From NCBI GenBank assembly GCA_001873435.1, contig MNZB01000002.1, positions 129,620-193,619 on the forward strand: a stretch of DNA of 64,000 nt, read 5' to 3'. The translations under genes were made by a program, and so were the position numbers. Of this stretch, positions 1-64,000 are shown in pieces. The DNA is from Candidatus Pacebacteria bacterium CG2_30_36_39. GTDB taxonomy: Bacteria > Patescibacteriota > Microgenomatia > UBA1400 > PJMF01. Below the pieces are notes generated by a model, which did no database searches, was not told the DNA's origin, and saw only the letters and a list, made by a program, of their open reading frames with translations. Position 1 is the first letter of the stretch. Each line of letters begins with the position of its first letter.

Positions 1-440
1 TTAAAAATATTAGAGTCATCAGTAATCCACCCACGTTTAACGAGAAAGATGTTGAGATCGTAAAAAAAGTATTTAATAAGGTAATTCCCAAACACAAATC
101 ATTCCAAGCTTATTATTATCGTTTATTATTATTTCCTCACAATTTAGCTTTAATTGGTACTACTGATCAAGAATTAGATAACATAATTTTTGATTTAGAA
201 ACTGAGTTGAACAAAGTTGGTGTACCAGATAACAAAATTTATCTAAATAAAAAATACTTTTTTTGTAACATCACTTTAATTCGTTTTGCCAATCCAATAA
301 GTGAAGACTTTAAAAATAAGGTTAAAGAAATATCGGCTTCAATAAAACCATTTAGTTATGAGATTAACTCAGTTTCTTTGGTTACTAGCAATGCTGTAAT
401 GAAAAGAGTTAAGAGAATAGCGGATTGGAAATTAGATTAG
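1..440 (+). CDS. 3'-terminal part of a CDS entering from upstream (frame 3 is open from the window start, stop at 438-440). C-terminal region weakly resembles the 2H phosphoesterase / LigT fold with degenerate H-x-T-x motifs ('HNLAL', 'CNITL').
   Basis: Frame starting at nt 3 has no stop before 438-440. The C-terminus 'KKYFFCNITLIRF...W' resembles the LigT C-terminus 'FHPHITLLR'. The match is weak and judged by eye. Confidence 0.3.
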   Translation, partial: KNIRVISNPPTFNEKDVEIVKKVFNKVIPKHKSFQAYYYRLLLFPHNLALIGTTDQELDNIIFDLETELNKVGVPDNKIYLNKKYFFCNITLIRFANPISEDFKNKVKEISASIKPFSYEINSVSLVTSNAVMKRVKRIADWKLD

Positions 441-2012
441 TTCTTTGGCTTTTTTAAGTAAAATATCTTTAGAATTTAATTCTGGATTTTCTAAAACCTC
501 CTCAAATAAACTATTTAGAATTTCTCCTAATTGCTTACTTGGTTTAAGATTGAGTTCAGTCATTAAATCATTTCCATTAATTGCTAGATCTTTGACTTCC
601 ATTGGTTGATTGAGTTGTTCAACCATTCTTTGCTTCATTTCTTCAAGTCGCCAACTAGTTTTTTTTGCGCCACTACCCAGTCTATCTCCTTCGCGTAAGT
701 CTAAAATATCATCAATATTTTCTAGACCAACCTTGCGCATAAAGCGACGAATAGCAGCATCGGTATTATGTGGTTGATAATGAAACATATGTTGTCTAAC
801 TAAGATAAAAAATCTTTCTGAATCTTTTTTAGATAATTTAAAGCGTTGAGCGATTTTACTAGCCATTCTAGAACCGATGATTTCATGGTTATAAAAAGTA
901 ATACCATTTTCAGTTTTAGCAAAAGTTCTTGGCTTGCCGATATCATGGATTAAAGTTGCAAATCTAACTAATGGATCGGCTGACGGACAGCTCTCTAGTG
1001 CATCCAATGAGTGGACCCAGACATCGGTGGTGTGATGTCCACTTTGTTCAACATTTTTCATTTCTAAAATCTCTGGCAAAATATATTCAAGCATCTTTGT
1101 TTCATCAAGTAGTTGAATGGCTTTTTTAGGATTTTGACTAGCTAACATCTTAAAGAATTCATCGTGAATTCTTTCCCAGCTTACATGTTCAATTAATGGA
1201 GCATGCTGGATTAAAGCTTTAAAAGTATTTTCACCAATGCTCATTCCTAATTGCACTGAAAAACGAATGGCTCTCAACATGCGCAAGGCATCTTCTTTAA
1301 AACGTAGATTTGGGTCTCCAACGGCCTCAATAATACCTTGTGCTAGATCTTTAATGCCCTCATGAGGATCAATTAGACTAAAGTCAGCTATGGTTAAAAG
1401 ATAGTTTGTTTGTAGGTTTTTTTGTTTAAAGATTTTGTTTAAATATTCCTGGTCAATTTTTATGGCCATGGCATTGATGGTAAAATCTCGTCTTTGTAAG
1501 TCTTCTTCAATGGTTTTGCCCCAGTTTACTGAATCTGGTCGACGATGGTCTTGATAAGTTCCATCAGTACGATAAGTAGTTATTTCGAATGGCTTGGGTT
1601 GTTTTTCTTCTGAAGGAAGTTCTTTAATTGGCGATTTTAATGACTCATGGATTTTTTTGGCTTCTGCAAGGTCGATTAAAGTTTGTTTTTTGATTTTTTC
1701 AGCAGCAATAGTCTGTAGGTTTTTTTCTGGAAGAACATTACTAGTGATTAAATTTAAAGTATCTTGGTGAGTGATGCTAACTGTGCCGAAATTATTTTCA
1801 TAAAAACTCTCTGGAAATAGAGCCATAATCTCTTCTGGTTTAGCATTAGTGGTAAAGTCAAAGTCTGTGAGGCTAATATTTTTATGGTAGAAGGCGTCTG
1901 TTGACTGCAAAATCAGGTCTCTAATTGCTCCACCAACCAAATATGCTTCAAAACCAGCTTGTTGCAGGGTGTGGGAAATAAAGAGGACCTCGAATGGTAA
2001 TTCAAGTTTCAT
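432..2012 (-). CDS. cca: tRNA nucleotidyltransferase (CCA-adding enzyme, class II, with C-terminal HD domain)
   Basis: 526 aa. N-terminal polymerase-beta head motif 'LVGGAIRDLIL'. Downstream HD motif 'IHDIGKP'. Length is typical of a bacterial CCA enzyme with an HD domain. Confidence 0.8.
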   Translation of the reverse strand: MKLELPFEVLFISHTLQQAGFEAYLVGGAIRDLILQSTDAFYHKNISLTDFDFTTNAKPEEIMALFPESFYENNFGTVSITHQDTLNLITSNVLPEKNLQTIAAEKIKKQTLIDLAEAKKIHESLKSPIKELPSEEKQPKPFEITTYRTDGTYQDHRRPDSVNWGKTIEEDLQRRDFTINAMAIKIDQEYLNKIFKQKNLQTNYLLTIADFSLIDPHEGIKDLAQGIIEAVGDPNLRFKEDALRMLRAIRFSVQLGMSIGENTFKALIQHAPLIEHVSWERIHDEFFKMLASQNPKKAIQLLDETKMLEYILPEILEMKNVEQSGHHTTDVWVHSLDALESCPSADPLVRFATLIHDIGKPRTFAKTENGITFYNHEIIGSRMASKIAQRFKLSKKDSERFFILVRQHMFHYQPHNTDAAIRRFMRKVGLENIDDILDLREGDRLGSGAKKTSWRLEEMKQRMVEQLNQPMEVKDLAINGNDLMTELNLKPSKQLGEILNSLFEEVLENPELNSKDILLKKAKELI

Positions 2013-2077
2013 GGTTTCATTATAAATGATTTTTCTCTCCCATGTTTCTCTGTTAAAAATATGATACCCTGAGCCTT

Positions 2078-3715
2078 ATGCAATGGCACTTATTATCTGA
2101 AAATGTTCCAAAATCATGGGAGGATTTAGCAAAAATTTTATTAAATAACCGTCATATAACTGATGAGGACGAGTTTTTTAATTCTAGAAATCCAATTGAT
2201 TTTTCGGCTGAAGAACTAGGTTTGGATCCAGATTCTTTGCAACAAGCCAAAGAAAGAATTTTAGAGGCCAAAGAAAAAAAACAAAAAGTATTGGTTTTTG
2301 GTGATTATGATGCCGATGGAATTAGTGCTACAGCTATTTTATGGAAAACTTTATACAAAATGGGGGTAGATGCCATGCCATTTATTCCTCATCGAGAGAA
2401 ACACGGCTATGGTTTAACTTGGGCGGCTTTGCAAGAGATATATAGCAAATCTTTGCCAGATTTATTAATTACAGTTGATACTGGAATTGTGGCGCATAAA
2501 GCCGTGCAGGAATTACAAGAAAAGGGAGTTGAAGTCATTATTACAGATCATCATCAGCCGGATGATAGTTTTCCGAGTGCTTTGACTGTTGTTCATAGTA
2601 CCAAGATTTGTGGAGCAGCTGTTGCTTGGGCTTTAGTTCGTGAGTTTAGTGAGGAAGAAGCCAAGAATAATTTGGACTTGGTGGCTTTGGCAACAGTAAC
2701 GGATTTAATGTCGTTAAAAGGAATTAATAGAGCTTTTGTTAAGCATGGTCTAGAGGTTATGAATAATAATCAACGACCAGGATTATTGGCGTTGAAGCAA
2801 ATTGCTGGTTTGGCAGATAAAAAAATTAATTCCATGCATTTGGGATTTGTTATTGGTCCAAGAATAAATGCGATGGGTAGAATGTCCTATGCCATGGATG
2901 CCCTAAGGCTTCTTTGTACTAATCAAAAAAATCGAGCTACGGAGTTGGCTAGTTTAATAGACAATACTAATGGAGAACGTCAACAACTCACCGAAGAGTT
3001 GTTTCAATTAGCTCATCAACAGGCTACTGCTCAGAAACAGGAACATATTATTATTGTTCATTCTCCTGATTTCCATGAGGGAATTATTGGTTTGATTGCT
3101 GGTAAATTAACAGAGCGCTATGCTAAGCCCTCTATTGTAATTAGTACTCATGGAGATGTTGCTAAAGCATCAGCGAGATCAGTTCCAGGTGTTAATATTA
3201 CTGAAATAATTAGAACTGCTAAAGATTTGTTATTAGAGTTTGGTGGGCATCCGATGGCTGCTGGTTTTGGTTTTGAACATGAAAATTTAACTACTGTAAT
3301 TGAACATTTGCTAGAACAAGGTAGAGAAACTATTGATCCGGAGTTGTTACAAAAAAGGCTGTCTTTGGAGTGTTTGTTGCCACTTGATTTGGTGAGCGTA
3401 ACATTAATAGATAAAATCCAGTCTTTTGCTCCATTTGGTCAAGAAAATGCTGAACCAATTTTTGTTGTTAAGGATGTTCGTGTTAGTGAAATTAAACAGT
3501 TGGGGAGTCAACAGCAACATCTCAAGCTTACTTTAACTGATGCCGGTAGTAATGCACAAATCACTGGCTTGGCTTGGGGAAAGGGTGAAATGGCGGAGAC
3601 CCTACAAGAGGGATCATTGGTTAATGTTGCGATTGTTTTGCAGATTAATGAATGGCGAGATAAGAGAAATGTTCAGGCAATAATCAAGGATTTGCAGCAA
3701 ATTGAAGATTTTTGA
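2078..3715 (+). CDS. recJ: single-stranded-DNA-specific exonuclease RecJ (DHH/DHHA1 family)
   Basis: 545 aa. Motifs 'VFGDYDADGISATAIL', 'ITDHHQP' (DHH) and 'GGHPMAAGF' (DHHA1). Confidence 0.85.
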   Translation: MQWHLLSENVPKSWEDLAKILLNNRHITDEDEFFNSRNPIDFSAEELGLDPDSLQQAKERILEAKEKKQKVLVFGDYDADGISATAILWKTLYKMGVDAMPFIPHREKHGYGLTWAALQEIYSKSLPDLLITVDTGIVAHKAVQELQEKGVEVIITDHHQPDDSFPSALTVVHSTKICGAAVAWALVREFSEEEAKNNLDLVALATVTDLMSLKGINRAFVKHGLEVMNNNQRPGLLALKQIAGLADKKINSMHLGFVIGPRINAMGRMSYAMDALRLLCTNQKNRATELASLIDNTNGERQQLTEELFQLAHQQATAQKQEHIIIVHSPDFHEGIIGLIAGKLTERYAKPSIVISTHGDVAKASARSVPGVNITEIIRTAKDLLLEFGGHPMAAGFGFEHENLTTVIEHLLEQGRETIDPELLQKRLSLECLLPLDLVSVTLIDKIQSFAPFGQENAEPIFVVKDVRVSEIKQLGSQQQHLKLTLTDAGSNAQITGLAWGKGEMAETLQEGSLVNVAIVLQINEWRDKRNVQAIIKDLQQIEDF

Positions 3716-4154
3716 GTTTTTCGATAATTTGATGGTTTGATGTAAAGGTTGCTGCTTGATAGCCAGCTTCTATTGCGGCGTTAGTATGTCTAATTTGGTC
3801 ATCTAGAAAAAATATTTGTGCTGGTTTGACTTCTAGTTCTTTGGCAACATCTCTGAAAGCTCTAAAATCTCTTTTGCTATGGCCCATGGTGATGGTAGAA
3901 AAAATTTTATTAAAATCTAATAAACCTAGTTTCTCCAATTGAATACTAGAGAATGGTGGAGCAGAAGTAAAGATATTTATGGAGATTCCCTGTTTTTTTA
4001 AGGTTTTAAATTCTTCAAGTAATGGAGTATTTAATACTAGTCGCTGAATTACCGGAGTAAAGTTTTCATCAACTAATGGATTGTTTGTTTCAAAGAGTAA
4101 GACGTCAAAAAGATCGGTGAGAATGTGGGTGATCATACATGTAGTGTAACGCAA
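3684..4154 (-). CDS. HAD-superfamily hydrolase (small, 156 aa)
   Basis: N-terminal 'ILTDLFDVLLFE' resembles HAD motif I (a DxD-type motif with a Thr-Asp variant). Rossmann-like alternation follows. Overlaps the recJ 3' end convergently by 32 nt. Confidence 0.45.
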   Translation of the reverse strand: MRYTTCMITHILTDLFDVLLFETNNPLVDENFTPVIQRLVLNTPLLEEFKTLKKQGISINIFTSAPPFSSIQLEKLGLLDFNKIFSTITMGHSKRDFRAFRDVAKELEVKPAQIFFLDDQIRHTNAAIEAGYQAATFTSNHQIIEKLKNLQFAANP

Positions 4155-4205
4155 AGGGCGTCCTTGCGGACGCCCTATTTATTTTGCTTGATCAGTCTTA
4201 ATAGT

Positions 4206-4973
4206 TTACTTTAAGTATTTATCAATAACAGTTTTAATTTGAGCATAAGGTAGAGCTCCAGAGATTAATTCTCTTTTGCCATCCTTAGTAATCAAGATAG
4301 TTGCTGGAGTGCCGGATACACCAGCAGCTTGGCCACCAATCATATCTTCATTGACTAGGTCTGTCATTTTGCCATCAGCTAGGCATTTTTCCATATCTGC
4401 ATTGTTGACTCCAACTTTTCCTGCTTCAGCAATTAATTTTTCTTCAGTTAGGGCAGCTGCTCCTTCTTTTGCTGCGCCGGCAAATAGGGCGTCAGAGAAA
4501 GTCCAGAAAGCATCATTGCCACCAAGTGAAGCTACACATTCAGATGCTTCTGCGCTGATTTGTGCCTGAGCATGAAAGCTTAGTGGATAATGACGGAAAA
4601 CCCAATTTACTTTATCACCATATTCTTCCATGACTTTTACCATGGTTGGATGGAATTTATTACAGAATGGGCATTCATAATCAGAATATTCAACTAAAGT
4701 AATTTCAGCATCCTTATTTCCTCTAAGATGATCCTCAGCAGTTAATGCTGGCATGTCAGCTAAAGTATCAACAGCAGCTTTATTATTACCAGCAGCAGTT
4801 GGAGCGCCAACTTGTTGGCCATTGCCGGTATTGCCGTTTCTAAGTAACTGGTTTTCTGTCCAAAGTGAGCCAGCTACGAAACCAGCGATTAGAGCAACTG
4901 CTCCAATCATGATCTGGGTAAGAGTTTTGTTATTCATGAAGAATTCTTCCTTCCTTAAACCTTTTGTATACAA
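4206..4973 (-). CDS. DsbA-like thiol:disulfide oxidoreductase with N-terminal membrane anchor (alternative start at the 'MNNKTL' Met, about nt 4937)
   Basis: 'YSDYECPFCNKFHP' is a CxxC thioredoxin-fold active site. A hydrophobic N-terminus 'IMIGAVALIAGFVAGSLW' is followed by a Gly/Asn-rich linker. Confidence 0.75.
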   Translation of the reverse strand: MYTKGLRKEEFFMNNKTLTQIMIGAVALIAGFVAGSLWTENQLLRNGNTGNGQQVGAPTAAGNNKAAVDTLADMPALTAEDHLRGNKDAEITLVEYSDYECPFCNKFHPTMVKVMEEYGDKVNWVFRHYPLSFHAQAQISAEASECVASLGGNDAFWTFSDALFAGAAKEGAAALTEEKLIAEAGKVGVNNADMEKCLADGKMTDLVNEDMIGGQAAGVSGTPATILITKDGKRELISGALPYAQIKTVIDKYLK

Positions 4974-5074
4974 TTTATATATATTATCATCGAATATATC
5001 ATCTATATCCGGTGCATTGAATCTATCGTAAAATAGCGATTAGGTCAATCGTAACAGCAAAGGAATTAAATACA

Positions 5075-5821
5075 GTGAGATATCTTACGGCTTATGAAAG
5101 AAATCAGTTAAGAAAATGGAATATTGATTTAGCTGATTTAGATAAATATGGTGAAATGCCAGTGGAATATATCACTGGTCATGTTGATTTTTATCAACGT
5201 GATTTTTTTGTTAATAAAAATGTTTTAATTCCTAGGATAGAGACAGAGGAATTAGTTGAAAAAATAGTTGGTGTTTTTGGAGATTTAAAAGAATCAATCC
5301 AATTTTTAGAAGTAGGTACTGGTAGTGGTGCCTTGGGTATTAGTGTTTTTCTTGAACTAATCAAAAAAGGTAGAGTTGTAGAGGCTACTTTAACTGATGT
5401 TTCTCCTGATGCTTTGCAAGTAGCGGAGAGAAATTGGCAGAGGTTATCACAAGATCCTGAGGATTTGGATAATGTTTCATTTGTTGAGGCTGATTTATTA
5501 AATCAAGTAGCTTTGGATGAAAGATTAGATTTTGTAGTAGCAAATCTCCCATATATTCCTCACGAGAGGTTGAATAAATTAATGCCTTCAGTTAGGGATT
5601 ATGAGCCAATGTTGGCTTTGGATGGTGGCTTTGATGGTTTGGAGTTAATTAAAAAATTAATTAAACAATTATGTGAGAGGAAATTTGTTGGTCAATTATT
5701 TTTAGAGATTGATGATTCTCATGATAAAGAGATTATTCAAGCTCTTTTGTTTAGTAAAAAAGTTGAGGTTTGGCAGGATGAGGCTGGTAAAAATCGTTTT
5801 GCTTGGCTAGATTTTAGCTAA
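5075..5821 (+). CDS. prmC: release-factor glutamine N5-methyltransferase (PrmC/HemK family)
   Basis: SAM-binding motif I 'LEVGTGSGALGISV'. Catalytic-loop variant 'VVANLPYIPH' (NPPY-type). About 250 aa. GTG start at 5075. Confidence 0.6.
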   Translation: MRYLTAYERNQLRKWNIDLADLDKYGEMPVEYITGHVDFYQRDFFVNKNVLIPRIETEELVEKIVGVFGDLKESIQFLEVGTGSGALGISVFLELIKKGRVVEATLTDVSPDALQVAERNWQRLSQDPEDLDNVSFVEADLLNQVALDERLDFVVANLPYIPHERLNKLMPSVRDYEPMLALDGGFDGLELIKKLIKQLCERKFVGQLFLEIDDSHDKEIIQALLFSKKVEVWQDEAGKNRFAWLDFS

Positions 5822-5869
5822 ACATCAATATATCTTGCAATGCAGAGTAAAAACGTGCAGAATTGAGTT

Positions 5870-6025
5870 ATGAAGGTTAAGCTGGAGCTTTGGAAGTTAT
5901 TAGTTTTTTTGATTGTTTTTGTTGTGGTTTTGAGTTTGCTGACTTTTTTCATTAAGATTCAACATCTTGGTTTTGAAGTTAATGAGGAGTTGGTTGAGTT
6001 AGTAAAACAGGTTGTATTTAGCTAA
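5870..6025 (+). CDS. small hydrophobic ORF (51 aa, one predicted TM helix). Not in the supplied ORF track because it is short.
   Basis: ATG at 5870. Translation 'MKVKLELWKLLVFLIVFVVVLSLLTFFIKIQHLG...'. Lies in the gap between prmC and the nuclease gene. Confidence 0.2.
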   Translation: MKVKLELWKLLVFLIVFVVVLSLLTFFIKIQHLGFEVNEELVELVKQVVFS

Positions 6026-6996
6026 AGAATGACGCTGTCTTCTTGAATTTCATTGCCACTTGGTAAGATATAAATGTCTTGGTTGTAGTTTCCGGGGCCA
6101 ACAAATTCTGCTTCGCCTTTAATGATTTTTTCAAATGGTTTGCAAGAAAAACAACCATTTTCTCCTTCTGGACAACGAAAGCGATTTAATTGACGAGCTA
6201 GTTTCATTTCTTTGGCAACTTTTAAGATTTTTTCATATGATTCTTGGGGGTCTGGTAGGGCGACTTCTTCTGGTTCATTGTTCATTCCCAAATACCAATA
6301 GCTGGCTTTTGCTACTTTTCTTTTTTGAGTATTGCTGACTAGCAGTAGGTAGATGGGTAGTTGTAGTGAGTCTGCTTTTTCTTTATTTTTACTAGTTTTA
6401 AAATCGATAATATGAACACTATCTGTATCTGGTAGATATTGGAGCCAGTCGATTTTGCCACAGAGAATAATTCCATCTGTTTCTGATAGCCAATAGTGAG
6501 GTAGATCTTCTTTGATTTTGACTGATAGTTGAGCTACAGGTCCTGGATTGTCCATGACTTTACGTAGCATTTCTTCACCTCTTTGTTTGAATTTTTCTTC
6601 AGTTTGTTGGTCTAGAAAGCCGCCTTTTTTGCCACTGATTTTTTGCCAAGATGTTTGGAATTTTTCAATTAGAGATTTGTTGAAGCGTTGGTTAGTTGGT
6701 AAGGCTGATAAAGATTCAATGACTTCATGAACAGCTTGTCCTAAGGCTAGGGCTGGGGCCATGATTTGCATTTTATGGCCTGTCTCAGGGTTTTTGTATA
6801 CGTTTTTGAGGAAGTAAGCACGAGGGCATTGTTGAAAATCATTGATAGATGAGTGCGAAACCCAGACAGCAGAGTATTTATCAGGCATAGGTTTAACTTT
6901 AGCATAAAACAGATGAAGAAGAAAATACGAAACTAGAATAAAATTCGCAATAATAGGCCTGATTTGATATAATATGAGATATTGATATGGTAACAA
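6022..6996 (-). CDS. PD-(D/E)XK nuclease, Cas4/AddB-like with Fe-S cluster cysteines. The true start is probably the internal Met of 'MPDKYSAV', about nt 6888.
   Basis: N-terminal 'QQCPRAYF' followed by a C-terminal Cys triad 'CPEGENGCFSCKP' gives four Cys, as in Cas4/AddB. RecB motif III 'IIDFKTSK' (D-x-K). The hydrophobic 36-aa extension on the track ORF looks spurious. Confidence 0.6.
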   Translation of the reverse strand: MLPYQYLILYQIRPIIANFILVSYFLLHLFYAKVKPMPDKYSAVWVSHSSINDFQQCPRAYFLKNVYKNPETGHKMQIMAPALALGQAVHEVIESLSALPTNQRFNKSLIEKFQTSWQKISGKKGGFLDQQTEEKFKQRGEEMLRKVMDNPGPVAQLSVKIKEDLPHYWLSETDGIILCGKIDWLQYLPDTDSVHIIDFKTSKNKEKADSLQLPIYLLLVSNTQKRKVAKASYWYLGMNNEPEEVALPDPQESYEKILKVAKEMKLARQLNRFRCPEGENGCFSCKPFEKIIKGEAEFVGPGNYNQDIYILPSGNEIQEDSVIL

Positions 6997-7373
6997 ATCA
7001 AGAGATTAGAGTTTTTGTCGCTGAAGACGATAAAATGTGGCGACAAGTTATCACTAGTGCTTTAGAAGAGATTAGTGCAGTTCTTGCTTTGCCAATCGCC
7101 GTAGATTTTATTTCCGCTCAAAATGCTATTAAACAATTGAAAAAACTAAAAGTTGATATTGCTATTATTGATGGCAATTTGACTCCTGGTGATTCTGATG
7201 GTTGGGAAGGTCAACAGTTGATTGAGGCTATAAAAAAGCTTGGTAGTGATATAAAAATAATTGGTTATTCAGCTTATGGTCAGCCATTATTAGAGGCTGG
7301 GGCTGATGCGGTTATAGATAAACTAGATTTTAGATCTATTGGTCCCACTATTTTGAGGTTATTAGCAAATTAG
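6987..7373 (+). CDS. stand-alone response-regulator receiver domain (CheY/Spo0F-like, 128 aa)
   Basis: 'VFVAEDD' acidic pocket. Phospho-acceptor 'DIAIIDGNL'. 'IIGYSAY' (Ser at beta4). 'AVIDKLDF' (Lys). No output domain. Confidence 0.75.
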   Translation: MVTNQEIRVFVAEDDKMWRQVITSALEEISAVLALPIAVDFISAQNAIKQLKKLKVDIAIIDGNLTPGDSDGWEGQQLIEAIKKLGSDIKIIGYSAYGQPLLEAGADAVIDKLDFRSIGPTILRLLAN

Positions 7374-7395
7374 TATAAATAATTAAGAAAGCTAT

Positions 7396-7803
7396 ATGAG
7401 TGATAGTAAAGAACGAAAATTTAATGTTTTACTTGCTGAGGATAATGAGGATTGGGTTGCTACGGTTGAAGATATTATTACTGAGATTGGTGGGGTTTTA
7501 GTTAAAACAGCTACTAATTTAGAGGATGCTATTGATGCTATGGCTATGCTTGAAGAGTTAAAAGTAGATATTATTATTTTGGGTGGTAGTCTTGGCGAAT
7601 TTAAAATTGGTAATACCGATACTTTGAGGATATTAATTGCTTTGATGGAAGCAAGGATTGAGGGTGGTTTTCATGCTAATAAGGCAAAAACTATTGGTTT
7701 GTCTGGTGATCATCAGACAAGAATTAAAGAGCTAGATGCTCAGTTGGGTAAGAATAATATTGATAATTTAAAAGCAACTATTTTGAGATTGTTGGCAAAA
7801 TAA
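7396..7803 (+). CDS. receiver-like domain protein lacking the phospho-acceptor Asp (pseudo-receiver, 135 aa)
   Basis: Similar overall to the upstream REC ('VLLAEDNEDW', 'KVDIIILGGSLGE'). Gly occupies the position aligned with the phospho-acceptor Asp ('IILGG' versus 'IIDG'). Confidence 0.55.
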   Translation: MSDSKERKFNVLLAEDNEDWVATVEDIITEIGGVLVKTATNLEDAIDAMAMLEELKVDIIILGGSLGEFKIGNTDTLRILIALMEARIEGGFHANKAKTIGLSGDHQTRIKELDAQLGKNNIDNLKATILRLLAK

Positions 7804-7812
7804 GATTAGTTG

Positions 7813-8277
7813 CTAAGAATTTTCTTTTTCAACAAGAATATCTATAATTTGTTCTCTCAATGCTTTTACCACATCTCTTGGATTAAATAGCGACATTGAG
7901 CTGTTTTTTAGGTCGAATTTTTTTCTTCTTCTAAAGGCATTTAATCTATCATGCAAATTGAGATGACCAATGTAACTAATTACAAACTGATAATTGATTT
8001 GTGGATTATCTTTTTCGTATGTCATTAATATTTCTAATTCGTATGTTGTATAATTTGAATCTTCAATTGGATTGGTAGGTTCATTAATTTTTGGTCCAAA
8101 TTTTGTTGATATGTTGCTAAAACCAATCTCTCTTAGTTTGTTGAAGAATGGCTCCAAATAGCTTAATAACTCTAAAAATGCAGCTTCATATTCAATTGGT
8201 TCGGTAATTTGTTTCTTTTCTTTTTCAATTGCTTGTTTAGCAGCTTTTTTCTTTGCTTCATTGAATATATCAGACAT
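7813..8277 (-). CDS. hypothetical protein (154 aa, Lys/Glu-rich N-terminus)
   Basis: ORF only. No motif recognised. Confidence 0.4.
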   Translation of the reverse strand: MSDIFNEAKKKAAKQAIEKEKKQITEPIEYEAAFLELLSYLEPFFNKLREIGFSNISTKFGPKINEPTNPIEDSNYTTYELEILMTYEKDNPQINYQFVISYIGHLNLHDRLNAFRRRKKFDLKNSSMSLFNPRDVVKALREQIIDILVEKENS

Positions 8278-8377
8278 AAACTTCCTTAAAAACCTACCCT
8301 ATAAGGTAGGGAAAGCTTATTACTCAGACTGAATCAAATTATATCATATCTTGATTAAAAATATTTTAAATAAAAAG

Positions 8378-8448
8378 ATCCCGGGCTAGGATTCGAACCT
8401 AGGATGACAGGGTCAGAACCTGTAATGATGCCACTTCACTACCCGGGA
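8378..8448 (-). tRNA. tRNA-Gln (anticodon CUG)
   Basis: Reverse complement folds as a cloverleaf. Acceptor stem TCCCGGG/CCCGGGA. D arm GTGA...TCAT. Anticodon stem ACAGG/CCTGT with loop TTCTGAC (U33, anticodon CTG, A37). T arm CTAGG-TTCGAAT-CCTAG. No encoded CCA. Confidence 0.8.
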
Positions 8449-8469
8449 TTTCAGCTTTTTTTCAGCTTT
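8448..8469. promoter_or_regulatory. left copy of a perfect 22-bp inverted repeat (atttcagctttttttcagcttt). It contains two direct 11-bp repeats 'cagcttttttt' and lies about 55 nt upstream of the response-regulator start.
   Basis: Read directly. The exact reverse complement occurs at 9860-9881. The first base overlaps the 5' end of tRNA-Gln on the other strand. Confidence 0.6.
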
Positions 8470-8517
8470 TTTTGCTAAATTAGCAATAAAACCGTAGGAA
8501 GATAGTATACCAGAGGA

Positions 8518-9216
8518 GTGGCTATGAGAAAAATCCTTATTTTAGAAGACAACAAAAACTTAGCTCAAACCCTGAAGATTGGTTTAACCCAGAAAAAAAG
8601 ACAACTAACATTAGTAGATTCACTAAAACACTTCTATCAAATTTTAGAAAAAGAAACCTATGATTTATGCATTATGGATCGCTTTGTAACAGATGGTGAC
8701 TCTATTGAAGCAATTGAATACATCAAAGAACTTCAACCCAAATTAAAATGCATATACCTAAGTAAAAAAACTAGTTTGCAAGACAAAATAAGTGGTTTAG
8801 AAAAAGGCGCTGATGACTATTTGGCCAAACCATTTTCATTGGCAGAACTAAGGCTAAAAGTAAAAAACATGTTGCAATGGGATACCTTGGTTAAAGAAGA
8901 AAAACCATTTCAGCTAGGAGAAATAGAATTTTTTGCTGAAACAGGCTGTTTTATCACGCCAGAAGGAGAAATTTATTTAAGAAAAAGAGAAAAAGACTTA
9001 GTCTTTTGTTTAATCCAAGCAAAAGGTAGAACAGTCTCTAGAAATCATTTATTGAGAACTCTATGGACTGCTGAAGAAGAAGCTCAGAGCAATACCATAG
9101 ATGTCTATATTCGTCGTTTAAGAAAAAGATTGGGCAAATATCAAGATATTATTCAAACCAGAAGAGGCTTTGGCTATCTAATTACTGCATATAATAAGGA
9201 AAGGATAATTCAATAG
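8518..9216 (+). CDS. OmpR/PhoB-family response regulator (REC plus winged-helix). The likely true start is the second ATG at 8524, preceded by 'gaggag'.
   Basis: 'ILILEDNKNL'. Phospho-acceptor 'LCIMDRFV'. C-terminal winged-helix 'NTIDVYIRRLRKRLG...RRGFGYLI'. Confidence 0.8.
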   Translation: MAMRKILILEDNKNLAQTLKIGLTQKKRQLTLVDSLKHFYQILEKETYDLCIMDRFVTDGDSIEAIEYIKELQPKLKCIYLSKKTSLQDKISGLEKGADDYLAKPFSLAELRLKVKNMLQWDTLVKEEKPFQLGEIEFFAETGCFITPEGEIYLRKREKDLVFCLIQAKGRTVSRNHLLRTLWTAEEEAQSNTIDVYIRRLRKRLGKYQDIIQTRRGFGYLITAYNKERIIQ

Positions 9217-9847
9217 TAGTACCCTGTTTTATCTTTGAACGTATATTCACTGAGCCATTAAATTCCTTTTCAACTGTTTGCTTGACAAAAAATAAACCCA
9301 AACCAGAATGATTTTGTTTAAAAGAACTAAACGGTTTCAAAGCCATTTGTTTTTCCCACCAATTCATTCCTTTACCAGCATCAACTACACTTAACAAACA
9401 ATTACTATTTTTATTAATAGCACTCAAAAATACTAATTTATGTTTGGTTTTCTTATTATAACTCTCGTGAGCATTGTTTAATAAACACACAACAATTTCT
9501 TGGAAAAGCAGTTTATTCCCACATAAAAATTTATTTGCTGGAATCACAATCCTTGTAACTAAATTTTTCTTGATCCTAGTTTGGTCATTAATACAAAGCA
9601 ACTCATTAATAGCTTTTTGAGGAGAAAAAACATAACGCTGCTGACGATCTCTAAAAGCCAGCATCGACTGCATATGCTTGGCATTTAATAAAACTCTTTG
9701 CAGTTCTTGCTCTGGTTTATATAAATTTTCTTGTTTAATATTTTCCAAAGCCAACTCTGACAAACTAAGAATATTTGTTAGAGGAGTAGCCAAACTATGT
9801 TGCAATATGGGGGTAGTAGAAAATAGAGTATTTTTTACCATACTCAC
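9182..9847 (-). CDS. minimal soluble histidine kinase (DHp plus HATPase_c only, 221 aa, no TM or sensor domain)
   Basis: H-box 'LQHSLATPLTNILSLSE'. N-box/G-box region 'LLNNAHESY...VVDAGKGM...HSGLGLFFVKQTVE'. Convergent with the RR and overlapping its 3' end by 35 nt. Confidence 0.7.
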   Translation of the reverse strand: MSMVKNTLFSTTPILQHSLATPLTNILSLSELALENIKQENLYKPEQELQRVLLNAKHMQSMLAFRDRQQRYVFSPQKAINELLCINDQTRIKKNLVTRIVIPANKFLCGNKLLFQEIVVCLLNNAHESYNKKTKHKLVFLSAINKNSNCLLSVVDAGKGMNWWEKQMALKPFSSFKQNHSGLGLFFVKQTVEKEFNGSVNIRSKIKQGTTIELSFPYYMQ

Positions 9848-9859
9848 AATTTACAGAAG

Positions 9860-9881
9860 AAAGCTGAAAAAAAGCTGAAAT
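9860..9881. promoter_or_regulatory. right copy of the 22-bp inverted repeat (aaagctgaaaaaaagctgaaat). It lies about 13 nt upstream of the histidine-kinase start on the minus strand.
   Basis: Exact reverse complement of 8448-8469. Confidence 0.6.
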
Positions 9882-11432
9882 TTAATTCTTAATCAAAGAA
9901 GTAATATCCCACAGCTGCAAACAAGGAGCATTATTTCCTCGACAATATTGTTCAATAAGCAAATCTGAATTACTTTCCATCAACCTCATTTTCTCTCGAT
10001 GAGAATTAACCAGCAACCAAACCTTTTCATAACCATTGCTTTGCTCAATAAATTTATCTGGTATGGCATAGACAGGCTGACCAATGCCTTCAACTCTTAA
10101 ATTAGTGTAGTCCTGATTGTGTAAATACATTAGCACTCCATCAGGCAAAGTACCAAAATAACCCTCTGTAGCGACTATTAGAGAATGTTCTTTAGTGGCC
10201 TTAAGCATTAACTCAGTACTTTCCTTTATGCCATTACCAGCTGACCATTCAGTTAAATATTGAACCCTATCTATTGGTACAAAAGGCAAGTAATAAGGAT
10301 TTTTCCAAGAAAGAATCATAAAAAGAAATGAGGTTTGGACAATAGAAGTTAAAGCAAGAACTATAAAAGCGGCTTGAAAAATAAAATAAAATAAATTTTT
10401 AAAACTAGCTTGCGCTCTTCTAACTATGTATTCAAAAGAAAGAGCAGCAGAAACCGTTAGTGGAAAAATACTAGGCAATATATAACGTGGATAAATAGTT
10501 TTACCAAGAACTAAAATCGGCAAAACAAACCCCAAAAAACTCAAAATTAAAATAACATGAGTCTTTCGTAACTTGGCTTGAAATAGGCCAAAGAAAGGTA
10601 AGACAACTATTGGCCAAGAAAGATAACGGAATAAAGCTTGGAAAATTCTTTGCGTATTGGCCCAAAAAACTGTTAATGCACCTTTATCTAGTAATTCATT
10701 GATTGGGTAAAGAAAATCACTACCACGACTAAATAATTGACTAAAAATAGGAGTTAATTTTAATAATGCAAAAATTAATATTCCACCCAAAATTACCAAC
10801 GAACTTTGACCAAGCCTTACAATAAAACTTGATTTTTTTTGTGGTAAAAAACTAATTAAAACCAAACTTGGAAAAAATAAGATAGCAGGAATCTTTGTAA
10901 ATAAAGCTAATCCAAGAAATAATATTGCTAAAAAAATATTTATCGTAAAATATTTTTTATCCTGATTGGTTTTAAGCAACCAAAGAAAAGAAGCAGAAAG
11001 AAAAGTAGTTAACAGAGCATCCATTAAAGCCATACGGTGATGAAAATACCAAAATGGCAGTAAAACAATTGTAAAAGCACCAAAAATTTGGGCTAATTTA
11101 CCGCCCCCAAGCTCTTTAATAGTTTCGGCAGTTATCTTGATTTGTATAAAGCCAGCAATTAGAGAAACTAAACGTCCAGCAAATAAAGGATCGTGCCAGA
11201 TTTTTAAAGCACCAGCTACCAGCCAAACAAAAAGTGGTGTCTTGCCATCATTCATAGAAAAGAATAAGTATCTTTGCCAATCATCAATAATTAGTTGCGC
11301 CCAGCGAATATAGATTGCTTCATCGGCAAAAACAGGAAGTAAAGTTAGGGAAATCAAATGAGTTAGCCAATAGACAAGGCCAATGATTATGAAACAAATG
11401 GGACTTAAAATTTTCCAATTCTTTTTTTGCAC
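9882..11432 (-). CDS. GT-C-fold membrane glycosyltransferase-like protein (ArnT/PMT-like, 516 aa, polytopic)
   Basis: A first-loop acidic motif 'VFADEAIYIRWAQ' follows TM1. About 12 hydrophobic segments. Sits in an operon with polyprenyl-P-sugar synthases. Confidence 0.5.
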   Translation of the reverse strand: MQKKNWKILSPICFIIIGLVYWLTHLISLTLLPVFADEAIYIRWAQLIIDDWQRYLFFSMNDGKTPLFVWLVAGALKIWHDPLFAGRLVSLIAGFIQIKITAETIKELGGGKLAQIFGAFTIVLLPFWYFHHRMALMDALLTTFLSASFLWLLKTNQDKKYFTINIFLAILFLGLALFTKIPAILFFPSLVLISFLPQKKSSFIVRLGQSSLVILGGILIFALLKLTPIFSQLFSRGSDFLYPINELLDKGALTVFWANTQRIFQALFRYLSWPIVVLPFFGLFQAKLRKTHVILILSFLGFVLPILVLGKTIYPRYILPSIFPLTVSAALSFEYIVRRAQASFKNLFYFIFQAAFIVLALTSIVQTSFLFMILSWKNPYYLPFVPIDRVQYLTEWSAGNGIKESTELMLKATKEHSLIVATEGYFGTLPDGVLMYLHNQDYTNLRVEGIGQPVYAIPDKFIEQSNGYEKVWLLVNSHREKMRLMESNSDLLIEQYCRGNNAPCLQLWDITSLIKN

Positions 11433-11465
11433 TTAATTCATTGTACCCAGAGAAAGGTGTTTCTG

Positions 11466-12704
11466 CTAGTTTAGCTTATTTTTCTTAAACTTCTCACTAA
11501 TAATTAGAAGCCCAAAAAAAATAACTCCTCCAAGCCAAGTAATATATTTTTGTTGACTTATGACATTATTAGCAAAACCACCAGCTAATAACCAAGGAAG
11601 ATAGCGCAATAAACCACTTAAACTAAAAGCTAAGACCAATTTTTTCCAAGGCAAATAACTAATTAAAGGCAACCAGATTATTGACCAAGTTAAATACCAT
11701 GGAAGAAATTGTTGAGAGCGCAAAGTAAATAGGGGAATAAATAAAATTAGAGAAATAAATAGGAATAAGTTTTTTTCAACCACTTTTTTTAATAAATCAT
11801 TGCGCAATGGATTTTCGAAAAACCAACCAATAAACCAATACAACCACAGAGGCAACAACAGAATTGTGACAAATTTAGTGCTGATTGAAAAACCAAGAAA
11901 AAATAAAGAAATAACACTGACGGTAATAGGTATTCTCTTGGGTTTTTTAATCACTAAAACCATACTAATAATTGCTGGTATCAACATCCAAAAGTCGTTA
12001 TGCAAATTAGATAGGATTTCAATTATTACCAATGGGTTGGCAAAAACCAACCAAACATCTGCTGCAGTAATTTTTCTATTACTTACTTTATATATTAATA
12101 ATTTGAGTACTAAGAACAATAAAATATAACTTAGCCAAGCTAAAGCTTTAAAAATAAACCAAGTAGGTAAAAACTTATTAAAGCCAACTAAATAAGGCAG
12201 AATCGAGAAGATCGTCCAACCATAGCCATATGGGGCAGGAGTATGAGTGTTGTGCATAAATCTAAGCCAATTATCTTGCGGAAAATCTAAGGCAACTTGT
12301 TGATGTGGATCAGCTTGATAAACAACTGCCATTTTGGCATTGAAAATATAATTAAAAACATCATGAGACAAGGCGTTATAGCTAAAAAATAATGGTGACA
12401 ATGCAAATAATATTTTAATAAAAAATTTTGTAGGATTTATATTTATTTCAGTTTTAAGATTTTTTAATCCTAAAAAATAAACCAAAAAATAACCAACAAC
12501 TAAAAGTAAAAAACTAGAAGTTAATAAATTTGAGTTATGGAAAAAGGTTTGCCACATCCACTGCTGAAAATTCCAGTATGGTGCCCAACTTGTTAAAACT
12601 AAATTTGGATCAGTTAGAGAATAAGAAAACAAAGAATAAAAAAAACTCACTAAAAAAAGTAAACCAAAAAGCTGGTTACTATTATTTGATTTTTTATTAT
12701 TCAT
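11466..12704 (-). CDS. polytopic integral membrane protein (412 aa), function unknown; possibly another lipid-linked-sugar-dependent transferase
   Basis: More than 10 hydrophobic segments. Aromatic-rich. No soluble domain. Confidence 0.4.
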   Translation of the reverse strand: MNNKKSNNSNQLFGLLFLVSFFYSLFSYSLTDPNLVLTSWAPYWNFQQWMWQTFFHNSNLLTSSFLLLVVGYFLVYFLGLKNLKTEININPTKFFIKILFALSPLFFSYNALSHDVFNYIFNAKMAVVYQADPHQQVALDFPQDNWLRFMHNTHTPAPYGYGWTIFSILPYLVGFNKFLPTWFIFKALAWLSYILLFLVLKLLIYKVSNRKITAADVWLVFANPLVIIEILSNLHNDFWMLIPAIISMVLVIKKPKRIPITVSVISLFFLGFSISTKFVTILLLPLWLYWFIGWFFENPLRNDLLKKVVEKNLFLFISLILFIPLFTLRSQQFLPWYLTWSIIWLPLISYLPWKKLVLAFSLSGLLRYLPWLLAGGFANNVISQQKYITWLGGVIFFGLLIISEKFKKNKLN

Positions 12705-12706
12705 GC

Positions 12707-13465
12707 TTAGTGATATTTTCCGGTTAAGTATGCCAATCTTATTTTCATAATATCAATTAACATACGAATAGAATCTTTAATAGGACTAACACGATCAGTT
12801 TTATGATGTTTCCAAAGGATTGGTACTTCTTTATAACCTATCTTAAATTTTCTAGCTAAAAACAATAATTCAACATCGAAAGCGCCAGTAAAGGCATCCT
12901 GGCGTGTTTGTTCTCCACCATAAACATAGAGAGCTGGAAAAAGTTTTTTAGTTGCATCGGCAGAAAAAAGTTTAAAACCACATTGAGTATCTTTGACTCC
13001 TCTTACTGCTAGAATTTGGACTAATAAATTGAATCCTCGACCCATTAAATGACGATAAAGAGGCTCTTTGTCTCTTCTAGCGCCAGTAATCTCTCTAGAA
13101 CCAAAAATAACTTCTTGAGAATCTATATATTTTAAAAGTTTTTCTATCTCTACTAAGGGAGTAGATTGATCAAAGTCAGTGAATAAACGCCATTCTCCAT
13201 TTGCAGCCAGCATCCCAGCTTTAACAGTTGGACCTTTACCAGCATGATGATTTTTTAGAACAACAATTCGACTGTCTTTTACAGCATATGATTCGAGAAT
13301 TTCCGCTGTTCCATCAGTACTTCCATCATCAGTTAAAACCAATTCCCAAGTATAGGTTTGTTTTTTGAGATAACTTAGCATCTCTTCAACAACACCTCTT
13401 TTAAGATTGCTTTGTTCATTGAAAGAAGGGACAACTACGGATAAAAAAGGAATTTGGTTTGCCAT
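12707..13465 (-). CDS. GT2 polyprenyl-phosphate sugar synthase (dolichol-phosphate mannosyltransferase DPM1-like)
   Basis: 'LSVVVPSFNEQSNL' and 'LVLTDDGSTDGT' (DxD region). 252 aa soluble GT-A. Confidence 0.75.
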   Translation of the reverse strand: MANQIPFLSVVVPSFNEQSNLKRGVVEEMLSYLKKQTYTWELVLTDDGSTDGTAEILESYAVKDSRIVVLKNHHAGKGPTVKAGMLAANGEWRLFTDFDQSTPLVEIEKLLKYIDSQEVIFGSREITGARRDKEPLYRHLMGRGFNLLVQILAVRGVKDTQCGFKLFSADATKKLFPALYVYGGEQTRQDAFTGAFDVELLFLARKFKIGYKEVPILWKHHKTDRVSPIKDSIRMLIDIMKIRLAYLTGKYH

Positions 13466-13473
13466 AAGCAGCT

Positions 13474-15051
13474 CTATTCTAGCGGTTGTGCGCTTTCTTG
13501 TGTAGTTCTTTTCAACATAGTTATTTCTGGTCCTCCTGGTATAACAAAGAAATCAGCTGGTTTTTTATCTGGAAAAACAGCTATTTCATAAATTGGTGAA
13601 TCAGTAACATTCGTTGTTTTCTTTTCTTCATTAATAATAAACAGGGTGGTAGTACTATCTCTTTCAGCAAAAGTTGTTGGGCTAGTATGCCCAGTAGTTA
13701 AGTAATAACGATAGTTTTGGCCATCAATATCATGACTCTCTGAAAGTAAAACCAAATTATATTTTTCTCCAGGCTGGACATGCTTTAATATTTCTTCACT
13801 AGTTCTTTTCATATCATTAATAGTCCAACCCATAGTTTTAAGTGGCATCTTGGGCAGATTGTATTGCAAAAAATATCCAGCAAAAATAATTGTGCCAAGA
13901 TAAATGAAAAATTTTGGTTTAATACTGCTTGCTAACCAGCCATAAACTAAAACTGTAACCGGAAAAAGATAGGCAATATAGTGATCAAAAATAGTATGCT
14001 CATAAAAAGCGGTTCCAATAATTCCTATTAATAAATAAGTTAAAATCACCATAAATGGAGCTAAATATTTAGCTCCATGATCTTTTTTAAGCAATTGGGA
14101 CTGCCTGATTAAATAGCCACAGATTAAAACAGCAAAACCATAAAGCAAATTCTTATTTAAAGTTCTATTTTTTCCAATCATAACTTCAAATAAAATATGC
14201 ATCCCGCGGCCTTCAGTTTCTTTAAAAGTTTTAGCCAACTTTGTAGTTAGAGAAACTTTTGGTGAATAAGTAAAATTATCTTCATTGGTAATTAAATTTT
14301 GAAATGCAGATATATTTTTACTGCCGTGCTTTAGATCAAATAAAATCAAGGGTGTTAATGATATTAGAAAAATAGAAATGGCAAGAAAAGTTGGTTTTAA
14401 AAGTGGTTTAAAGCTATGTTTTTTGTTTTGTTGATGTTTTTGCCAAAAATCCTTAAAGCTTAATAACCAAAAAATTCCAGCAACTGGCAGTGTTAATAGT
14501 GTTAAATAGTGCAATTGAATAAGAACGCTAAAACAAACACTTACCCAAACCCAGTGCCATGGATTTTTTTTCCAGGCAGAGTAAGTGAAGTAAATCATTA
14601 ATAATGAAATTACTGGAGCTGGATTGGGATTCCAGCTAAATCTAGTAAACTGAGTTGCTGTAGCAGAAAAAGTGTAAAAAGCAGATGCCAGTAAGGCTCC
14701 ATTTTCACCAATCATCTTTTTACCCAAAAAATAGATTAGATAAACAGTTAAAACTCCTAGTCCAGCCATGGCATAAACTGGTCCAATTGGATTTGGATAG
14801 GTTAGCCATAAAAAAGGTAGCATAAAATAGTAATACAGTGGTCCGAGATACATATTTCCCACACTAGTAACTGGACCAATAAAAACTAAATCATGTTTGC
14901 GAAATATGTCAGCCACTATCATGGCGTCTCTACCCTGATCTCCCTGAAATTGTAGTGAACCCTCTAGATTATAGAAACGCAAGAAGATAGCGATGAGCAG
15001 CAAACTCACCAACAACACTCTTTTGAGTGGTGAGACGGGTAATAGCTTCAT
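13474..15051 (-). CDS. GT-C-like polytopic membrane protein (525 aa)
   Basis: N-terminal TM followed by 'FQGDQGRDAMIVADIF' in a loop, then 11 or more TM segments and a C-terminal soluble domain. Architecture resembles ArnT/PMT-type transferases. Confidence 0.45.
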   Translation of the reverse strand: MKLLPVSPLKRVLLVSLLLIAIFLRFYNLEGSLQFQGDQGRDAMIVADIFRKHDLVFIGPVTSVGNMYLGPLYYYFMLPFLWLTYPNPIGPVYAMAGLGVLTVYLIYFLGKKMIGENGALLASAFYTFSATATQFTRFSWNPNPAPVISLLMIYFTYSAWKKNPWHWVWVSVCFSVLIQLHYLTLLTLPVAGIFWLLSFKDFWQKHQQNKKHSFKPLLKPTFLAISIFLISLTPLILFDLKHGSKNISAFQNLITNEDNFTYSPKVSLTTKLAKTFKETEGRGMHILFEVMIGKNRTLNKNLLYGFAVLICGYLIRQSQLLKKDHGAKYLAPFMVILTYLLIGIIGTAFYEHTIFDHYIAYLFPVTVLVYGWLASSIKPKFFIYLGTIIFAGYFLQYNLPKMPLKTMGWTINDMKRTSEEILKHVQPGEKYNLVLLSESHDIDGQNYRYYLTTGHTSPTTFAERDSTTTLFIINEEKKTTNVTDSPIYEIAVFPDKKPADFFVIPGGPEITMLKRTTQESAQPLE

Positions 15052-15057
15052 ATTATT

Positions 15058-16230
15058 TTATTTTTTCTTACCCTTTTTCCAAATAAAGGTATTGTAAGCA
15101 AAGAAATTCCAAAACATTCCAATTAGGATTCCGCCTACGGCATACATAGTACCGGTATCAATATCCATATTAATAATTGGCAAGGTGAAGAGAGTAAATA
15201 GTCCGACAAAGGTCTCTCCAACAAAAGCAATTATTTGTTGAATTAAAATTGAACCACCAGATGCCAAATTAAATTGAACAAACTTAGCTGGAATTTGTTT
15301 TGCTTTAAGTTTACGATCAGAAAAAGTCCATAGGTTGCTTAGAATAAAATTCATTAAGACAGCACATTCAATAGCTAAGAAAAAGGCTAGCTGGAATGGA
15401 GCAACTAAACGCCAGCCTTGTAAAGTCAAAAGTTGAGTAAGTGCGCCAATGCCACCGACTATGACAAACTTAAAAATTCTACTTTTTAATAAATCTGTGA
15501 CTCTCACTTTCATAATGTATTCAAGAGTATTTTTTATATACTCAGGTCCTATTTTACTTTTACCAATGGTTCTATCTTTGAAATGAAAAGGAATTTCTGC
15601 CATGGAAAATCCGTGGTTCATTGCTTTATGAAGAAACCCAATTTGAAAGGTGTACCCAGAGAATTTATCATCATTTAACTCTTCTCTAATTGTTGTAAAA
15701 ACTTTTTTAGTAATAGCGCGATAGCCAGTAGTCCAGTCTCTAATTTTAAAATTAGTTAAAACAGTCATGATAACCAAATTTCCCACCACACTCAAAAACT
15801 TGCGGTGGAAGCCCCAATCGGCTGGAATACTGCCACCTGGAATATACCTGGATCCAAGTGCCATGTCATAGCCTTCATCTATTTTTTTGAGAAACAAAGG
15901 AATTTTTGTTGGGTCATGAGAGAGATCTGCATCAAATTCGAAAACAACTTCAGCACTGAGTTTGTTAAAGGCAAAATCCATGCCTTTTAAATAAGCTCCG
16001 CCCAAGCCAGCTTTTTCAGGATTTACTAATAGTTCCAGGCTAGCAAATTTTTTCTTTAAGTTCTCAACTAACTCGTAGGTTTTATCTGGTGAAGTATCAT
16101 CAACTACCAATACTCCGCACTCCCAATTATTAATTTCTTTAAAGGTTTTGTAAACTTCAGTGAGAGTTTTTTCAATGTTCTCACGCTCGTTATAGGTTGG
16201 GATAATGACGAACGCTTTTTTTTGTTGCAT
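15058..16230 (-). CDS. GT2 polyprenyl-phosphate glycosyltransferase fused to a C-terminal GtrA-like membrane domain
   Basis: 'FVIIPTYNERENI' and 'VLVVDDTSPDKT'. The C-terminal 120 aa has four TM helices, typical of GtrA-family fusions. Confidence 0.75.
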   Translation of the reverse strand: MQQKKAFVIIPTYNERENIEKTLTEVYKTFKEINNWECGVLVVDDTSPDKTYELVENLKKKFASLELLVNPEKAGLGGAYLKGMDFAFNKLSAEVVFEFDADLSHDPTKIPLFLKKIDEGYDMALGSRYIPGGSIPADWGFHRKFLSVVGNLVIMTVLTNFKIRDWTTGYRAITKKVFTTIREELNDDKFSGYTFQIGFLHKAMNHGFSMAEIPFHFKDRTIGKSKIGPEYIKNTLEYIMKVRVTDLLKSRIFKFVIVGGIGALTQLLTLQGWRLVAPFQLAFFLAIECAVLMNFILSNLWTFSDRKLKAKQIPAKFVQFNLASGGSILIQQIIAFVGETFVGLFTLFTLPIINMDIDTGTMYAVGGILIGMFWNFFAYNTFIWKKGKKK

Positions 16231-16235
16231 GGAAC

Positions 16236-17213
16236 TTAGTCTTTCAACTTGCTTTCTTCTTCTAGTTCAGACTGAACCATTAAATCTACTAGTTGTTCAA
16301 AATCAATTGTTGGTTGCCAACCCAATTTTTCTTTAGCTTTACTAGGATCGCCGATGAGCAAATCAACCTCAGCTGGTCTGTCGTAAACTGGGTTGTGTTT
16401 GTAAACACTTTGCCAATCAGTAATACCAGCTGATTTACATGAAAGTTCTAGAAATTCTCTTACAGAATGGGTTTCTCCAGTAGCAACTACATAATCATCT
16501 GGTTCATTTTGCTGAAGCATCAACCACATAGCTTCAACATAGTCTTTGGCATAGCCCCAGTCACGTTTTGCATCAAGATTACCCAATTCAATATATGGCT
16601 GTTTGCCGAGTTTAACTCTAGCAATGCCATTGGCAATTTTTCTAGTTACAAACTCAAGACCACGGCGAGGGGATTCATGATTGAATAAAATACCGGAAAC
16701 GGCAAACATATCATATGATTCACGATAGTTTACTGTAATCCAATGACCATAAACCTTGGCGACGCCATATGGTGATCGAGGATAAAAAGGTGTTAATTCT
16801 GTTTGTGGGGTTTCGCGAACCTTGCCAAACATTTCACTTGAAGAGGCTTGATAAAATTTAGCATTAGGAGAAGCTAGACGCATTGCCTCAAGTACTCTGG
16901 TTACGCCGATACCAGTAAATTCTCCAGTTAAAACGGGTTGTTCCCAAGAGGCTTGCACAAAAGATTGAGCAGCTAGATTATAGATTTCATCTGGTTGAAT
17001 ATCTTTTAGAGCGAAAGTTAATGAGTGTTGATCAATTAAATCACCAGAAATTAACTTAAGATTTGGATTATGGACAACTCTTTTAATTCTGGCAAAATTT
17101 TGAGTACTAGTACGACGAGTAAGACCGAAAACCTGATAGCCTTTTTCAAGTAAAGACTCAGCTAAATATGAACCATCTTGGCCGGTAATACCGGTAATAA
17201 ATGCTTTTTTCAT
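16236..17213 (-). CDS. gmd: GDP-mannose 4,6-dehydratase
   Basis: '[35 protein letters not shown]'. '[19 protein letters not shown]'. 325 aa. Strongly conserved Gmd signature. Confidence 0.9.
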
Positions 17214-17223
17214 GAATACCTCT

Positions 17224-18180
17224 CTATTGTTCTCTCCACCACTGTACTATTCTTGCTAGGGTCGTGTCGAGAGGGATTGTGGGTTCCCACCCGAGTGATT
17301 CAATTTTTGCAATGTCAGCAGTCACTCTATCTGTTTCACCAGTACGATTTTTGCTTTCATCAGCAACAATTTTAAATTCTTTATTGGCCAATTGTTGAAG
17401 TTTTTCTAATATCTCTCGAAGAGTAACATCTCTGCCACTACCGATGTTGTAAACTTCTCCAGCTTCACCTTTTTCCATTAGCAAGGCATAAGCTTTAACA
17501 ACGTCTTTTACATCAGTAAAATCGCGACTGACATCAATGTTTCCTACTCTCAATTCTTTTTTTAATCCTTTTTCAATTTCTTGAGTTATTTGTGAAACGA
17601 AATCTGGAATAACAAAGCCTTTGGGTTGATATTCACCTATATGATTAAAAGATCTAGTTCTGACGATATTAAGGTTGTGAGAGGCGTAGTAGGCACTGGC
17701 CAACATGTCTTGAGTAACTTTTGAAACAGCATAGGGATTTCTTGGACCTAGGGGACTAGTTTCAGTTAATGGACTAGGGGATGGAGCATATTCTGTGCCA
17801 CTGCCAATTGAAAGTAGCTTTGCATTGGGAGTGATGTTTAGCATAGCTTCCAAGACATTAAGTTGAATTTTAGTGTTTATGTCTAAAACTAAGCTTTTCT
17901 TTTCTAAACTAAGACCTGGAGATGAAAAACTTGCCAAATTATAGATATGTTCAGGTTTGAGTAGCTCAAACAACTCCATTACTAAATTTGGTTTGGTTAA
18001 ATTTGCTTCGTGGAAATTAGTTTGAGGTATGAGCTGATCAAGAATTACTTGAGGTTCAATTTTTAGTGTAGTGACGTGAATTAGTTCTGCTGGGGTGTTG
18101 TTGGCAATGAGTTCTTGAACCAAATGTGTACCAACAAAACCAGTACCGCCAGTAATTAAGATATTTCCATTTGTTTTCAC
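17224..18180 (-). CDS. rmd: GDP-4-dehydro-6-deoxy-D-mannose reductase (Rmd-like; GDP-D-rhamnose-forming SDR)
   Basis: '[14 protein letters not shown]', 'PRNPYAVSK', '[10 protein letters not shown]', '[18 protein letters not shown]' and '[12 protein letters not shown]' closely parallel Pseudomonas Rmd, recalled from memory. Directly downstream of gmd. Confidence 0.7.
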
Positions 18181-18195
18181 GTTTGTTTCCTCTAA

Positions 18196-19497
18196 TTATG
18201 ATTGTTTACCAACACCAATATATTTATAGCCTATTTTTTTGAGCTCTTCTTCATTTAATTGATTACGAGCATCTACTATCCATTGCATTGTATCAGGACG
18301 CCTGGTTTTTGAGAAATCGAAGCTGACTATTTCTGGCCATTCAATTAGGCAGAAAATTATATCTGCATTCAAAACAGCTTCTTCAATTGATTTTGTTTGA
18401 GTGTGACCAGTTTCTAGTTTTTCTAATCTAAAAAATGTTTTCCAGGAAGCCATTGGGTCATAACTTGAGATTTCGGCTCCTTTACTTAAAAGAATTGGAA
18501 CTACTTTATTTGCTGGTGCTTCACGCATGTCATCAGTATTTGGTTTGAATGATAAGCCCAAAACTGCAACTTTTTTACCCTTCCAACCACCGATCTTTTT
18601 TTCAATTCTTTGTAAAATCTTTGGGATACGAGTTTCATTTAATTCATTGATTTTATTGAATAAATTATCACCTTCTTCTACCGACCTAGAGTAAGCAGCG
18701 ATCTCTTTTACATCCTTGGGGAAACAAGAACCGCCATAGCCAAAACCAGGATACCAATATTGAGAACCAATTCTTTTATCTAAACCAATGGCAGAAATTA
18801 CATCTTCAATATCCGCACCATTTTTCTCACAAAGATCAGCTACCTGATTAACAAAGGTAATCCTAGTAGCAAGATATGCATTGGCTGCATATTTAGCCAT
18901 TTGAGCTGATTCTGGTTTAACTTTTACAATCGGAGCATTGAGCGGTAGATGGAGTTCTTCTAATCTCTTAAATACTTCATCATTATTTGCGCCTAAGACA
19001 ACTCTGTCTGGATGAAGTGTATCTTTAACAGCGGTTCCTTCTTTGAGAAATTCTGGCACTGATGCTACATGAAATTTAACGTTGGTTAGTTTTTTAATTC
19101 TTGCTTCTACAATTGGTAATGTTCCTGGAGGAACAGTGGATTTCACAACAACAATAGCATTTTCTTTTAAATATGGAGCAAGTGAATCTAGGCTAGCAAA
19201 AACATAGCGGAGATCTGCTTGGCCATCTGGTCCAGATGGAGTGCCAACGGCAATCATAATAATGTCGGCATCTTTAATCGCAACTTCATAGTTGGTGGTA
19301 AAAGTTAGATTACCGCCTTTTTGTTGGGAGATTAATAAATCTTCTAATCCAGGTTCATAGAATGGTACTTTGCTATTTTTTAAGGAAGTAATTTTATTTT
19401 CATCAACATCAAGTCCAATGACTTGATTACCAAACGAAGCATAAACAGCTGCGCTGACAACTCCGACAAAACCAGTACCAATGAACGTCACATTCAT
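18196..19497 (-). CDS. ugd: UDP-glucose 6-dehydrogenase (nucleotide-sugar dehydrogenase family)
   Basis: 'MNVTFIGTGFVGVVSAAVYA'. Catalytic Cys motif 'GYGGSCFPKDV'. 433 aa. Confidence 0.85.
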   Translation of the reverse strand: MNVTFIGTGFVGVVSAAVYASFGNQVIGLDVDENKITSLKNSKVPFYEPGLEDLLISQQKGGNLTFTTNYEVAIKDADIIMIAVGTPSGPDGQADLRYVFASLDSLAPYLKENAIVVVKSTVPPGTLPIVEARIKKLTNVKFHVASVPEFLKEGTAVKDTLHPDRVVLGANNDEVFKRLEELHLPLNAPIVKVKPESAQMAKYAANAYLATRITFVNQVADLCEKNGADIEDVISAIGLDKRIGSQYWYPGFGYGGSCFPKDVKEIAAYSRSVEEGDNLFNKINELNETRIPKILQRIEKKIGGWKGKKVAVLGLSFKPNTDDMREAPANKVVPILLSKGAEISSYDPMASWKTFFRLEKLETGHTQTKSIEEAVLNADIIFCLIEWPEIVSFDFSKTRRPDTMQWIVDARNQLNEEELKKIGYKYIGVGKQS

Positions 19498-19566
19498 ATT
19501 TTCTTTCTATTTTAGCTTTCAATTTAGGTCGTTTATAGGCTCAGTATAGCATTATATAATCAGGCT

Positions 19567-20223
19567 ATGGAGATTATCATTTTTACTTTATTTCCCGATT
19601 TTTTTAAAGGGGCTTTTATGACCTCTATCTTGGGTAAGGCTGTAAAGGAAGGCCAAGTTAGTTTTAAATTCATAAACATTAGAGATTTTGCTTTGGATAA
19701 GCATAAAACTACTGACGATCGTCCATATGGAGGCGGTCCAGGCATGGTTATGAAGGTTGAACCAATTGATCTAGCTCTCAAAGCTTTTAATTTTAAAAAA
19801 GATACTCCTAATGAAAAAATAATCTTAACTTCAGCTCAGGGAAGTCTTTATTCTCAGGCTAAAGCAGGGGATTTGGCTAAATATCAGCGGTTAGCGATTG
19901 TTTGTGGACATTATGAAGGCGTAGACGAAAGAATTACTGAAAATCTTATTGATGAAGAAATTAGAATTGGTGACTATGTTTTAACTGGTGGTGAGCCAGC
20001 GGCAATTGTTATTTCAGACAGTGTCATCCGTTTAATTCCAGGAGTTTTGGGAAATGAAGAAAGTAATTTAGATGAATCTCACTCTGAGCCAGGGAAAATG
20101 GGTTTTCCTCAATATACTAGACCAGAAAAATATTTAGATTGGTCAGTTCCACAAGAATTATTATCAGGTGATCCTAAAAAAATCTTACCTTGGCGCGAGC
20201 AACATCGTAAAGTTGATAAATAA
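19567..20223 (+). CDS. trmD: tRNA (guanine37-N1)-methyltransferase
   Basis: 'IIIFTLFPDFF', 'RPYGGGPGMVM', 'VCGHYEGVDERI'. SPOUT-fold TrmD signatures. Confidence 0.85.
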   Translation: MEIIIFTLFPDFFKGAFMTSILGKAVKEGQVSFKFINIRDFALDKHKTTDDRPYGGGPGMVMKVEPIDLALKAFNFKKDTPNEKIILTSAQGSLYSQAKAGDLAKYQRLAIVCGHYEGVDERITENLIDEEIRIGDYVLTGGEPAAIVISDSVIRLIPGVLGNEESNLDESHSEPGKMGFPQYTRPEKYLDWSVPQELLSGDPKKILPWREQHRKVDK

Positions 20224-20225
20224 CT

Positions 20226-21095
20226 TTATTCAACCTCACTCAAAGCTTCACGAATAGTTTTGAGTTTGAAATCTAAAATTTTAGCTAGTTTTTCATTGCT
20301 CATGGCAGTATTTCGTTGATATGGACGTGCTGAGCTCTTAAGATAAGCCTCTAGGTCGCCTTTGCCAATTTCAGCTCCCAATGATTTTATTTCATTAATA
20401 GCTACAGCAAAATCATAATCAGACCAGCTTTCGCCGTTTGTAGCATGGAAAAGACCGGTAGTGTTAGTACGAACTATAAAATCAATTACTTTACCAAAAT
20501 CATTTACAAAGGTAGGACCAAAATAGTGATTGGTAAATTGAGGGTAAAGAGAACCTGCTTTTATGCCATTAATAATGCGGTGAACAGTGTCTACTTTCTC
20601 AAAGGCGTCGGATCTAAAAGGTTGGTCAATACGTAAAATAGTCCATGGGCACTGAGCTTTTTTTACTACTTCTTCTGCTAAAAACTTTGTTTTTCCATAC
20701 CACTCGATTGGATTTGGGACATCTTCTTCGGTATAGAGTTCTTTTTTCTCTCCATCAAAAACATAAGCAGTGGAAACGTAAATTACATGTTTATTAGTTG
20801 CTTCTGCAGCTTTAATAATGTTTTCAGTTCCTATGACATTAACCTGATAAGCAATGCCATTTGCATCATCTGTTTGTTGCCAAGCACCAGTTACATCGGT
20901 GTAGGCAGCTAGATGAACAACGTGTTTTGCTGTTGATTCATTGAACCTGGTTAAGACTTGATCATATTTTGTAATGTCAGTAGGCTTATTTTGGTCTCGA
21001 AGGTCTAGATTGTTGAACTCATAAATATTTTTAAAATCTAAGGCAAAACGTGAGCCGACCAAACCATTAAGACCAGTTGTAAGTAGTGCTTTCAT
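20226..21095 (-). CDS. rmlD: dTDP-4-dehydrorhamnose reductase-like SDR (RmlD family)
   Basis: 'VVHLAAYTDV' and 'HVIYVSTAYVFDGEK...YGKTKFLAEEVV' parallel E. coli RmlD 'HYSTDYVFPG...YGKTKLAGE'. Confidence 0.65.
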   Translation of the reverse strand: MKALLTTGLNGLVGSRFALDFKNIYEFNNLDLRDQNKPTDITKYDQVLTRFNESTAKHVVHLAAYTDVTGAWQQTDDANGIAYQVNVIGTENIIKAAEATNKHVIYVSTAYVFDGEKKELYTEEDVPNPIEWYGKTKFLAEEVVKKAQCPWTILRIDQPFRSDAFEKVDTVHRIINGIKAGSLYPQFTNHYFGPTFVNDFGKVIDFIVRTNTTGLFHATNGESWSDYDFAVAINEIKSLGAEIGKGDLEAYLKSSARPYQRNTAMSNEKLAKILDFKLKTIREALSEVE

Positions 21096-21111
21096 CGGAG
21101 CTTTCTAATTA

Positions 21112-22125
21112 TTATTTTTGATACTGTTCAGAAAAATATTGTTTATTGGCGTATTTTAATTTTTGCCACCAGGATGGGTTGTTTTTATACCATTTAATGG
21201 TTTTTTTTATGCCTTCTTCCAAGGAAACACTTGGTTTCCAGCCTAGTTCTTGATTAATTTTGGTCCAGTCAACCGCATAGCGACGATCATGCCCCGGTCT
21301 ATCTTTAACATATTCTATTTTGTCTTCAGATTCTCCCATGATTTTCAAAATCATTTTAGAAATTTCAAGGTTTGATACATCTGTAGTTAAACCACCAATT
21401 AAATATGTTTCATGAAGTTTACCATCAGTTAAAACTCGATCTATTGCTGAACAATGATCCTGGACATATAGCCAATCTCTAACATATAGACCGTCTCCAT
21501 AAACAGGAATATTTTTCTTTTCAATTAGATTGGTAATGGTTAGAGAAATGAATTTTTCAGGGAATTGATATTCACCATAATTATTTGAACAGTTGGTAAT
21601 GGTGTATGGCAAGCCATAGGTTGTGCCATAAGCTCTGACTAAATGGTCTGAAGCTGCTTTGCTAGCAGAGTATGGACTATGCGGGTTATATGGAGTTAAA
21701 AGATTAAATTTTTCGGTGGTATTTAGTTCTAAAGCACCAAAAACTTCATCTGTGGAGATGTGGTGAAAACGTTGGATCTTATTTTTTAAAGCTGATTCTA
21801 GAAGTACTTGTGTGCCAATGATGTTAGTTTCTAAAAATAATTCTGGATTTTTTATTGAACGATCAACATGTGATTCGGCAGCAAAGTGAACTACGGTGTC
21901 GACATCATCCATAATTTTATCAACAAGCTCTTTATTTCCAATATCTCCATGGACAAAGGTGTAGTTGGTATTATTTTCTATACTAGCTAGATTTTCTGTG
22001 TTTCCTGCATAAGTTAATTTGTCTAAGTTAATAATTGAATCTTCTGGGTGGTTTTTAAGCCAATAAAGAATGAAGTTTGCTCCAATAAAGCCTGCTCCAC
22101 CAGTTACTAAGATTTTTTTTGCCAT
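21112..22125 (-). CDS. rmlB: dTDP-glucose 4,6-dehydratase
   Basis: 'KKILVTGGAGFIGANFILYW'. 'YSASKAASDHLVRAY' (YxxxK). 'ISTDEVFG'. Confidence 0.9.
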   Translation of the reverse strand: MAKKILVTGGAGFIGANFILYWLKNHPEDSIINLDKLTYAGNTENLASIENNTNYTFVHGDIGNKELVDKIMDDVDTVVHFAAESHVDRSIKNPELFLETNIIGTQVLLESALKNKIQRFHHISTDEVFGALELNTTEKFNLLTPYNPHSPYSASKAASDHLVRAYGTTYGLPYTITNCSNNYGEYQFPEKFISLTITNLIEKKNIPVYGDGLYVRDWLYVQDHCSAIDRVLTDGKLHETYLIGGLTTDVSNLEISKMILKIMGESEDKIEYVKDRPGHDRRYAVDWTKINQELGWKPSVSLEEGIKKTIKWYKNNPSWWQKLKYANKQYFSEQYQK

Positions 22126-22141
22126 ACAATTTTCCTGATCT

Positions 22142-22321
22142 ATATATTTATTTTTTTGTTATTGTTTCTAGTAAAAATTCATTCTTTTTTGTTTCAGCTT
22201 GATAAACAGAATGATAATAACCAGCAATATATGACAAGATAACAATTATTAAAACTAGAATTTTAATTAGAGTTTTAGGTGAGACTGGTTGAGGAAAAGC
22301 TTGTTCGAATATTTTTTTCAT
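22142..22321 (-). CDS. small membrane ORF (59 aa, one TM). Not in the track because it is short.
   Basis: Minus-strand ATG at 22321. Translation 'MKKIFEQAFPQPVSPKTLIKILVLIIVILSYIAGYYHSVYQAETKK...'. Sits 16 nt after the LCP gene stop. Confidence 0.25.
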
Positions 22322-22337
22322 GTGTTTTCAGTATAGC

Positions 22338-23468
22338 TTATTTAAATAGATCAGCATTAATTTCTTTTTGAAATAGATCTTGATTGTTTATCACGTAGAC
22401 CCATTGTTTTTGATATTTATTTGATGGTTTTGGATTGTCTAAGACTCCAGATTCAGGATTTTCTTTGGTCGTAGATAGTTGATGACTGTTTAAAACAATG
22501 TTTTCTCTAATTGGTAAAAGAGTTTTAACTGTGGCAATTCCTTCTTCTAGAGTAAATACTTGTGCATAATTGTCGTCATACCAACGATATAGTTGGCCAG
22601 CGAGTTCTGGGTTATTTATGTATTGTTTGAAGTTTAATAATTGAGAGAAAAGTGCTTTTATTATTATCTGTTGTCTTTCGCCCCTGGAAAGGTCGGTTCC
22701 CTCATCTCCTTCGCTATGACGACTGCGGATGTATTGTAAGGACTCTTCACCTGTTAGAGTTTGTTCCCCAGCTTTAAATTCAATAGTTTGATATAAAATT
22801 TTTGGGTCTCTTTCTTTAGTGACGTCTACTCCTGACCTAGGAAATTCTTGATCAATAAATCCGGTTGGAATATTTACTTTTATACCTCCAGTTAAATCAA
22901 TTAGTTTTTTAAGTTCATCAAGCGAAACCACAATGGTGTGGTGAATTTTAATATTTGTCATTTCTTCAATTACTTCTTGAGTAAATTTTTCTGGTGTGGA
23001 GGGGTATCTGTCTAAACCATAAAAGTATAGGGCGTTTATTTTGGTTTGATATTTTTCTGACCATAGGTCTCTGGGTAGTGGTAGAGTGTTGATTGTTCCA
23101 GATTTTAGATTTATAGAAATGAGCATCATTGTGTCTGTTAAAGGTGGGATTTCACCTCTTCCGGCTATGGAATCAACGCCAAGTAATAAAATATTTTTAT
23201 GATCTTCTGTTTGGATTGGTTCTTGTTGCCAGCTATTTACTACTTTGTTTTTAAGCTCCCAAGTAGAAATACCAGCTGCTTGTTCAAATTTTTTAATTTT
23301 GCCATAACCCCAAAAACAAAGACCTATGCCAGTAACAAGAAACATTAATAAAACAAAAAATAAAGCTAATAAATGAGTTTTAATTAGAAGTATCCAGATG
23401 TTGCTGGTATATTTTTTATCTTCAACTTGGTTTGTTTGAGACTTAGATGTCACTAATTCTTTTTTCAT
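22338..23468 (-). CDS. LytR-CpsA-Psr (LCP) family cell-envelope glycopolymer transferase
   Basis: N-terminal TM. 'ILLLGVDSIAGRG' and 'TDTMMLISIN' LCP core motifs. 376 aa. Confidence 0.75.
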   Translation of the reverse strand: MKKELVTSKSQTNQVEDKKYTSNIWILLIKTHLLALFFVLLMFLVTGIGLCFWGYGKIKKFEQAAGISTWELKNKVVNSWQQEPIQTEDHKNILLLGVDSIAGRGEIPPLTDTMMLISINLKSGTINTLPLPRDLWSEKYQTKINALYFYGLDRYPSTPEKFTQEVIEEMTNIKIHHTIVVSLDELKKLIDLTGGIKVNIPTGFIDQEFPRSGVDVTKERDPKILYQTIEFKAGEQTLTGEESLQYIRSRHSEGDEGTDLSRGERQQIIIKALFSQLLNFKQYINNPELAGQLYRWYDDNYAQVFTLEEGIATVKTLLPIRENIVLNSHQLSTTKENPESGVLDNPKPSNKYQKQWVYVINNQDLFQKEINADLFK

Positions 23469-23542
23469 AGAAACTAAACTTCATTGTAACTCATCTTATG
23501 AAGAAAGAAAAAAACTAGAAAACAGAGGCATTTCTCCACAAG

Positions 23543-25327
23543 ATGGGCTACAATAGGAGAGTGCAAAAACTGAAACAGTGGTCAGTCTTTTCTTTTTTAT
23601 TGCTAGTTTTCTTAGCTAGTTCTTGGTCTCTCTTGATAAACAATGGGTTTTTTAGGGTTCACGATTTTACTCATGCCGGTAGAATTGTTGAAATGGCCAG
23701 GGCTTTACAAGATGGTCATTTTCCAGTTAGATGGACTGAAAATTTTGGTTATGGCTATGGTATGCCTTTATTTGAGTTTTATGGTCCATTGCCTTTTTAT
23801 GTTGGCGCTCTATTTTTCTTGATTTTTGGTAATGTGATTTGGAGTATTAAATTTTTATATTTGTTGGTTAATTTTGGTACCTTAATGGGTGGATATTGTT
23901 TGGGTAAGAAGCTTTATGGTCGAGCTGGAGGTTTGTTGGTTGCAACTTTTTTAACTCTAGCTCCATATAGAGCAATGAATTTATTTGCCAGAGGGGCTTT
24001 AAATGAGGTTTGGGGTATTATGTTTTTGTCTTGGATATTATTTGGTTTGATAAAGATATTTCATCAAGAAAAAAATGGCTGGAAATTTTTTACTTTATCT
24101 TTAATTGGTTTGTTTTTATCTCATAACATTACAACAATGATTTTCTTGCCTGTTTTGGCTTTGTTTGCCTTGTTTTATATGGGAACGATGTATTTTTATC
24201 AGAGGCCGGAACTTTTTAGAAAGAGTCAATTTAGATTGAGGAATTTTTTAAGAATTTCTTGGCAGTTATTTGCAAGTGGGTTGTTGGCTGTTGGTGCCGC
24301 TAGTTTTTATTTGTTGCCAGCATTTTTAGAGAAGAACTATACTCAGGTAGAAAAGATTATTTTAACTTATTATTTTGATTTTAGATTGCATTTCTTGTAT
24401 ATCAGGCAGTTTTTTAATTCGACTTGGGGGTATGGTGGTAGTGGCTGGGGAACTGATGATGGTATTTCTTTTTTCTTGGGTTGGGGGCAATTATTAACAT
24501 TAATTATTTTTCTATTGTTGTGGTTTAAACAGATTTGTAGATTTATTTTTAAGAGAAATGTTAAACAGTCTTCGCAAATTTCCGCCAGATCTTTTTGGTT
24601 GACTCTGTCTTTTGGAGTTTTGACTTTATTTACTTTGTTTATGAGTTTGCTGAAATCTCAATTTGTTTGGGAGCAAATAGAGATTTTTAAATTTATTCAA
24701 TTTCCCTGGCGTTGGTTGAGTTCGGCTATAGTGTTTTTGGCTTTGCTTTTAGGTTCAATTTCTTGGCTTTTTACTAATGTCATAGTTAGGGCTTGGGTAG
24801 CTGGGATTGTTGTTGTTATATCTGTTATTGGTTCGGTTGGGTTTTTTAGGCCAGATTTTTATTTAGATAATCCTGTAGATTTTTACTATACAGATCCATC
24901 TAGAATTAGAAATGAATTGAGTGGTATTTTGCCAGACTATATATCGAGTGATATGGAAGAAAAACCAAGTATTATTCCAGATCAGTTGATTATTAATCAT
25001 GAAGATTTAGATGCTGAAAAGTATGATGTTTTAGTTGATCGTACTCATGAAAAATTAATTAAAACTTCTTTTTCTACTCCTACCAAATTGGAGTTGGCTG
25101 TAGCGACTTATCCCGGTTGGAAGACTGAGATAGATGGGCAGTGGTGGAATAATTCCAAGGGAGTAGTGGGTAATATTCAGATTGAAGCTCCAGCTGGAGA
25201 GCACTTGGTGAGTTTGAGATTTGAAAATACTTGGTTGAGAACTTATTCAGATTTAATCTCTCTTTTTTCTTGGTTAATACTTATCTATTTATTTTTGCCA
25301 AAAAATATTATTAAGAAGAAGAACTGA
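23543..25327 (+). CDS. YfhO-like polytopic membrane protein (putative GT-C glycosyltransferase), paralog 1
   Basis: N-terminal 'HDFTHAGRIVEMARALQDGHFPVRW'. Loop motif 'YLLPAFLEKNYTQ'. 'IQFPWRWLS'. C-terminal 'YPGWKTEIDGQWW' domain. 594 aa. Confidence 0.5.
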   Translation: MGYNRRVQKLKQWSVFSFLLLVFLASSWSLLINNGFFRVHDFTHAGRIVEMARALQDGHFPVRWTENFGYGYGMPLFEFYGPLPFYVGALFFLIFGNVIWSIKFLYLLVNFGTLMGGYCLGKKLYGRAGGLLVATFLTLAPYRAMNLFARGALNEVWGIMFLSWILFGLIKIFHQEKNGWKFFTLSLIGLFLSHNITTMIFLPVLALFALFYMGTMYFYQRPELFRKSQFRLRNFLRISWQLFASGLLAVGAASFYLLPAFLEKNYTQVEKIILTYYFDFRLHFLYIRQFFNSTWGYGGSGWGTDDGISFFLGWGQLLTLIIFLLLWFKQICRFIFKRNVKQSSQISARSFWLTLSFGVLTLFTLFMSLLKSQFVWEQIEIFKFIQFPWRWLSSAIVFLALLLGSISWLFTNVIVRAWVAGIVVVISVIGSVGFFRPDFYLDNPVDFYYTDPSRIRNELSGILPDYISSDMEEKPSIIPDQLIINHEDLDAEKYDVLVDRTHEKLIKTSFSTPTKLELAVATYPGWKTEIDGQWWNNSKGVVGNIQIEAPAGEHLVSLRFENTWLRTYSDLISLFSWLILIYLFLPKNIIKKKN

Positions 25328-25331
25328 AGAT

Positions 25332-26825
25332 ATGATTCAACAAACAGCTCCAGATATTACTGATGAACTAGAAGAGTTGATGGATGATGACATTGAGCAG
25401 ATCAAGCAGAAATCTGTTTCTGGAGTGGTTTCATATTTTTTCCGTACAGCTTTTTTGCAGGGCATAGGTTTGGTGGCGGCTTTTGTTTTAAGTGCGTTTT
25501 TTTCTCCAACTGATTTTGGTGTTTATGGTTTTGTTACTCAAATTATTGGTTTGTTGATTTTCTTTTCTGATGTTGGTTTAGCTGCAGCTTTGGTACAACA
25601 AAAAGATAATCCAGATAATAAGGCTTACCAGGTTGCTTTTACTTTGCAGTGGTTGCTGTCTTGGCTAATAGTTGGAATTATTGGTCTAGTGATATTGAGT
25701 GGTTTAGTTCAAGCTAAGGTCGGTGTGGCTGGTGTTTGGGTGTTGTTTAGTTTGGCCATTTCCTTTCCTTTGGCAACCTTAAAGACTGTTTCTTCTATTC
25801 GTTTAGAAAGAAAATTGTTGTTTCAAAAACTAGTTATTCCTCAAATTTTTGAGCAAATTGTTTTCTTTGGTTTATTGATTGCCCTAGCCTGGCGGGGGAT
25901 GGGTGTAATGGCTTATACCTATGCGATTATTGCTAGATCAATTATTGGTACATTGGTGATGTGGTTGATTGAGCCATGGAAAGGTATTGGTTTTTTGTGG
26001 GATTTGAAGATTTTGAGGTCATTGTTGGGTTTTGGGGTAAAGTTTCAGCTCAATGATTTTCTAGCAAGAATTAAGGATCAATTATTTTATTTGGGGTTGG
26101 CGGCATTTTTGCCTTTAGAGCAATTTGGTTATATTCAATGGGCTAAGAATTGGTCAATGTATCCATATAATTTAACTGTTCAAAATGTAATGGCCATAAC
26201 TTTTCCAACCTATTCTCGTTTGCAACATCGAAAAGATTTATTGCAAAAGGCGATTGAGAAATCAATTTTTTTCATTTCTTTAGCAATCTTTCCAATCTTA
26301 GTAGGTATGAGTATCTTTATTTGGCCACTTACTCAGGTGGTAGAGAAATATCATAAGTGGGAGCCAGCTGTTGCTAGTTTTATTTTTTTTGCTTTGAGTA
26401 TTGGTTGGGCAGCTTTATCTACTCCTTTGGTTAATACTTTGAATGCGATTGGTTATATTAATAAAACTTTAAAGTTGATGATGATGTGGACTGTTTTGAC
26501 TTGGGTTTTAACTCCTGTTTTTGTTTGGAAATTTGGTTTTAATGGTGTTGCTTTGTCTGCTTTTGTTATTTCATTTACTTCTTTGTTCTCTGTTCAGATG
26601 GTTAAAAAGCATCTTCCAGTTAGAATTCTACCTCAGATTAAAGAAGCTTCTTTGGCGGCTATTTTAATGGCTTTGGCTGGTTACTTTGGTATGAGTTACT
26701 GGGTTAGGGATTTGAAATGGTTGTTTATTGGTGGGCTATTTACTAGTTTGGTTTATGGTTTTAGTATTTTGGTTTTTGGTGGTAAAAGGATATTTGTTGA
26801 GGTTAAAAATTTGATGAAGAAATAA
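25332..26825 (+). CDS. Wzx-like oligosaccharide flippase (MOP superfamily, polysaccharide biosynthesis protein family)
   Basis: 497 aa with about 12-14 TM segments. N-terminal 'VSGVVSYFFRTAFLQGIGLVAAFVLSAFFSPTDFGVYG' is typical of the PF01943-type N-terminus. Confidence 0.65.
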   Translation: MIQQTAPDITDELEELMDDDIEQIKQKSVSGVVSYFFRTAFLQGIGLVAAFVLSAFFSPTDFGVYGFVTQIIGLLIFFSDVGLAAALVQQKDNPDNKAYQVAFTLQWLLSWLIVGIIGLVILSGLVQAKVGVAGVWVLFSLAISFPLATLKTVSSIRLERKLLFQKLVIPQIFEQIVFFGLLIALAWRGMGVMAYTYAIIARSIIGTLVMWLIEPWKGIGFLWDLKILRSLLGFGVKFQLNDFLARIKDQLFYLGLAAFLPLEQFGYIQWAKNWSMYPYNLTVQNVMAITFPTYSRLQHRKDLLQKAIEKSIFFISLAIFPILVGMSIFIWPLTQVVEKYHKWEPAVASFIFFALSIGWAALSTPLVNTLNAIGYINKTLKLMMMWTVLTWVLTPVFVWKFGFNGVALSAFVISFTSLFSVQMVKKHLPVRILPQIKEASLAAILMALAGYFGMSYWVRDLKWLFIGGLFTSLVYGFSILVFGGKRIFVEVKNLMKK

Positions 26826-26827
26826 CT

Positions 26828-28171
26828 ATGAAAAAGAAGTTGGCTATTTTTTTCTTATTTGTTTTGGGTGGTTTTATTTTAAGGGTTTTTCATTATTGGT
26901 CTTTTCCTGTTTTTGGTGAGACTGCTGATGAGAGTGCTTGGACTCATCTAGGAGCTTCTTTGATTCAGGAAGGGGTTCCTGCTTCTTGGTCATATTTTGG
27001 TCCATATCAGCCAGATTATGTTTATAAGACTGGAGTTTATGATGCGCCTATTGTTAGGCCGGTTTTTGATCATCCACCACTTTTTTCTTTGCTTCCAGGA
27101 TTGGCTCATGCTTTAAAAGGAGATTGGCTAGAGTTTCCTTCTTCTAAAGTGATTAGGTTGCCCTTGGTTTTGCTGGGGGCGTTGAATGTGGGGTTGTTTT
27201 GGTTGGTGGCAGAGAAGTTTTTTAAAGATAAGGGTTGGGCTGTTTTTGCTACTTTATTGTTTATGACTATTCCAGAGATTGTTTTTGGTAGTAGGTTGGT
27301 TGTAGCAGAGAATTTGATTGTTACGTGGAATTTATTGGCGATGATTGCTTTGTTTTATTCAGAAAAGAAGTGGAGTAATAGGCTTTTATTTGTTGTAAGT
27401 GTTTTGGCTGTTTTAACAAAGGTTTCTGGATTGGTTGTTCCAGTTGTTATTATTTCATTGGGTTTTATAGAAAAGAAATGGGATTGGTTTAGAGCTGGGA
27501 TGTTTGGGCTTATTTCTGGAGTAATTATTTATGTTTTGTATGGTGTTTTATATAATTTTGATTTGTTTTGGGCTGTTTTACAGTCTCAGGCTGGTAGGGA
27601 GTTAGGATTTGCGACGTTGCAGAATAGAATGTTTTTACATCCAACGATTGTCAAAAATATTTTTTTTGATGGTTGGAAAATTTTTGGTTTATTAGCTAGC
27701 TTCATTGTTTTGCTTAAAAAGGATACAAAGTATTTAGTTATCCAGCTTTTTACTGTTTTGAATTTGGTTTTTATTGTTTTGACTGTTGGAGAGGGTACTC
27801 TTCATGGTTGGTATGATTATGTTTTGTGGCCTTCTTTTGTTCTTGCTATTTCGATAGTTTTTCGAGAGATTTATGTTAATGGTAATAATGTTATGTTTGG
27901 TTTTGCTTGGATGTTTTTGTTGCCAGTGGTTAGGTTGGTTGCTTATTTAGGAAATATAAGTCTTGGTTTGTGGGCGATCAGGGGTATTGTTTCTGTTGGT
28001 TTTATGCCTTTGTTATTTGAATCTATTTCTTTAAAAAAATCTAGGGATTTTTCTATGAAATTTTTGATTTTATTATTGTTGATGTTTAATATTTTAGTTG
28101 TTTATTTGATTACAATTGAGAAGTACTGGCTACAATCTGCTTGGTTTGAGTCTTTTAAAATGAGTTTGTGA
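26828..28171 (+). CDS. GT-C-fold membrane glycosyltransferase-like protein (447 aa)
   Basis: 'PVFGETADESAWTHLGASL' acidic loop after TM1. Multiple TM segments. Confidence 0.45.
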   Translation: MKKKLAIFFLFVLGGFILRVFHYWSFPVFGETADESAWTHLGASLIQEGVPASWSYFGPYQPDYVYKTGVYDAPIVRPVFDHPPLFSLLPGLAHALKGDWLEFPSSKVIRLPLVLLGALNVGLFWLVAEKFFKDKGWAVFATLLFMTIPEIVFGSRLVVAENLIVTWNLLAMIALFYSEKKWSNRLLFVVSVLAVLTKVSGLVVPVVIISLGFIEKKWDWFRAGMFGLISGVIIYVLYGVLYNFDLFWAVLQSQAGRELGFATLQNRMFLHPTIVKNIFFDGWKIFGLLASFIVLLKKDTKYLVIQLFTVLNLVFIVLTVGEGTLHGWYDYVLWPSFVLAISIVFREIYVNGNNVMFGFAWMFLLPVVRLVAYLGNISLGLWAIRGIVSVGFMPLLFESISLKKSRDFSMKFLILLLLMFNILVVYLITIEKYWLQSAWFESFKMSL

Positions 28172-28224
28172 GAATTTTAGTAACCCTTAGAATATTGGGT
28201 AGTAATTTTTTATTCATGGTCGAT

Positions 28225-28275
28225 AAAAAAATAGAGAGCATTCGTTAATACTCTCTATTTTATTTTTATTTTTAT
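28225..28275. terminator. bidirectional intrinsic terminator between convergent genes
   Basis: A-run (28225-28230). Stem atagagag (28231-28238), 12-nt loop, stem ctctctat (28251-28258). T-rich tract 'tttatttttattttt' follows. Confidence 0.55.
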
Positions 28276-28288
28276 AAGGTAACTAATT

Positions 28289-29143
28289 CTATAAGAATAG
28301 TAGCATTAAAGCTCCAGCTCCAATGGCTCCTAAGCCTACTGAGAGGTATTTTAGCCAGTTCTCTGGGCCTGTTTGAGGTAGAGTTGATGGCAATGGAGGT
28401 TGAGTTGGCTGAATAGTTACCGTTACGCTGCTAGATGACGATGAGCTAGAGCTACTGGAACTTCCACTGGAAGTGGGTTGTGCTGTAGGTTGAGCAGTTG
28501 GCTGAGAAGTGGGTTGTGCTGTAGGCTCAACAGTGGCTTGACCAGTTGGTAATGGCAAACACTCATTTGCGCCATCTTCTGGACTGTAACAATATGATCC
28601 AGAAGTACAATCAGCATCAGTATCACATTCGTCTGGCTGGGTAGTTGGAGTTGGCTCTTCAGTTGGACTTGGTTCGACGGTAGGCTCAGCAGTGGGAGTT
28701 GGAGTTGTACAGGCAGTCATGTTAGTTGTCCATGCTCCACCAGCAGAAGGACAACAGTAGTTTGTACCACCACATGGCTCAACTCTGCCTCTTACATTAC
28801 ACAAACTTTCAGCTGCTGATCCATCTGCTTCTGGAGGTGTACAGTTTCTTAAAACACCATCATTACCAGGGCATTGTTCAGTACATTGAGAAGCTTGTTG
28901 GCGAATATCTTGAGGTTTTTGTACTTGGTTTAAAGCGATGAAGCCACCGATTCCAAGAATTAAAACTATTAGACCAGCAATAATATAGGTATTGGTATTA
29001 GATTTTTTTTCTTGAGGAGGTTCTGTTTGAACTGGTGCTGCTGGAGCAGCTGGTTGTGTTGGATCAACTGGAGGGGCAGATACTGGTTGCTGTGGAACAG
29101 CGGTAGTTGGTGATGGTGGTTGTTGACCTGTTACATTAATCAT
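28289..29143 (-). CDS. LPXTG-anchored surface protein: N-terminal Pro-rich segment, signal-anchor TM, Cys-rich domain, Pro/Thr repeats, poly-Ser, LPQTG sorting signal
   Basis: C-terminus 'STLPQTGPENWLKYLSVGLGAIGAGALMLLFL' is an LPxTG motif followed by a hydrophobic tail. Repeats 'AQPTSQPTAQPTAQPTSS'. A run of 12 Ser. At least 14 Cys, including 'CPGNDG', 'CNVRGRVEPCGG' and 'CCPSAGG'. Confidence 0.7.
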   Translation of the reverse strand: MINVTGQQPPSPTTAVPQQPVSAPPVDPTQPAAPAAPVQTEPPQEKKSNTNTYIIAGLIVLILGIGGFIALNQVQKPQDIRQQASQCTEQCPGNDGVLRNCTPPEADGSAAESLCNVRGRVEPCGGTNYCCPSAGGAWTTNMTACTTPTPTAEPTVEPSPTEEPTPTTQPDECDTDADCTSGSYCYSPEDGANECLPLPTGQATVEPTAQPTSQPTAQPTAQPTSSGSSSSSSSSSSSSVTVTIQPTQPPLPSTLPQTGPENWLKYLSVGLGAIGAGALMLLFL

Positions 29144-29265
29144 ATGGATAAAATATTTTAATTCCTTATTTAGATTACTCTATAATAAAGAAGTTTGTAA
29201 ATACCTAGTTCATCAGAAGAAAAACATAATAAACTAGATACACTTTGATATAATATAGATTAATT

Positions 29266-29469
29266 ATGGGTTTTAAAGAAAAGAGAACTCCTAGCAGAAC
29301 AGATTTAGAAAAATTTACAGATGATGAAATTGTTAATCGTTTTGGTTTGTTGCACTTGCTTATTTCTCTAACAAAATCACAAAAAAGACATGATAGTGAT
29401 CGTCATATCAGGAGAATTGAGAGATCAGAAAAAGCAGAAAAGAAAAAAGGTACGGGAAAAGAAGAATAG
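29266..29469 (+). CDS. small basic ORF (67 aa, Lys/Arg/Glu-rich), doubtful
   Basis: ORF only. Lies in the 360-nt gap before the large plus-strand operon. Confidence 0.2.
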   Translation: MGFKEKRTPSRTDLEKFTDDEIVNRFGLLHLLISLTKSQKRHDSDRHIRRIERSEKAEKKKGTGKEE

Positions 29470-29503
29470 AATTAGTTTAGTATTTGGTTGTATGATTTAG
29501 TAA

Positions 29504-31249
29504 ATGAATAAATTGATTAAGTTTTGTTTTAATTCTACATATTTCAAGTTAATTATAATTTTATTATTTGCGCTATTTTTAAGATTATTTAGATTATCAG
29601 AGTCCCCTCCAAGATTAACTCATGATGAAATGAGTATTGGTTACAATGCTTTTTCTATAATTAAAACTGGCAAGGATGAGTGGGGTAAGATTCTTCCTTT
29701 GGATTTTGAAGCATTTGGTGATCATAAATTACCAGGATACATATATGCATTGGCACCTTTTTTAGCTTTTTTTCAATTGAGTTCGTTTGTTGTTAAAATT
29801 CCATCAATTTTAGCTGGAGTAGCAGTTGTGATTGGTATTTTTTTGATTATAAAAAATCTCACAAAGAATGATTCATTGTCATTGTTTGGTGCTTTGCTAA
29901 TGGCTATAAGTCCTTGGTCAATTCAAATTTCCAGAATGGCGTTGGAATCTCATTTGGCCTTATTATTTTTTATTTTTGGCTTGTATTACTTGCTGACAAT
30001 GTTTGATTTTAAGAAGAATAATACTAAAAATTTTATTTTCAATAACTATAGAGTCATTCTTTCTGCAATTTTACTTGGGTTAACTTCATATTTTTATGTT
30101 GCTTACAGATTAATAACTTTTTTATTAATAATTATTTTATTTATTTTGTCTTTGAAATATGAATTAAATAGAAAAAAAATACTTATTTTTTGTTTATTTT
30201 TTTTAATAATAGTTTCTCCTATCATGCAGCAGATATTTGGCAAATCTGGATCAGCAAGATTTAATCAAATTTCTATGTTTTCTGATGAGGGGATAAATTC
30301 TACTATATTAGAACAACATAATTTTTGTTTTTTGTCACAGCCTAAATTTTTACCAAAAGTTTGTAGATTGATTTATAACAAACCATTTTTGTATGTTGAA
30401 ACCTTTACAAAAAATTACCTAACTTTTATCTTTCCAAGCTTTCTATTTATAAACGGAGATAAATTAGAATATTTAAATAATCCAGGTTTTGGTGAATTTT
30501 ATTTATTTTTGGTGCCATTTTATTTAATTGGTGTTTATGAATGGTTTAAAAAAACTGGCTATAAAGCAAATTTAATTAAAATTTGTTTTTTGATTTCACC
30601 CATTCCGTCTGCGCTAGCTGGTTATCCTCAAATTGTGAGAGGAAGTGCATTACTTCCATTTATTATTTTGTTTATTTCTTTTGGGATTTTTGAAGTATTT
30701 TCTTTAATAAAGAATAGATATTTTAAAATTATGTTTTATTTATTAATAATATTTTTACTATTAATTTCTTTTATTAGATTTTATGTTAGTTATACATATA
30801 TTTATCCGGGTAAATATGAAACAGCCTTTTATCCGTTGTCAGACAAGCTTGTCGCATTTTTAGATAATCAAGAATCTAATTATGACATGATATATTTTGA
30901 TAAAAATTCTTTTCCTGATGCTCATATTCTTATTTCTTTTTATCAAAAAATAGATCCGCTTTGGTATCAAGAAAATATATTACGTCCTATTAATAAGGAT
31001 GGCTTTGGATTTTCTCATCCAACAAAACTTGGAAAATATGAATTTGGGGAAAATATAGTTGATAATTTTATCTGTATGACTGATGACAAACGCAAGATTT
31101 TATATATTACCAATAATTCTCAAATTATTCCTCAATGGAACTTAAAAGATTTTTCTAATGTTCATATTCAAACAAAAATCTATGATATTGATAAAACAAG
31201 AGATGAGCTTAGGAGTAGTAATAAATTTTTAAGCATCTGTCATGATTAG
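29504..31249 (+). CDS. GT39/ArnT/PMT-like GT-C membrane glycosyltransferase, paralog A (581 aa); very AT-rich gene
   Basis: 'RLTHDEMSIGYNAFSIIKTGKDEWGKILPLDFEAFGDHKLPGYIY'. 12 or more TM segments. C-terminal soluble domain. Confidence 0.65.
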   Translation: MNKLIKFCFNSTYFKLIIILLFALFLRLFRLSESPPRLTHDEMSIGYNAFSIIKTGKDEWGKILPLDFEAFGDHKLPGYIYALAPFLAFFQLSSFVVKIPSILAGVAVVIGIFLIIKNLTKNDSLSLFGALLMAISPWSIQISRMALESHLALLFFIFGLYYLLTMFDFKKNNTKNFIFNNYRVILSAILLGLTSYFYVAYRLITFLLIIILFILSLKYELNRKKILIFCLFFLIIVSPIMQQIFGKSGSARFNQISMFSDEGINSTILEQHNFCFLSQPKFLPKVCRLIYNKPFLYVETFTKNYLTFIFPSFLFINGDKLEYLNNPGFGEFYLFLVPFYLIGVYEWFKKTGYKANLIKICFLISPIPSALAGYPQIVRGSALLPFIILFISFGIFEVFSLIKNRYFKIMFYLLIIFLLLISFIRFYVSYTYIYPGKYETAFYPLSDKLVAFLDNQESNYDMIYFDKNSFPDAHILISFYQKIDPLWYQENILRPINKDGFGFSHPTKLGKYEFGENIVDNFICMTDDKRKILYITNNSQIIPQWNLKDFSNVHIQTKIYDIDKTRDELRSSNKFLSICHD

Positions 31250-32942
31250 TATGTCTTTTAAAATTTCAAAGAAAATATTATTGAGTTTAATAGTAGTATT
31301 TTTATTTTCATTATTCATAAGTCGTAGTTTATTTACCAATCTCTTACCAAGAACAGATGATTTAGAACTACATGGAGCTAGGGTGGCAAGCTATTATTTA
31401 GCTTTAAAACAGGGGCAATTACCTGTTTATTGGGGACCAAATTTATATTATGGTTTTGGTTATCCTGTTTTTCTTTTTTCTTATCAATTTCCATATATAT
31501 TGGCAACACTTTTTTATGTCATGGGTTTTAGCATTGAGATTAGTCTCAATATTTTATTAATAATTTTTATAACTATTGGTGGGTTGGGAATTTTCTATCT
31601 TTCATATTTATTAAATAAAAATATTTATTTAGCAATTATTTCGAGTTTTATTTATCAAACATCTCCATACATACTATTAAATACTTTTGTTAGAGGAGCA
31701 TTGGGTGAAATAGCTTTTTTAAGTTTGTTTCCATGGGTTTTTGTCATGCTAATTCTACGTAAGCATGCCAATAAATGGTGGTATCTATTTTTTTCTGTTT
31801 TAATATTTACGAGCTTAATTTTGTCACATCCTGTTTCATTGCTGGTGGCGATGCCAATTATTGTTTTTTGGTTAATATTCAACGGTTATTATTCTGAATT
31901 AAAAAATGTTTTTAAGAATAAAAATAATTTAAATTTTATTTTTAGTTGTTTATTATCAATTGGCATTTCGTCATTTTATTGGATTCCATTTATTTTTGAG
32001 AAAAAAAATATTGTGATAGCTTCTCACAGTATTATTAATAATTTTTCTTTGAGATTTATATCTTTGAGCCAAATATTTTTTTCAAAATGGGGATATGGTG
32101 GAGCAGATTTAACCAAGTTGCATGATGTTTTTCCAGCCACTCTTGGATTTTCTATTATATTTATAGTCATGTATTCATTTTTTAAAATTTTTAATAAATA
32201 TAAACTTAACAAATTAAATAAAACATTTGATAAGAATATATTTTTTTGGTTAATTATTTTTTTTGTTGCTGTTTTTTTGATGTTATCAATATCTATAAAT
32301 ATCTGGAATTTTTCTAAAATTTTGCCATATCTACAATATCCTTGGCGGTTATTTTGGGTTACAGTTTTTTCTGGAGTAATGATCTTGAATAGTTTGAAAA
32401 GTATCAATAGATATTTATTGATACTTTTGTTGCTAATTAGTTTTCACCATGCGATTTATTATGCAAAACCATTAAGCTATATACACAACTCAGATCATGA
32501 CTGGTTGGAATATTTTGGAACTTCAACTTCAGACAATGAACTAAAACCAAAATGGTTTGATGAAAATAAAAATATTGGAATAGAAAATAAGATAGTGTTA
32601 AATTCAGAAAATGATAACAAAAAAATTACCAGCTTATTATGGACTGGAAGTAAAATAAGTTACCAAATATACCTTGAAGAACCAACTCAAGTAATTCAAA
32701 AAACAATGTATTTTCCTGGTTGGGAAGTGTATATAGATGGCAACAAAACCGAGATAGATTATCAAACAGCATCATATCCTGGTAGGATATTGTATTCAGT
32801 TCCACCAGGCAGTCATCAAATTATTAGTAAATTTACTAATAATACTTATCCAAGAAAAATTGGAATTTATTTTACTTTAATTTCTACCTCAACATGGATG
32901 TTATTGGTAATATTCGCTTTTTTTAATAAAAAACTACGCTAA
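31242..32942 (+). CDS. YfhO-like polytopic membrane protein, paralog 2 (566 aa); very AT-rich
   Basis: 'DDLELHGARVASYYLALKQGQLPVYW'. 'FYWIPFIFEKKN'. 'LQYPWRLFW'. C-terminal 'YFPGWEVYIDGNKTE'. Start overlaps the previous gene by 8 nt. Confidence 0.5.
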   Translation: MISMSFKISKKILLSLIVVFLFSLFISRSLFTNLLPRTDDLELHGARVASYYLALKQGQLPVYWGPNLYYGFGYPVFLFSYQFPYILATLFYVMGFSIEISLNILLIIFITIGGLGIFYLSYLLNKNIYLAIISSFIYQTSPYILLNTFVRGALGEIAFLSLFPWVFVMLILRKHANKWWYLFFSVLIFTSLILSHPVSLLVAMPIIVFWLIFNGYYSELKNVFKNKNNLNFIFSCLLSIGISSFYWIPFIFEKKNIVIASHSIINNFSLRFISLSQIFFSKWGYGGADLTKLHDVFPATLGFSIIFIVMYSFFKIFNKYKLNKLNKTFDKNIFFWLIIFFVAVFLMLSISINIWNFSKILPYLQYPWRLFWVTVFSGVMILNSLKSINRYLLILLLLISFHHAIYYAKPLSYIHNSDHDWLEYFGTSTSDNELKPKWFDENKNIGIENKIVLNSENDNKKITSLLWTGSKISYQIYLEEPTQVIQKTMYFPGWEVYIDGNKTEIDYQTASYPGRILYSVPPGSHQIISKFTNNTYPRKIGIYFTLISTSTWMLLVIFAFFNKKLR

Positions 32943-32970
32943 TTGTATCCACTCTTTTCTACAGGTACAA

Positions 32971-33894
32971 TTGCTTTTAATGACCAATAAACTCTCAGTT
33001 CTAATTCACACCAAAGACGTTGCTGAAACATTAGAAAAAACTTTATCATCAGTAAAATTTGCTGATGAAATAGTTATTGTTGACATGGAAAGCTCTGACG
33101 ACACATTGAAAATTGCCAAAAAATATACCAACAACATATTTCATCATGAAGATGTCGGTTATGCTGATCCAGCCCGTAATTTCGCTATTTCCAAGGCTAC
33201 CAACGAATGGATACTAGTAGTTGATGCTGACGAGGTAATCTCTGAAGAACTAAGAGAAATAATTCTAGAAACAATAAACAATAAAGATTCAGCTGATATC
33301 TATCATTTACCTAGAAAAAACTTTGTCTTTAACAAATGGATTATGAAAACAGGTTGGTGGCCAGATTACCAGCCAAGACTATTCCGCAAGGGCACCGTGT
33401 CATGGCAAGTCGGAGTTCATCGTTTACCAGATATGACAGGTACTCAGGAAAAATTTCCAGCTGAAGAAAAATATGCCATAGAACATGCTAATTATATTGA
33501 TACAAGTCATTTTATTAAAAAATTAAATCACTACACATCAATTCAAGCAATTGAGAGATTAGACACTAATAAACAAAACAAAGAACAATATAGTACTAAT
33601 AAACTTTTTGAGATTTTTGCCAACGAACTAGCTAAAAGATCATTAATGATGAATGGCACTGAAGAAGGCTTACATGGAACATCCTTATCATTTCTTCAAG
33701 CTACCTATGAAGCAGTCATATATTTAAAACAATGGGGTGAAACCGGATACAAAGAAACCAAGCCTGAAGATTTTGGAGCAACCCTAAATCATATTCAAAA
33801 AATTTGGCGCTATTGGTGGGCAGACTACAAAGTTAGACATTCATCTGGACTAACATCCATATATTGGAGAATTAGACGTAAGCTTTATTTATAA
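32971..33894 (+). CDS. GT2 glycosyltransferase (GT-A), member of a 3-paralog subfamily in this window
   Basis: 'LSVLIHTKDVAETLEKTLSSVKFADEIVIVDMESSDDT'. 'ILVVDADEV' (DxD). Confidence 0.7.
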   Translation: MLLMTNKLSVLIHTKDVAETLEKTLSSVKFADEIVIVDMESSDDTLKIAKKYTNNIFHHEDVGYADPARNFAISKATNEWILVVDADEVISEELREIILETINNKDSADIYHLPRKNFVFNKWIMKTGWWPDYQPRLFRKGTVSWQVGVHRLPDMTGTQEKFPAEEKYAIEHANYIDTSHFIKKLNHYTSIQAIERLDTNKQNKEQYSTNKLFEIFANELAKRSLMMNGTEEGLHGTSLSFLQATYEAVIYLKQWGETGYKETKPEDFGATLNHIQKIWRYWWADYKVRHSSGLTSIYWRIRRKLYL

Positions 33895-33910
33895 GTTAAA
33901 CACGAATTTA

Positions 33911-35635
33911 TTGATGAAAAAAACACTTTTTTCCAGTAAAAATATTTTTTTATTAATCATTGCTTTATCAATATTTCTTAGATTTTTTAAGCTAGGCTCT
34001 GTTCCTCCAGAATTAAATAGAGATGAAGCTTCTCTTGGATATACAGCCTACTCAATTTTAAAAACAGGTCATGAAGAACATGGAAAATATTGGCCAGTTC
34101 AAATAGAGTCTTTTGGCGATTGGAAATTGCCTTTATATATTTATACATTAATCCCATTTATTACAGTATTTAATTTGGAACCATGGGTAGTGCGCCTTCC
34201 ATCAGCTTTAGCTGGAATTGGTATCGTTGTTGTTAGTAGATTTTTAATTTTGCAGTTATTTAGAGAGAATAAGTATAAAGATAAGCTAGCAGTTCTAGTT
34301 CCGCTATTATTAGCGATTAGTCCCTGGGAAATACACTTTTCTCACGTTGCCTATGAAGCTCATCTGAGTCTGTTTTTCTTTATTTTGGGCTTGCTGGGAA
34401 TTTTAATTGTAAGAAATAAGCTCATTGAACAAAAAATATTTGATTACAAATTATTAACGATATCTATTCTTTCATGTGTTATCACTTTGCTTGGATATCA
34501 TGCCTACCAAGTGTTTATTCCGCTATTTTTAATAGGTCTAGCGGTCTTATCCAGATCAGAAATCAATCAATTGAACAAAGCTTATGGTTTAAAACAAAAA
34601 TTAATACCAATAATTCCTATATTTTTAATTGGATCACTATTATTAATAAGTGGCGTTAATGGAGCAAATAAAACTAAATTTAGTGGACTTTCAATATTTA
34701 ATTTATCTTCATATTCAAATGAGGTCAGCAAAGAAAGAGTTATGTTGGAATCTCCAAATAATCTCTTTTTTGTAGGAGCGATAAATAAGGGATCTGCTTT
34801 CTTGCAAAAAATTCAAGCAAATTTTTTTGATTTAATTTCACCTGATTTCATTTTTACCAAGGGAGGAGTCAATGGTGCTCATAATATTACAGGCTTTGGT
34901 AATTTATATCCCATATTATTTTTTGGTCTAGTAGTTGGATTGGCACAAATAATTATAAGCACAAACTTTAGTTTAAATATCTTAGGAATATGGATATTAG
35001 CAGCTGCAGTAGCTCCAATGATTACTTTTACAGCAAATCACACCACAAGATTCTCACCAGTGTTCTTGTCATTAGAAATATTATCGGTTTATGGATATTT
35101 AGTAATATTTGATTTTTTTAAAAACAAATTGTCTGGTAAACTATTTAAATTATTTATAACGATCTTTGCTATAGGACTATCCTATAGCGCATATTACTTT
35201 TTAATTCACTACTTTTTTATCTTTCCACACAAGGATGCAGTTCGTTGGTCTTGGCAAATGAAACCACTAGTTTTTCAATTGGATGCAATTAAAAATAATT
35301 ATGACAAAGTCATTGTTCAGGATGAACAGAGCTCACCATATATCTACTTTTTATTTTATCTTAAAATTGATCCACTAACCTTATCAAAAAGAATGGAATA
35401 CTACCCAATTGATTCGGAAGGATTCAGGCATGTAAAACGTTTAGACAATATTTATTTTGAAAAAATTAATTGGGAAATAACTAATTATTTAGAAGAAGGC
35501 AGATTGTTTGTAATTTCAGATAAAGAAATACCAGACTACAATCGTTATCACGAAAGATTCTCTCTTCTAACCAGTCTGGAAAATGAATACGTAGAACAAA
35601 AAATTGAGCTTTGGGAGTATGAACCCTTTCACTAG
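33911..35635 (+). CDS. GT39/ArnT/PMT-like GT-C membrane glycosyltransferase, paralog B (574 aa)
   Basis: 'ELNRDEASLGYTAYSILKTGHEEHGKYWPVQIESFGDWKLPLYIY'. Confidence 0.65.
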   Translation: MMKKTLFSSKNIFLLIIALSIFLRFFKLGSVPPELNRDEASLGYTAYSILKTGHEEHGKYWPVQIESFGDWKLPLYIYTLIPFITVFNLEPWVVRLPSALAGIGIVVVSRFLILQLFRENKYKDKLAVLVPLLLAISPWEIHFSHVAYEAHLSLFFFILGLLGILIVRNKLIEQKIFDYKLLTISILSCVITLLGYHAYQVFIPLFLIGLAVLSRSEINQLNKAYGLKQKLIPIIPIFLIGSLLLISGVNGANKTKFSGLSIFNLSSYSNEVSKERVMLESPNNLFFVGAINKGSAFLQKIQANFFDLISPDFIFTKGGVNGAHNITGFGNLYPILFFGLVVGLAQIIISTNFSLNILGIWILAAAVAPMITFTANHTTRFSPVFLSLEILSVYGYLVIFDFFKNKLSGKLFKLFITIFAIGLSYSAYYFLIHYFFIFPHKDAVRWSWQMKPLVFQLDAIKNNYDKVIVQDEQSSPYIYFLFYLKIDPLTLSKRMEYYPIDSEGFRHVKRLDNIYFEKINWEITNYLEEGRLFVISDKEIPDYNRYHERFSLLTSLENEYVEQKIELWEYEPFH

Positions 35636-35643
35636 ACGGTATA

Positions 35644-36573
35644 ATGGGAATTACTATGGAACACGTTACAACTTTAATAGTTAATTACAACACTCCAAAG
35701 GAAACGGACTTAGCCATCCGTTCGGCTGTCAATGCCACCGCTAATGGCTTTATTCATCGGGTAATAGTCATTGATAACGGCTCCAAAGAACCACTCAAAA
35801 TAGCCAAGGACCTGCAAAATAAAAATATTGAATTAATCCGTAGTGAATCAAACTTAGGATTTACTGGTGGTAACAACCTAGGCATGAGTCATGCAGTTAA
35901 AAACTATCAAACCGACTATTTTTTCCTGCTAAATTCAGATGCAGAAGTTGAAAAAGAAGGCATCCAGAAACTTTATGAATCAATTAAAGATGATCCTAAG
36001 GCTGGAATTGCTGTTTCTAAAATCTACTTTACCCCAGGACTAGAATTTCATCGTCGTAGCTACTCTAGAGCCGAAAAAGGTAAGATCTTATGGTACGCCG
36101 GCGGTAGCATTGATTGGCCAAATCTAGTGGCATATCATCGTGGTGTAGATGAAGTAGATCGTGGCCAATTTGATCAACAAACTACTTGTGATTTTGCCAC
36201 TGGTTGCGCACTTTTTGTTAAAAGAGTTGTTACCGAACACATTGGTATTCTAGACAAAAGATTTTTCCTATATTCAGAAGACGTGGATTTTAGTTTAAGA
36301 GCCAAAGAAGCTGGATACAGAATTGTGTTTGTACCAGAATCAATTGTCTGGCATATGAACGGAGGATCTATTGCAGGAGGTGCCGGATCAAAATTGCAAC
36401 AATATTATCAAACTCGCAATAGAATCTTGATTTCAGCTTTACACGGAACTTGGAGAAACAAACTTACTGCACTTAGGTTTGCTACACAAACTTTTTTACA
36501 TGGCAGTGATGCTGAGCGCAAGGGAGTTATGGATTTCTTTTTAATGCGTTTTGGCAAACAACCAATTGTTTAA
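35644..36573 (+). CDS. GT2 glycosyltransferase (rhamnosyltransferase-like, Glyco_tranf_2_3 type)
   Basis: 'TLIVNYNTPKETDLAIRS...VIVIDNGS'. 'LLNSDAEV'. 'FATGCALFVKR'. Confidence 0.7.
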   Translation: MGITMEHVTTLIVNYNTPKETDLAIRSAVNATANGFIHRVIVIDNGSKEPLKIAKDLQNKNIELIRSESNLGFTGGNNLGMSHAVKNYQTDYFFLLNSDAEVEKEGIQKLYESIKDDPKAGIAVSKIYFTPGLEFHRRSYSRAEKGKILWYAGGSIDWPNLVAYHRGVDEVDRGQFDQQTTCDFATGCALFVKRVVTEHIGILDKRFFLYSEDVDFSLRAKEAGYRIVFVPESIVWHMNGGSIAGGAGSKLQQYYQTRNRILISALHGTWRNKLTALRFATQTFLHGSDAERKGVMDFFLMRFGKQPIV

Positions 36574-37408
36574 AACAAAGAGACATATGGGTAAAAAAAT
36601 CTCAGCCATCATCTTAACCAAAAATGAAGCTCCAATGCTTGAGGTTTGTATTAAATCTCTACATTGGTGCGATGAAATTTTAGTAGTAGATAATGGTTCT
36701 ATTGATGAAACAGTTTCTTTGGCCGAACAACTTGGAGCCAGAGTTTTAAATTTCTCTCATCCATCCTTTGCCAGAAAAAGAAACGAAGCTCTTAAGCATG
36801 CAAAAGGCGATTGGGTGCTTTATGTTGATGCTGATGAAAGAATTACTCCTACCTTAGCTAAAGAAATCTTAGTACATATTGAAACTGATTCCTCTCCAGT
36901 TCTTCAATTTAAACGACAAAATATTTGTTATGGCTATGAATTAAATAATGGTGGTTGGGAAAACGATTTGGTAACTAGAGCATTTAAGAAAACTGCTTTA
37001 AAAGAATGGACTGGACAGATCCACGAAAGCCCTATTTATGATGGAAATGCAGAATTACTTCATTCCCCATTAATTCATTTAACACATCGCAGTACGGAAG
37101 AAAACCTCATTAAATCTGCAAATTGGACAAAATTAGAGGCAGAACTACTTTTTAAGGCCAACGAAAAACCAGTTGCGCTACTAACTATATTCCGCAAAGG
37201 AATTATGGAGTTTTTCCGTCGAGCAATATTTAAAAAAGGATATAAAGACGGCATGGCAGGATTAATTGAAGCAGTCGTTCAAGGAATAAATCGAATGATT
37301 GTTTATATCCAAGTTTGGGAATTACAACAAAAACCCAACTTGCCAGACAGATATTCAAAAATAGATAAAGACTTAATTGATTCTTGGGATAAAGAGAAGG
37401 AGATCTAA
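36551..37408 (+). CDS. GT2 glycosyltransferase, paralog of 32971 and 50724 (shared C-terminal 'WELQQK')
   Basis: 'ISAIILTKNEAPMLEVCIKSLHWCDEILVVDNGSIDET'. 'VLYVDADERI'. C-terminus 'IQVWELQQKP'. Confidence 0.7.
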   Translation: MANNQLFKTKRHMGKKISAIILTKNEAPMLEVCIKSLHWCDEILVVDNGSIDETVSLAEQLGARVLNFSHPSFARKRNEALKHAKGDWVLYVDADERITPTLAKEILVHIETDSSPVLQFKRQNICYGYELNNGGWENDLVTRAFKKTALKEWTGQIHESPIYDGNAELLHSPLIHLTHRSTEENLIKSANWTKLEAELLFKANEKPVALLTIFRKGIMEFFRRAIFKKGYKDGMAGLIEAVVQGINRMIVYIQVWELQQKPNLPDRYSKIDKDLIDSWDKEKEI

Positions 37409-38512
37409 ATGAAAATTTGTCTTTATTCTCCATATTTTCCGAAACACATTGGTGGTGGTGAAAAGTATTTTTTGGATGTAGCTTTTGCTCTTGCTGATTA
37501 TGGAGAGGTTAACTTAGCAATTCCTCAAGAAAATTCAGAATCTTTTGCTGTTATTTATGATCGTTATGAAAAATTTCTGGGCAAAAGCATTTGCCAATTT
37601 AATTTAATTCCCTCACCACTAGGAACTAATAGCTCTTTTTTAAAAAAGCTTTTTTGGACTAGTAAATTTGATTTAATTTATGCTTTTACAGATGGTAGTT
37701 TTTTTCCTAGTCTGGCCAAAAAAAATGTCTTACATATTCAAACACCTCTCAAAAGACAACCATTGTCTATTATTGAAAAAATCAAACTTTCAGCTTGGAA
37801 TTTTATTAATACAAACTCTAGATTTACCAAAAAAATTGTTGAAAAATATTGGCAAATTAGAGTCGATGCTGTTCATAGACCAATGATTGATGTTGAATCA
37901 ATTAAAGATCTACAAAAAACCATTAAAAAAGAAAAAGTTATTTTGCATGTTGGGAGATTTTTTAGACAACTTCATAGCAAAAGACAAGACGTTCTAGTTG
38001 ATTTTTTTGCTGAATTAATTAAAAAAAATCCAACTTCAATGGCTGGCTGGAAATTAGTCCTTATTGGCTCAGTTGAAGACCAAGAATATGCTAGCGAGGT
38101 TGCAAAAAAAGCAGAAAACTTACCAATTGAAATAATCCATCAAATTTCCAGGAAAGATCTGAATGGTTGGTATGCCAAAGCCTCTATTTATTGGCATGCA
38201 ACTGGTTTTGATTTGGATGAAATGGAACATCCAGAAAAAATGGAGCATTTTGGTATTTCAACAGGCGAGGCTATGGCTGGAGGAGCAGTGCCTGTAGTAA
38301 TTAGTTCTGGTGGACAACCAGAGGTGTTAGGGGAAGATTTAACTAATTGGCTGTGGAGCAGTAAAGACGACTGTCTTGCTAAGACATTGGAACTTATTGA
38401 TAATAAAGATCTCTTGAAAACATGGTCAAAGAAAGCCACTAACTCAATTGAGAGATTTGATGAAATTCATTTTAAAAAAAATATCGAGCAAATGATGGGG
38501 AAAATATTATGA
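37409..38512 (+). CDS. GT4 (GT-B) glycosyltransferase
   Basis: 'EHFGISTGEAMAGGAVPVVISSGGQPEVL' is an E-x7-E type motif. Start overlaps the previous stop (ATGA-type overlap). Confidence 0.75.
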   Translation: MKICLYSPYFPKHIGGGEKYFLDVAFALADYGEVNLAIPQENSESFAVIYDRYEKFLGKSICQFNLIPSPLGTNSSFLKKLFWTSKFDLIYAFTDGSFFPSLAKKNVLHIQTPLKRQPLSIIEKIKLSAWNFINTNSRFTKKIVEKYWQIRVDAVHRPMIDVESIKDLQKTIKKEKVILHVGRFFRQLHSKRQDVLVDFFAELIKKNPTSMAGWKLVLIGSVEDQEYASEVAKKAENLPIEIIHQISRKDLNGWYAKASIYWHATGFDLDEMEHPEKMEHFGISTGEAMAGGAVPVVISSGGQPEVLGEDLTNWLWSSKDDCLAKTLELIDNKDLLKTWSKKATNSIERFDEIHFKKNIEQMMGKIL

Positions 38513-39375
38513 TGAAAAAAACAAAGATAAGACCAGGTGTTTCAGCAATAATTCCTTCATATAAAGGTAGACATTTGATGGAGAAATACCTTTCTGCCCT
38601 ATTTGATAATTTAGAAAATAATGATGAACTAATTGTAGTGGAAGATACTGGGCCAGACGACACAGTACCTTGGATGAAAAAAGAATTTAAGATGAAAAGT
38701 GTCGAAGCCCCATTTGCTGGAGTAGATGCTTACAATGGTAGTTATAAAAAAGGAAATAAAAATATCTCTGTGACCTTGCTTTTTAATCAAGAGAATCAAC
38801 GTTTTGGTGAAACTTCGAATCGAGGAGTTAGAGCTGCTAAGCATAATCTAATTTTTTTGCTTAATAATGACGTTGCTCCTCATCAAAATTGTTTAAAACA
38901 CTTGGTTCCATATTTTGAAGATGACACGGTTTTTGCTGTTGGACCATTGGAAATTGAGCATGGCGAGAAAAAAGGTAAGAATAAAATTTGGTTTGAAAGA
39001 GGTATGTTTATTCATTCTGCTGGTGATGATTTGAAGAGCGGATCAACTGCCTGGGTAAGTGGTGGTAGTGGTTTGTTTGATAAGAAAAAATGGCTAGAAA
39101 TTGGTGGCTTTGATCATTTATTTTATCCAGCTTATTGGGAGGATATTGATCTTTCTTTCCAGGCTAGAAAACGAGGCTGGAAAGTTTTATTTGAAGAAAA
39201 AGCAATCGTTGATCATAATCATGAAACTACTAATGCTTCAGTTTTTGGTAAAAGAAAAATGGATCAAATGAGCTGGCATAATGCTAATAAATTTGTTTGG
39301 AAAAATGCAAATTTTTGGCAAAAAATTGCTCACATCCTATGGAAACCATATTGGATTTTGGTTTTAAATAAATGA
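38509..39375 (+). CDS. GT2 glycosyltransferase
   Basis: 'VSAIIPSYKGRHLMEKYLSAL'. 'LLNNDVAP'. 'WLEIGGFDHLFYPAYWEDIDLSFQARKRGWKV'. Confidence 0.65.
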   Translation: MMKKTKIRPGVSAIIPSYKGRHLMEKYLSALFDNLENNDELIVVEDTGPDDTVPWMKKEFKMKSVEAPFAGVDAYNGSYKKGNKNISVTLLFNQENQRFGETSNRGVRAAKHNLIFLLNNDVAPHQNCLKHLVPYFEDDTVFAVGPLEIEHGEKKGKNKIWFERGMFIHSAGDDLKSGSTAWVSGGSGLFDKKKWLEIGGFDHLFYPAYWEDIDLSFQARKRGWKVLFEEKAIVDHNHETTNASVFGKRKMDQMSWHNANKFVWKNANFWQKIAHILWKPYWILVLNK

Positions 39376-40967
39376 ATAAATTTGAAACTTTTAAATGTTC
39401 ATTGAGTGCGAAGAGTTTTCTACTGTTAACTTTATTGATTTTATTAATTGCCACTTCATTGCGTTTTTATGAACTAGGCAATATTCCTCACGGCATGACC
39501 TGGGATGAGGCAGCTATTGGTTATAATGGTTACGCTATTTTTACTACTCGTAGAGACGAATGGTTAAAAAGATTACCTATCTCTTTTTGGTCTTTTGGAG
39601 ACTATAAAGCACCATTTGCTATTTATTTAAATGGCCTATTTACTTTTTTATTTGGCATGAACTTATGGGCTGTCAGATTTCCTTTCGCTGTATCTGGGGT
39701 ATTATCTGTTCTAGGCCTAATATTATTTGTTAAACAATTTTTAATTGATGAAGAACACATAGAAGAAGAAACTGCCCGTTTTTGGGCTATCGTAGCTGGT
39801 GGATTTTTAACCTTTTCTCCATGGCATTTGCATTTTTCCAGAGCTGGATTTGAATCTGGAATGGCTCTAATGTTTTTAATTTGGGGCCTATATTTTTGGC
39901 AACGCTATTGGAACAATCAAAAACTTTGGCTGGTTCTGAGTGGTATTAGTTTTATTTTAGCGATCTACACTTACCATAGTGCCAAAATAACTATTCCTCT
40001 TCTAATTTTAATTTTAGTTTGGCAAAAAAGAAAAAAAATATTATCTAATTTAAAACAAATTATTATGGCTGGTTTGATAGCTGGAGGATTATTGACTCCT
40101 TTTATTTATGATTCTATTTTTGGCATGGGCTTACAAAGAGCTGGAACACTAGTTTTTTCTCAAGGCTTGAATATTTTTGTTTTGTGCAAAACCATTATTT
40201 TTCAAACCATAACTCACTTAAGTCCTAAGTTTTTATTTTTTGGAGAAACTACTACTCTAAGACACGGTGATGGGCATTGGGGAGTCTTATTAATAACAAC
40301 TGGTATTTTGGGTTTGGTGGCAATTTTTAAGTTTTTAATTAAACATAAAAAATCTCCACTTTTTTCATTAAGCACGGTTCTAATTGTTACTGGTTTATTA
40401 CCAGCGATACTTGGTACAGAAGTGCCTCACAGCAACCGTGCTTTATTAGCTTTGCCTGGGTTTTTATTATTGGCTGTTGTTGGTTTAAGAGAACTAGCTT
40501 GTTTTACTAATCCTATTATTCAGAGATCTATTTTGGGGAGTTTTTTATTATTCCATAGTTTATTGGCTATAGCTTATTTGCATGACTATTACACTATTTT
40601 TGCTAGAGAAAGTGCTACTGCATTTCAAGATGGATATTTGGAGGCTTTTACTTACTTAATTCCATTTGAAAAAGGCCAGAATGGTAATAATCAAGTTGAT
40701 AAGATTGTCTTTAGTAGTGATTATGGCCAACCATATATTTATGCATTATTTGCAAGAAAAACCAATCCCATTTGGTACCAAGGTGGTTCGCTAATTCGTT
40801 ATGAATTCAAAGATGAAGTTACCATCGGAGACTTAGAGCGAGAAAACACCATTGTAGTAGCTAGTAATAAAGATGATTTACTTGGTAAAAATGATAAAGC
40901 TGACAAAATAATTTATGGTAGTGATGGTTCAGAGAGATTTCGTATATATTTAAATCTGACTAAATGA
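39372..40967 (+). CDS. GT39/ArnT/PMT-like GT-C membrane glycosyltransferase, paralog C (531 aa)
   Basis: 'GMTWDEAAIGYNGYAIFTTRRDEWLKRLPISFWSFGDYKAPFAIY'. Confidence 0.65.
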   Translation: MNKFETFKCSLSAKSFLLLTLLILLIATSLRFYELGNIPHGMTWDEAAIGYNGYAIFTTRRDEWLKRLPISFWSFGDYKAPFAIYLNGLFTFLFGMNLWAVRFPFAVSGVLSVLGLILFVKQFLIDEEHIEEETARFWAIVAGGFLTFSPWHLHFSRAGFESGMALMFLIWGLYFWQRYWNNQKLWLVLSGISFILAIYTYHSAKITIPLLILILVWQKRKKILSNLKQIIMAGLIAGGLLTPFIYDSIFGMGLQRAGTLVFSQGLNIFVLCKTIIFQTITHLSPKFLFFGETTTLRHGDGHWGVLLITTGILGLVAIFKFLIKHKKSPLFSLSTVLIVTGLLPAILGTEVPHSNRALLALPGFLLLAVVGLRELACFTNPIIQRSILGSFLLFHSLLAIAYLHDYYTIFARESATAFQDGYLEAFTYLIPFEKGQNGNNQVDKIVFSSDYGQPYIYALFARKTNPIWYQGGSLIRYEFKDEVTIGDLERENTIVVASNKDDLLGKNDKADKIIYGSDGSERFRIYLNLTK

Positions 40968-42664
40968 AAAAAACTTTATTTATTTTTTTGATCGGCATCA
41001 TTACTTTCTTTGCTTTTGCAATTAGAGTTTTTCAACTTGAAAAATCACCACCAGCTCCATATTGGGAAGAAGTTGCTTTGGGTTATGATGCCTATTCAAT
41101 TTTGAAGACAGGCGAGGATCATCATGGCAATTCATGGCCGATTGTAGCTTTTGAATCTTTTGGTGATTGGAAGCCAAGCGGTTATTTTTATGCTTTGTTA
41201 CCTGCTATAGCATTGTTTGATTTAACTGTTTTTGCAGTACGCCTACCATCTGTATTGGCAGGGACTGGGATAGTGTTTTTAATTGGTTGGTTAATTTATC
41301 AGTGGCTAAACAATGTTAACGAGAAAAAAAGGTTTTTAATAAGTTTGAGTGGAATGTTTTTGGCTGCAATATCTCCATGGTTAATTCAATTTTCTCGGGC
41401 TGGTTGGGAAGTGAATTTGGCTACTTTTTTAATTCTCTTTGGAATTTGCACTGGTTGGGCCAGTGTTAAAAATTTAAAAGAAAAAAACACTTCTTTTATA
41501 CTTATCCTTTTGGCTTTAATTTCAATGATTTTATCAATGTATGCTTATCATGCCGCCAGAGTAATTGCTCCTGTTTTAGGTTTATTTTTGGGTGCTAGAT
41601 ATTTTTTATCCACCCTAAAAACTGAGCATAGTAAAATTTTTCTAAAAACAAGTATTTTATTTGTTATTGGGCTAATGCTTTTAACGCCTCTAATTAAATC
41701 TTGGGGGTCTCCAGTTTTAAGTCAAAGAATGGCTGAAACAACAATTTTTTCTAATATTACCATTATCGAACAAAGTAATTATTTTATTGGGTTACACGAA
41801 AATACTTGGTGGGCAAAGTTAGTTTATCATCGTTATTTTTTCTATCTAAGAACTATTGTTGAACAGTTTTTAGTTCATTTTAGAATTGATTTCTTGTTTG
41901 GGTCTGGAGATGCTATTGCTAGACATTCGTCTCAATATTTTGGTTTGTTTTATCCTTTTGAAATTATTTCTATTTTGGTTGGTACTTGGTTTATCATTAA
42001 AAACTTTAGTAAAGATAAAAGAAGTTTTATGTGGTTATGGTTAGTAATTGGTATCATTCCTGCTGCAATATCAAATCCAGTACCTCATGCTCTGAGAATT
42101 TTGCCCACAGCTCCGCTTTTTATAATTTTAAGTACTATCGGTCTTTGGCAAACTTTGGAATGGTTAAATGAACTGCCTTGTTTAATAAAACAACTTAAAA
42201 ACTTACGTCCTTATATTTTTACCTCTATCATTTTCTTGGTATATCTAACTAGTTTCATAGCTTTTTATCGCCATTTATTACTTGTTTATCCAGCTAGATT
42301 TTCTCAAGAATGGCAGGGTGGTTATGAACAAATGATCGCTGAACTTAATTTATTTAAACAACAAAACCCGCAGTTACCGATCTATATAACTAGAGAACAA
42401 GGTAGGCCGGCGATGTACTACTGGTTTTATAACAAGATAGATCCAACTGTTGTTCAACAAGAGAATTTTATTGTTAAGAAAGACCAGGGAGAGTATTTGG
42501 AGTTTTTAAATCTTCATTTTGTTAATTCGGTTGCAGAAGTAATTCAAACTCCAGCGATTGTTGTAGCCTCTCCTACACAGTGGCAAATGATCGAGCATAA
42601 AGACAATTTGATAAACATTATTTTTTTTGATAATCAAATCTGGCAAATTGGCATTAATCAGTAA
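40964..42664 (+). CDS. GT39/ArnT/PMT-like GT-C membrane glycosyltransferase, paralog D (566 aa)
   Basis: 'PYWEEVALGYDAYSILKTGEDHHGNSWPIVAFESFGDWKPSGYFY'. Confidence 0.65.
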   Translation: MKKTLFIFLIGIITFFAFAIRVFQLEKSPPAPYWEEVALGYDAYSILKTGEDHHGNSWPIVAFESFGDWKPSGYFYALLPAIALFDLTVFAVRLPSVLAGTGIVFLIGWLIYQWLNNVNEKKRFLISLSGMFLAAISPWLIQFSRAGWEVNLATFLILFGICTGWASVKNLKEKNTSFILILLALISMILSMYAYHAARVIAPVLGLFLGARYFLSTLKTEHSKIFLKTSILFVIGLMLLTPLIKSWGSPVLSQRMAETTIFSNITIIEQSNYFIGLHENTWWAKLVYHRYFFYLRTIVEQFLVHFRIDFLFGSGDAIARHSSQYFGLFYPFEIISILVGTWFIIKNFSKDKRSFMWLWLVIGIIPAAISNPVPHALRILPTAPLFIILSTIGLWQTLEWLNELPCLIKQLKNLRPYIFTSIIFLVYLTSFIAFYRHLLLVYPARFSQEWQGGYEQMIAELNLFKQQNPQLPIYITREQGRPAMYYWFYNKIDPTVVQQENFIVKKDQGEYLEFLNLHFVNSVAEVIQTPAIVVASPTQWQMIEHKDNLINIIFFDNQIWQIGINQ

Positions 42665-42727
42665 CTTTTCGTTATTTTTTTGTATGAGATATAATATGAC
42701 CTAGTTATATTATTTTGGAGTAAATAA

Positions 42728-43039
42728 ATGGCAGAAAAAAAACAGTTATTAGCAAGAGAAATTGAAGAAAGATCAAAGCCTTTTTTAGATGAACTAAAGA
42801 AGCGTGGCATGGAAAATGAAGCTGCTAATATCACTGAATGGATTAGAAAAGTTGCTACTGAAAACATGAATACTGTTTCTCATATGTTGTATTTATTGCT
42901 ACAAAACAAAATGTTTAATGAAATCGAAGATGAACAAGGTGAGCCAGCTGAAGCTTTAATGTTTCTTTTTAATTTAATGAGAGACGCTTGGACTTTAAAT
43001 GTGAGATTGGAAATGTTAGTAGAGGAATTAAAAAAATGA
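42728..43039 (+). CDS. small acidic helical protein (103 aa), hypothetical
   Basis: ORF preceded by an 'ttggag' RBS-like sequence. Its stop overlaps the next start in an ATGA arrangement at 43036-43039. Confidence 0.4.
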   Translation: MAEKKQLLAREIEERSKPFLDELKKRGMENEAANITEWIRKVATENMNTVSHMLYLLLQNKMFNEIEDEQGEPAEALMFLFNLMRDAWTLNVRLEMLVEELKK

Positions 43040-43281
43040 TTTTACTTGAAACCAAAACCAATGCTTTAGTTGAAAGCTTACAAGATGAGCAGATGAAGGC
43101 AAATATCTTGCAATATTTGTGGTGGATCACGGAAAAAGGTAGTGTTGAGGCATTGGATGAGTTTTTAAATTTTCTAGAAGTCGAAGATGTTAAAAATATT
43201 CTCATGGAAATTGATCCTAATTTATTTTTTGAAGTGATTTTACTGGCAGAGGAAATGCAAAGAGATTCTTTAAAAAGATAA
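43036..43281 (+). CDS. small acidic helical protein (81 aa), possible tandem paralog of 42728. The track ORF 42988-43281 uses an upstream Met that is unlikely.
   Basis: 'gaggaa' lies 8 nt before the ATG at 43036. ATGA overlap with the upstream stop. Similar composition and helical heptads to the upstream protein. Confidence 0.4.
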   Translation: MILLETKTNALVESLQDEQMKANILQYLWWITEKGSVEALDEFLNFLEVEDVKNILMEIDPNLFFEVILLAEEMQRDSLKR

Positions 43282-43282
43282 A

Positions 43283-43312
43283 AAAAGAGCGAGGGGTTGC
43301 CTCGCTCTAGTT
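43283..43312. terminator. bidirectional terminator hairpin between convergent genes
   Basis: 'aaaaaagagcgaggggttgcctcgctctag' has stem gagcgagg/cctcgctc with loop ggtt and an A-run on the 5' side. Confidence 0.55.
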
Positions 43313-43320
43313 GTGGTTGC

Positions 43321-43677
43321 CTAAACTTTGAGACCTGGTTTTCTTGTATTGAGTAACCCGCGTGGGATTGCCCAATAAGCCAAAACTTTACCAAGTTCCT
43401 TGCCCAGAGTCAGTTCGTTGATCGCATATTCAAAATCATTTTTCCAAGGAAGAGCTTGAAGTTCTTCCCAGGTATAGATCCTGATATTAATCCATCTGAA
43501 GGCAGAGAGTTTTCTTTCCTCTACATTTTTTCGGATTATTGCGCCAAGCTCGCTGTCGCAGACAATGAAAATGCTGTTAAAGCGAGTGTCAAAAAGACCA
43601 GGGTAAAAAATCAAGGCTTTGAGTTTCTTGACATTGATACCAAGTTGTTCAGCAACCATCTCTCTAGTTATTACCAT
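43321..43677 (-). CDS. hypothetical protein (118 aa)
   Basis: ORF only. N-terminal 'ITREMVAEQLGINVKKLKAL' could be helix-turn-helix-like. Confidence 0.35.
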   Translation of the reverse strand: MVITREMVAEQLGINVKKLKALIFYPGLFDTRFNSIFIVCDSELGAIIRKNVEERKLSAFRWINIRIYTWEELQALPWKNDFEYAINELTLGKELGKVLAYWAIPRGLLNTRKPGLKV

Positions 43678-43834
43678 TTTTACTCTCCTTCCAGCTTGCC
43701 CCGCGATGGGACAGCTGACTAAGCGGATTGAAACTAAAAAGATAGAACTAGTATTATATCATAATATTATAAGACGTTTGAAATTGGGTGTATACTATTT
43801 GCTAGTGTTAACCTGCCAAAGAAAGGGAGGGTTT

Positions 43835-44188
43835 ATGCCTTCTGAAGAACAAGGGTTAAGAAGTGTGGCTGAAGCTATTGCTAAAGCGATGCGAGAAAAA
43901 GGACTTGAGCCTCAAGCCGAGTCGATGATGTCTATGGTGGACAAGGCTGAAGAACTAGATCCAATGATGATTGTTTATTTGAATAATTTTCTTTATCGAA
44001 ATGAGCTAAAAGCTGTAAAGGAAGACGAAAGTACCAAAGAAGCTTTCAAATTACTTCAATCTATTGTTGCTGGCATGATGGCTGAAATTGTTGAGCATCT
44101 TGACCATATTTTGTTGACTGAGGAAAATCCAGCTGAGGGTTTGTCTGCTGCAGCCAATGCTGTATTAGAGCGAAATCATCGCTCGTAA
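43835..44188 (+). CDS. hypothetical acidic helical protein (117 aa). The track ORF 43619-44188 probably uses a spurious upstream Met.
   Basis: 'aagggagg' RBS lies 6 nt before the ATG at 43835 ('MPSEEQGLRS...'). The upstream 72 codons of the track ORF overlap the minus-strand gene. Confidence 0.4.
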   Translation: MPSEEQGLRSVAEAIAKAMREKGLEPQAESMMSMVDKAEELDPMMIVYLNNFLYRNELKAVKEDESTKEAFKLLQSIVAGMMAEIVEHLDHILLTEENPAEGLSAAANAVLERNHRS

Positions 44189-44190
44189 GA

Positions 44191-44219
44191 TTGACATATT
44201 ATAGGACTTATTGTAGAAT
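44191..44219 (+). promoter_or_regulatory. consensus sigma70-type promoter: TTGACA, 17 nt, TAGAAT
   Basis: Read directly. TTGACA at 44191-44196, 17-nt spacer, TAGAAT at 44214-44219. Followed by a leader of about 160 nt before the GTG start at 44387. Confidence 0.45.
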
Positions 44220-44386
44220 GGGGGATTCGCTTTCATCAAGTGAAGACCCCATTTTTGCGTCTGAAACTTGAAATAGCGAGAGTCCTTTAACAAGACGAGA
44301 AAGTGTAAATCTTGTCAAGATAGATACCACTGAAATGGTGTCTATCATGGGCAAGATTTGCTCATGTCACAATAAAAGGAAATACC

Positions 44387-45460
44387 GTGTTACGTTTTAA
44401 CAAATTTCTGTCCTTTGGGCTGTTGGTTGTCCTTATGGTTTTGCCGGCTTGTTCGCTGAGCAATCCTTTGGCAACTCCAGCCTCTACCGCTACCGTGGAG
44501 TCAGTAACGCCTACAAATGCGCCTCTGCCTACTACGGATCAACCGCTTGCAACTAAGTTTGCTCCAACTTCAACGTTGGTGCCGACTAAGTCTGCAACGC
44601 TGACCACAACACCACAAGTATATTCATTCAGTTACTTCAACAGTCTCCAGCAGTATGGCGATGTAACCATCTATAACCACCATGGTTATACGGTTATCAA
44701 TCCGCCATATTATTCGTTGATCATCCCTGGCGTAAGCCATATGCAACGAATGAGTATGCTCCATTTGCCCATTACATCATCAATTGAGGATGCCAAGGCA
44801 GTTGCCGAAGAGCTTTTTCCAGGGAGTGAAATCTACTGGTCTGGGCTTGAAATTGATGGCGACTTGCCAGAGGGCATGATGCGTGGACTGCCGGAAAATT
44901 GGCAGTATGGAAAAACCCCGATGTCATCGTGGACTTCCATTGCAGTTAACGAGAAAATTGATTGGACTCAGGAATGGGTCTCAGTCAAAGGTATCGTTGA
45001 TAAAGCACGCAAGGATGGCGTTCCTGCAGAATCAATCACTCTGAAATACAATCAATTCGGCTACTTTTTCGTGAAGTGCGCCGAAGGGTCTGAAACTGAC
45101 CAGGTTTACCCTGGCATTGACCCAAGTGAGGGATTCGTTTTTCAAAACTTTGTGATGCCTGGAGAAACGATTAACTTCGACTCCATGTGTCCGAAGGCGG
45201 TGATGACTGGCTCAGGCCATATCTTCACTGGGCTGAAAGGTACCACTCGCACTGAAAAACAAGCTTTCACCATCGCTCTTGCCAATGCCTTCTTGGAAAA
45301 GCTGTATAGCTATCAAGATGGTAATGGTAAGCCGATCGGGATGTGCTTGCTTCAATCAGAGCTGGGCGGCGCCTCAAATGCCAAGCGAATCTGGTTCGGC
45401 GACATGATGTATGCTCCTTATGGTTTCCTGCCTCCGCTGGAAGCCTGGACAACGAAGTAA
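44387..45460 (+). CDS. lipoprotein of unknown function (357 aa) encoded in a locally G+C-rich island
   Basis: GTG start. Signal peptide plus lipobox 'LVVLMVLPAC|SLSN'. Thr/Pro/Ala-rich linker, then a globular domain. Composition is far more G+C-rich than the flanking genes. Confidence 0.55.
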   Translation: MLRFNKFLSFGLLVVLMVLPACSLSNPLATPASTATVESVTPTNAPLPTTDQPLATKFAPTSTLVPTKSATLTTTPQVYSFSYFNSLQQYGDVTIYNHHGYTVINPPYYSLIIPGVSHMQRMSMLHLPITSSIEDAKAVAEELFPGSEIYWSGLEIDGDLPEGMMRGLPENWQYGKTPMSSWTSIAVNEKIDWTQEWVSVKGIVDKARKDGVPAESITLKYNQFGYFFVKCAEGSETDQVYPGIDPSEGFVFQNFVMPGETINFDSMCPKAVMTGSGHIFTGLKGTTRTEKQAFTIALANAFLEKLYSYQDGNGKPIGMCLLQSELGGASNAKRIWFGDMMYAPYGFLPPLEAWTTK

Positions 45461-45468
45461 TAAAACAG

Positions 45469-45495
45469 GAGGGCGGGTAGAAATTACCCGCCCTC
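45469..45495. terminator. strong GC-rich hairpin after the lipoprotein gene
   Basis: Stem gagggcgggta (45469-45479) pairs with tacccgccctc (45485-45495). Loop gaaat. No clear U-tract follows. Confidence 0.4.
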
Positions 45496-45595
45496 TCATG
45501 GATATTAACTTCGGACATGAAAAGACTTTCTCGTCTTAAACCTTTTTTTCTTAACCCTTTCTCAAGATTAAAGCACCAGGTATAATCATTTTTAT

Positions 45596-47362
45596 ATGGT
45601 GGTGGATTTACTCAATAAACAAATAACTTTAATTCTCAAAGAGCTTGGTATTGCTAATCCACAACTCAATTTTGAGCATCCTGCTGACGAAAATCACGGT
45701 GACTGGAGTACTAATGCAGCTCTGCAGTATGCTAAGCAACTACCAGATATAAATAACCCTAGAAAATTAGCTGAAATTATCGTTGAAAAATTAAAACCCT
45801 TATTAAAAGATATCCCGGAAATCTGGCAAGTTTCTATTGCTGGACCTGGATTTATCAACTTTTCTTTGGCTAGAGAATATTTCCGTACTGAAATTGTGAA
45901 GATGAGTGAAAAAGCTCCTCAGGAATATTTTGCCAAAAAGGCTAAAGAAAATAAAAACAGAAAAGTAATTGTAGAATATTCTTCTCCAAACATTGCCAAG
46001 CCATTCACCATTGGTCATTTACGCTCAACTATTATTGGTGATGCTGTAGCCAATCTCTATGAAGCTCTTGGCTGGCAAGTTTATCGAGATAATCATCTTG
46101 GCGATTGGGGAACTCAATTCGGTAAATTAATTTATGCAATTAAAACTTGGGGCAACCAAGAAGATATTGATAAATCTAAGCAGCCAATCAAAGAATTAGT
46201 TACTTTATATGTAAAATTTCATGAAGAAGCTGAGAAAAATCCAAATATTGAAGACGATGGAAGAGCTTGGTTTAAAAAGCTTGAAGAAGGTGATGATGAA
46301 GCTCATCAATTATGGCAGTGGTGCATCGATCTTTCATGGAAGGAATTTCAGAGTATTTATGGCGAGCTAGGTATTTCTTTTACAGAAAACAATGGTCGTG
46401 GTTTTGGAGAATCATATTTTGAAGACAAGATGAGTGAAGCTGTTGATTTGTTGGAAACAAAACTTGCTCCAGAAAAAGCCGTAGAGAATGGCGCTCATTA
46501 TGCTGAAGGTGAAGATGGGGCAAAATTAATATTTTTTAATAATGAAGAACTACCACCATTAATGGTAATGAAAAAAGATGGGGCTACTTTATACGCTACG
46601 AGAGACTTTGCAACAGACTATTTCCGTCTTAAGAAATATGACAATCCAGATCTAATTGTTAATGAAGTTGGTGCTGAACAAAGCTTGTATTTTCAACAAT
46701 TATATAAAGTTGAAGAGATATTGGGTTGGTATAAGCCTGGTCAAAGAGTCCATGTTAAGCATGGTCTTTATCGTTTTAAAGATAAAAAAATGTCTACCAG
46801 AAAAGGTAATGTTATTTGGTTGGCTGATGTTATTAGTGAAGCCAAGGAACGTGCTGAAGCTTTATCTCCAGATAAAAAACACATTACTCAAACCATCGCT
46901 ATTGGAGCTTTAAAATGGAATGATTTGCGCAGTGAAACAAATAGAGATATTGTTTTTGATTGGGATGAACTTCTTAGTATGAAAGGAAATTCTGGGCCTT
47001 ATGTGCAGTACGCCACAGTTAGGGCTAAGAGTATTTTGCGTAAAGCTGCTCTAGAAGAATTTTCTCCTGGTTATGGCGATGATGCTTGGAAGATGAATAC
47101 AGAAGAATTGAATTTGGCCAGACACTTAGATAGATTTGTAGAAACTGTGCAATTGGCAGCTAGTGAGTTTGCTCCTCATCATTTAGCTAGCTATTTATTT
47201 GAACTCGCTCAACGATTTAATGTGCTTTATAACACTCATAAAATTGTTACCGCGGAGAACTCAGATGCCAGAGAAAGACGTTGTGTTTTAACTCAAGCTA
47301 CTGTCAAAACTTTAGAGTATGGATTGTCACTCCTTGGTATTCAAACACCAGAGGAAATGTAA
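45596..47362 (+). CDS. argS: arginine--tRNA ligase
   Basis: 'YSSPNIAKPFTIGHLRSTIIGDAVANLY' is the class I HIGH-region variant of ArgS. 'KMSTRKGNVIWL'. 588 aa. 'tataat' at 45578. Confidence 0.9.
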   Translation: MVVDLLNKQITLILKELGIANPQLNFEHPADENHGDWSTNAALQYAKQLPDINNPRKLAEIIVEKLKPLLKDIPEIWQVSIAGPGFINFSLAREYFRTEIVKMSEKAPQEYFAKKAKENKNRKVIVEYSSPNIAKPFTIGHLRSTIIGDAVANLYEALGWQVYRDNHLGDWGTQFGKLIYAIKTWGNQEDIDKSKQPIKELVTLYVKFHEEAEKNPNIEDDGRAWFKKLEEGDDEAHQLWQWCIDLSWKEFQSIYGELGISFTENNGRGFGESYFEDKMSEAVDLLETKLAPEKAVENGAHYAEGEDGAKLIFFNNEELPPLMVMKKDGATLYATRDFATDYFRLKKYDNPDLIVNEVGAEQSLYFQQLYKVEEILGWYKPGQRVHVKHGLYRFKDKKMSTRKGNVIWLADVISEAKERAEALSPDKKHITQTIAIGALKWNDLRSETNRDIVFDWDELLSMKGNSGPYVQYATVRAKSILRKAALEEFSPGYGDDAWKMNTEELNLARHLDRFVETVQLAASEFAPHHLASYLFELAQRFNVLYNTHKIVTAENSDARERRCVLTQATVKTLEYGLSLLGIQTPEEM

Positions 47363-47380
47363 GGGTTTTTCTGCTACCAT

Positions 47381-49099
47381 GTGCATATGAAAAAATGGCT
47401 AATTTTCTTGAGTGTTTTATTGGTTAGCCTTGCTATTTATTTCCGTTTTTTTCAGTTGGGCAAAGTTCCTGTTTCATTATATTGGGATGAAATTGCTATT
47501 TTGGTTGATGCTCGATCAGTTGCTGAGACTGGTTTGGATATGCATGGCAATTCTATGTGGCAAACTATTTTTCCGTCATATGGTGATTATAAATTGCCAG
47601 TCTATATTTGGTTGGCAAGCTTGAGTGTCAAATTATTTGGAGCTAATGAATGGGCTGTTCGTTTGCCATCAGCTCTTGCTGGGCTAGGAACTGTTTTAAT
47701 GGCTTTTGTTTTGGCTCATGAGTTTTTCCCAATGAGTTTTAAAAAAGAAAAAGATCATTCTTTTTTTCATCAACATTTATTTTTACCTGTTTTGAGTGCT
47801 GGAATAATAGCTATAGCTCCCTGGTCAGTGCTGTTTTCTAGAACTGCTTTTGAGGGTCACTTGGCTCAATTTCTAGTTACTCTGAGTATTTGGTTTGCTT
47901 TAAAACAAAAGAAATATTGGGGTTGGGGTTTAATGGCAGCAGTACTGGGCAGCATTGCAACATATACCTATTTTTCAGTTCGGTATGTTTGGCCAGTAGT
48001 TTTTGTTTTAACTACCATTCTTTTTGTTTGGCAATATAAAAAGAATTGGTGGCGTCAAGCCTTACTGCTAATAGTTCTCCCGCTAATAACATATTTTTGG
48101 AGTTTGCAGCCTATGTACGAATCTCCTTTGTATGAGGTTAGTACTCAGTTTCGGTTGAGTACTACTTCTGTTTTAAATATGGCTGATTGGCCAGTCGTGA
48201 GTAACGAATATAAGTTGCAAGCTGGGAATACATATTTAGACAAAATTATTTATCATCCCAAGCTTTTATTGGCCAGAGAATTAGTTAAGAACTATGCTGA
48301 CAATATGTCTTTGGACTTTTTGTTTTTTACTGGAGACTCTAACTTACGTCATGGTACTGGTAATCATGGTTTGTTTTTATGGATTTTTCTACCTGGATTT
48401 TTCTATGGTTGGTATAGGTTATTTCCCAAGCATTGGAAGCAGGGCTTACTGTTTTTAGTTTGGTGGTTGGTTGCTTTATTACCAGCTTCAGTGCCAGAAA
48501 GTACTCCACATGCTTTGCGTTCTTTAAATGCTCTAATGCCTTTGACTTTAGTAATTGGCTGGGGAAGTTATCGTCTTCTTTTGGATGCTGAAAAACTAAA
48601 ATCTTGTAAATTTATTTTTCTTAAGAAAATTTGTCCAGTTTTGTTTTTGGGTATTATTTTTTTGAGTTTCTTGGTAGTTTTTGATTTTAATGAATATCTA
48701 TTTAAAGTTTATCCCAAGACTTCTGCCACTAGCTGGCAAGCTGGTTATAAAGAACTAGCTCATGTTTTGTGGCAAGAAAAAGATGGTAAGGATACTATTT
48801 GGATAGAGTCTTTTGATGGACGTTTTCATCTTTGGTTGATGGGTTATGAAATGCCAGTTAATGAGTTTGCTCAATTAAAATATGAGAACTATGTTCCTGA
48901 TAAACTAGGTGGTAATATTGTGATTAAGCCATTTGATTGGGATAAAGGTTTGACTATGGAACCAAAGACTATCGTTGCTGGAACTAAAAATGAGGTTGAT
49001 GCTCATTTAAAACTTTTTCCTATTAAACCAACTTGGTACAAAATAATAACAATAGAAGATAGTTCAACTCCGTTTGCTGTGGTTTATTTTGAAAAGTGA
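47381..49099 (+). CDS. GT39/ArnT/PMT-like GT-C membrane glycosyltransferase, paralog E (572 aa)
   Basis: 'LYWDEIAILVDARSVAETGLDMHGNSMWQTIFPSYGDYKLPVYIW'. Confidence 0.6.
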   Translation: MHMKKWLIFLSVLLVSLAIYFRFFQLGKVPVSLYWDEIAILVDARSVAETGLDMHGNSMWQTIFPSYGDYKLPVYIWLASLSVKLFGANEWAVRLPSALAGLGTVLMAFVLAHEFFPMSFKKEKDHSFFHQHLFLPVLSAGIIAIAPWSVLFSRTAFEGHLAQFLVTLSIWFALKQKKYWGWGLMAAVLGSIATYTYFSVRYVWPVVFVLTTILFVWQYKKNWWRQALLLIVLPLITYFWSLQPMYESPLYEVSTQFRLSTTSVLNMADWPVVSNEYKLQAGNTYLDKIIYHPKLLLARELVKNYADNMSLDFLFFTGDSNLRHGTGNHGLFLWIFLPGFFYGWYRLFPKHWKQGLLFLVWWLVALLPASVPESTPHALRSLNALMPLTLVIGWGSYRLLLDAEKLKSCKFIFLKKICPVLFLGIIFLSFLVVFDFNEYLFKVYPKTSATSWQAGYKELAHVLWQEKDGKDTIWIESFDGRFHLWLMGYEMPVNEFAQLKYENYVPDKLGGNIVIKPFDWDKGLTMEPKTIVAGTKNEVDAHLKLFPIKPTWYKIITIEDSSTPFAVVYFEK

Positions 49100-50751
49100 T
49101 TATGAAGAAAAAAATAACTAAAATTAAGCAAGAGAATAAATTAGTTAGTTTTATTAAATTTTATGGTTTGTTAATTGCTGCTATTGTAGTTGGTTTTGTT
49201 ATTCGTATTTATAAAGTAGAAAATTTACCAGTAATTCTCAATCGAGACGAAGCAGCTCTTGCTTATAATGCCTATTTGCTTAAAGAAACTGGTATGGATG
49301 AGTGGGGTAGAAGTTGGCCATTGGCTTTAGAATCTTTTGGAGACTATAAATTACCAGGATATGTTTGGAGTTTGATTCCTGTTTTTTCTGTTTTTGGTCT
49401 TAATGATTTTGCTGTTCGTTTGCCATCAGTAATTGCTGGTACAGTTTTGATCTATGTTTTTTATCTTTGGTTGAAAGAACTAAGGATTAGTCATAATTTT
49501 TCAGTTTTAGCGGCTTGGTTGGTGAGTTTGTTACCTGTTTCAATCTTTTATTCTCGCATGGCTTTTGAAGCTAATTTGGGGTTAACACTTTTGGTTATTA
49601 GTCTTTGGTTGATTACAAATTTAAGTAATAAATGGAATAAGAAGAAATTTGTTTCTTTACTAATAATTACTTTTTTTAATATCTTTACTTACAATACTCC
49701 TTGGCTTTTACTGCCGTTTTTGGCGGTCTACAGTTGGTTGGTTTTTCCTAGAAATACTCAAAAAAAGAAAAATAATGTTTGGTTAGTGGTAATTAGTTTA
49801 TTGGGTTTATTTATTTTTGGTGCCAAAGTATTTTTGTCTTTAACAGCTCAAAAAAGTGGTATTACTATTTTTACCGATGAAACTGTTTGGAGTAATTGGA
49901 TTGCTTATCGTGAGCAATTAAGCCCAGCTTGGTTATGGTTTTTTGGTAGTAAATATGTTTATTGGTTGGGTTTGATTTGGGAAAATATTTGGCAGTCATT
50001 TTCTTTTAAGTTTTTGGTTACTAGCGGTGGAACTCATCCTTGGCATAATTTGCCACATTGGGGTCATTTGAATATTTTAATTTATATTCTTGGTTGGGTT
50101 GGTCTTGGTTTTACTTTTAAGCAGGTTTGGGCGGTTGGAGTAAAAAAGATTCTTAAATTTAATAAGCTTAGCGATGAGATTCGTTTTAATTTAGCTACTT
50201 TATTTTTATTTTTTAGTAGCTTAATTCCATCGGTGATCACAGTTGATTCTCCTCATGCTACTAGAAGTTTATTATTTATTATTTTCTGGGTCTATTGGGC
50301 TGTTAGAGCTTTGGAGTTTCTTTATAAACAGGCTTTTTGGCCAACCAAAGAGTTTTTCTGGATCTTAATTGCTTCGGTGATTTTTATTGAAAGTTTTTTC
50401 TACAACTATCAGTTGTTTGTAAAATATCCTAATAATCAAGGTATGTTTAATCCTGGTTTTGATTCTATGATTCAGTTTATTGATGAGAGAAGTCAGGAGA
50501 CAAAAGTAGCAATCGTTGATCCAACTGGTTATGAATATATTTTATTGGCCTGGTACTTAAAAGTTCCAGCCAATGAATACCTTGATAATAATGTGCGTCA
50601 GTTGCCAGATAAGATTGGTTTTAGTTATGGAGAAAGGGTTGGTCGGTTCCATTTCATTGCCAATCCAAATGATAAGGCTGCTGATGAGGAAGTATTATTG
50701 ATGCAGGCTGCAAATGGGAAGGGTTGGCAGATTCTTGGATTAACTTTATGA
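49096..50751 (+). CDS. GT39/ArnT/PMT-like GT-C membrane glycosyltransferase, paralog F (551 aa)
   Basis: 'ILNRDEAALAYNAYLLKETGMDEWGRSWPLALESFGDYKLPGYVW'. Confidence 0.65.
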   Translation: MIMKKKITKIKQENKLVSFIKFYGLLIAAIVVGFVIRIYKVENLPVILNRDEAALAYNAYLLKETGMDEWGRSWPLALESFGDYKLPGYVWSLIPVFSVFGLNDFAVRLPSVIAGTVLIYVFYLWLKELRISHNFSVLAAWLVSLLPVSIFYSRMAFEANLGLTLLVISLWLITNLSNKWNKKKFVSLLIITFFNIFTYNTPWLLLPFLAVYSWLVFPRNTQKKKNNVWLVVISLLGLFIFGAKVFLSLTAQKSGITIFTDETVWSNWIAYREQLSPAWLWFFGSKYVYWLGLIWENIWQSFSFKFLVTSGGTHPWHNLPHWGHLNILIYILGWVGLGFTFKQVWAVGVKKILKFNKLSDEIRFNLATLFLFFSSLIPSVITVDSPHATRSLLFIIFWVYWAVRALEFLYKQAFWPTKEFFWILIASVIFIESFFYNYQLFVKYPNNQGMFNPGFDSMIQFIDERSQETKVAIVDPTGYEYILLAWYLKVPANEYLDNNVRQLPDKIGFSYGERVGRFHFIANPNDKAADEEVLLMQAANGKGWQILGLTL

Positions 50752-51527
50752 AAAAAATATCAGTGGTTTTGGCTACTTATAATGAGGAAAAAAATCTAAA
50801 TATGTGTTTGGATTCAGTCGTTGATTTGGCTGATGAGATCATTGTGGTTGATGGTAGTTCTACTGATAGAACTAGGGAAATTGCTCAAGAATACAAGGCA
50901 AAAGTTATTAAAACTACTAATAAACCAAATTTTCATATCAATAAACAAATGGCGATGGATAAGGCAACTGGAGAGATTATTCTTCAATTGGATGCAGATG
51001 AAGTTGTTGACCATGATTTAAAGAAGTTTATTAGAAGTTTGGCAAAGTTTTCTGATCTAACTAAGCTTTCTGAAGTGGCGTGGTGGGTGCCTAGAAAAAA
51101 TTTGTTCCTAGGCAGATGGTTGACTAAAGGTGGGCAATATCCAGATCCAGTTATTAGATTGTATTTAGCCAATAAAGCTCGCTTGCCACAAAAAGATGTG
51201 CATGAGCAGATGCAGGTTGATGGAGAAGTTGGTTGGGCCAAAGGTCATCTTTTGCATTACTCCAATCCTTCATTTACAGATTACATGCGTAAGTTCAATA
51301 CTTATACTTCTTTTAAGGCTCAGCAATGGGCTGATGAGGGTAAAAGGGCTCAGTGGTGGGGAATTGGCTATTATATGATTTGGTTGCCTTTACTTACTTT
51401 TTTGAAGTTATATCTAAGACATCGTGGTTATGTAGATGGTTATCCAGGGTTTGTTTTTGCTTTGATGAGTGGTTTGCATTTTAGTATTGCCTATTTGAAA
51501 CTGTGGGAGCTTCAGCAAAAATTATGA
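50724..51527 (+). CDS. GT2 glycosyltransferase, paralog of 32971 and 36551
   Basis: 'ISVVLATYNEEKNLNMCLDSVVDLADEIIVVDGSSTDRT'. 'ILQLDADEV'. C-terminus 'LKLWELQQKL'. Confidence 0.7.
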   Translation: MADSWINFMKKISVVLATYNEEKNLNMCLDSVVDLADEIIVVDGSSTDRTREIAQEYKAKVIKTTNKPNFHINKQMAMDKATGEIILQLDADEVVDHDLKKFIRSLAKFSDLTKLSEVAWWVPRKNLFLGRWLTKGGQYPDPVIRLYLANKARLPQKDVHEQMQVDGEVGWAKGHLLHYSNPSFTDYMRKFNTYTSFKAQQWADEGKRAQWWGIGYYMIWLPLLTFLKLYLRHRGYVDGYPGFVFALMSGLHFSIAYLKLWELQQKL

Positions 51528-52573
51528 AAGTTTTAATGGATGTTCAACCCCTATCTTCTGGTCACGCAGTGCGTGGAGTAGGGATGTATACCAGATTTCT
51601 ATTGCAGGCTTTGGAAAAATTGGAGAATAAGAATGATTTTGAGATTTTTAGGTCTGGGTTAGAAGATCCAAGCAAAGTGGATATTGTTCATTATCCTTTT
51701 TTTGATTTATTTTTTCCCACACTCCCCTTTCGTCGAAAGGGGAAAACGGTGGTGACTATTCATGATGTGATACCTCTTTTATTTCCAGAGCGTTATCAGC
51801 CAGGTAAAAAAGGCAAGATTGTTTTTCTTAGACAAAAGTTAGCCTTAAAAACTATTGATGCAATAATTACTGATTCTCATGCTTCGAAGAAGGATATTGT
51901 TTTTCATTTGGGTGTACCAGCAGAAAAGGTTCACGTAGTTTATCTAGCAGCCAATCCTTATTTGCAGCCAATAAATGATTCTCAGGCTGATGTTTTGCGT
52001 AAAAAATTGGGTTTGCCAAAGACTTATGTTTTGTATGTTGGAGATATTAATTATAATAAAAATGTGCCGCAATTGATTAAGGCACTCAAGTATCTACCTC
52101 GTCATGTTAATTTGGTGTGTGTGGGTAAGAATTTTGTTGAACAAGATATTCCTGAGTGGAAAGAGCTTGCTGCTCAGGTGGCATTGAGTGATGTGGCTGA
52201 TAGAGTTAAGTTTGTGTCTGATGTTTTGTCTGATGATTATGAAACTTTGGCTGGTATTTATTCTGGTGCTTTGGTTTATGTTCAACCTTCGTTATATGAG
52301 GGTTTTGGTTTGCCGATTTTGGAGGCGATGCGTTGTAAGACTCCAGTGATTGTAGCTAAGAATTCTTCAATGAAGGAGATTGGTGGTGAAGTAGCTATTT
52401 TTAGTGGGACTGAGGCTGAGGATTTTGCTGAAGGGATTGAGGGGGTTTTGAATTTGTCAGATAATAAGAGAGAAGAAATGATTAGTAGGGCAAGTAAGTG
52501 GGAAAAGCAGTTTACTTGGGATAAGACAGCAAGAGAGACAAAGAAAATCTATCAATTAATGTTAGAGAAATAA
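51503..52573 (+). CDS. GT4 (GT-B) glycosyltransferase
   Basis: 'EGFGLPILEAMRCKTPVIVAKNSSMKEIGGE'. Confidence 0.75.
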   Translation: MGASAKIMKVLMDVQPLSSGHAVRGVGMYTRFLLQALEKLENKNDFEIFRSGLEDPSKVDIVHYPFFDLFFPTLPFRRKGKTVVTIHDVIPLLFPERYQPGKKGKIVFLRQKLALKTIDAIITDSHASKKDIVFHLGVPAEKVHVVYLAANPYLQPINDSQADVLRKKLGLPKTYVLYVGDINYNKNVPQLIKALKYLPRHVNLVCVGKNFVEQDIPEWKELAAQVALSDVADRVKFVSDVLSDDYETLAGIYSGALVYVQPSLYEGFGLPILEAMRCKTPVIVAKNSSMKEIGGEVAIFSGTEAEDFAEGIEGVLNLSDNKREEMISRASKWEKQFTWDKTARETKKIYQLMLEK

Positions 52574-52577
52574 CTAA

Positions 52578-54284
52578 ATGTTTAACTGTGGGTTTGGCAA
52601 AAATATTATTGGGCATAAGAAGTTTTTATTAACTATTTTGTTGGTTGTTGGTTTGCCTTTTTTAGCTTTGGTTAAACCATATTTTCATCTTGGAGTTCCC
52701 TATACTCATGATGGTGAAAATCATTTGGCTCGTTTTGCTAATTATAAGATTGCTCTTAAAGAAGGTCAGTTTCCGCCTAGATTTGCTCCTAATTTAAATA
52801 ATCACTATGGTTATCCTGTTTTTAACTATAATTATCCACTAGCTAATATTTTGTCTTTGCCTTTTAGTTTGGTTGGTTTTTCTTATGAAATAACTTTTAA
52901 GTTGTTGATGGTTTTTTCGTTGGTTTCTGGGGTGACTGGTATATTCTATTGGTTGGGATCATTAAAGATTGGGTCAGTTCAAACTAGGTTGTTGGCAGGG
53001 GTGAGCCTTTTATTAGCTCCTTTTACTATCAATTTGATTTATGTGAGGGGTAGTGTTGGCGAGATGATGATGCTGGGTATTTTTCCTTGGTTGCTATGGT
53101 TGGTTCACGAGATTAGAGAAGCTGTTAAAGCAAAAAGGCAGTTGTCGTGGTTGGTTAGTACTACTATTTTAGTGGCTTTTCTTTTGGCACATAATATTTC
53201 AGTGCTTTTTGGCGGAGTTATTTGGTTTGTTTATTGTTTGGTGATATTTGGTAAGGATAAGAGGTCTTGGAGGTTATGGTTGGTTAGGAGTTTGTTGGCT
53301 TTTGGTATGACGCTGTGGTTTTGGTTGCCGGCTTTGGCTGAGAAGAATGAGGTGATTTTGGATCAGGCGAGTTTGTCTTCTCAGTATAGTAATCATTTTG
53401 TGAGGTTGATGCAGTTAATAGTTTCTCCGTTGCAGTTTGGTTATTCTTTTGCGGCTCCAGTGGATACGATGAGTTTGGCTGTGGGGTTGAGTGGGTTGTT
53501 GGGTTTAGTAATTTTTGTTTTGTTGCTGATTAAGAATAAGCAGATTAAAAAAGATTATCCATTGTCTGTTGGTTTGGTGGTGATTGGTTTGTTTTTGTTG
53601 TTTTTGCAAACTGAGTATTCTGTTTTTATTTGGAAGGTTGTTCCTTTGGTTTCTTTTATTCAGTTTCCTTGGCGTTTGAGTTTGTTTTTCGTTGTTTTGG
53701 TTTTGCCTTTGCTTGCTATCGTGATGGATTATAGTAGGTTCTGGAAATATGTTTTTATTCTTGTTTTGGGTGTTCAGTTTCATAGTTTATTACAGCTTCA
53801 ACCAGCTGATTATTTGCATAAAGAAAAGGTTGAGTATGATCTTTTTTCTCAAAGTACTAGTACGGCAAATGAGAATCTTCCAAAGAATTTTACATATTCT
53901 AATTTTGCAGATTGGTCTCCTGCTCCAGTGGTTCTGGACGGAGATGCGAGTGTGTTGGTGAGTAAATGGTCTGGTACAGAAAAAAAATATTCTGTTGTTG
54001 TTAATAATAAATCACTGGTTGTAGAACCAACTATGTATTTTTTGGGTTGGCAGACTGAGGTGAATGATAAGTTAGTTTCTTATGCGCAGATGAAAGAGAC
54101 ACAGGGTAGAATTGGTTATTGGCTTGAGCCTGGTACTTATCAGGTTAAAACTATTTTTACTCAAAAGACTTGGGCTAGAAGAGTTGGTAATGGCTTGAGC
54201 ATTTTTAGTACGATGATTGCTAGTTGGTATATTGTCCATGAGCTCTATCAATGGAGAAAGAGATGTGCCGAAGCTGCCTTATAG
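52578..54284 (+). CDS. YfhO-like polytopic membrane protein, paralog 3 (568 aa)
   Basis: 'YTHDGENHLARFANYKIALKEGQFPPRF'. 'FWLPALAEKNEV'. 'IQFPWRLSLFF'. C-terminal 'YFLGWQTEVNDKLV'. Confidence 0.5.
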   Translation: MFNCGFGKNIIGHKKFLLTILLVVGLPFLALVKPYFHLGVPYTHDGENHLARFANYKIALKEGQFPPRFAPNLNNHYGYPVFNYNYPLANILSLPFSLVGFSYEITFKLLMVFSLVSGVTGIFYWLGSLKIGSVQTRLLAGVSLLLAPFTINLIYVRGSVGEMMMLGIFPWLLWLVHEIREAVKAKRQLSWLVSTTILVAFLLAHNISVLFGGVIWFVYCLVIFGKDKRSWRLWLVRSLLAFGMTLWFWLPALAEKNEVILDQASLSSQYSNHFVRLMQLIVSPLQFGYSFAAPVDTMSLAVGLSGLLGLVIFVLLLIKNKQIKKDYPLSVGLVVIGLFLLFLQTEYSVFIWKVVPLVSFIQFPWRLSLFFVVLVLPLLAIVMDYSRFWKYVFILVLGVQFHSLLQLQPADYLHKEKVEYDLFSQSTSTANENLPKNFTYSNFADWSPAPVVLDGDASVLVSKWSGTEKKYSVVVNNKSLVVEPTMYFLGWQTEVNDKLVSYAQMKETQGRIGYWLEPGTYQVKTIFTQKTWARRVGNGLSIFSTMIASWYIVHELYQWRKRCAEAAL

Positions 54285-55440
54285 AAAAATATTATCTGCT
54301 GTAATTATTTGGCGGTTGAGTTTGTTTTTTGTTGGTTGGCTGGCGACCTTTATCTTGTCTTATAGTCCAAGCTTTCCTTATGCTAAAGAAATTCTCAATT
54401 CAATGGGTTTGCCCCGTTGGGTTTCTGCCTGGGGAGGCTTTGATGGAGTGCATTATTTGACTATAGCTTCTAAAGGATATTTTGGGACTGCTTTTATTCA
54501 GGCGTTTTTCCCAGTTTTTCCTTTGCTCATTAGTTTTATTCAGCATTTCTTTGTTTATAAACTGTTAAGTTTTGTGATGATTCTAGTGTTTCAAGTGATA
54601 ATTCTTTATTTTCTTTTGATTCTTTTTATGTCTTTGATAAATATTGATAAGAAAAGCAATGTTTCATATTGGTCTGTTGTTGCTTTGCTTTTCTTTCCAA
54701 CCAGTTTTTTCTTTGGAGCGATTTATGGGGAAGGAATTTTTCTCTTTTTTATCTTTGCTAGCTTATTAGCTGCTAGAAAAAGATATTGGTGGGTAGCTGG
54801 TTTGTTTGGGGCTTTTGCCAGTGCCACTAGGATTGTGGGAGTTGCTATTTGGCCAGCTCTTTTAATTGAGCTTTGGTTACAACAAAGTAAGACTGAGGTG
54901 ACAGTTGAAAATATTGTTTCTTTTATTAAGATTTTTCAGCTTAAGATCTTGGCGGTTTCCCTTAGTTTTCTAGGGCTATTTATCTATATGTTCTATTTGT
55001 GGAAAAATTTTAATGATCCCTTATATTTTTTTCATGTTCAGAGTCTGTTCGGGGCAGGTAGAGAAAGCAGTATTGTGTTGTTGCCACAGGTGGTTTGGCG
55101 ATATTTTAAGATCCTAACAACAGTGCCTTTTGACCTAAAGTTTTATGCTTATCTACAGGAGTTTGCTGTTAGTATGTTGTTTTTGGGGTTGTTGGTGTTT
55201 TGCTGGAAAAAGATTAGGTTTTCATATTTAGTTTTTTCTGTTTTAGTTTATTTGCTGCCTACTCTTACTGGTACATTTTCTAGTATGCCTAGGTATGTGT
55301 TGGTTTGTTTTCCTGTTTTCATTTTAATTGGGGAGTGGCTGAGTAAATATCCAAAGATTAGGCCATACTATTTTTTTATCAGTGGTCTATTTGCTGTGGT
55401 TAATACAATTCTCTTTATTCAGGGTTATTGGGTGGCTTAG
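54217..55440 (+). CDS. PIG-V / GT-C mannosyltransferase-like membrane protein. The likely start is GTG at 54265, preceded by 'ggaga'; the track start overlaps the upstream gene by 68 nt.
   Basis: 'WGGFDGVHYLTIASKGY' matches the PIG-V family signature (W.FD..HF..IA..GY). 9 or more TM segments. Confidence 0.5.
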   Translation: MLVGILSMSSINGERDVPKLPYRKILSAVIIWRLSLFFVGWLATFILSYSPSFPYAKEILNSMGLPRWVSAWGGFDGVHYLTIASKGYFGTAFIQAFFPVFPLLISFIQHFFVYKLLSFVMILVFQVIILYFLLILFMSLINIDKKSNVSYWSVVALLFFPTSFFFGAIYGEGIFLFFIFASLLAARKRYWWVAGLFGAFASATRIVGVAIWPALLIELWLQQSKTEVTVENIVSFIKIFQLKILAVSLSFLGLFIYMFYLWKNFNDPLYFFHVQSLFGAGRESSIVLLPQVVWRYFKILTTVPFDLKFYAYLQEFAVSMLFLGLLVFCWKKIRFSYLVFSVLVYLLPTLTGTFSSMPRYVLVCFPVFILIGEWLSKYPKIRPYYFFISGLFAVVNTILFIQGYWVA

Positions 55441-55452
55441 GATAAAAGAATA

Positions 55453-55465
55453 AACAGGAGTGCTT
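55453..55465. repeat. left arm of a 13-bp perfect inverted repeat (aacaggagtgctt) flanking a G+C-rich gene
   Basis: Exact reverse complement at 56180-56192. Confidence 0.4.
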
Positions 55466-55517
55466 TTGAAGGCTTGTTGCTCGAACCCCTGTTTATCTTT
55501 TTGCGGCACCCTAGGTA

Positions 55518-56126
55518 TTAAAACGGTAAGGGAAAGACAAACTTGCCAGTTAGAAGAGCTGGTAAGTTGACGATCAAGGCGATGGGCCAGCCGGGGAGGT
55601 CATAGACAAAGAACTGCCATAGACCGCGCGGAATGCCCAGGTTAACCTTGAAGATGATTTGGGCCAAGTACATGGCTCCGCCGATAGGATCCCAGGCGCT
55701 AGTACGTCCACAGCCGGGATGGCGTAGGCCATGGCTGCGGAGAAGTACAAACTCTGGGCCGAAGTTGAAGATGAACTGAGCCCAGAGGGCCAGGACGTCG
55801 ACAACGGACATAACAAATTGGGCGCCGGCTAGATAAATCAGCCAGTCCCAGCTTGGGAAGAGATAGACGTAGGCTAACCAAGGGATGATCCCAAAGGTAT
55901 AGGTGCCTACGCCACCGGCGATACGATATTTAGTCTTTTCGCGGTGGTCAACGCAGCCTGCGCCATGATCTGCGCTAGGGCTTAATTCCATGTGATGGGT
56001 TAAGCCTAGGTAGAATAAGAGCGGTCCGTAGATCGCTGTGGCGAGGGTTAGATAGACGAACCAGTCTTCTGGGGAGGCGTTGATTGCAAAGCCGAATAGT
56101 GTTTCAAGCATTAGTAAAGTCTCCAA
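55518..56126 (-). CDS. hypothetical integral membrane protein (202 aa) in a G+C-rich island. Frame choice is uncertain because other frames are also open.
   Basis: This is the longest ORF of the island. It has 5-6 hydrophobic segments. 'HHMELSPSADHGAGCVDH' and 'LRHPGCG' His/Cys-containing loops. Local G+C is visibly above 50%, against roughly 30% around it. Confidence 0.35.
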   Translation of the reverse strand: METLLMLETLFGFAINASPEDWFVYLTLATAIYGPLLFYLGLTHHMELSPSADHGAGCVDHREKTKYRIAGGVGTYTFGIIPWLAYVYLFPSWDWLIYLAGAQFVMSVVDVLALWAQFIFNFGPEFVLLRSHGLRHPGCGRTSAWDPIGGAMYLAQIIFKVNLGIPRGLWQFFVYDLPGWPIALIVNLPALLTGKFVFPLPF

Positions 56127-56179
56127 TCTGGGTGCCGCATAAAAAAGACGTTATCTGTTTTATGCGACAGCCAAATATG

Positions 56180-56192
56180 AAGCACTCCTGTT
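56180..56192. repeat. right arm of the 13-bp inverted repeat (aagcactcctgtt)
   Basis: Reverse complement of 55453-55465. Confidence 0.4.
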
Positions 56193-56359
56193 AAAGAGCT
56201 GGTTTGTTTGGTTGAAAACGATGCTTTTTCGTTAGAAACAAGCAAACCACCAGACTATATTATCTCATAATATATTGTTATTTACAATATTTGGCTGTTC
56301 TTCTACTGACAAGAGAGTGGGAGTTGAATATAATTAAAAATTAGGTTTAACTCGAGATT

Positions 56360-58084
56360 ATGCAATTATTTAAAAATACCGTTATTTCTTGGTTCTTAAA
56401 AAATAAATATTTATTTTTTGTTTTTGTTTTGGGAGTATTCTTGAGGTTTTACAATCTGGGAAATATGCCCATAGCTACTCATTTGGATGAGATTATGAAT
56501 GGTTATGTCGGAAAATTTACTATTCTTAATGGTGTTGATTTGTATGGTAATAAATGGCCAATTTTTTATTTTAATAATTTTGGTGATTACCCAAATATTA
56601 TGCCGATGTATTTATCTGGTTTATCGGCAATTATTTTTGGTAATACTGAGTTTGCAATTAGATTTCCTATTGCTCTCTTTGGTGGTTTGACAATTTTATT
56701 AATTTATTTTTTAACTAAATATTTATTTAATGATAATAAAATTGCTCTTTTTAGCAGTCTAACTATAGCAATTATGCCTTGGCATATTGTTCTTTCTAGG
56801 GCAACGGCTGAGGGGGTAACTGCGAGTTTTATATTTTTGTTGGCTATATATCTATTAATTAAGGATCAAGTTAAAAAGATTTCAATTACAACTATGATTT
56901 CGTTGTTTTTATTGCTTTTTACTTATTTGCTTTATCCTTCATTTAGAATTATTACGCCGCTGGCTGTTGTGCCGCTTTTTCTTTTAACTCAGCAAAGAGC
57001 CAAAAAAATATTATTTATTGTTTTTGCCTTATTATCACTTGGTGTAACTGTATATATCAGTCAATTGCCAGCTGGTAAGGGTCGTTTCGAGCAAACTAGT
57101 ATTATTAGCCAGAATAGTCCGATTCTTCCTTATCAAAGCGAGTTTATTAGTGGTGAGGGATTTGATAATGCTTTTAAAGCTAGATTGCTATTCAATAAGC
57201 CGGTGATGTTTGGTAGGGAATTTCTTAAGCAATATACTTCATATTTTTCTACAAGCTTTCTTTTTAGTGAGGGTGGATTGCCAAAGAGGTATTTTGTTCC
57301 AGACCAGGGAGTTTGGTACTATTCTTATTTGGGTATTTTTATTTTGTTCGTTGGTTTATTAATAATATTTCCTGATAGATTATCCAAATTTTATGAAAGT
57401 ATTTTGGTTAATAAGCAAAATAAGGCGAATGTTGTCTATTTAATTTATTTAACTTTGGTTTCTTTGGTTCCAGCTGCTATGACCTATGAAGATTCTCCCA
57501 ATGTTCATCGAGCTAGTTTGTTTCCGTTGTTTTTAAGTATTTGGAGTGGTTTATTTTTTATATTTCTAAGTAAGATTAGATATCGTAAATTTAGTTATCT
57601 TGCTTTTATTTTATTTGTTTCTATTTTTTTAGAGGCAATGTTTTTTTGGAATAAGTATCTTGTTCATGCAAATAAATATCAGGAGATTTATCGCAATGGT
57701 GCTTCTAAGAATCTAGTGGAATATTTGAATTCTCATAAAAATAGTTATGACCATATTTATGTTTCTGGTAGAAATGATATTCCTCTTTACTATCCTTTTT
57801 TCAACAATATTTATGATAGGGAGTTGAGTAATAGATTTGAGTTGGGTATGAGGTTGAAGGAGATTGATAATATTAGATTAACTGATGATGATTGTTTTGC
57901 TGATTTTTTTAGAGAAATTGAGAGTGTTAATACCTCTGATTTATATATAATGGGTTCTAATTGTATAATTGATTATGAGCAGTTGATTAAAAAGAGTTTA
58001 GAGTTGACTAAAAAAGATATTATTTATACTAAACAGGGTAATGAGGAATTAGCTACTTTTACTCTGGAGGCTATTAGTAAATAG
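56360..58084 (+). CDS. GT39/ArnT/PMT-like GT-C membrane glycosyltransferase, paralog G (574 aa, divergent)
   Basis: 'IATHLDEIMNGYVGKFTILNGVDLYGNKWPIFYFNNFGDYPNIMPMY'. Confidence 0.6.
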   Translation: MQLFKNTVISWFLKNKYLFFVFVLGVFLRFYNLGNMPIATHLDEIMNGYVGKFTILNGVDLYGNKWPIFYFNNFGDYPNIMPMYLSGLSAIIFGNTEFAIRFPIALFGGLTILLIYFLTKYLFNDNKIALFSSLTIAIMPWHIVLSRATAEGVTASFIFLLAIYLLIKDQVKKISITTMISLFLLLFTYLLYPSFRIITPLAVVPLFLLTQQRAKKILFIVFALLSLGVTVYISQLPAGKGRFEQTSIISQNSPILPYQSEFISGEGFDNAFKARLLFNKPVMFGREFLKQYTSYFSTSFLFSEGGLPKRYFVPDQGVWYYSYLGIFILFVGLLIIFPDRLSKFYESILVNKQNKANVVYLIYLTLVSLVPAAMTYEDSPNVHRASLFPLFLSIWSGLFFIFLSKIRYRKFSYLAFILFVSIFLEAMFFWNKYLVHANKYQEIYRNGASKNLVEYLNSHKNSYDHIYVSGRNDIPLYYPFFNNIYDRELSNRFELGMRLKEIDNIRLTDDDCFADFFREIESVNTSDLYIMGSNCIIDYEQLIKKSLELTKKDIIYTKQGNEELATFTLEAISK

Positions 58085-58095
58085 AAGGGTTTGAT

Positions 58096-59019
58096 ATGAA
58101 GATTTTAGTTACTGGTGGAGCAGGTTTTATTGCTTCTCACATTACTGATGCCTTTATTGAGGCTGGGCATGAGGTTGTGGTGGTTGATAATCTTTCTACT
58201 GGTAAGGAGCAATATGTGAATGCTCAGGCTAAGTTTGTTAAAGCAGATATTACTGATAAGGAGACGATTCAAAGAATTATTATGGATGAGAAGCCTGAGG
58301 TTTTAGATCTTCATGCTGCTCATATTCAAGTTGGTTATTCAGTGGTTAATCCTCAGTTTGATGCGGAGAACAATATTATTGCTCTTCTCAATATTATGGA
58401 GGCTGCTAAGGAGGTTAAGACGGTTAGGAAAGTGATCTTTGCTGCTACTGGAGGGGCTATGTATGGTAATAAGCAGACTCCTTTTGATGAGACGATGAAG
58501 GAACAGCCTCTTTCTCCTTATGGTATTAGTAAGAGGGCTGGGGAGTTATATCTCAATTATTATTACGAGCTTTATGGTATTCCCTTTGTTTCTCTGAGGT
58601 ATTCTAATGTTTATGGTCCTAGGCAGAATGCTCATGGTGAGTCTGGAGTAGTAGCTATTTTTGCTGAGATGTTGATGCAGGGTAAGGTTCCTGTGATTAA
58701 TGGGGATGGTTCTCATACGAGGGATTATGTGTATGTGGAGGATGTGGTTAAAGCCAATTTATTAGCTTTAAACACAGAGTTTGTGGGTGAACTTAATATT
58801 GGGACTGAGACTGAGGTTAGTACTAATGAGGTGTTTGAGGTGGTGACTAGGGAGTTGGGTTTGAGTGTTGAGAAGCAGTATGGTGCTCCTAGACCTGGTG
58901 AGCAGGTGACTAGTAGTCTTAGTTATGCTAAGGCTAAGGAGATTCTTGGTTGGGTGCCTAGTGTTGGTTTTGAGGAGGGTGTGAGGAGAGTGGCAGAGTG
59001 GTATAAGGGAGAAAAGTAA
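58096..59019 (+). CDS. NAD-dependent sugar-nucleotide 4-epimerase (GalE/WbpP-like short SDR, 307 aa)
   Basis: 'KILVTGGAGFIASHITDAFIEAGHEVVVVDNLSTG'. 'YGISKRAGELY' (YxxxK). 'RYSNVYGPRQ'. 'GDGSHTRDYVYVEDV'. Confidence 0.75.
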   Translation: MKILVTGGAGFIASHITDAFIEAGHEVVVVDNLSTGKEQYVNAQAKFVKADITDKETIQRIIMDEKPEVLDLHAAHIQVGYSVVNPQFDAENNIIALLNIMEAAKEVKTVRKVIFAATGGAMYGNKQTPFDETMKEQPLSPYGISKRAGELYLNYYYELYGIPFVSLRYSNVYGPRQNAHGESGVVAIFAEMLMQGKVPVINGDGSHTRDYVYVEDVVKANLLALNTEFVGELNIGTETEVSTNEVFEVVTRELGLSVEKQYGAPRPGEQVTSSLSYAKAKEILGWVPSVGFEEGVRRVAEWYKGEK

Positions 59020-59031
59020 ATAGTACAAAAT

Positions 59032-60681
59032 ATGTATTTAAACAGCAATCCTTGGATTTTTGGAGACGAGTACATTTACATAAGTAAAGCCAGAAATTTA
59101 AAATTTGGAATAGACGTTTTAGCAGATACAACAATAGGACATAGTTATCCTCCCCTATATTCATACCTACTATCTCTCGTTATTGGAAATGATCCAGTTT
59201 CTACTTATAGAAATATACAAATATTAAATTTTTTTTCCTCTCAATTTATTTTATTAATTTCTTTTTACTTTTTAAATAAAACTTATGATTTCACCAAACA
59301 AAAAAATGGTTTTGTTTATTTAATCTTTTCATATTTTGGAATAGCAAGTTTATCTACTATTTTAGGTTACAACTTTGTAGCAATGAGTGAAAACCTATTC
59401 ATACCATTAGTATTTTTAATATTTTCTTTAACTAATTATTTATTAAGTAAAAATAAAATTAACTATAAATTACTTTTTTCAATTGCTCTTTTAATATCTT
59501 GTTCCATTTTAACCAGAACTATCGGTATTATACTAATTCCTGTTTTCCTACTATCAATGTTGCCAAGTTTTATAAAATCTAAGAATACAAAAAAAATATT
59601 TTTAGATTCTGTATTATTTCTATTTTTTTCAATCATTCCATATTTAATTTTTAAAAAAGTAGAAAATTTATTTACCCCTAGCACCATTCAGGAGATTTCT
59701 GGTGATTATGATTCTTTGTTTAAAGCTTATGTTGGAGTAATAAAAGATTTTTTTCTTGGTAAAAATAATTTTTTTATTTCATTAAAAGTCATTGGGAATC
59801 ACATTATTTACTTATTTTTTTCAACCTTCTTTTTACCTTTTTTATTTATAATTAATGATTTTGTCGAATTTGTTAAAAGCAAAAAGATAAAAGGTGAATT
59901 AATTTTTGTTTTAACATCTTCTTTGCTGTTTTTTATACCTTCATACTTACACGATTATTTAGGATTTTTCAGAAATGAAATAAAATATTCTACATATTTT
60001 AGGTATGCTGATGCTAGTATCATTATTATGATTGCATATTCATTAATTAGACTTTTTGAAGTGACAAAAAATAAACTTAAGATATATAAAAATAGCTATT
60101 TTTTATATTTTTTTATATCAATGATTTTAACTTTATTTTTACCAGTTAGAGATTTTTATGTAACTATTAATTCCCTTGGTTGGACTTGGCTAGATATATT
60201 TAAGCAAAATGCTCTAATAATTAAAATTATATCTCTACTTTTATTATCTATTTTTTTATTTTTTATAAAATATAAAAAATACAATTTGTTCTTACTTTCA
60301 ATAATTATTTTAAATTTGTTTTCTATTTTTCCGATACTTAAAATGAATACATGGTTATCAACAAATAAAGAAAACTTGGCACTTGAACATACAATTTCAA
60401 ATATTTTAAGTAATAATAAAAAGATTCCTTTTTATATAGATAAAAACAATACAAAAGATGATAGTTTTGTGGGACCAATTTATTATGGAAAGTATTTCCT
60501 ATTATTTAATAGCAATGAAAAAATTCCAATAAAACCAATAAATATTAAAGAATTAAATGGTAAAAAACAATTTGTTTTTTTGGGAAAATCTAAAGATGAT
60601 ATTTTTAACATATATAATTTTAACGAAGTTATATCTATATCTGAAAATTTAAAAATTGGTATTATTTATGAGAATAAATGA
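59032..60681 (+). CDS. polytopic membrane protein (549 aa), extremely AT-rich; possibly another lipid-linked glycosyltransferase or polymerase
   Basis: More than 12 hydrophobic segments. N-terminal loop 'IFGDEYIYISKARNL'. No soluble catalytic domain recognised. Confidence 0.4.
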   Translation: MYLNSNPWIFGDEYIYISKARNLKFGIDVLADTTIGHSYPPLYSYLLSLVIGNDPVSTYRNIQILNFFSSQFILLISFYFLNKTYDFTKQKNGFVYLIFSYFGIASLSTILGYNFVAMSENLFIPLVFLIFSLTNYLLSKNKINYKLLFSIALLISCSILTRTIGIILIPVFLLSMLPSFIKSKNTKKIFLDSVLFLFFSIIPYLIFKKVENLFTPSTIQEISGDYDSLFKAYVGVIKDFFLGKNNFFISLKVIGNHIIYLFFSTFFLPFLFIINDFVEFVKSKKIKGELIFVLTSSLLFFIPSYLHDYLGFFRNEIKYSTYFRYADASIIIMIAYSLIRLFEVTKNKLKIYKNSYFLYFFISMILTLFLPVRDFYVTINSLGWTWLDIFKQNALIIKIISLLLLSIFLFFIKYKKYNLFLLSIIILNLFSIFPILKMNTWLSTNKENLALEHTISNILSNNKKIPFYIDKNNTKDDSFVGPIYYGKYFLLFNSNEKIPIKPINIKELNGKKQFVFLGKSKDDIFNIYNFNEVISISENLKIGIIYENK

Positions 60682-61261
60682 TAAAGAAATTACAATTGAT
60701 ATTTTTGTTTATATTGGTTTAGTTTCATTTATATCTTATTTTATTTCTAATAGCATTATTTTTATTTTAAACTATTTTTTAGTAGAAAAGTATTTTTTAG
60801 TTAATAAAATTACTACTAATCAAAAAACAATTATAATTATATTTATTTTGTTAATAATAAGCTTTATTTTTAACAAAATAAATATTTACAAACTAAAGGT
60901 AAAAACTCAACTAATGATACTTTTAATAGTATCTTTTTTAACACTAGGTTCTTCTTTTTATTTATCTAGAATTACTAGTTATTGGAAAGAAATACCAAAA
61001 ATACATTTAATAAAACCAAAATCTGGGATGCAAGGAACAATTATAACTTTATATGGTAATAATTTTGGAGAAGAATTCGAAAAGGGTACAGTGCTTCTTG
61101 GTAATGAGGAGTTAGTTATTAAATATTGGTCTAATACTAAAATTAAGGTCGAGCAACCAGTCCCGAATAATTTTGGAAAAAAGGAATTAAAAATAATAAA
61201 AATAAACAAAAAATTATCTGATCCAATAGAATATACCGTAATAAATCCATCTAAACTTTAA
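60656..61261 (+). CDS. membrane-anchored protein with C-terminal IPT/TIG-like beta-sandwich domain (201 aa)
   Basis: Three or four N-terminal TM helices, then 'IKPKSGMQGTIITLYGNNFGEEFEKGTVLLGNEELVIKYWSNTKIKV', which has an IPT/TIG-like P..G..GT.I.I.G.NF pattern. Confidence 0.35.
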   Translation: MVLFMRINDKEITIDIFVYIGLVSFISYFISNSIIFILNYFLVEKYFLVNKITTNQKTIIIIFILLIISFIFNKINIYKLKVKTQLMILLIVSFLTLGSSFYLSRITSYWKEIPKIHLIKPKSGMQGTIITLYGNNFGEEFEKGTVLLGNEELVIKYWSNTKIKVEQPVPNNFGKKELKIIKINKKLSDPIEYTVINPSKL

Positions 61262-61262
61262 T

Positions 61263-61808
61263 ATGTTAGTAATATCAACCATTTTTTTACATTTATTATT
61301 ATTTATCTTAAAAAAAATCAAGTTTGACTTTGGAGTTGATGTTAATTTTAGACTTTTTGTATTTTTTGAGTTGTTTTTGTTGACATTTTTTATGATAAAA
61401 AGCTTTTTTTATATTAAAAAAAATAAATTAAATGTTAGTTTGAGCAATAATTTTGTTTTTAATTCATATTTATTTAAACTTTTCAACAACAAGACTACGA
61501 GGTATATTTTAATTCCTTCTACATTATTTACATTAGCGATATTTTTTAGTTTAGCATCAAACTATGGATTCCATATGTTTTTATCTTATTTGTCACCATT
61601 TTTTTTATATGTTTTTTTTATTATTTTTGAAAAAAAAATTAAAAATGATAAAAGTTTGATTTTTTTTCTATTTATTTTTTATTTAATATTTGATACTCAA
61701 GAAAACAGTTTTTTAAAAAAAGTTAGCTTAATTTTATTATCAACAATCATTGCAACGGTTTTTGTAAAAGAAATAAAAAAATTATTAGTTTCTCGCAAAA
61801 ATTTCTAA
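61263..61808 (+). CDS. small polytopic membrane protein (181 aa), hypothetical
   Basis: ORF with 4-5 hydrophobic segments. Extremely AT-rich. Confidence 0.3.
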   Translation: MLVISTIFLHLLLFILKKIKFDFGVDVNFRLFVFFELFLLTFFMIKSFFYIKKNKLNVSLSNNFVFNSYLFKLFNNKTTRYILIPSTLFTLAIFFSLASNYGFHMFLSYLSPFFLYVFFIIFEKKIKNDKSLIFFLFIFYLIFDTQENSFLKKVSLILLSTIIATVFVKEIKKLLVSRKNF

Positions 61809-62969
61809 TATATTTTGTGAATATTTTTCCCAACTTAATTCCTTAAAAACAGTATCTCTCGCATTTTTTGAAATTTTTTCATACATTTTTTTATTGTTTA
61901 GTAAATAATTTATGTTTTTTACCAAAGAGCTAACTGATTTGGCTTCAAAAATAAAACCATTTTCTTTATTTTTTATTATCTCAGAAACTCCAGCGTCAGA
62001 AGAAATAACTGCTGGTTTACCATACGACATAGCTTCAACTGGAGCCAATCCCCATGTTTGTTTTACAGCAGGAAAAACAAAAATATAAGAGATTTCGTAA
62101 AGGGCAGCCAGTTCATCTTCAGATAAAGAACCAGTAAAAATAATTCTTTCTGATAAGTTTAGTTTTTTAATTAATTTTTTTAAATTATTTAACTCACTTC
62201 CAGAACCACCAATAATTCCTATAACATTTTTATTTTTTAATTTAAGGAAAGATCTTATAAAGTCGTCTATTCTTTTTAAAGGTTCTAATTTGCTAACAGT
62301 AAGTATTACCTTTTTATTTTTTAATTTATACCGATCTATAATCTTATTCTTAATTTCTTTATCTACTTCTTTTTTTTCGAAACCAGTGTGAACAACAATA
62401 GAATCTCTATTGAATGTATCTTTAACAATTTTTTTATTTTTTCTATCCAAAACTATTATATTATCAACTGATTCTACTATTTTTCTTTCTGTATATAGAT
62501 AAATAAGTTTTATTGGATAAAAAAATAACTTATTAAGTTTCCACCAATTTCTCAAAGGAAATCTATGCCAAGGGCTAAGTTCATTAAACATCCAAAAAAT
62601 TTTAGCTTTAGTATTTATTTTTTTATATAAAAAAGCAGAAAAATAAGATGGTGGATTATGACAATTTATTATTAAGTGACCTTTTTTCATTTTTTTGTAT
62701 ATTTTGTAAAAAAAGAAAGGAAAAAAAACTGACAAGTATTTTTGTTTAAGAAAAATACTACTATGGTCAGAAACAGAAACAATATTTTTTTTAAGTTTTT
62801 TAACTAAGTTAGGATAACAATTTTTTTCATCATAAAAATATGTGTATAAAGTTACATTATGACCTTTTTTAATAAGTTCATCCAGTAAATTAAGTATTTG
62901 TCTTTCTGCCCCACCATACATATCCAATAATGGATGTACTAAAGCTATATTAAGTTTGTTTTTTTTCAT
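61785..62969 (-). CDS. GT4 (GT-B) glycosyltransferase
   Basis: 'IALVHPLLDMYGGAERQILNL' N-terminus. 'WGLAPVEAMSYGKPAVISSDAGVSEIIKN'. 'FVFPA'. Confidence 0.75.
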   Translation of the reverse strand: MKKNKLNIALVHPLLDMYGGAERQILNLLDELIKKGHNVTLYTYFYDEKNCYPNLVKKLKKNIVSVSDHSSIFLKQKYLSVFFPFFFYKIYKKMKKGHLIINCHNPPSYFSAFLYKKINTKAKIFWMFNELSPWHRFPLRNWWKLNKLFFYPIKLIYLYTERKIVESVDNIIVLDRKNKKIVKDTFNRDSIVVHTGFEKKEVDKEIKNKIIDRYKLKNKKVILTVSKLEPLKRIDDFIRSFLKLKNKNVIGIIGGSGSELNNLKKLIKKLNLSERIIFTGSLSEDELAALYEISYIFVFPAVKQTWGLAPVEAMSYGKPAVISSDAGVSEIIKNKENGFIFEAKSVSSLVKNINYLLNNKKMYEKISKNARDTVFKELSWEKYSQNILEIFARN

Positions 62970-63006
62970 AAGTTACTATTCTTTGACAAGATGCTAATAT
63001 ATTAAA

Positions 63007-64000
63007 GTGAAAGAAACAAGTCTAAAAAAAGGCACTATTTTTTTATTTATATCTCAAATTTTTTCTATATTAACAGCTTATTTATTAAACTTTTATTTAG
63101 TTAGGCTCGTTTCTCCAAAGGAATATGGAGATTATTCAATAATAGTATATATTCTTTCCCTAATAGCCCTAATACTGTCATCTACTATCCCTCAGGCTTC
63201 TTCCAAGCTTGTCTCTGAGCATGGTATTGATTTAAGAAAAATAATTTCTGAAAGTTTTAGACTACAATCAATTCTTGTAGTGTTGATAACAATAGTTTAT
63301 ACAGCCTTGATTCCTCAAATAGGCTTTATACTCAACGATTCTTCTTTAAAAGAGTATATGTATAGTTCTTTAGTAATGATACCAGTCTATGGCTATTATA
63401 TTCTATTTTCTAGAATAGAGAATGGAAAAGGAAATTATTTATCACAATCGTTAATGGATGGTTTGGTTAATTTTGCTAAATTATCTTTAATTTTTATTAT
63501 ATTTTTATTATTTGGGAAAAATACCAACAATGCAATAATTGGTTTTTCTATATCACCAATTATTTCTATGGTTCTTGGTTTTATTTTAATTAAGCCAATT
63601 TTAAAAAAGGAAAATGAATATACTAAAGATTTTTTACTATTTTCGATACCATTTTTTTTGTTTTCTGTTTTAACAAATTTTTCAATCAAAAGTGGTTTGT
63701 TTATAATAAAATATTTTAACTTTAGTGGAGATAGTGTTGGATATTTTGCTGCCTACTCTACATTGTCTCAAATATTAGGTTTTTTCCCCACAGCACTTGG
63801 TTTGGCACTATTTCCAAAAGTGTCAAAAACATATTCATATAGACATCTAGATGGGCTTAAAAAAGTACTTAATAAATCAATAATCCTTGTATTTCTAATT
63901 ACAATAACTCCATCATTATTTTTGATAATTTTTAAAGAAAAAATAGTATCTTTTCTTTTTTCTGTGCAATATTTAGAAGAAATTAGTATTTTTAATTCTC
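63007..64000 (+). CDS. Wzx-like oligosaccharide flippase, 5' portion (GTG start; continues beyond the window end)
   Basis: Frame 1 is open from GTG 63007 to the window end. Translation '...KKGTIFLFISQIFSILTAYLLNFYLVRLVSPKEYGDYSIIVYILS...' is a typical polysaccharide-biosynthesis/Wzx N-terminus, with multiple TM segments following. Confidence 0.55.
   Translation, partial: MKETSLKKGTIFLFISQIFSILTAYLLNFYLVRLVSPKEYGDYSIIVYILSLIALILSSTIPQASSKLVSEHGIDLRKIISESFRLQSILVVLITIVYTALIPQIGFILNDSSLKEYMYSSLVMIPVYGYYILFSRIENGKGNYLSQSLMDGLVNFAKLSLIFIIFLLFGKNTNNAIIGFSISPIISMVLGFILIKPILKKENEYTKDFLLFSIPFFLFSVLTNFSIKSGLFIIKYFNFSGDSVGYFAAYSTLSQILGFFPTALGLALFPKVSKTYSYRHLDGLKKVLNKSIILVFLITITPSLFLIIFKEKIVSFLFSVQYLEEISIFNS

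Follow-up and report, generated by a model that had tools for sequence, protein, structure and literature searches.

A GC-rich lipoprotein gene of Candidatus Pacebacteria probably forms a vertically inherited transcription unit with an mRNA selected for structure

The mRNAs of hok-type type I toxins (also aapA1 and dinQ) carry complementary blocks at their 5′ and 3′ ends and encode toxic membrane-directed peptides of ~50 aa, each with a cis-encoded antisense RNA; their closed form hides the Shine-Dalgarno sequence, which 3′ processing sets free. In rRNA operons, distant inverted repeats pair into processing stems that bracket a GC-rich structured RNA and are RNase III substrates. The stability or function of other transcripts, such as the abundant and long-lived lpp and ompA mRNAs for envelope proteins of E. 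coli and RNAIII of S. aureus, a regulatory RNA that is also coding, rests on extensive structure and long-range helices. At the DNA level, phage morons and other single-gene islands consist of one gene of deviant GC with its own promoter and a downstream hairpin, and invertons carry inverted repeats around a functional segment beside a fixed promoter. We compared with these systems a GC-rich lipoprotein gene found in a 64,000-nt stretch of a Candidatus Pacebacteria genome (the window).

Promoter, leader and ends of the unit

The initial annotation of the window drew attention to a G+C-rich island with a promoter, a structured leader, a lipobox and a GC hairpin, all of which we recovered at the same positions, the leader measuring ~165 nt. 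It did not mention that a leader block recurs in inverted form 3′ of the gene, that the coding sequence itself is extremely structured, or that a sister unit lies in the same window. The sigma70-type promoter, TTGACA-17-TAGAAT (44191-44219, plus strand), matches 11 of the 12 consensus positions and is the best-scoring site of the region. Its -35 and -10 elements are kept at a spacing of 16-17 nt in all eight loci carrying this gene or its homologues (family 1), and no conservation was found 5′ of the -35 in these loci. The spacer carries ATTATAGGA, which occurs exactly once in the window and is seen again in the promoters of a second gene family (family 2, see below); given its uniqueness in the window and an offset from the -10 that differs between the two families, we dropped it as a general promoter element.

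Directly 3′ of the -10 hexamer lies a terminator-like hairpin (44220-44256, plus strand; GGGG..CCCC around UUCGCUU/AAGUGAA, then U5), already noticed as a G4...C4 dyad with a T-run, which folds at -17.3 kcal/mol (z -3.5). By inspection of the leader sequences, its outer stem is altered yet complementary in L013, L026, L033 and L118, and the hairpin is absent from L183 and L184. It may terminate read-through from the upstream ORF or act in attenuation. It overlaps the predicted transcription start site. The first leader domain (44226-44280, plus strand; -17.7 kcal/mol, z -3.9) is closed by a helix, P1 (UUCGCU/AGCGAG), and closing helices of this type, different in sequence (for example UUCGUUACAU/AUGUAACGAG in L015 and GGAUACAUA/UAUGUGUUC in L184), were recognized in all eight loci by inspection rather than by a formal count. 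It is followed by a single-stranded block, YYCUUUAAC (44283-44291, plus strand), whose CTTTAAC is unchanged throughout the family-1 leaders (8/8); the block occupies the matching position in 4/5 family-2 leaders. This block adjoins the 5′ side of a 13-nt segment, IR-L (AAGACGAGAAAGU, 44292-44304, plus strand), discussed below with its 3′ partner.

The leader then forms a two-part hairpin of 21 bp with a GAAA-type loop, P2 (44307-44359, plus strand; -29.8 kcal/mol, z -8.2), with a lower stem at 44307-44316/44350-44359 and an upper stem at 44319-44329/44336-44346. The hairpin initially annotated at 44319-44346 does exist and is the upper part of this larger element. In P2, 95.8% of cells are paired across homologues and 13 of the 21 pairs show compensatory changes; none of 500 shuffles reached its covariation score or percentage paired, one of 500 reached its count of double-changed pairs, and slid controls were at most 46% paired. 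Because many of its pairs are G-U, P2 is strand-specific. The leader as a whole (44226-44400) has a folding energy of -57.2 kcal/mol (z -6.66), and its promoter, CTTTAAC, IR-L core and P2 are common to eight lineages, down to 26% protein identity. The earlier suggestion that it might be a regulatory RNA element is thus supported by conservation and strong covariation; it corresponds to no family among the Rfam 15 covariance models, which gave no match to 44189-44400 even at E≤10, and a covariance-model search detected the family-1 leader nowhere else in the window.

Translation is predicted to start at a GTG preceded at 6 nt by a Shine-Dalgarno (SD) sequence, AAAGGA, both read from the sequence (together 44375-44389, plus strand). 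The SD pairs with UCCUUU at 44283-44288 when the leader is folded alone and with UCCUUU in codons 9-10 in the full-length fold. No sequestering partner is conserved across the homologues compared, and the folds therefore do not demonstrate a translational switch of the hok kind.

The gene (44387-45460, plus strand) encodes a 357-aa orphan lipoprotein (OIP74460.1). The protein begins with a signal peptide whose n-region is basic and whose h-region is hydrophobic (MLRFNKFLSFGLLVVLMVLPAC...), with equivalent N-termini in P0016, P0017, P0019, P0020, L026 and L033. The lipobox reads L-P-A-C, where the P at -2 falls outside the canonical pattern [LVI][ASTVI][GAS]C; the aligned residues of the homologues are LSAC, LVAC, LSGC or LAAC and thus follow the canonical L-[SVA]-[AG]-C. 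These homologues are 26-42% identical and all possess the lipobox, a T/P-rich linker and two invariant cysteines, C231 and C268. As the initial annotation had stated for this GTG-initiated gene, we found no recognizable domain in Pfam, NCBIfam or PHROGs; a sequence-profile search against the PDB also returned nothing. AF2 gave a pLDDT of 35 from the single sequence and of 75-90 for the core from a seven-sequence alignment, and a Foldseek search of this core against the PDB yielded no significant match (best E 0.026, TM 0.11). A type-2 periplasmic-binding fold recurred among the names of the Foldseek matches, at noise level, and we did not retain it. Only seven representatives of the protein occur among 1.84 billion proteins. 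A word-indexed search retrieved only its own cluster, and a profile added P0021, a low yield probably explained by the T/P-rich linker having swamped the search. From these sequence features, the product appears to be a fast-evolving, extracytoplasmic lipoprotein of a CPR host, Candidatus Pacebacteria.

Eight nt past the stop codon lies the GC hairpin (45468-45496, plus strand; 12 bp, -24.1 kcal/mol, z -6.8), which a hairpin scan and a repeat search delimited, in agreement with the initial annotation, as 11 bp over 45469-45495. It lacks the U-tract of an intrinsic (Rho-independent) terminator on the transcribed strand, where its tail is UCAUGGAUAUU, and in the window, L013, L026 and L033 a T-run is found on the minus strand only. 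L013, L015, L026, L033, L183 and L010 have an equivalent GC hairpin whose sequence differs. Further downstream, IR-R (ACUUUCUCGUCUU, 45525-45537, plus strand) is followed by a U-run (45543-45549, plus strand) at which, judging from the sequence, the transcript is likely to end; such a T-run comes after IR-R not only in the window but also in L013, L015, L026 and L033.

The purine-rich IR-L and the pyrimidine-rich IR-R are 100% complementary over 13 nt, and would form the 5′ and 3′ arms of a 5′UTR-3′UTR duplex. Each of the family-1 loci examined (6/6) has 13-15 nt of perfect complementarity (duplex of -21 to -27 kcal/mol), and the helix can be extended in this family to ~20 bp if a 3-nt bulge is allowed. 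The bases beside its invariant core covary in these six loci (GAAAGU/ACUUUC, GAAAUAGU/ACUAUUUC, GAAGUAAUA/UAUUACUUC), and the pairing of each arm extends over more bases with the arm from its own locus than with arms from other loci. Five pairs changed on both sides, and 0-1 of 500 shuffles reached the observed values; this evidence comes from six family-1 and five family-2 lineages, some of them close relatives, and concerns a short helix (13-15 bp), and covarying inverted repeats would also be expected of sites acting at the DNA level. The duplex is present in the MFE structure with a pair probability of ~1.0 in 9/9 full-length folds, 1.3-kb thermodynamic predictions that ignore ribosomes and co-transcriptional kinetics, and the neighbourhood of IR-R has no competing local structure (z -0.4). 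We attributed to chance a further, outer inverted repeat of 12 nt (43851/45548), which neither L013 nor L033 conserves.

Coding-region structure and a sister unit

We compared the MFE of the lipoprotein coding sequence with that of synonymous-codon shuffles, which preserve both the protein and the codon usage, and obtained a z-score of -9.5. Since the shuffles keep codon usage, composition alone cannot produce this value. Two other family-1 coding sequences scored -7.1 and -6.6, versus a range of +0.4 to -3.0 for 16 control genes of the window. In a dinucleotide-shuffle control, the sense strand of the lipoprotein coding sequence had a z-score of -7.2 and the antisense strand one of -3.6.

The window contains a second GC island, a minus-strand gene (55518-56126, 52.5% GC, GC3 0.61), and it belongs to a unit of like architecture (55453-56287, minus strand) with promoter, P1, CTTTAAC, IR-L, P2, coding sequence and IR-R. 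The promoter reads TTGTAA-17-GATAAT (56287-56259), and is followed by CTTTAAC (56196-56190), IR-L (AACAGGAGUGCUU, 56192-56180), a coding sequence for a 197-aa membrane protein (56111-55518, about 53% GC) and IR-R (AAGCACUCCUGUU, 55465-55453), all on the minus strand. The family-2 coding sequences also carry excess structure in synonymous shuffles (z -5.2 for this gene, -3.1 and -10.5 for two others). The homologues of the sister unit (L185-L190) keep the layout, and their IR helix, which differs in sequence from that of family 1 (AACAGGAGUG..) and occupies the same position, shows compensatory changes, such as AAC/GUU to UUC/GAA in L187, and in both L185 and L188 it includes two U.G wobbles. 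Shuffles provide a weaker control in this family, with 24 of 500 reaching the count of both-side changes and 46 of 500 the percentage paired.

The two families have the layout and short motifs in common and their sequences are not alignable. In a scan of the window for TTTAAC followed by a partnered inverted repeat of ≥12 nt, the two GC3-outlier genes were the only matches outside low-complexity sequence, and at ≥13 nt the scan gave no false positives in 1.4 Mb of sequence. No third such unit was found in the 13 kb past the window ends, and our literature searches retrieved no description of such units in CPR bacteria. Since an unrelated membrane-protein gene is built on the same chassis, the architecture points to a class and not to a one-off.

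The leader could also be an ordinary cis-regulatory element (a riboswitch, an attenuator or a protein-binding site) to which the IR match and the structured coding sequence are incidental. Its high conservation and structure, the terminator-like hairpin with a U-run near its 5′ end, the alternative pairings available to UUCGCUU and the SD sequestration in the leader-only fold are all consistent with this possibility. However, it resembles no Rfam family, its IR covaries in two unrelated gene families, the z-scores of the coding sequences are extreme outliers and two unrelated proteins stand on one chassis, so that we regard this explanation as unlikely.

Composition, inheritance and alternative origins

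The lipoprotein coding sequence has 47.8% GC and a GC3 of 0.50, in a window of 33.5% GC whose genes have a mean GC3 of 0.26 (sd 0.075), and is therefore atypical for its host. The initial annotation placed a switch to ~50% G+C at 44188, which holds for the coding sequence (0.43-0.515 in sliding 200-nt windows) and not for what precedes it: the GC rise is confined to the coding sequence, the leader (44189-44386) having just 0.38-0.43 and the two small ORFs 5′ of it (43321-44188) already 0.39-0.40. Codon usage is far from that of the host (CTG 40% vs 3%, CCG 33% vs 7%), and AGA/AGG and ATA codons are avoided. Across lineages, the gene keeps 47-54% GC and a GC3 of 0.45-0.65 in hosts of 32-42% GC. 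Between lineages, its 4-fold sites have reached saturation (identity 0.22-0.32 vs 0.25-0.26 expected), and they still have 43-65% GC, against 18-24% in neighbouring genes. We rejected codon bias through translational selection: the housekeeping genes for RRF and SecDF have a GC3 of 0.18-0.25, so the GC-richness is not an expression-linked bias, and in an AT-rich genome the optimal codons would not be GCC, GGC, CTG and CCG. Part of the composition could stem from GC-biased gene conversion or from alleles being replaced repeatedly out of a GC-rich pool.

At least nine JGI metagenomes, assembled independently of one another, and several MAGs from NCBI contain the same gene with the same flanks and orientation. 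The unit lies between a PMT_2 glycosyltransferase cluster and argS also in the diverged L013, L033 and L118; it is in other genomic contexts in L015 and L183. A genome scan gave three true matches out of 22 (L023, L026 and L033), and a metagenome scan with a 17-mer one out of 108 (L118). The same leader precedes the homologues in 5/6 contexts, the exception being a fused gene (P0021/L010). In the syntenic relatives, nucleotide identity is 71-83% in the flanks and about 77-82% in the leader, and protein identity is 72% for ArgS, 58% for PMT, 49-54% for the upstream 117-aa ORF and 39% for the lipoprotein, whose tree has a topology congruent with that of ArgS. The gene is surrounded by glycosyltransferases, small orphan ORFs without family matches in Pfam, NCBIfam or PHROGs, and argS. 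We found no mobility genes, direct repeats or IS matches around the unit, no tRNA among the neighbours listed, no recombinase near it in three differing contexts and no relatives of it in viral, phage and plasmid searches.

A leader that is far better conserved than the protein, itself evolving faster than its flanks (39% vs 72% identity), and a gene GC of about 0.47-0.54 regardless of the host would also be expected of a recombination cassette, in which the leader and the 3′ trailer would serve as homology arms or sites for swapping divergent GC-rich alleles from a population or mobile pool, keeping the GC high and the protein diverse. The differing contexts of L015 and L183 agree with this model. 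Nevertheless, the congruence with ArgS and the failure of the viral, phage and plasmid searches to reveal a pool or vector argue against it, and it leaves the excess structure of the coding sequence, the P2 covariation and the G-U pairs unexplained; we consider it quite unlikely.

The repeats around the gene raise the possibility of an invertible segment, in which a site-specific recombinase would flip 44305-45524 between IR-L and IR-R and uncouple the gene from its fixed promoter. Phase variation is classic for surface lipoproteins, the gene lies within a perfect 13-15-bp IR that leaves the promoter and domain 1 outside, and with the segment turned to OFF, transcripts entering it would be stopped by the T-run that the GC hairpin has on the minus strand. 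However, all assemblies have a single orientation, no recombinase accompanies the unit in the three contexts, the small ORFs neighbouring it match no family, and the IR sequences are gene-specific instead of representing a common recombinase site. Moreover, at the DNA level the U.G wobbles of L185 and L188 would correspond to A.C mismatches, and inversion does not explain the structured coding sequence. This makes phase variation by inversion very unlikely.

The initial annotation suggested recent horizontal acquisition. The unit would then be a moron-like single-gene island that brought its promoter and terminator along from a donor of ~50% GC. The strongly atypical codon usage, the promoter and hairpin of the unit and its other contexts in L015 and L183 fit such an origin. 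Yet the gene is syntenic in diverged relatives with a congruent topology, and none of the 1.84 billion proteins searched revealed the donor lineage that had been envisaged. Far from being absent or patchy at the site, as genomic islands are, it is present there in L013, L033 and L118, and instead of ameliorating towards its hosts its composition has remained GC-rich at saturated synonymous sites. Mobility genes, direct repeats and phage or plasmid matches are lacking, and the z-score of -9.5 goes beyond what composition can give. We thus hold recent acquisition to be highly improbable; the gene has the same position and a similar GC in relatives, an outcome for which the initial annotation itself had foreseen an ancestral gene under unusual constraint. 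An assembly chimera, its other proposal, has nothing in its favour except the abrupt compositional change, and its probability is negligible given identical junctions in at least nine independent assemblies and several MAGs and an architecture kept in other species.

Proposed selection on mRNA structure and comparison with described systems

We propose that 44191-45549 is, with fair probability, one self-contained and vertically inherited transcription unit whose entire mRNA is selected for structure, and that the GC excess at synonymous sites is probably the footprint of this selection and not of a foreign origin. The computational support consists of conservation, synteny, covariation, complementarity of the ends, excess structure in the coding sequence and saturated synonymous sites. 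The gene-specific IRs, the U.G wobbles and the G-U-rich P2 suggest, as far as sequences can tell, action at the level of RNA rather than DNA. In the mechanism that we envisage, transcription would pass the GC hairpin and reach IR-R, and the pairing of IR-R with IR-L in vivo would close the ~1.3-kb mRNA into a loop with both ends buried in helices. The result would be a compact, nuclease-resistant and long-lived message for an abundant envelope protein. The closed state might also gate translation or 3′ processing, comparable to the tac/fbi fold-back of hok mRNA.

More tentatively, the two families may represent a new class of genes with "armoured" mRNAs in CPR/Patescibacteria, in which selection on structure throughout the coding sequence would create GC islands. 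Its UTR chassis would consist of the promoter with ATTATAGGA, the P1 domain, YYCUUUAAC, the gene-specific 5′/3′ closing duplex and P2. To our knowledge, CPR bacteria have tiny cells with few ribosomes and their RNA metabolism is almost uncharted. Beyond coding, such RNAs may provide extreme longevity in ribosome-poor cells, undergo a regulated unlocking or have another role of a structural or regulatory kind. The analysis points to an undescribed post-transcriptional strategy serving at least two unrelated envelope proteins. GC islands are usually read as horizontal transfer; the locus would be a counter-example due to selection on mRNA structure, and the combination of synonymous-shuffle z-score and 4-fold-site saturation offers a test for annotation. 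If confirmed, the architecture would provide a searchable motif for locating the main surface proteins of CPR lineages that are still uncultivated, and a natural design for highly stable bacterial mRNAs.

Compared with described systems, the unit resembles phage morons and single-gene islands in having one gene, its own promoter, a downstream hairpin and a deviant GC, but there is no prophage here, and the gene is syntenic, vertically inherited and constant in composition past synonymous saturation. It has inverted repeats around a functional segment beside a fixed promoter as invertons do, but with a single orientation, no recombinase, and gene-specific repeats that tolerate U.G wobbles. Unlike our locus, none of lpp, ompA and RNAIII is a compositional island or has the P1-YYCUUUAAC-IR-L-P2 chassis, and there is no sequence or Rfam similarity with them. 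With hok-type mRNAs it shares membrane-directed products and, computationally, a conserved long-distance duplex between the 5′UTR and the 3′UTR, predicted from complementary blocks. It differs from them in the length of the products (197-357 aa), in having no antisense promoter (none was found on the minus strand in 45500-45650), and in a coding sequence that is a GC island with rRNA-like structure; for the SD, which has different partners in the two folds, no conserved sequestering switch was found among the homologues compared. In comparison with the processing stems of rRNA operons, the bracketed RNA is a translated mRNA and the 13-15-bp duplex is short for RNase III, whose stems span about two helical turns, but in both cases repeats located far apart bracket a GC-rich structured RNA in an AT-rich genome.

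Composition and genomic setting of the lipoprotein unit

Glycosyltransferase genes dominate the window, which looks like a variable surface-glycan region. Two blocks of very low G+C content (29504-32942 and 59032-62969; 18-26% GC, GC3 0.14-0.20) encode PMT_2-like, GT4 and polysaccharide synthesis products. The G+C content of ORF 44387-45460 (+) is 47.8%, against 33.5% for the window, and its GC3 is 0.50 versus a gene mean of 0.26 (sd 0.075). This rise sits mainly in the coding sequence, the leader (44189-44386) reaching just 0.38-0.43. Recomputed GC, scans and folds confirmed the island (44189-45500), promoter, hairpins, dyad and lipobox described in the initial annotation. The sigma70-like promoter TTGACA-17-TAGAAT (44191-44219, +; 11/12 match) was the top site of the region, and folding recovered both the G4/C4 dyad with its U-run (44220-44256) and the hairpin at 44319-44346. 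The GC hairpin at 45469-45495 (11 bp in scans, 12 bp and -24.1 kcal/mol when folded) has a T-run on the minus strand only. Further upstream, a 9-bp GC hairpin with a minus-strand T-run (43286-43308) lies between convergent small ORFs (43036-43281, +, and 43321-43677, -) and is likely the terminator of the latter.

The encoded protein (OIP74460.1, Candidatus Pacebacteria bacterium CG2_30_36_39) is an extracytoplasmic lipoprotein with a signal peptide and the lipobox LPAC, and has no domain in Pfam, NCBIfam or PHROG. Only six relatives (26-42% identity) emerged when 1.84 billion representative proteins were searched exhaustively. Every full-length one is a lipoprotein that has a T/P-rich linker and two cysteines conserved without exception; C231 and C268 of OIP74460.1 probably form a disulfide. 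An AF2 model from the 7-sequence alignment showed an alpha/beta core (residues ~92-340, pLDDT 75-90) without significant match in the PDB, and a sequence search for relatives of solved structure found none. One homologue, P0021 (437 aa; locus L010 8001-9450, GCA_964457085.1), joins the C-terminal domain of the family to an N-terminal domain of ~200 aa that is unrelated. Its locus lacks the leader and its complementary arm, IR-L, and retains the 3' GC hairpin and the trailer arm, IR-R (ACTTCTCGTC); the syntenic locus L183 has a complete unit, and the fused gene appears to have arisen by deletion or fusion.

The initial annotation had attributed the island to recent horizontal acquisition or an assembly chimera. 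A chimera is refuted by the recurrence of the gene, with identical flanks and orientation, in at least nine independently assembled metagenomes. Recent acquisition, including as a moron, is not supported. Three relatives (L013, L033 and L118) occupy the same site, with argS on one side and, on the other, small orphan ORFs and a PMT_2 glycosyltransferase cluster; their flanks are 71-83% identical in nucleotides. At the protein level, the window and L033 are 72% identical in ArgS, 58% in PMT, 49% in the upstream small ORF and 39% in the lipoprotein, whose topology agrees with that of ArgS. The gene is a GC island in every lineage (47-54% GC, GC3 0.45-0.65; flanks 32-42%). At 4-fold sites in identical amino acids, lipoprotein genes resembled each other at chance level (identity 0.22-0.32 versus 0.25-0.26 expected), yet 43-65% of these sites were G or C, compared with 18-24% in argS and PMT, so the GC excess is actively maintained and no decaying foreign signature. 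The initial annotation had listed such an outcome as refuting a horizontal origin. Searches for phage, plasmid or viral relatives found none, and cassette replacement was weighed as a further rival. Two MAG contigs syntenic with the window (L026 and L033; 34-36% GC, argS 77% nucleotide identity) are labelled 'uncultured Pseudomonadales bacterium' and probably come from misclassified or contaminated bins.

A conserved leader and complementary predicted transcript ends

We compared the leaders of the eight lineages of this family (family 1) with 5' flank sequence, down to 26% protein identity. In all eight, a sigma70 promoter whose spacer measures 16-17 nt is followed in the same order by a helix-closed 5' domain (P1), CTTTAAC in invariant form, a GACGAGAA core, a long hairpin termed P2, and the SD and start codon; no conservation was found 5' of the -35. 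The leader of the lipoprotein gene, folded whole, reached -57.2 kcal/mol (z -6.66). In P2 (44307-44359), 95.8% of cells were paired and 13 of 21 pairs had changed on both sides; its covariation score and percentage paired were equalled by 0/500 shuffles and its count of both-side changes by 1/500, and slid controls were at most 46% paired. G-U pairs are abundant in P2, which places the structure in the sense-strand RNA. The earlier suggestion of a regulatory RNA element gained support from this conserved, covarying structure, for which an Rfam search with a cutoff of E<=10 found no family. An ordinary riboswitch-type leader was considered as a rival explanation. In the Pacebacteria clade, the extreme 5' end can form a terminator-like hairpin and U-run, with its 5' arm adjoining the -10 hexamer, that would act as a terminator of upstream-ORF read-through or as an attenuator.

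Between CTTTAAC and P2, IR-L (AAGACGAGAAAGT, 44292-44304) is 100% complementary to IR-R (45525-45537), located 29 nt 3' of the GC hairpin and followed by a U-run. Since this hairpin lacks a U-tract on the plus strand, read-through to IR-R is plausible. Complementarity was found in 6/6 family-1 loci spanning both ends (duplexes of -21 to -27 kcal/mol), including the bases adjoining the invariant core, which vary by lineage (GAAAGU, GAAAUAGU, GAAAGA, GAAGUAAUA). Five pairs have changed on both sides, the observed values being equalled by 0-1/500 shuffles, and each IR-L pairs over a greater length with the IR-R of its own locus than with those of others. There is no local structure around IR-R (z -0.4). 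A perfect 12-nt inverted repeat (AAGGGTTAAGAA/TTCTTAACCCTT, 43851-43862 and 45548-45559) also encloses the lipoprotein unit and the upstream 117-aa ORF; neither L013 nor L033 conserves it, and it is probably due to chance.

A sister unit and structured coding regions

The sole other GC3 outlier of the window (55518-56111, -; 53% GC, GC3 0.61) encodes a 197-aa polytopic membrane protein (AUK08_01635) and has the same layout (55453-56287, -): a promoter (56287-56259), a P1 domain followed by CTCTTTAAC, IR-L AACAGGAGUGCUU (56192-56180), a P2 hairpin, the SD and CDS, and IR-R AAGCACUCCUGUU (55465-55453) with a U-rich tail. Its homologues (family 2; P0023-P0027, 46-62% identity), in four other contexts (L185-L190), retain the GC island, the promoter (with ATATTATAGGAT), UUCUUUAAC, P2 and the IR pair. 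In L187 this pair has changed from AAC/GUU to UUC/GAA in a compensatory way; two U.G wobbles occur in L185 and L188, and the 3' extensions vary. An inverton was considered. The repeats are gene-specific, the wobbles are tolerated and a single orientation is ever seen, which together point to RNA pairing rather than to a recombinase site. Scanning the window for TTTAAC with a downstream inverted partner gave non-low-complexity matches at these two genes only, and no match of at least 13 nt occurred outside both families in the 1.4 Mb of sequence examined. In 9/9 units, thermodynamic folding of the predicted full-length transcript placed the 5'-3' duplex in the MFE structure, at a pair probability of ~1.0. 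Promoters of both families also contain a 9-mer, ATTATAGGA (often ATTATAGGAT; window 44198-44206, L183, L184, L013, L118, L185-L190), found once in the 64-kb window. In family 1 it lies directly 3' of the -35; in family 2, it overlaps with the -10. A shared regulator could use it as its operator, or it could be a trace of common ancestry of the layout.

The coding regions were compared with synonymous-codon permutations keeping protein, codon usage and GC content. The lipoprotein CDS folded at -385 kcal/mol versus -316 ± 7 for its permutations (z -9.5), and z values were -7.1 and -6.6 for family-1 homologues, -5.2, -3.1 and -10.5 for family 2, and +0.4 to -3.0 for 16 other window genes. An independent dinucleotide-shuffle control gave -7.2 in sense and -3.6 in antisense. 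This excess indicates that synonymous sites were chosen to maximise pairing, which accounts for the high GC3 that persists beyond saturation. Ordinary expression-linked codon bias was ruled out by the low GC3 of the housekeeping genes frr and secDF (0.18-0.25). The most negative control, 5075-5821 (+), has ordinary G+C content (32.7%) and mild excess structure. Unlike the two structured units, the gene at 28289-29143 (-) owes its 45.5% GC to amino-acid composition (GC2 0.60, GC3 0.21); there are PT repeats in its 284-aa product, whose C-terminus weakly resembles LPXTG.

Interpretation and relation to known systems

Judging from its sequence, the lipoprotein unit, whose conservation, synteny, covariation, end complementarity and excess structure were demonstrated computationally, is an ancestral self-contained transcription unit with an mRNA apparently selected for structure end to end and closed by a predicted 5'UTR-3'UTR duplex; we infer its transcript ends, in vivo pairing and function. 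Most likely, such an architecture would make the message of an abundant envelope protein compact, long-lived and resistant to nucleases. Alternatively, a closed state might gate translation or processing, by analogy with hok, whose tac/fbi pairing has been described (PMC9841398). Precedents are known for long-range 5'-3' pairing and for structured stable mRNAs. Our Rfam and literature search found no description of the combination seen here in two unrelated CPR envelope-protein families, namely a shared UTR layout, gene-specific closing helices, rRNA-like CDS structure and the persistent GC islands that result, and there is a substantial chance that these units mark a new class.
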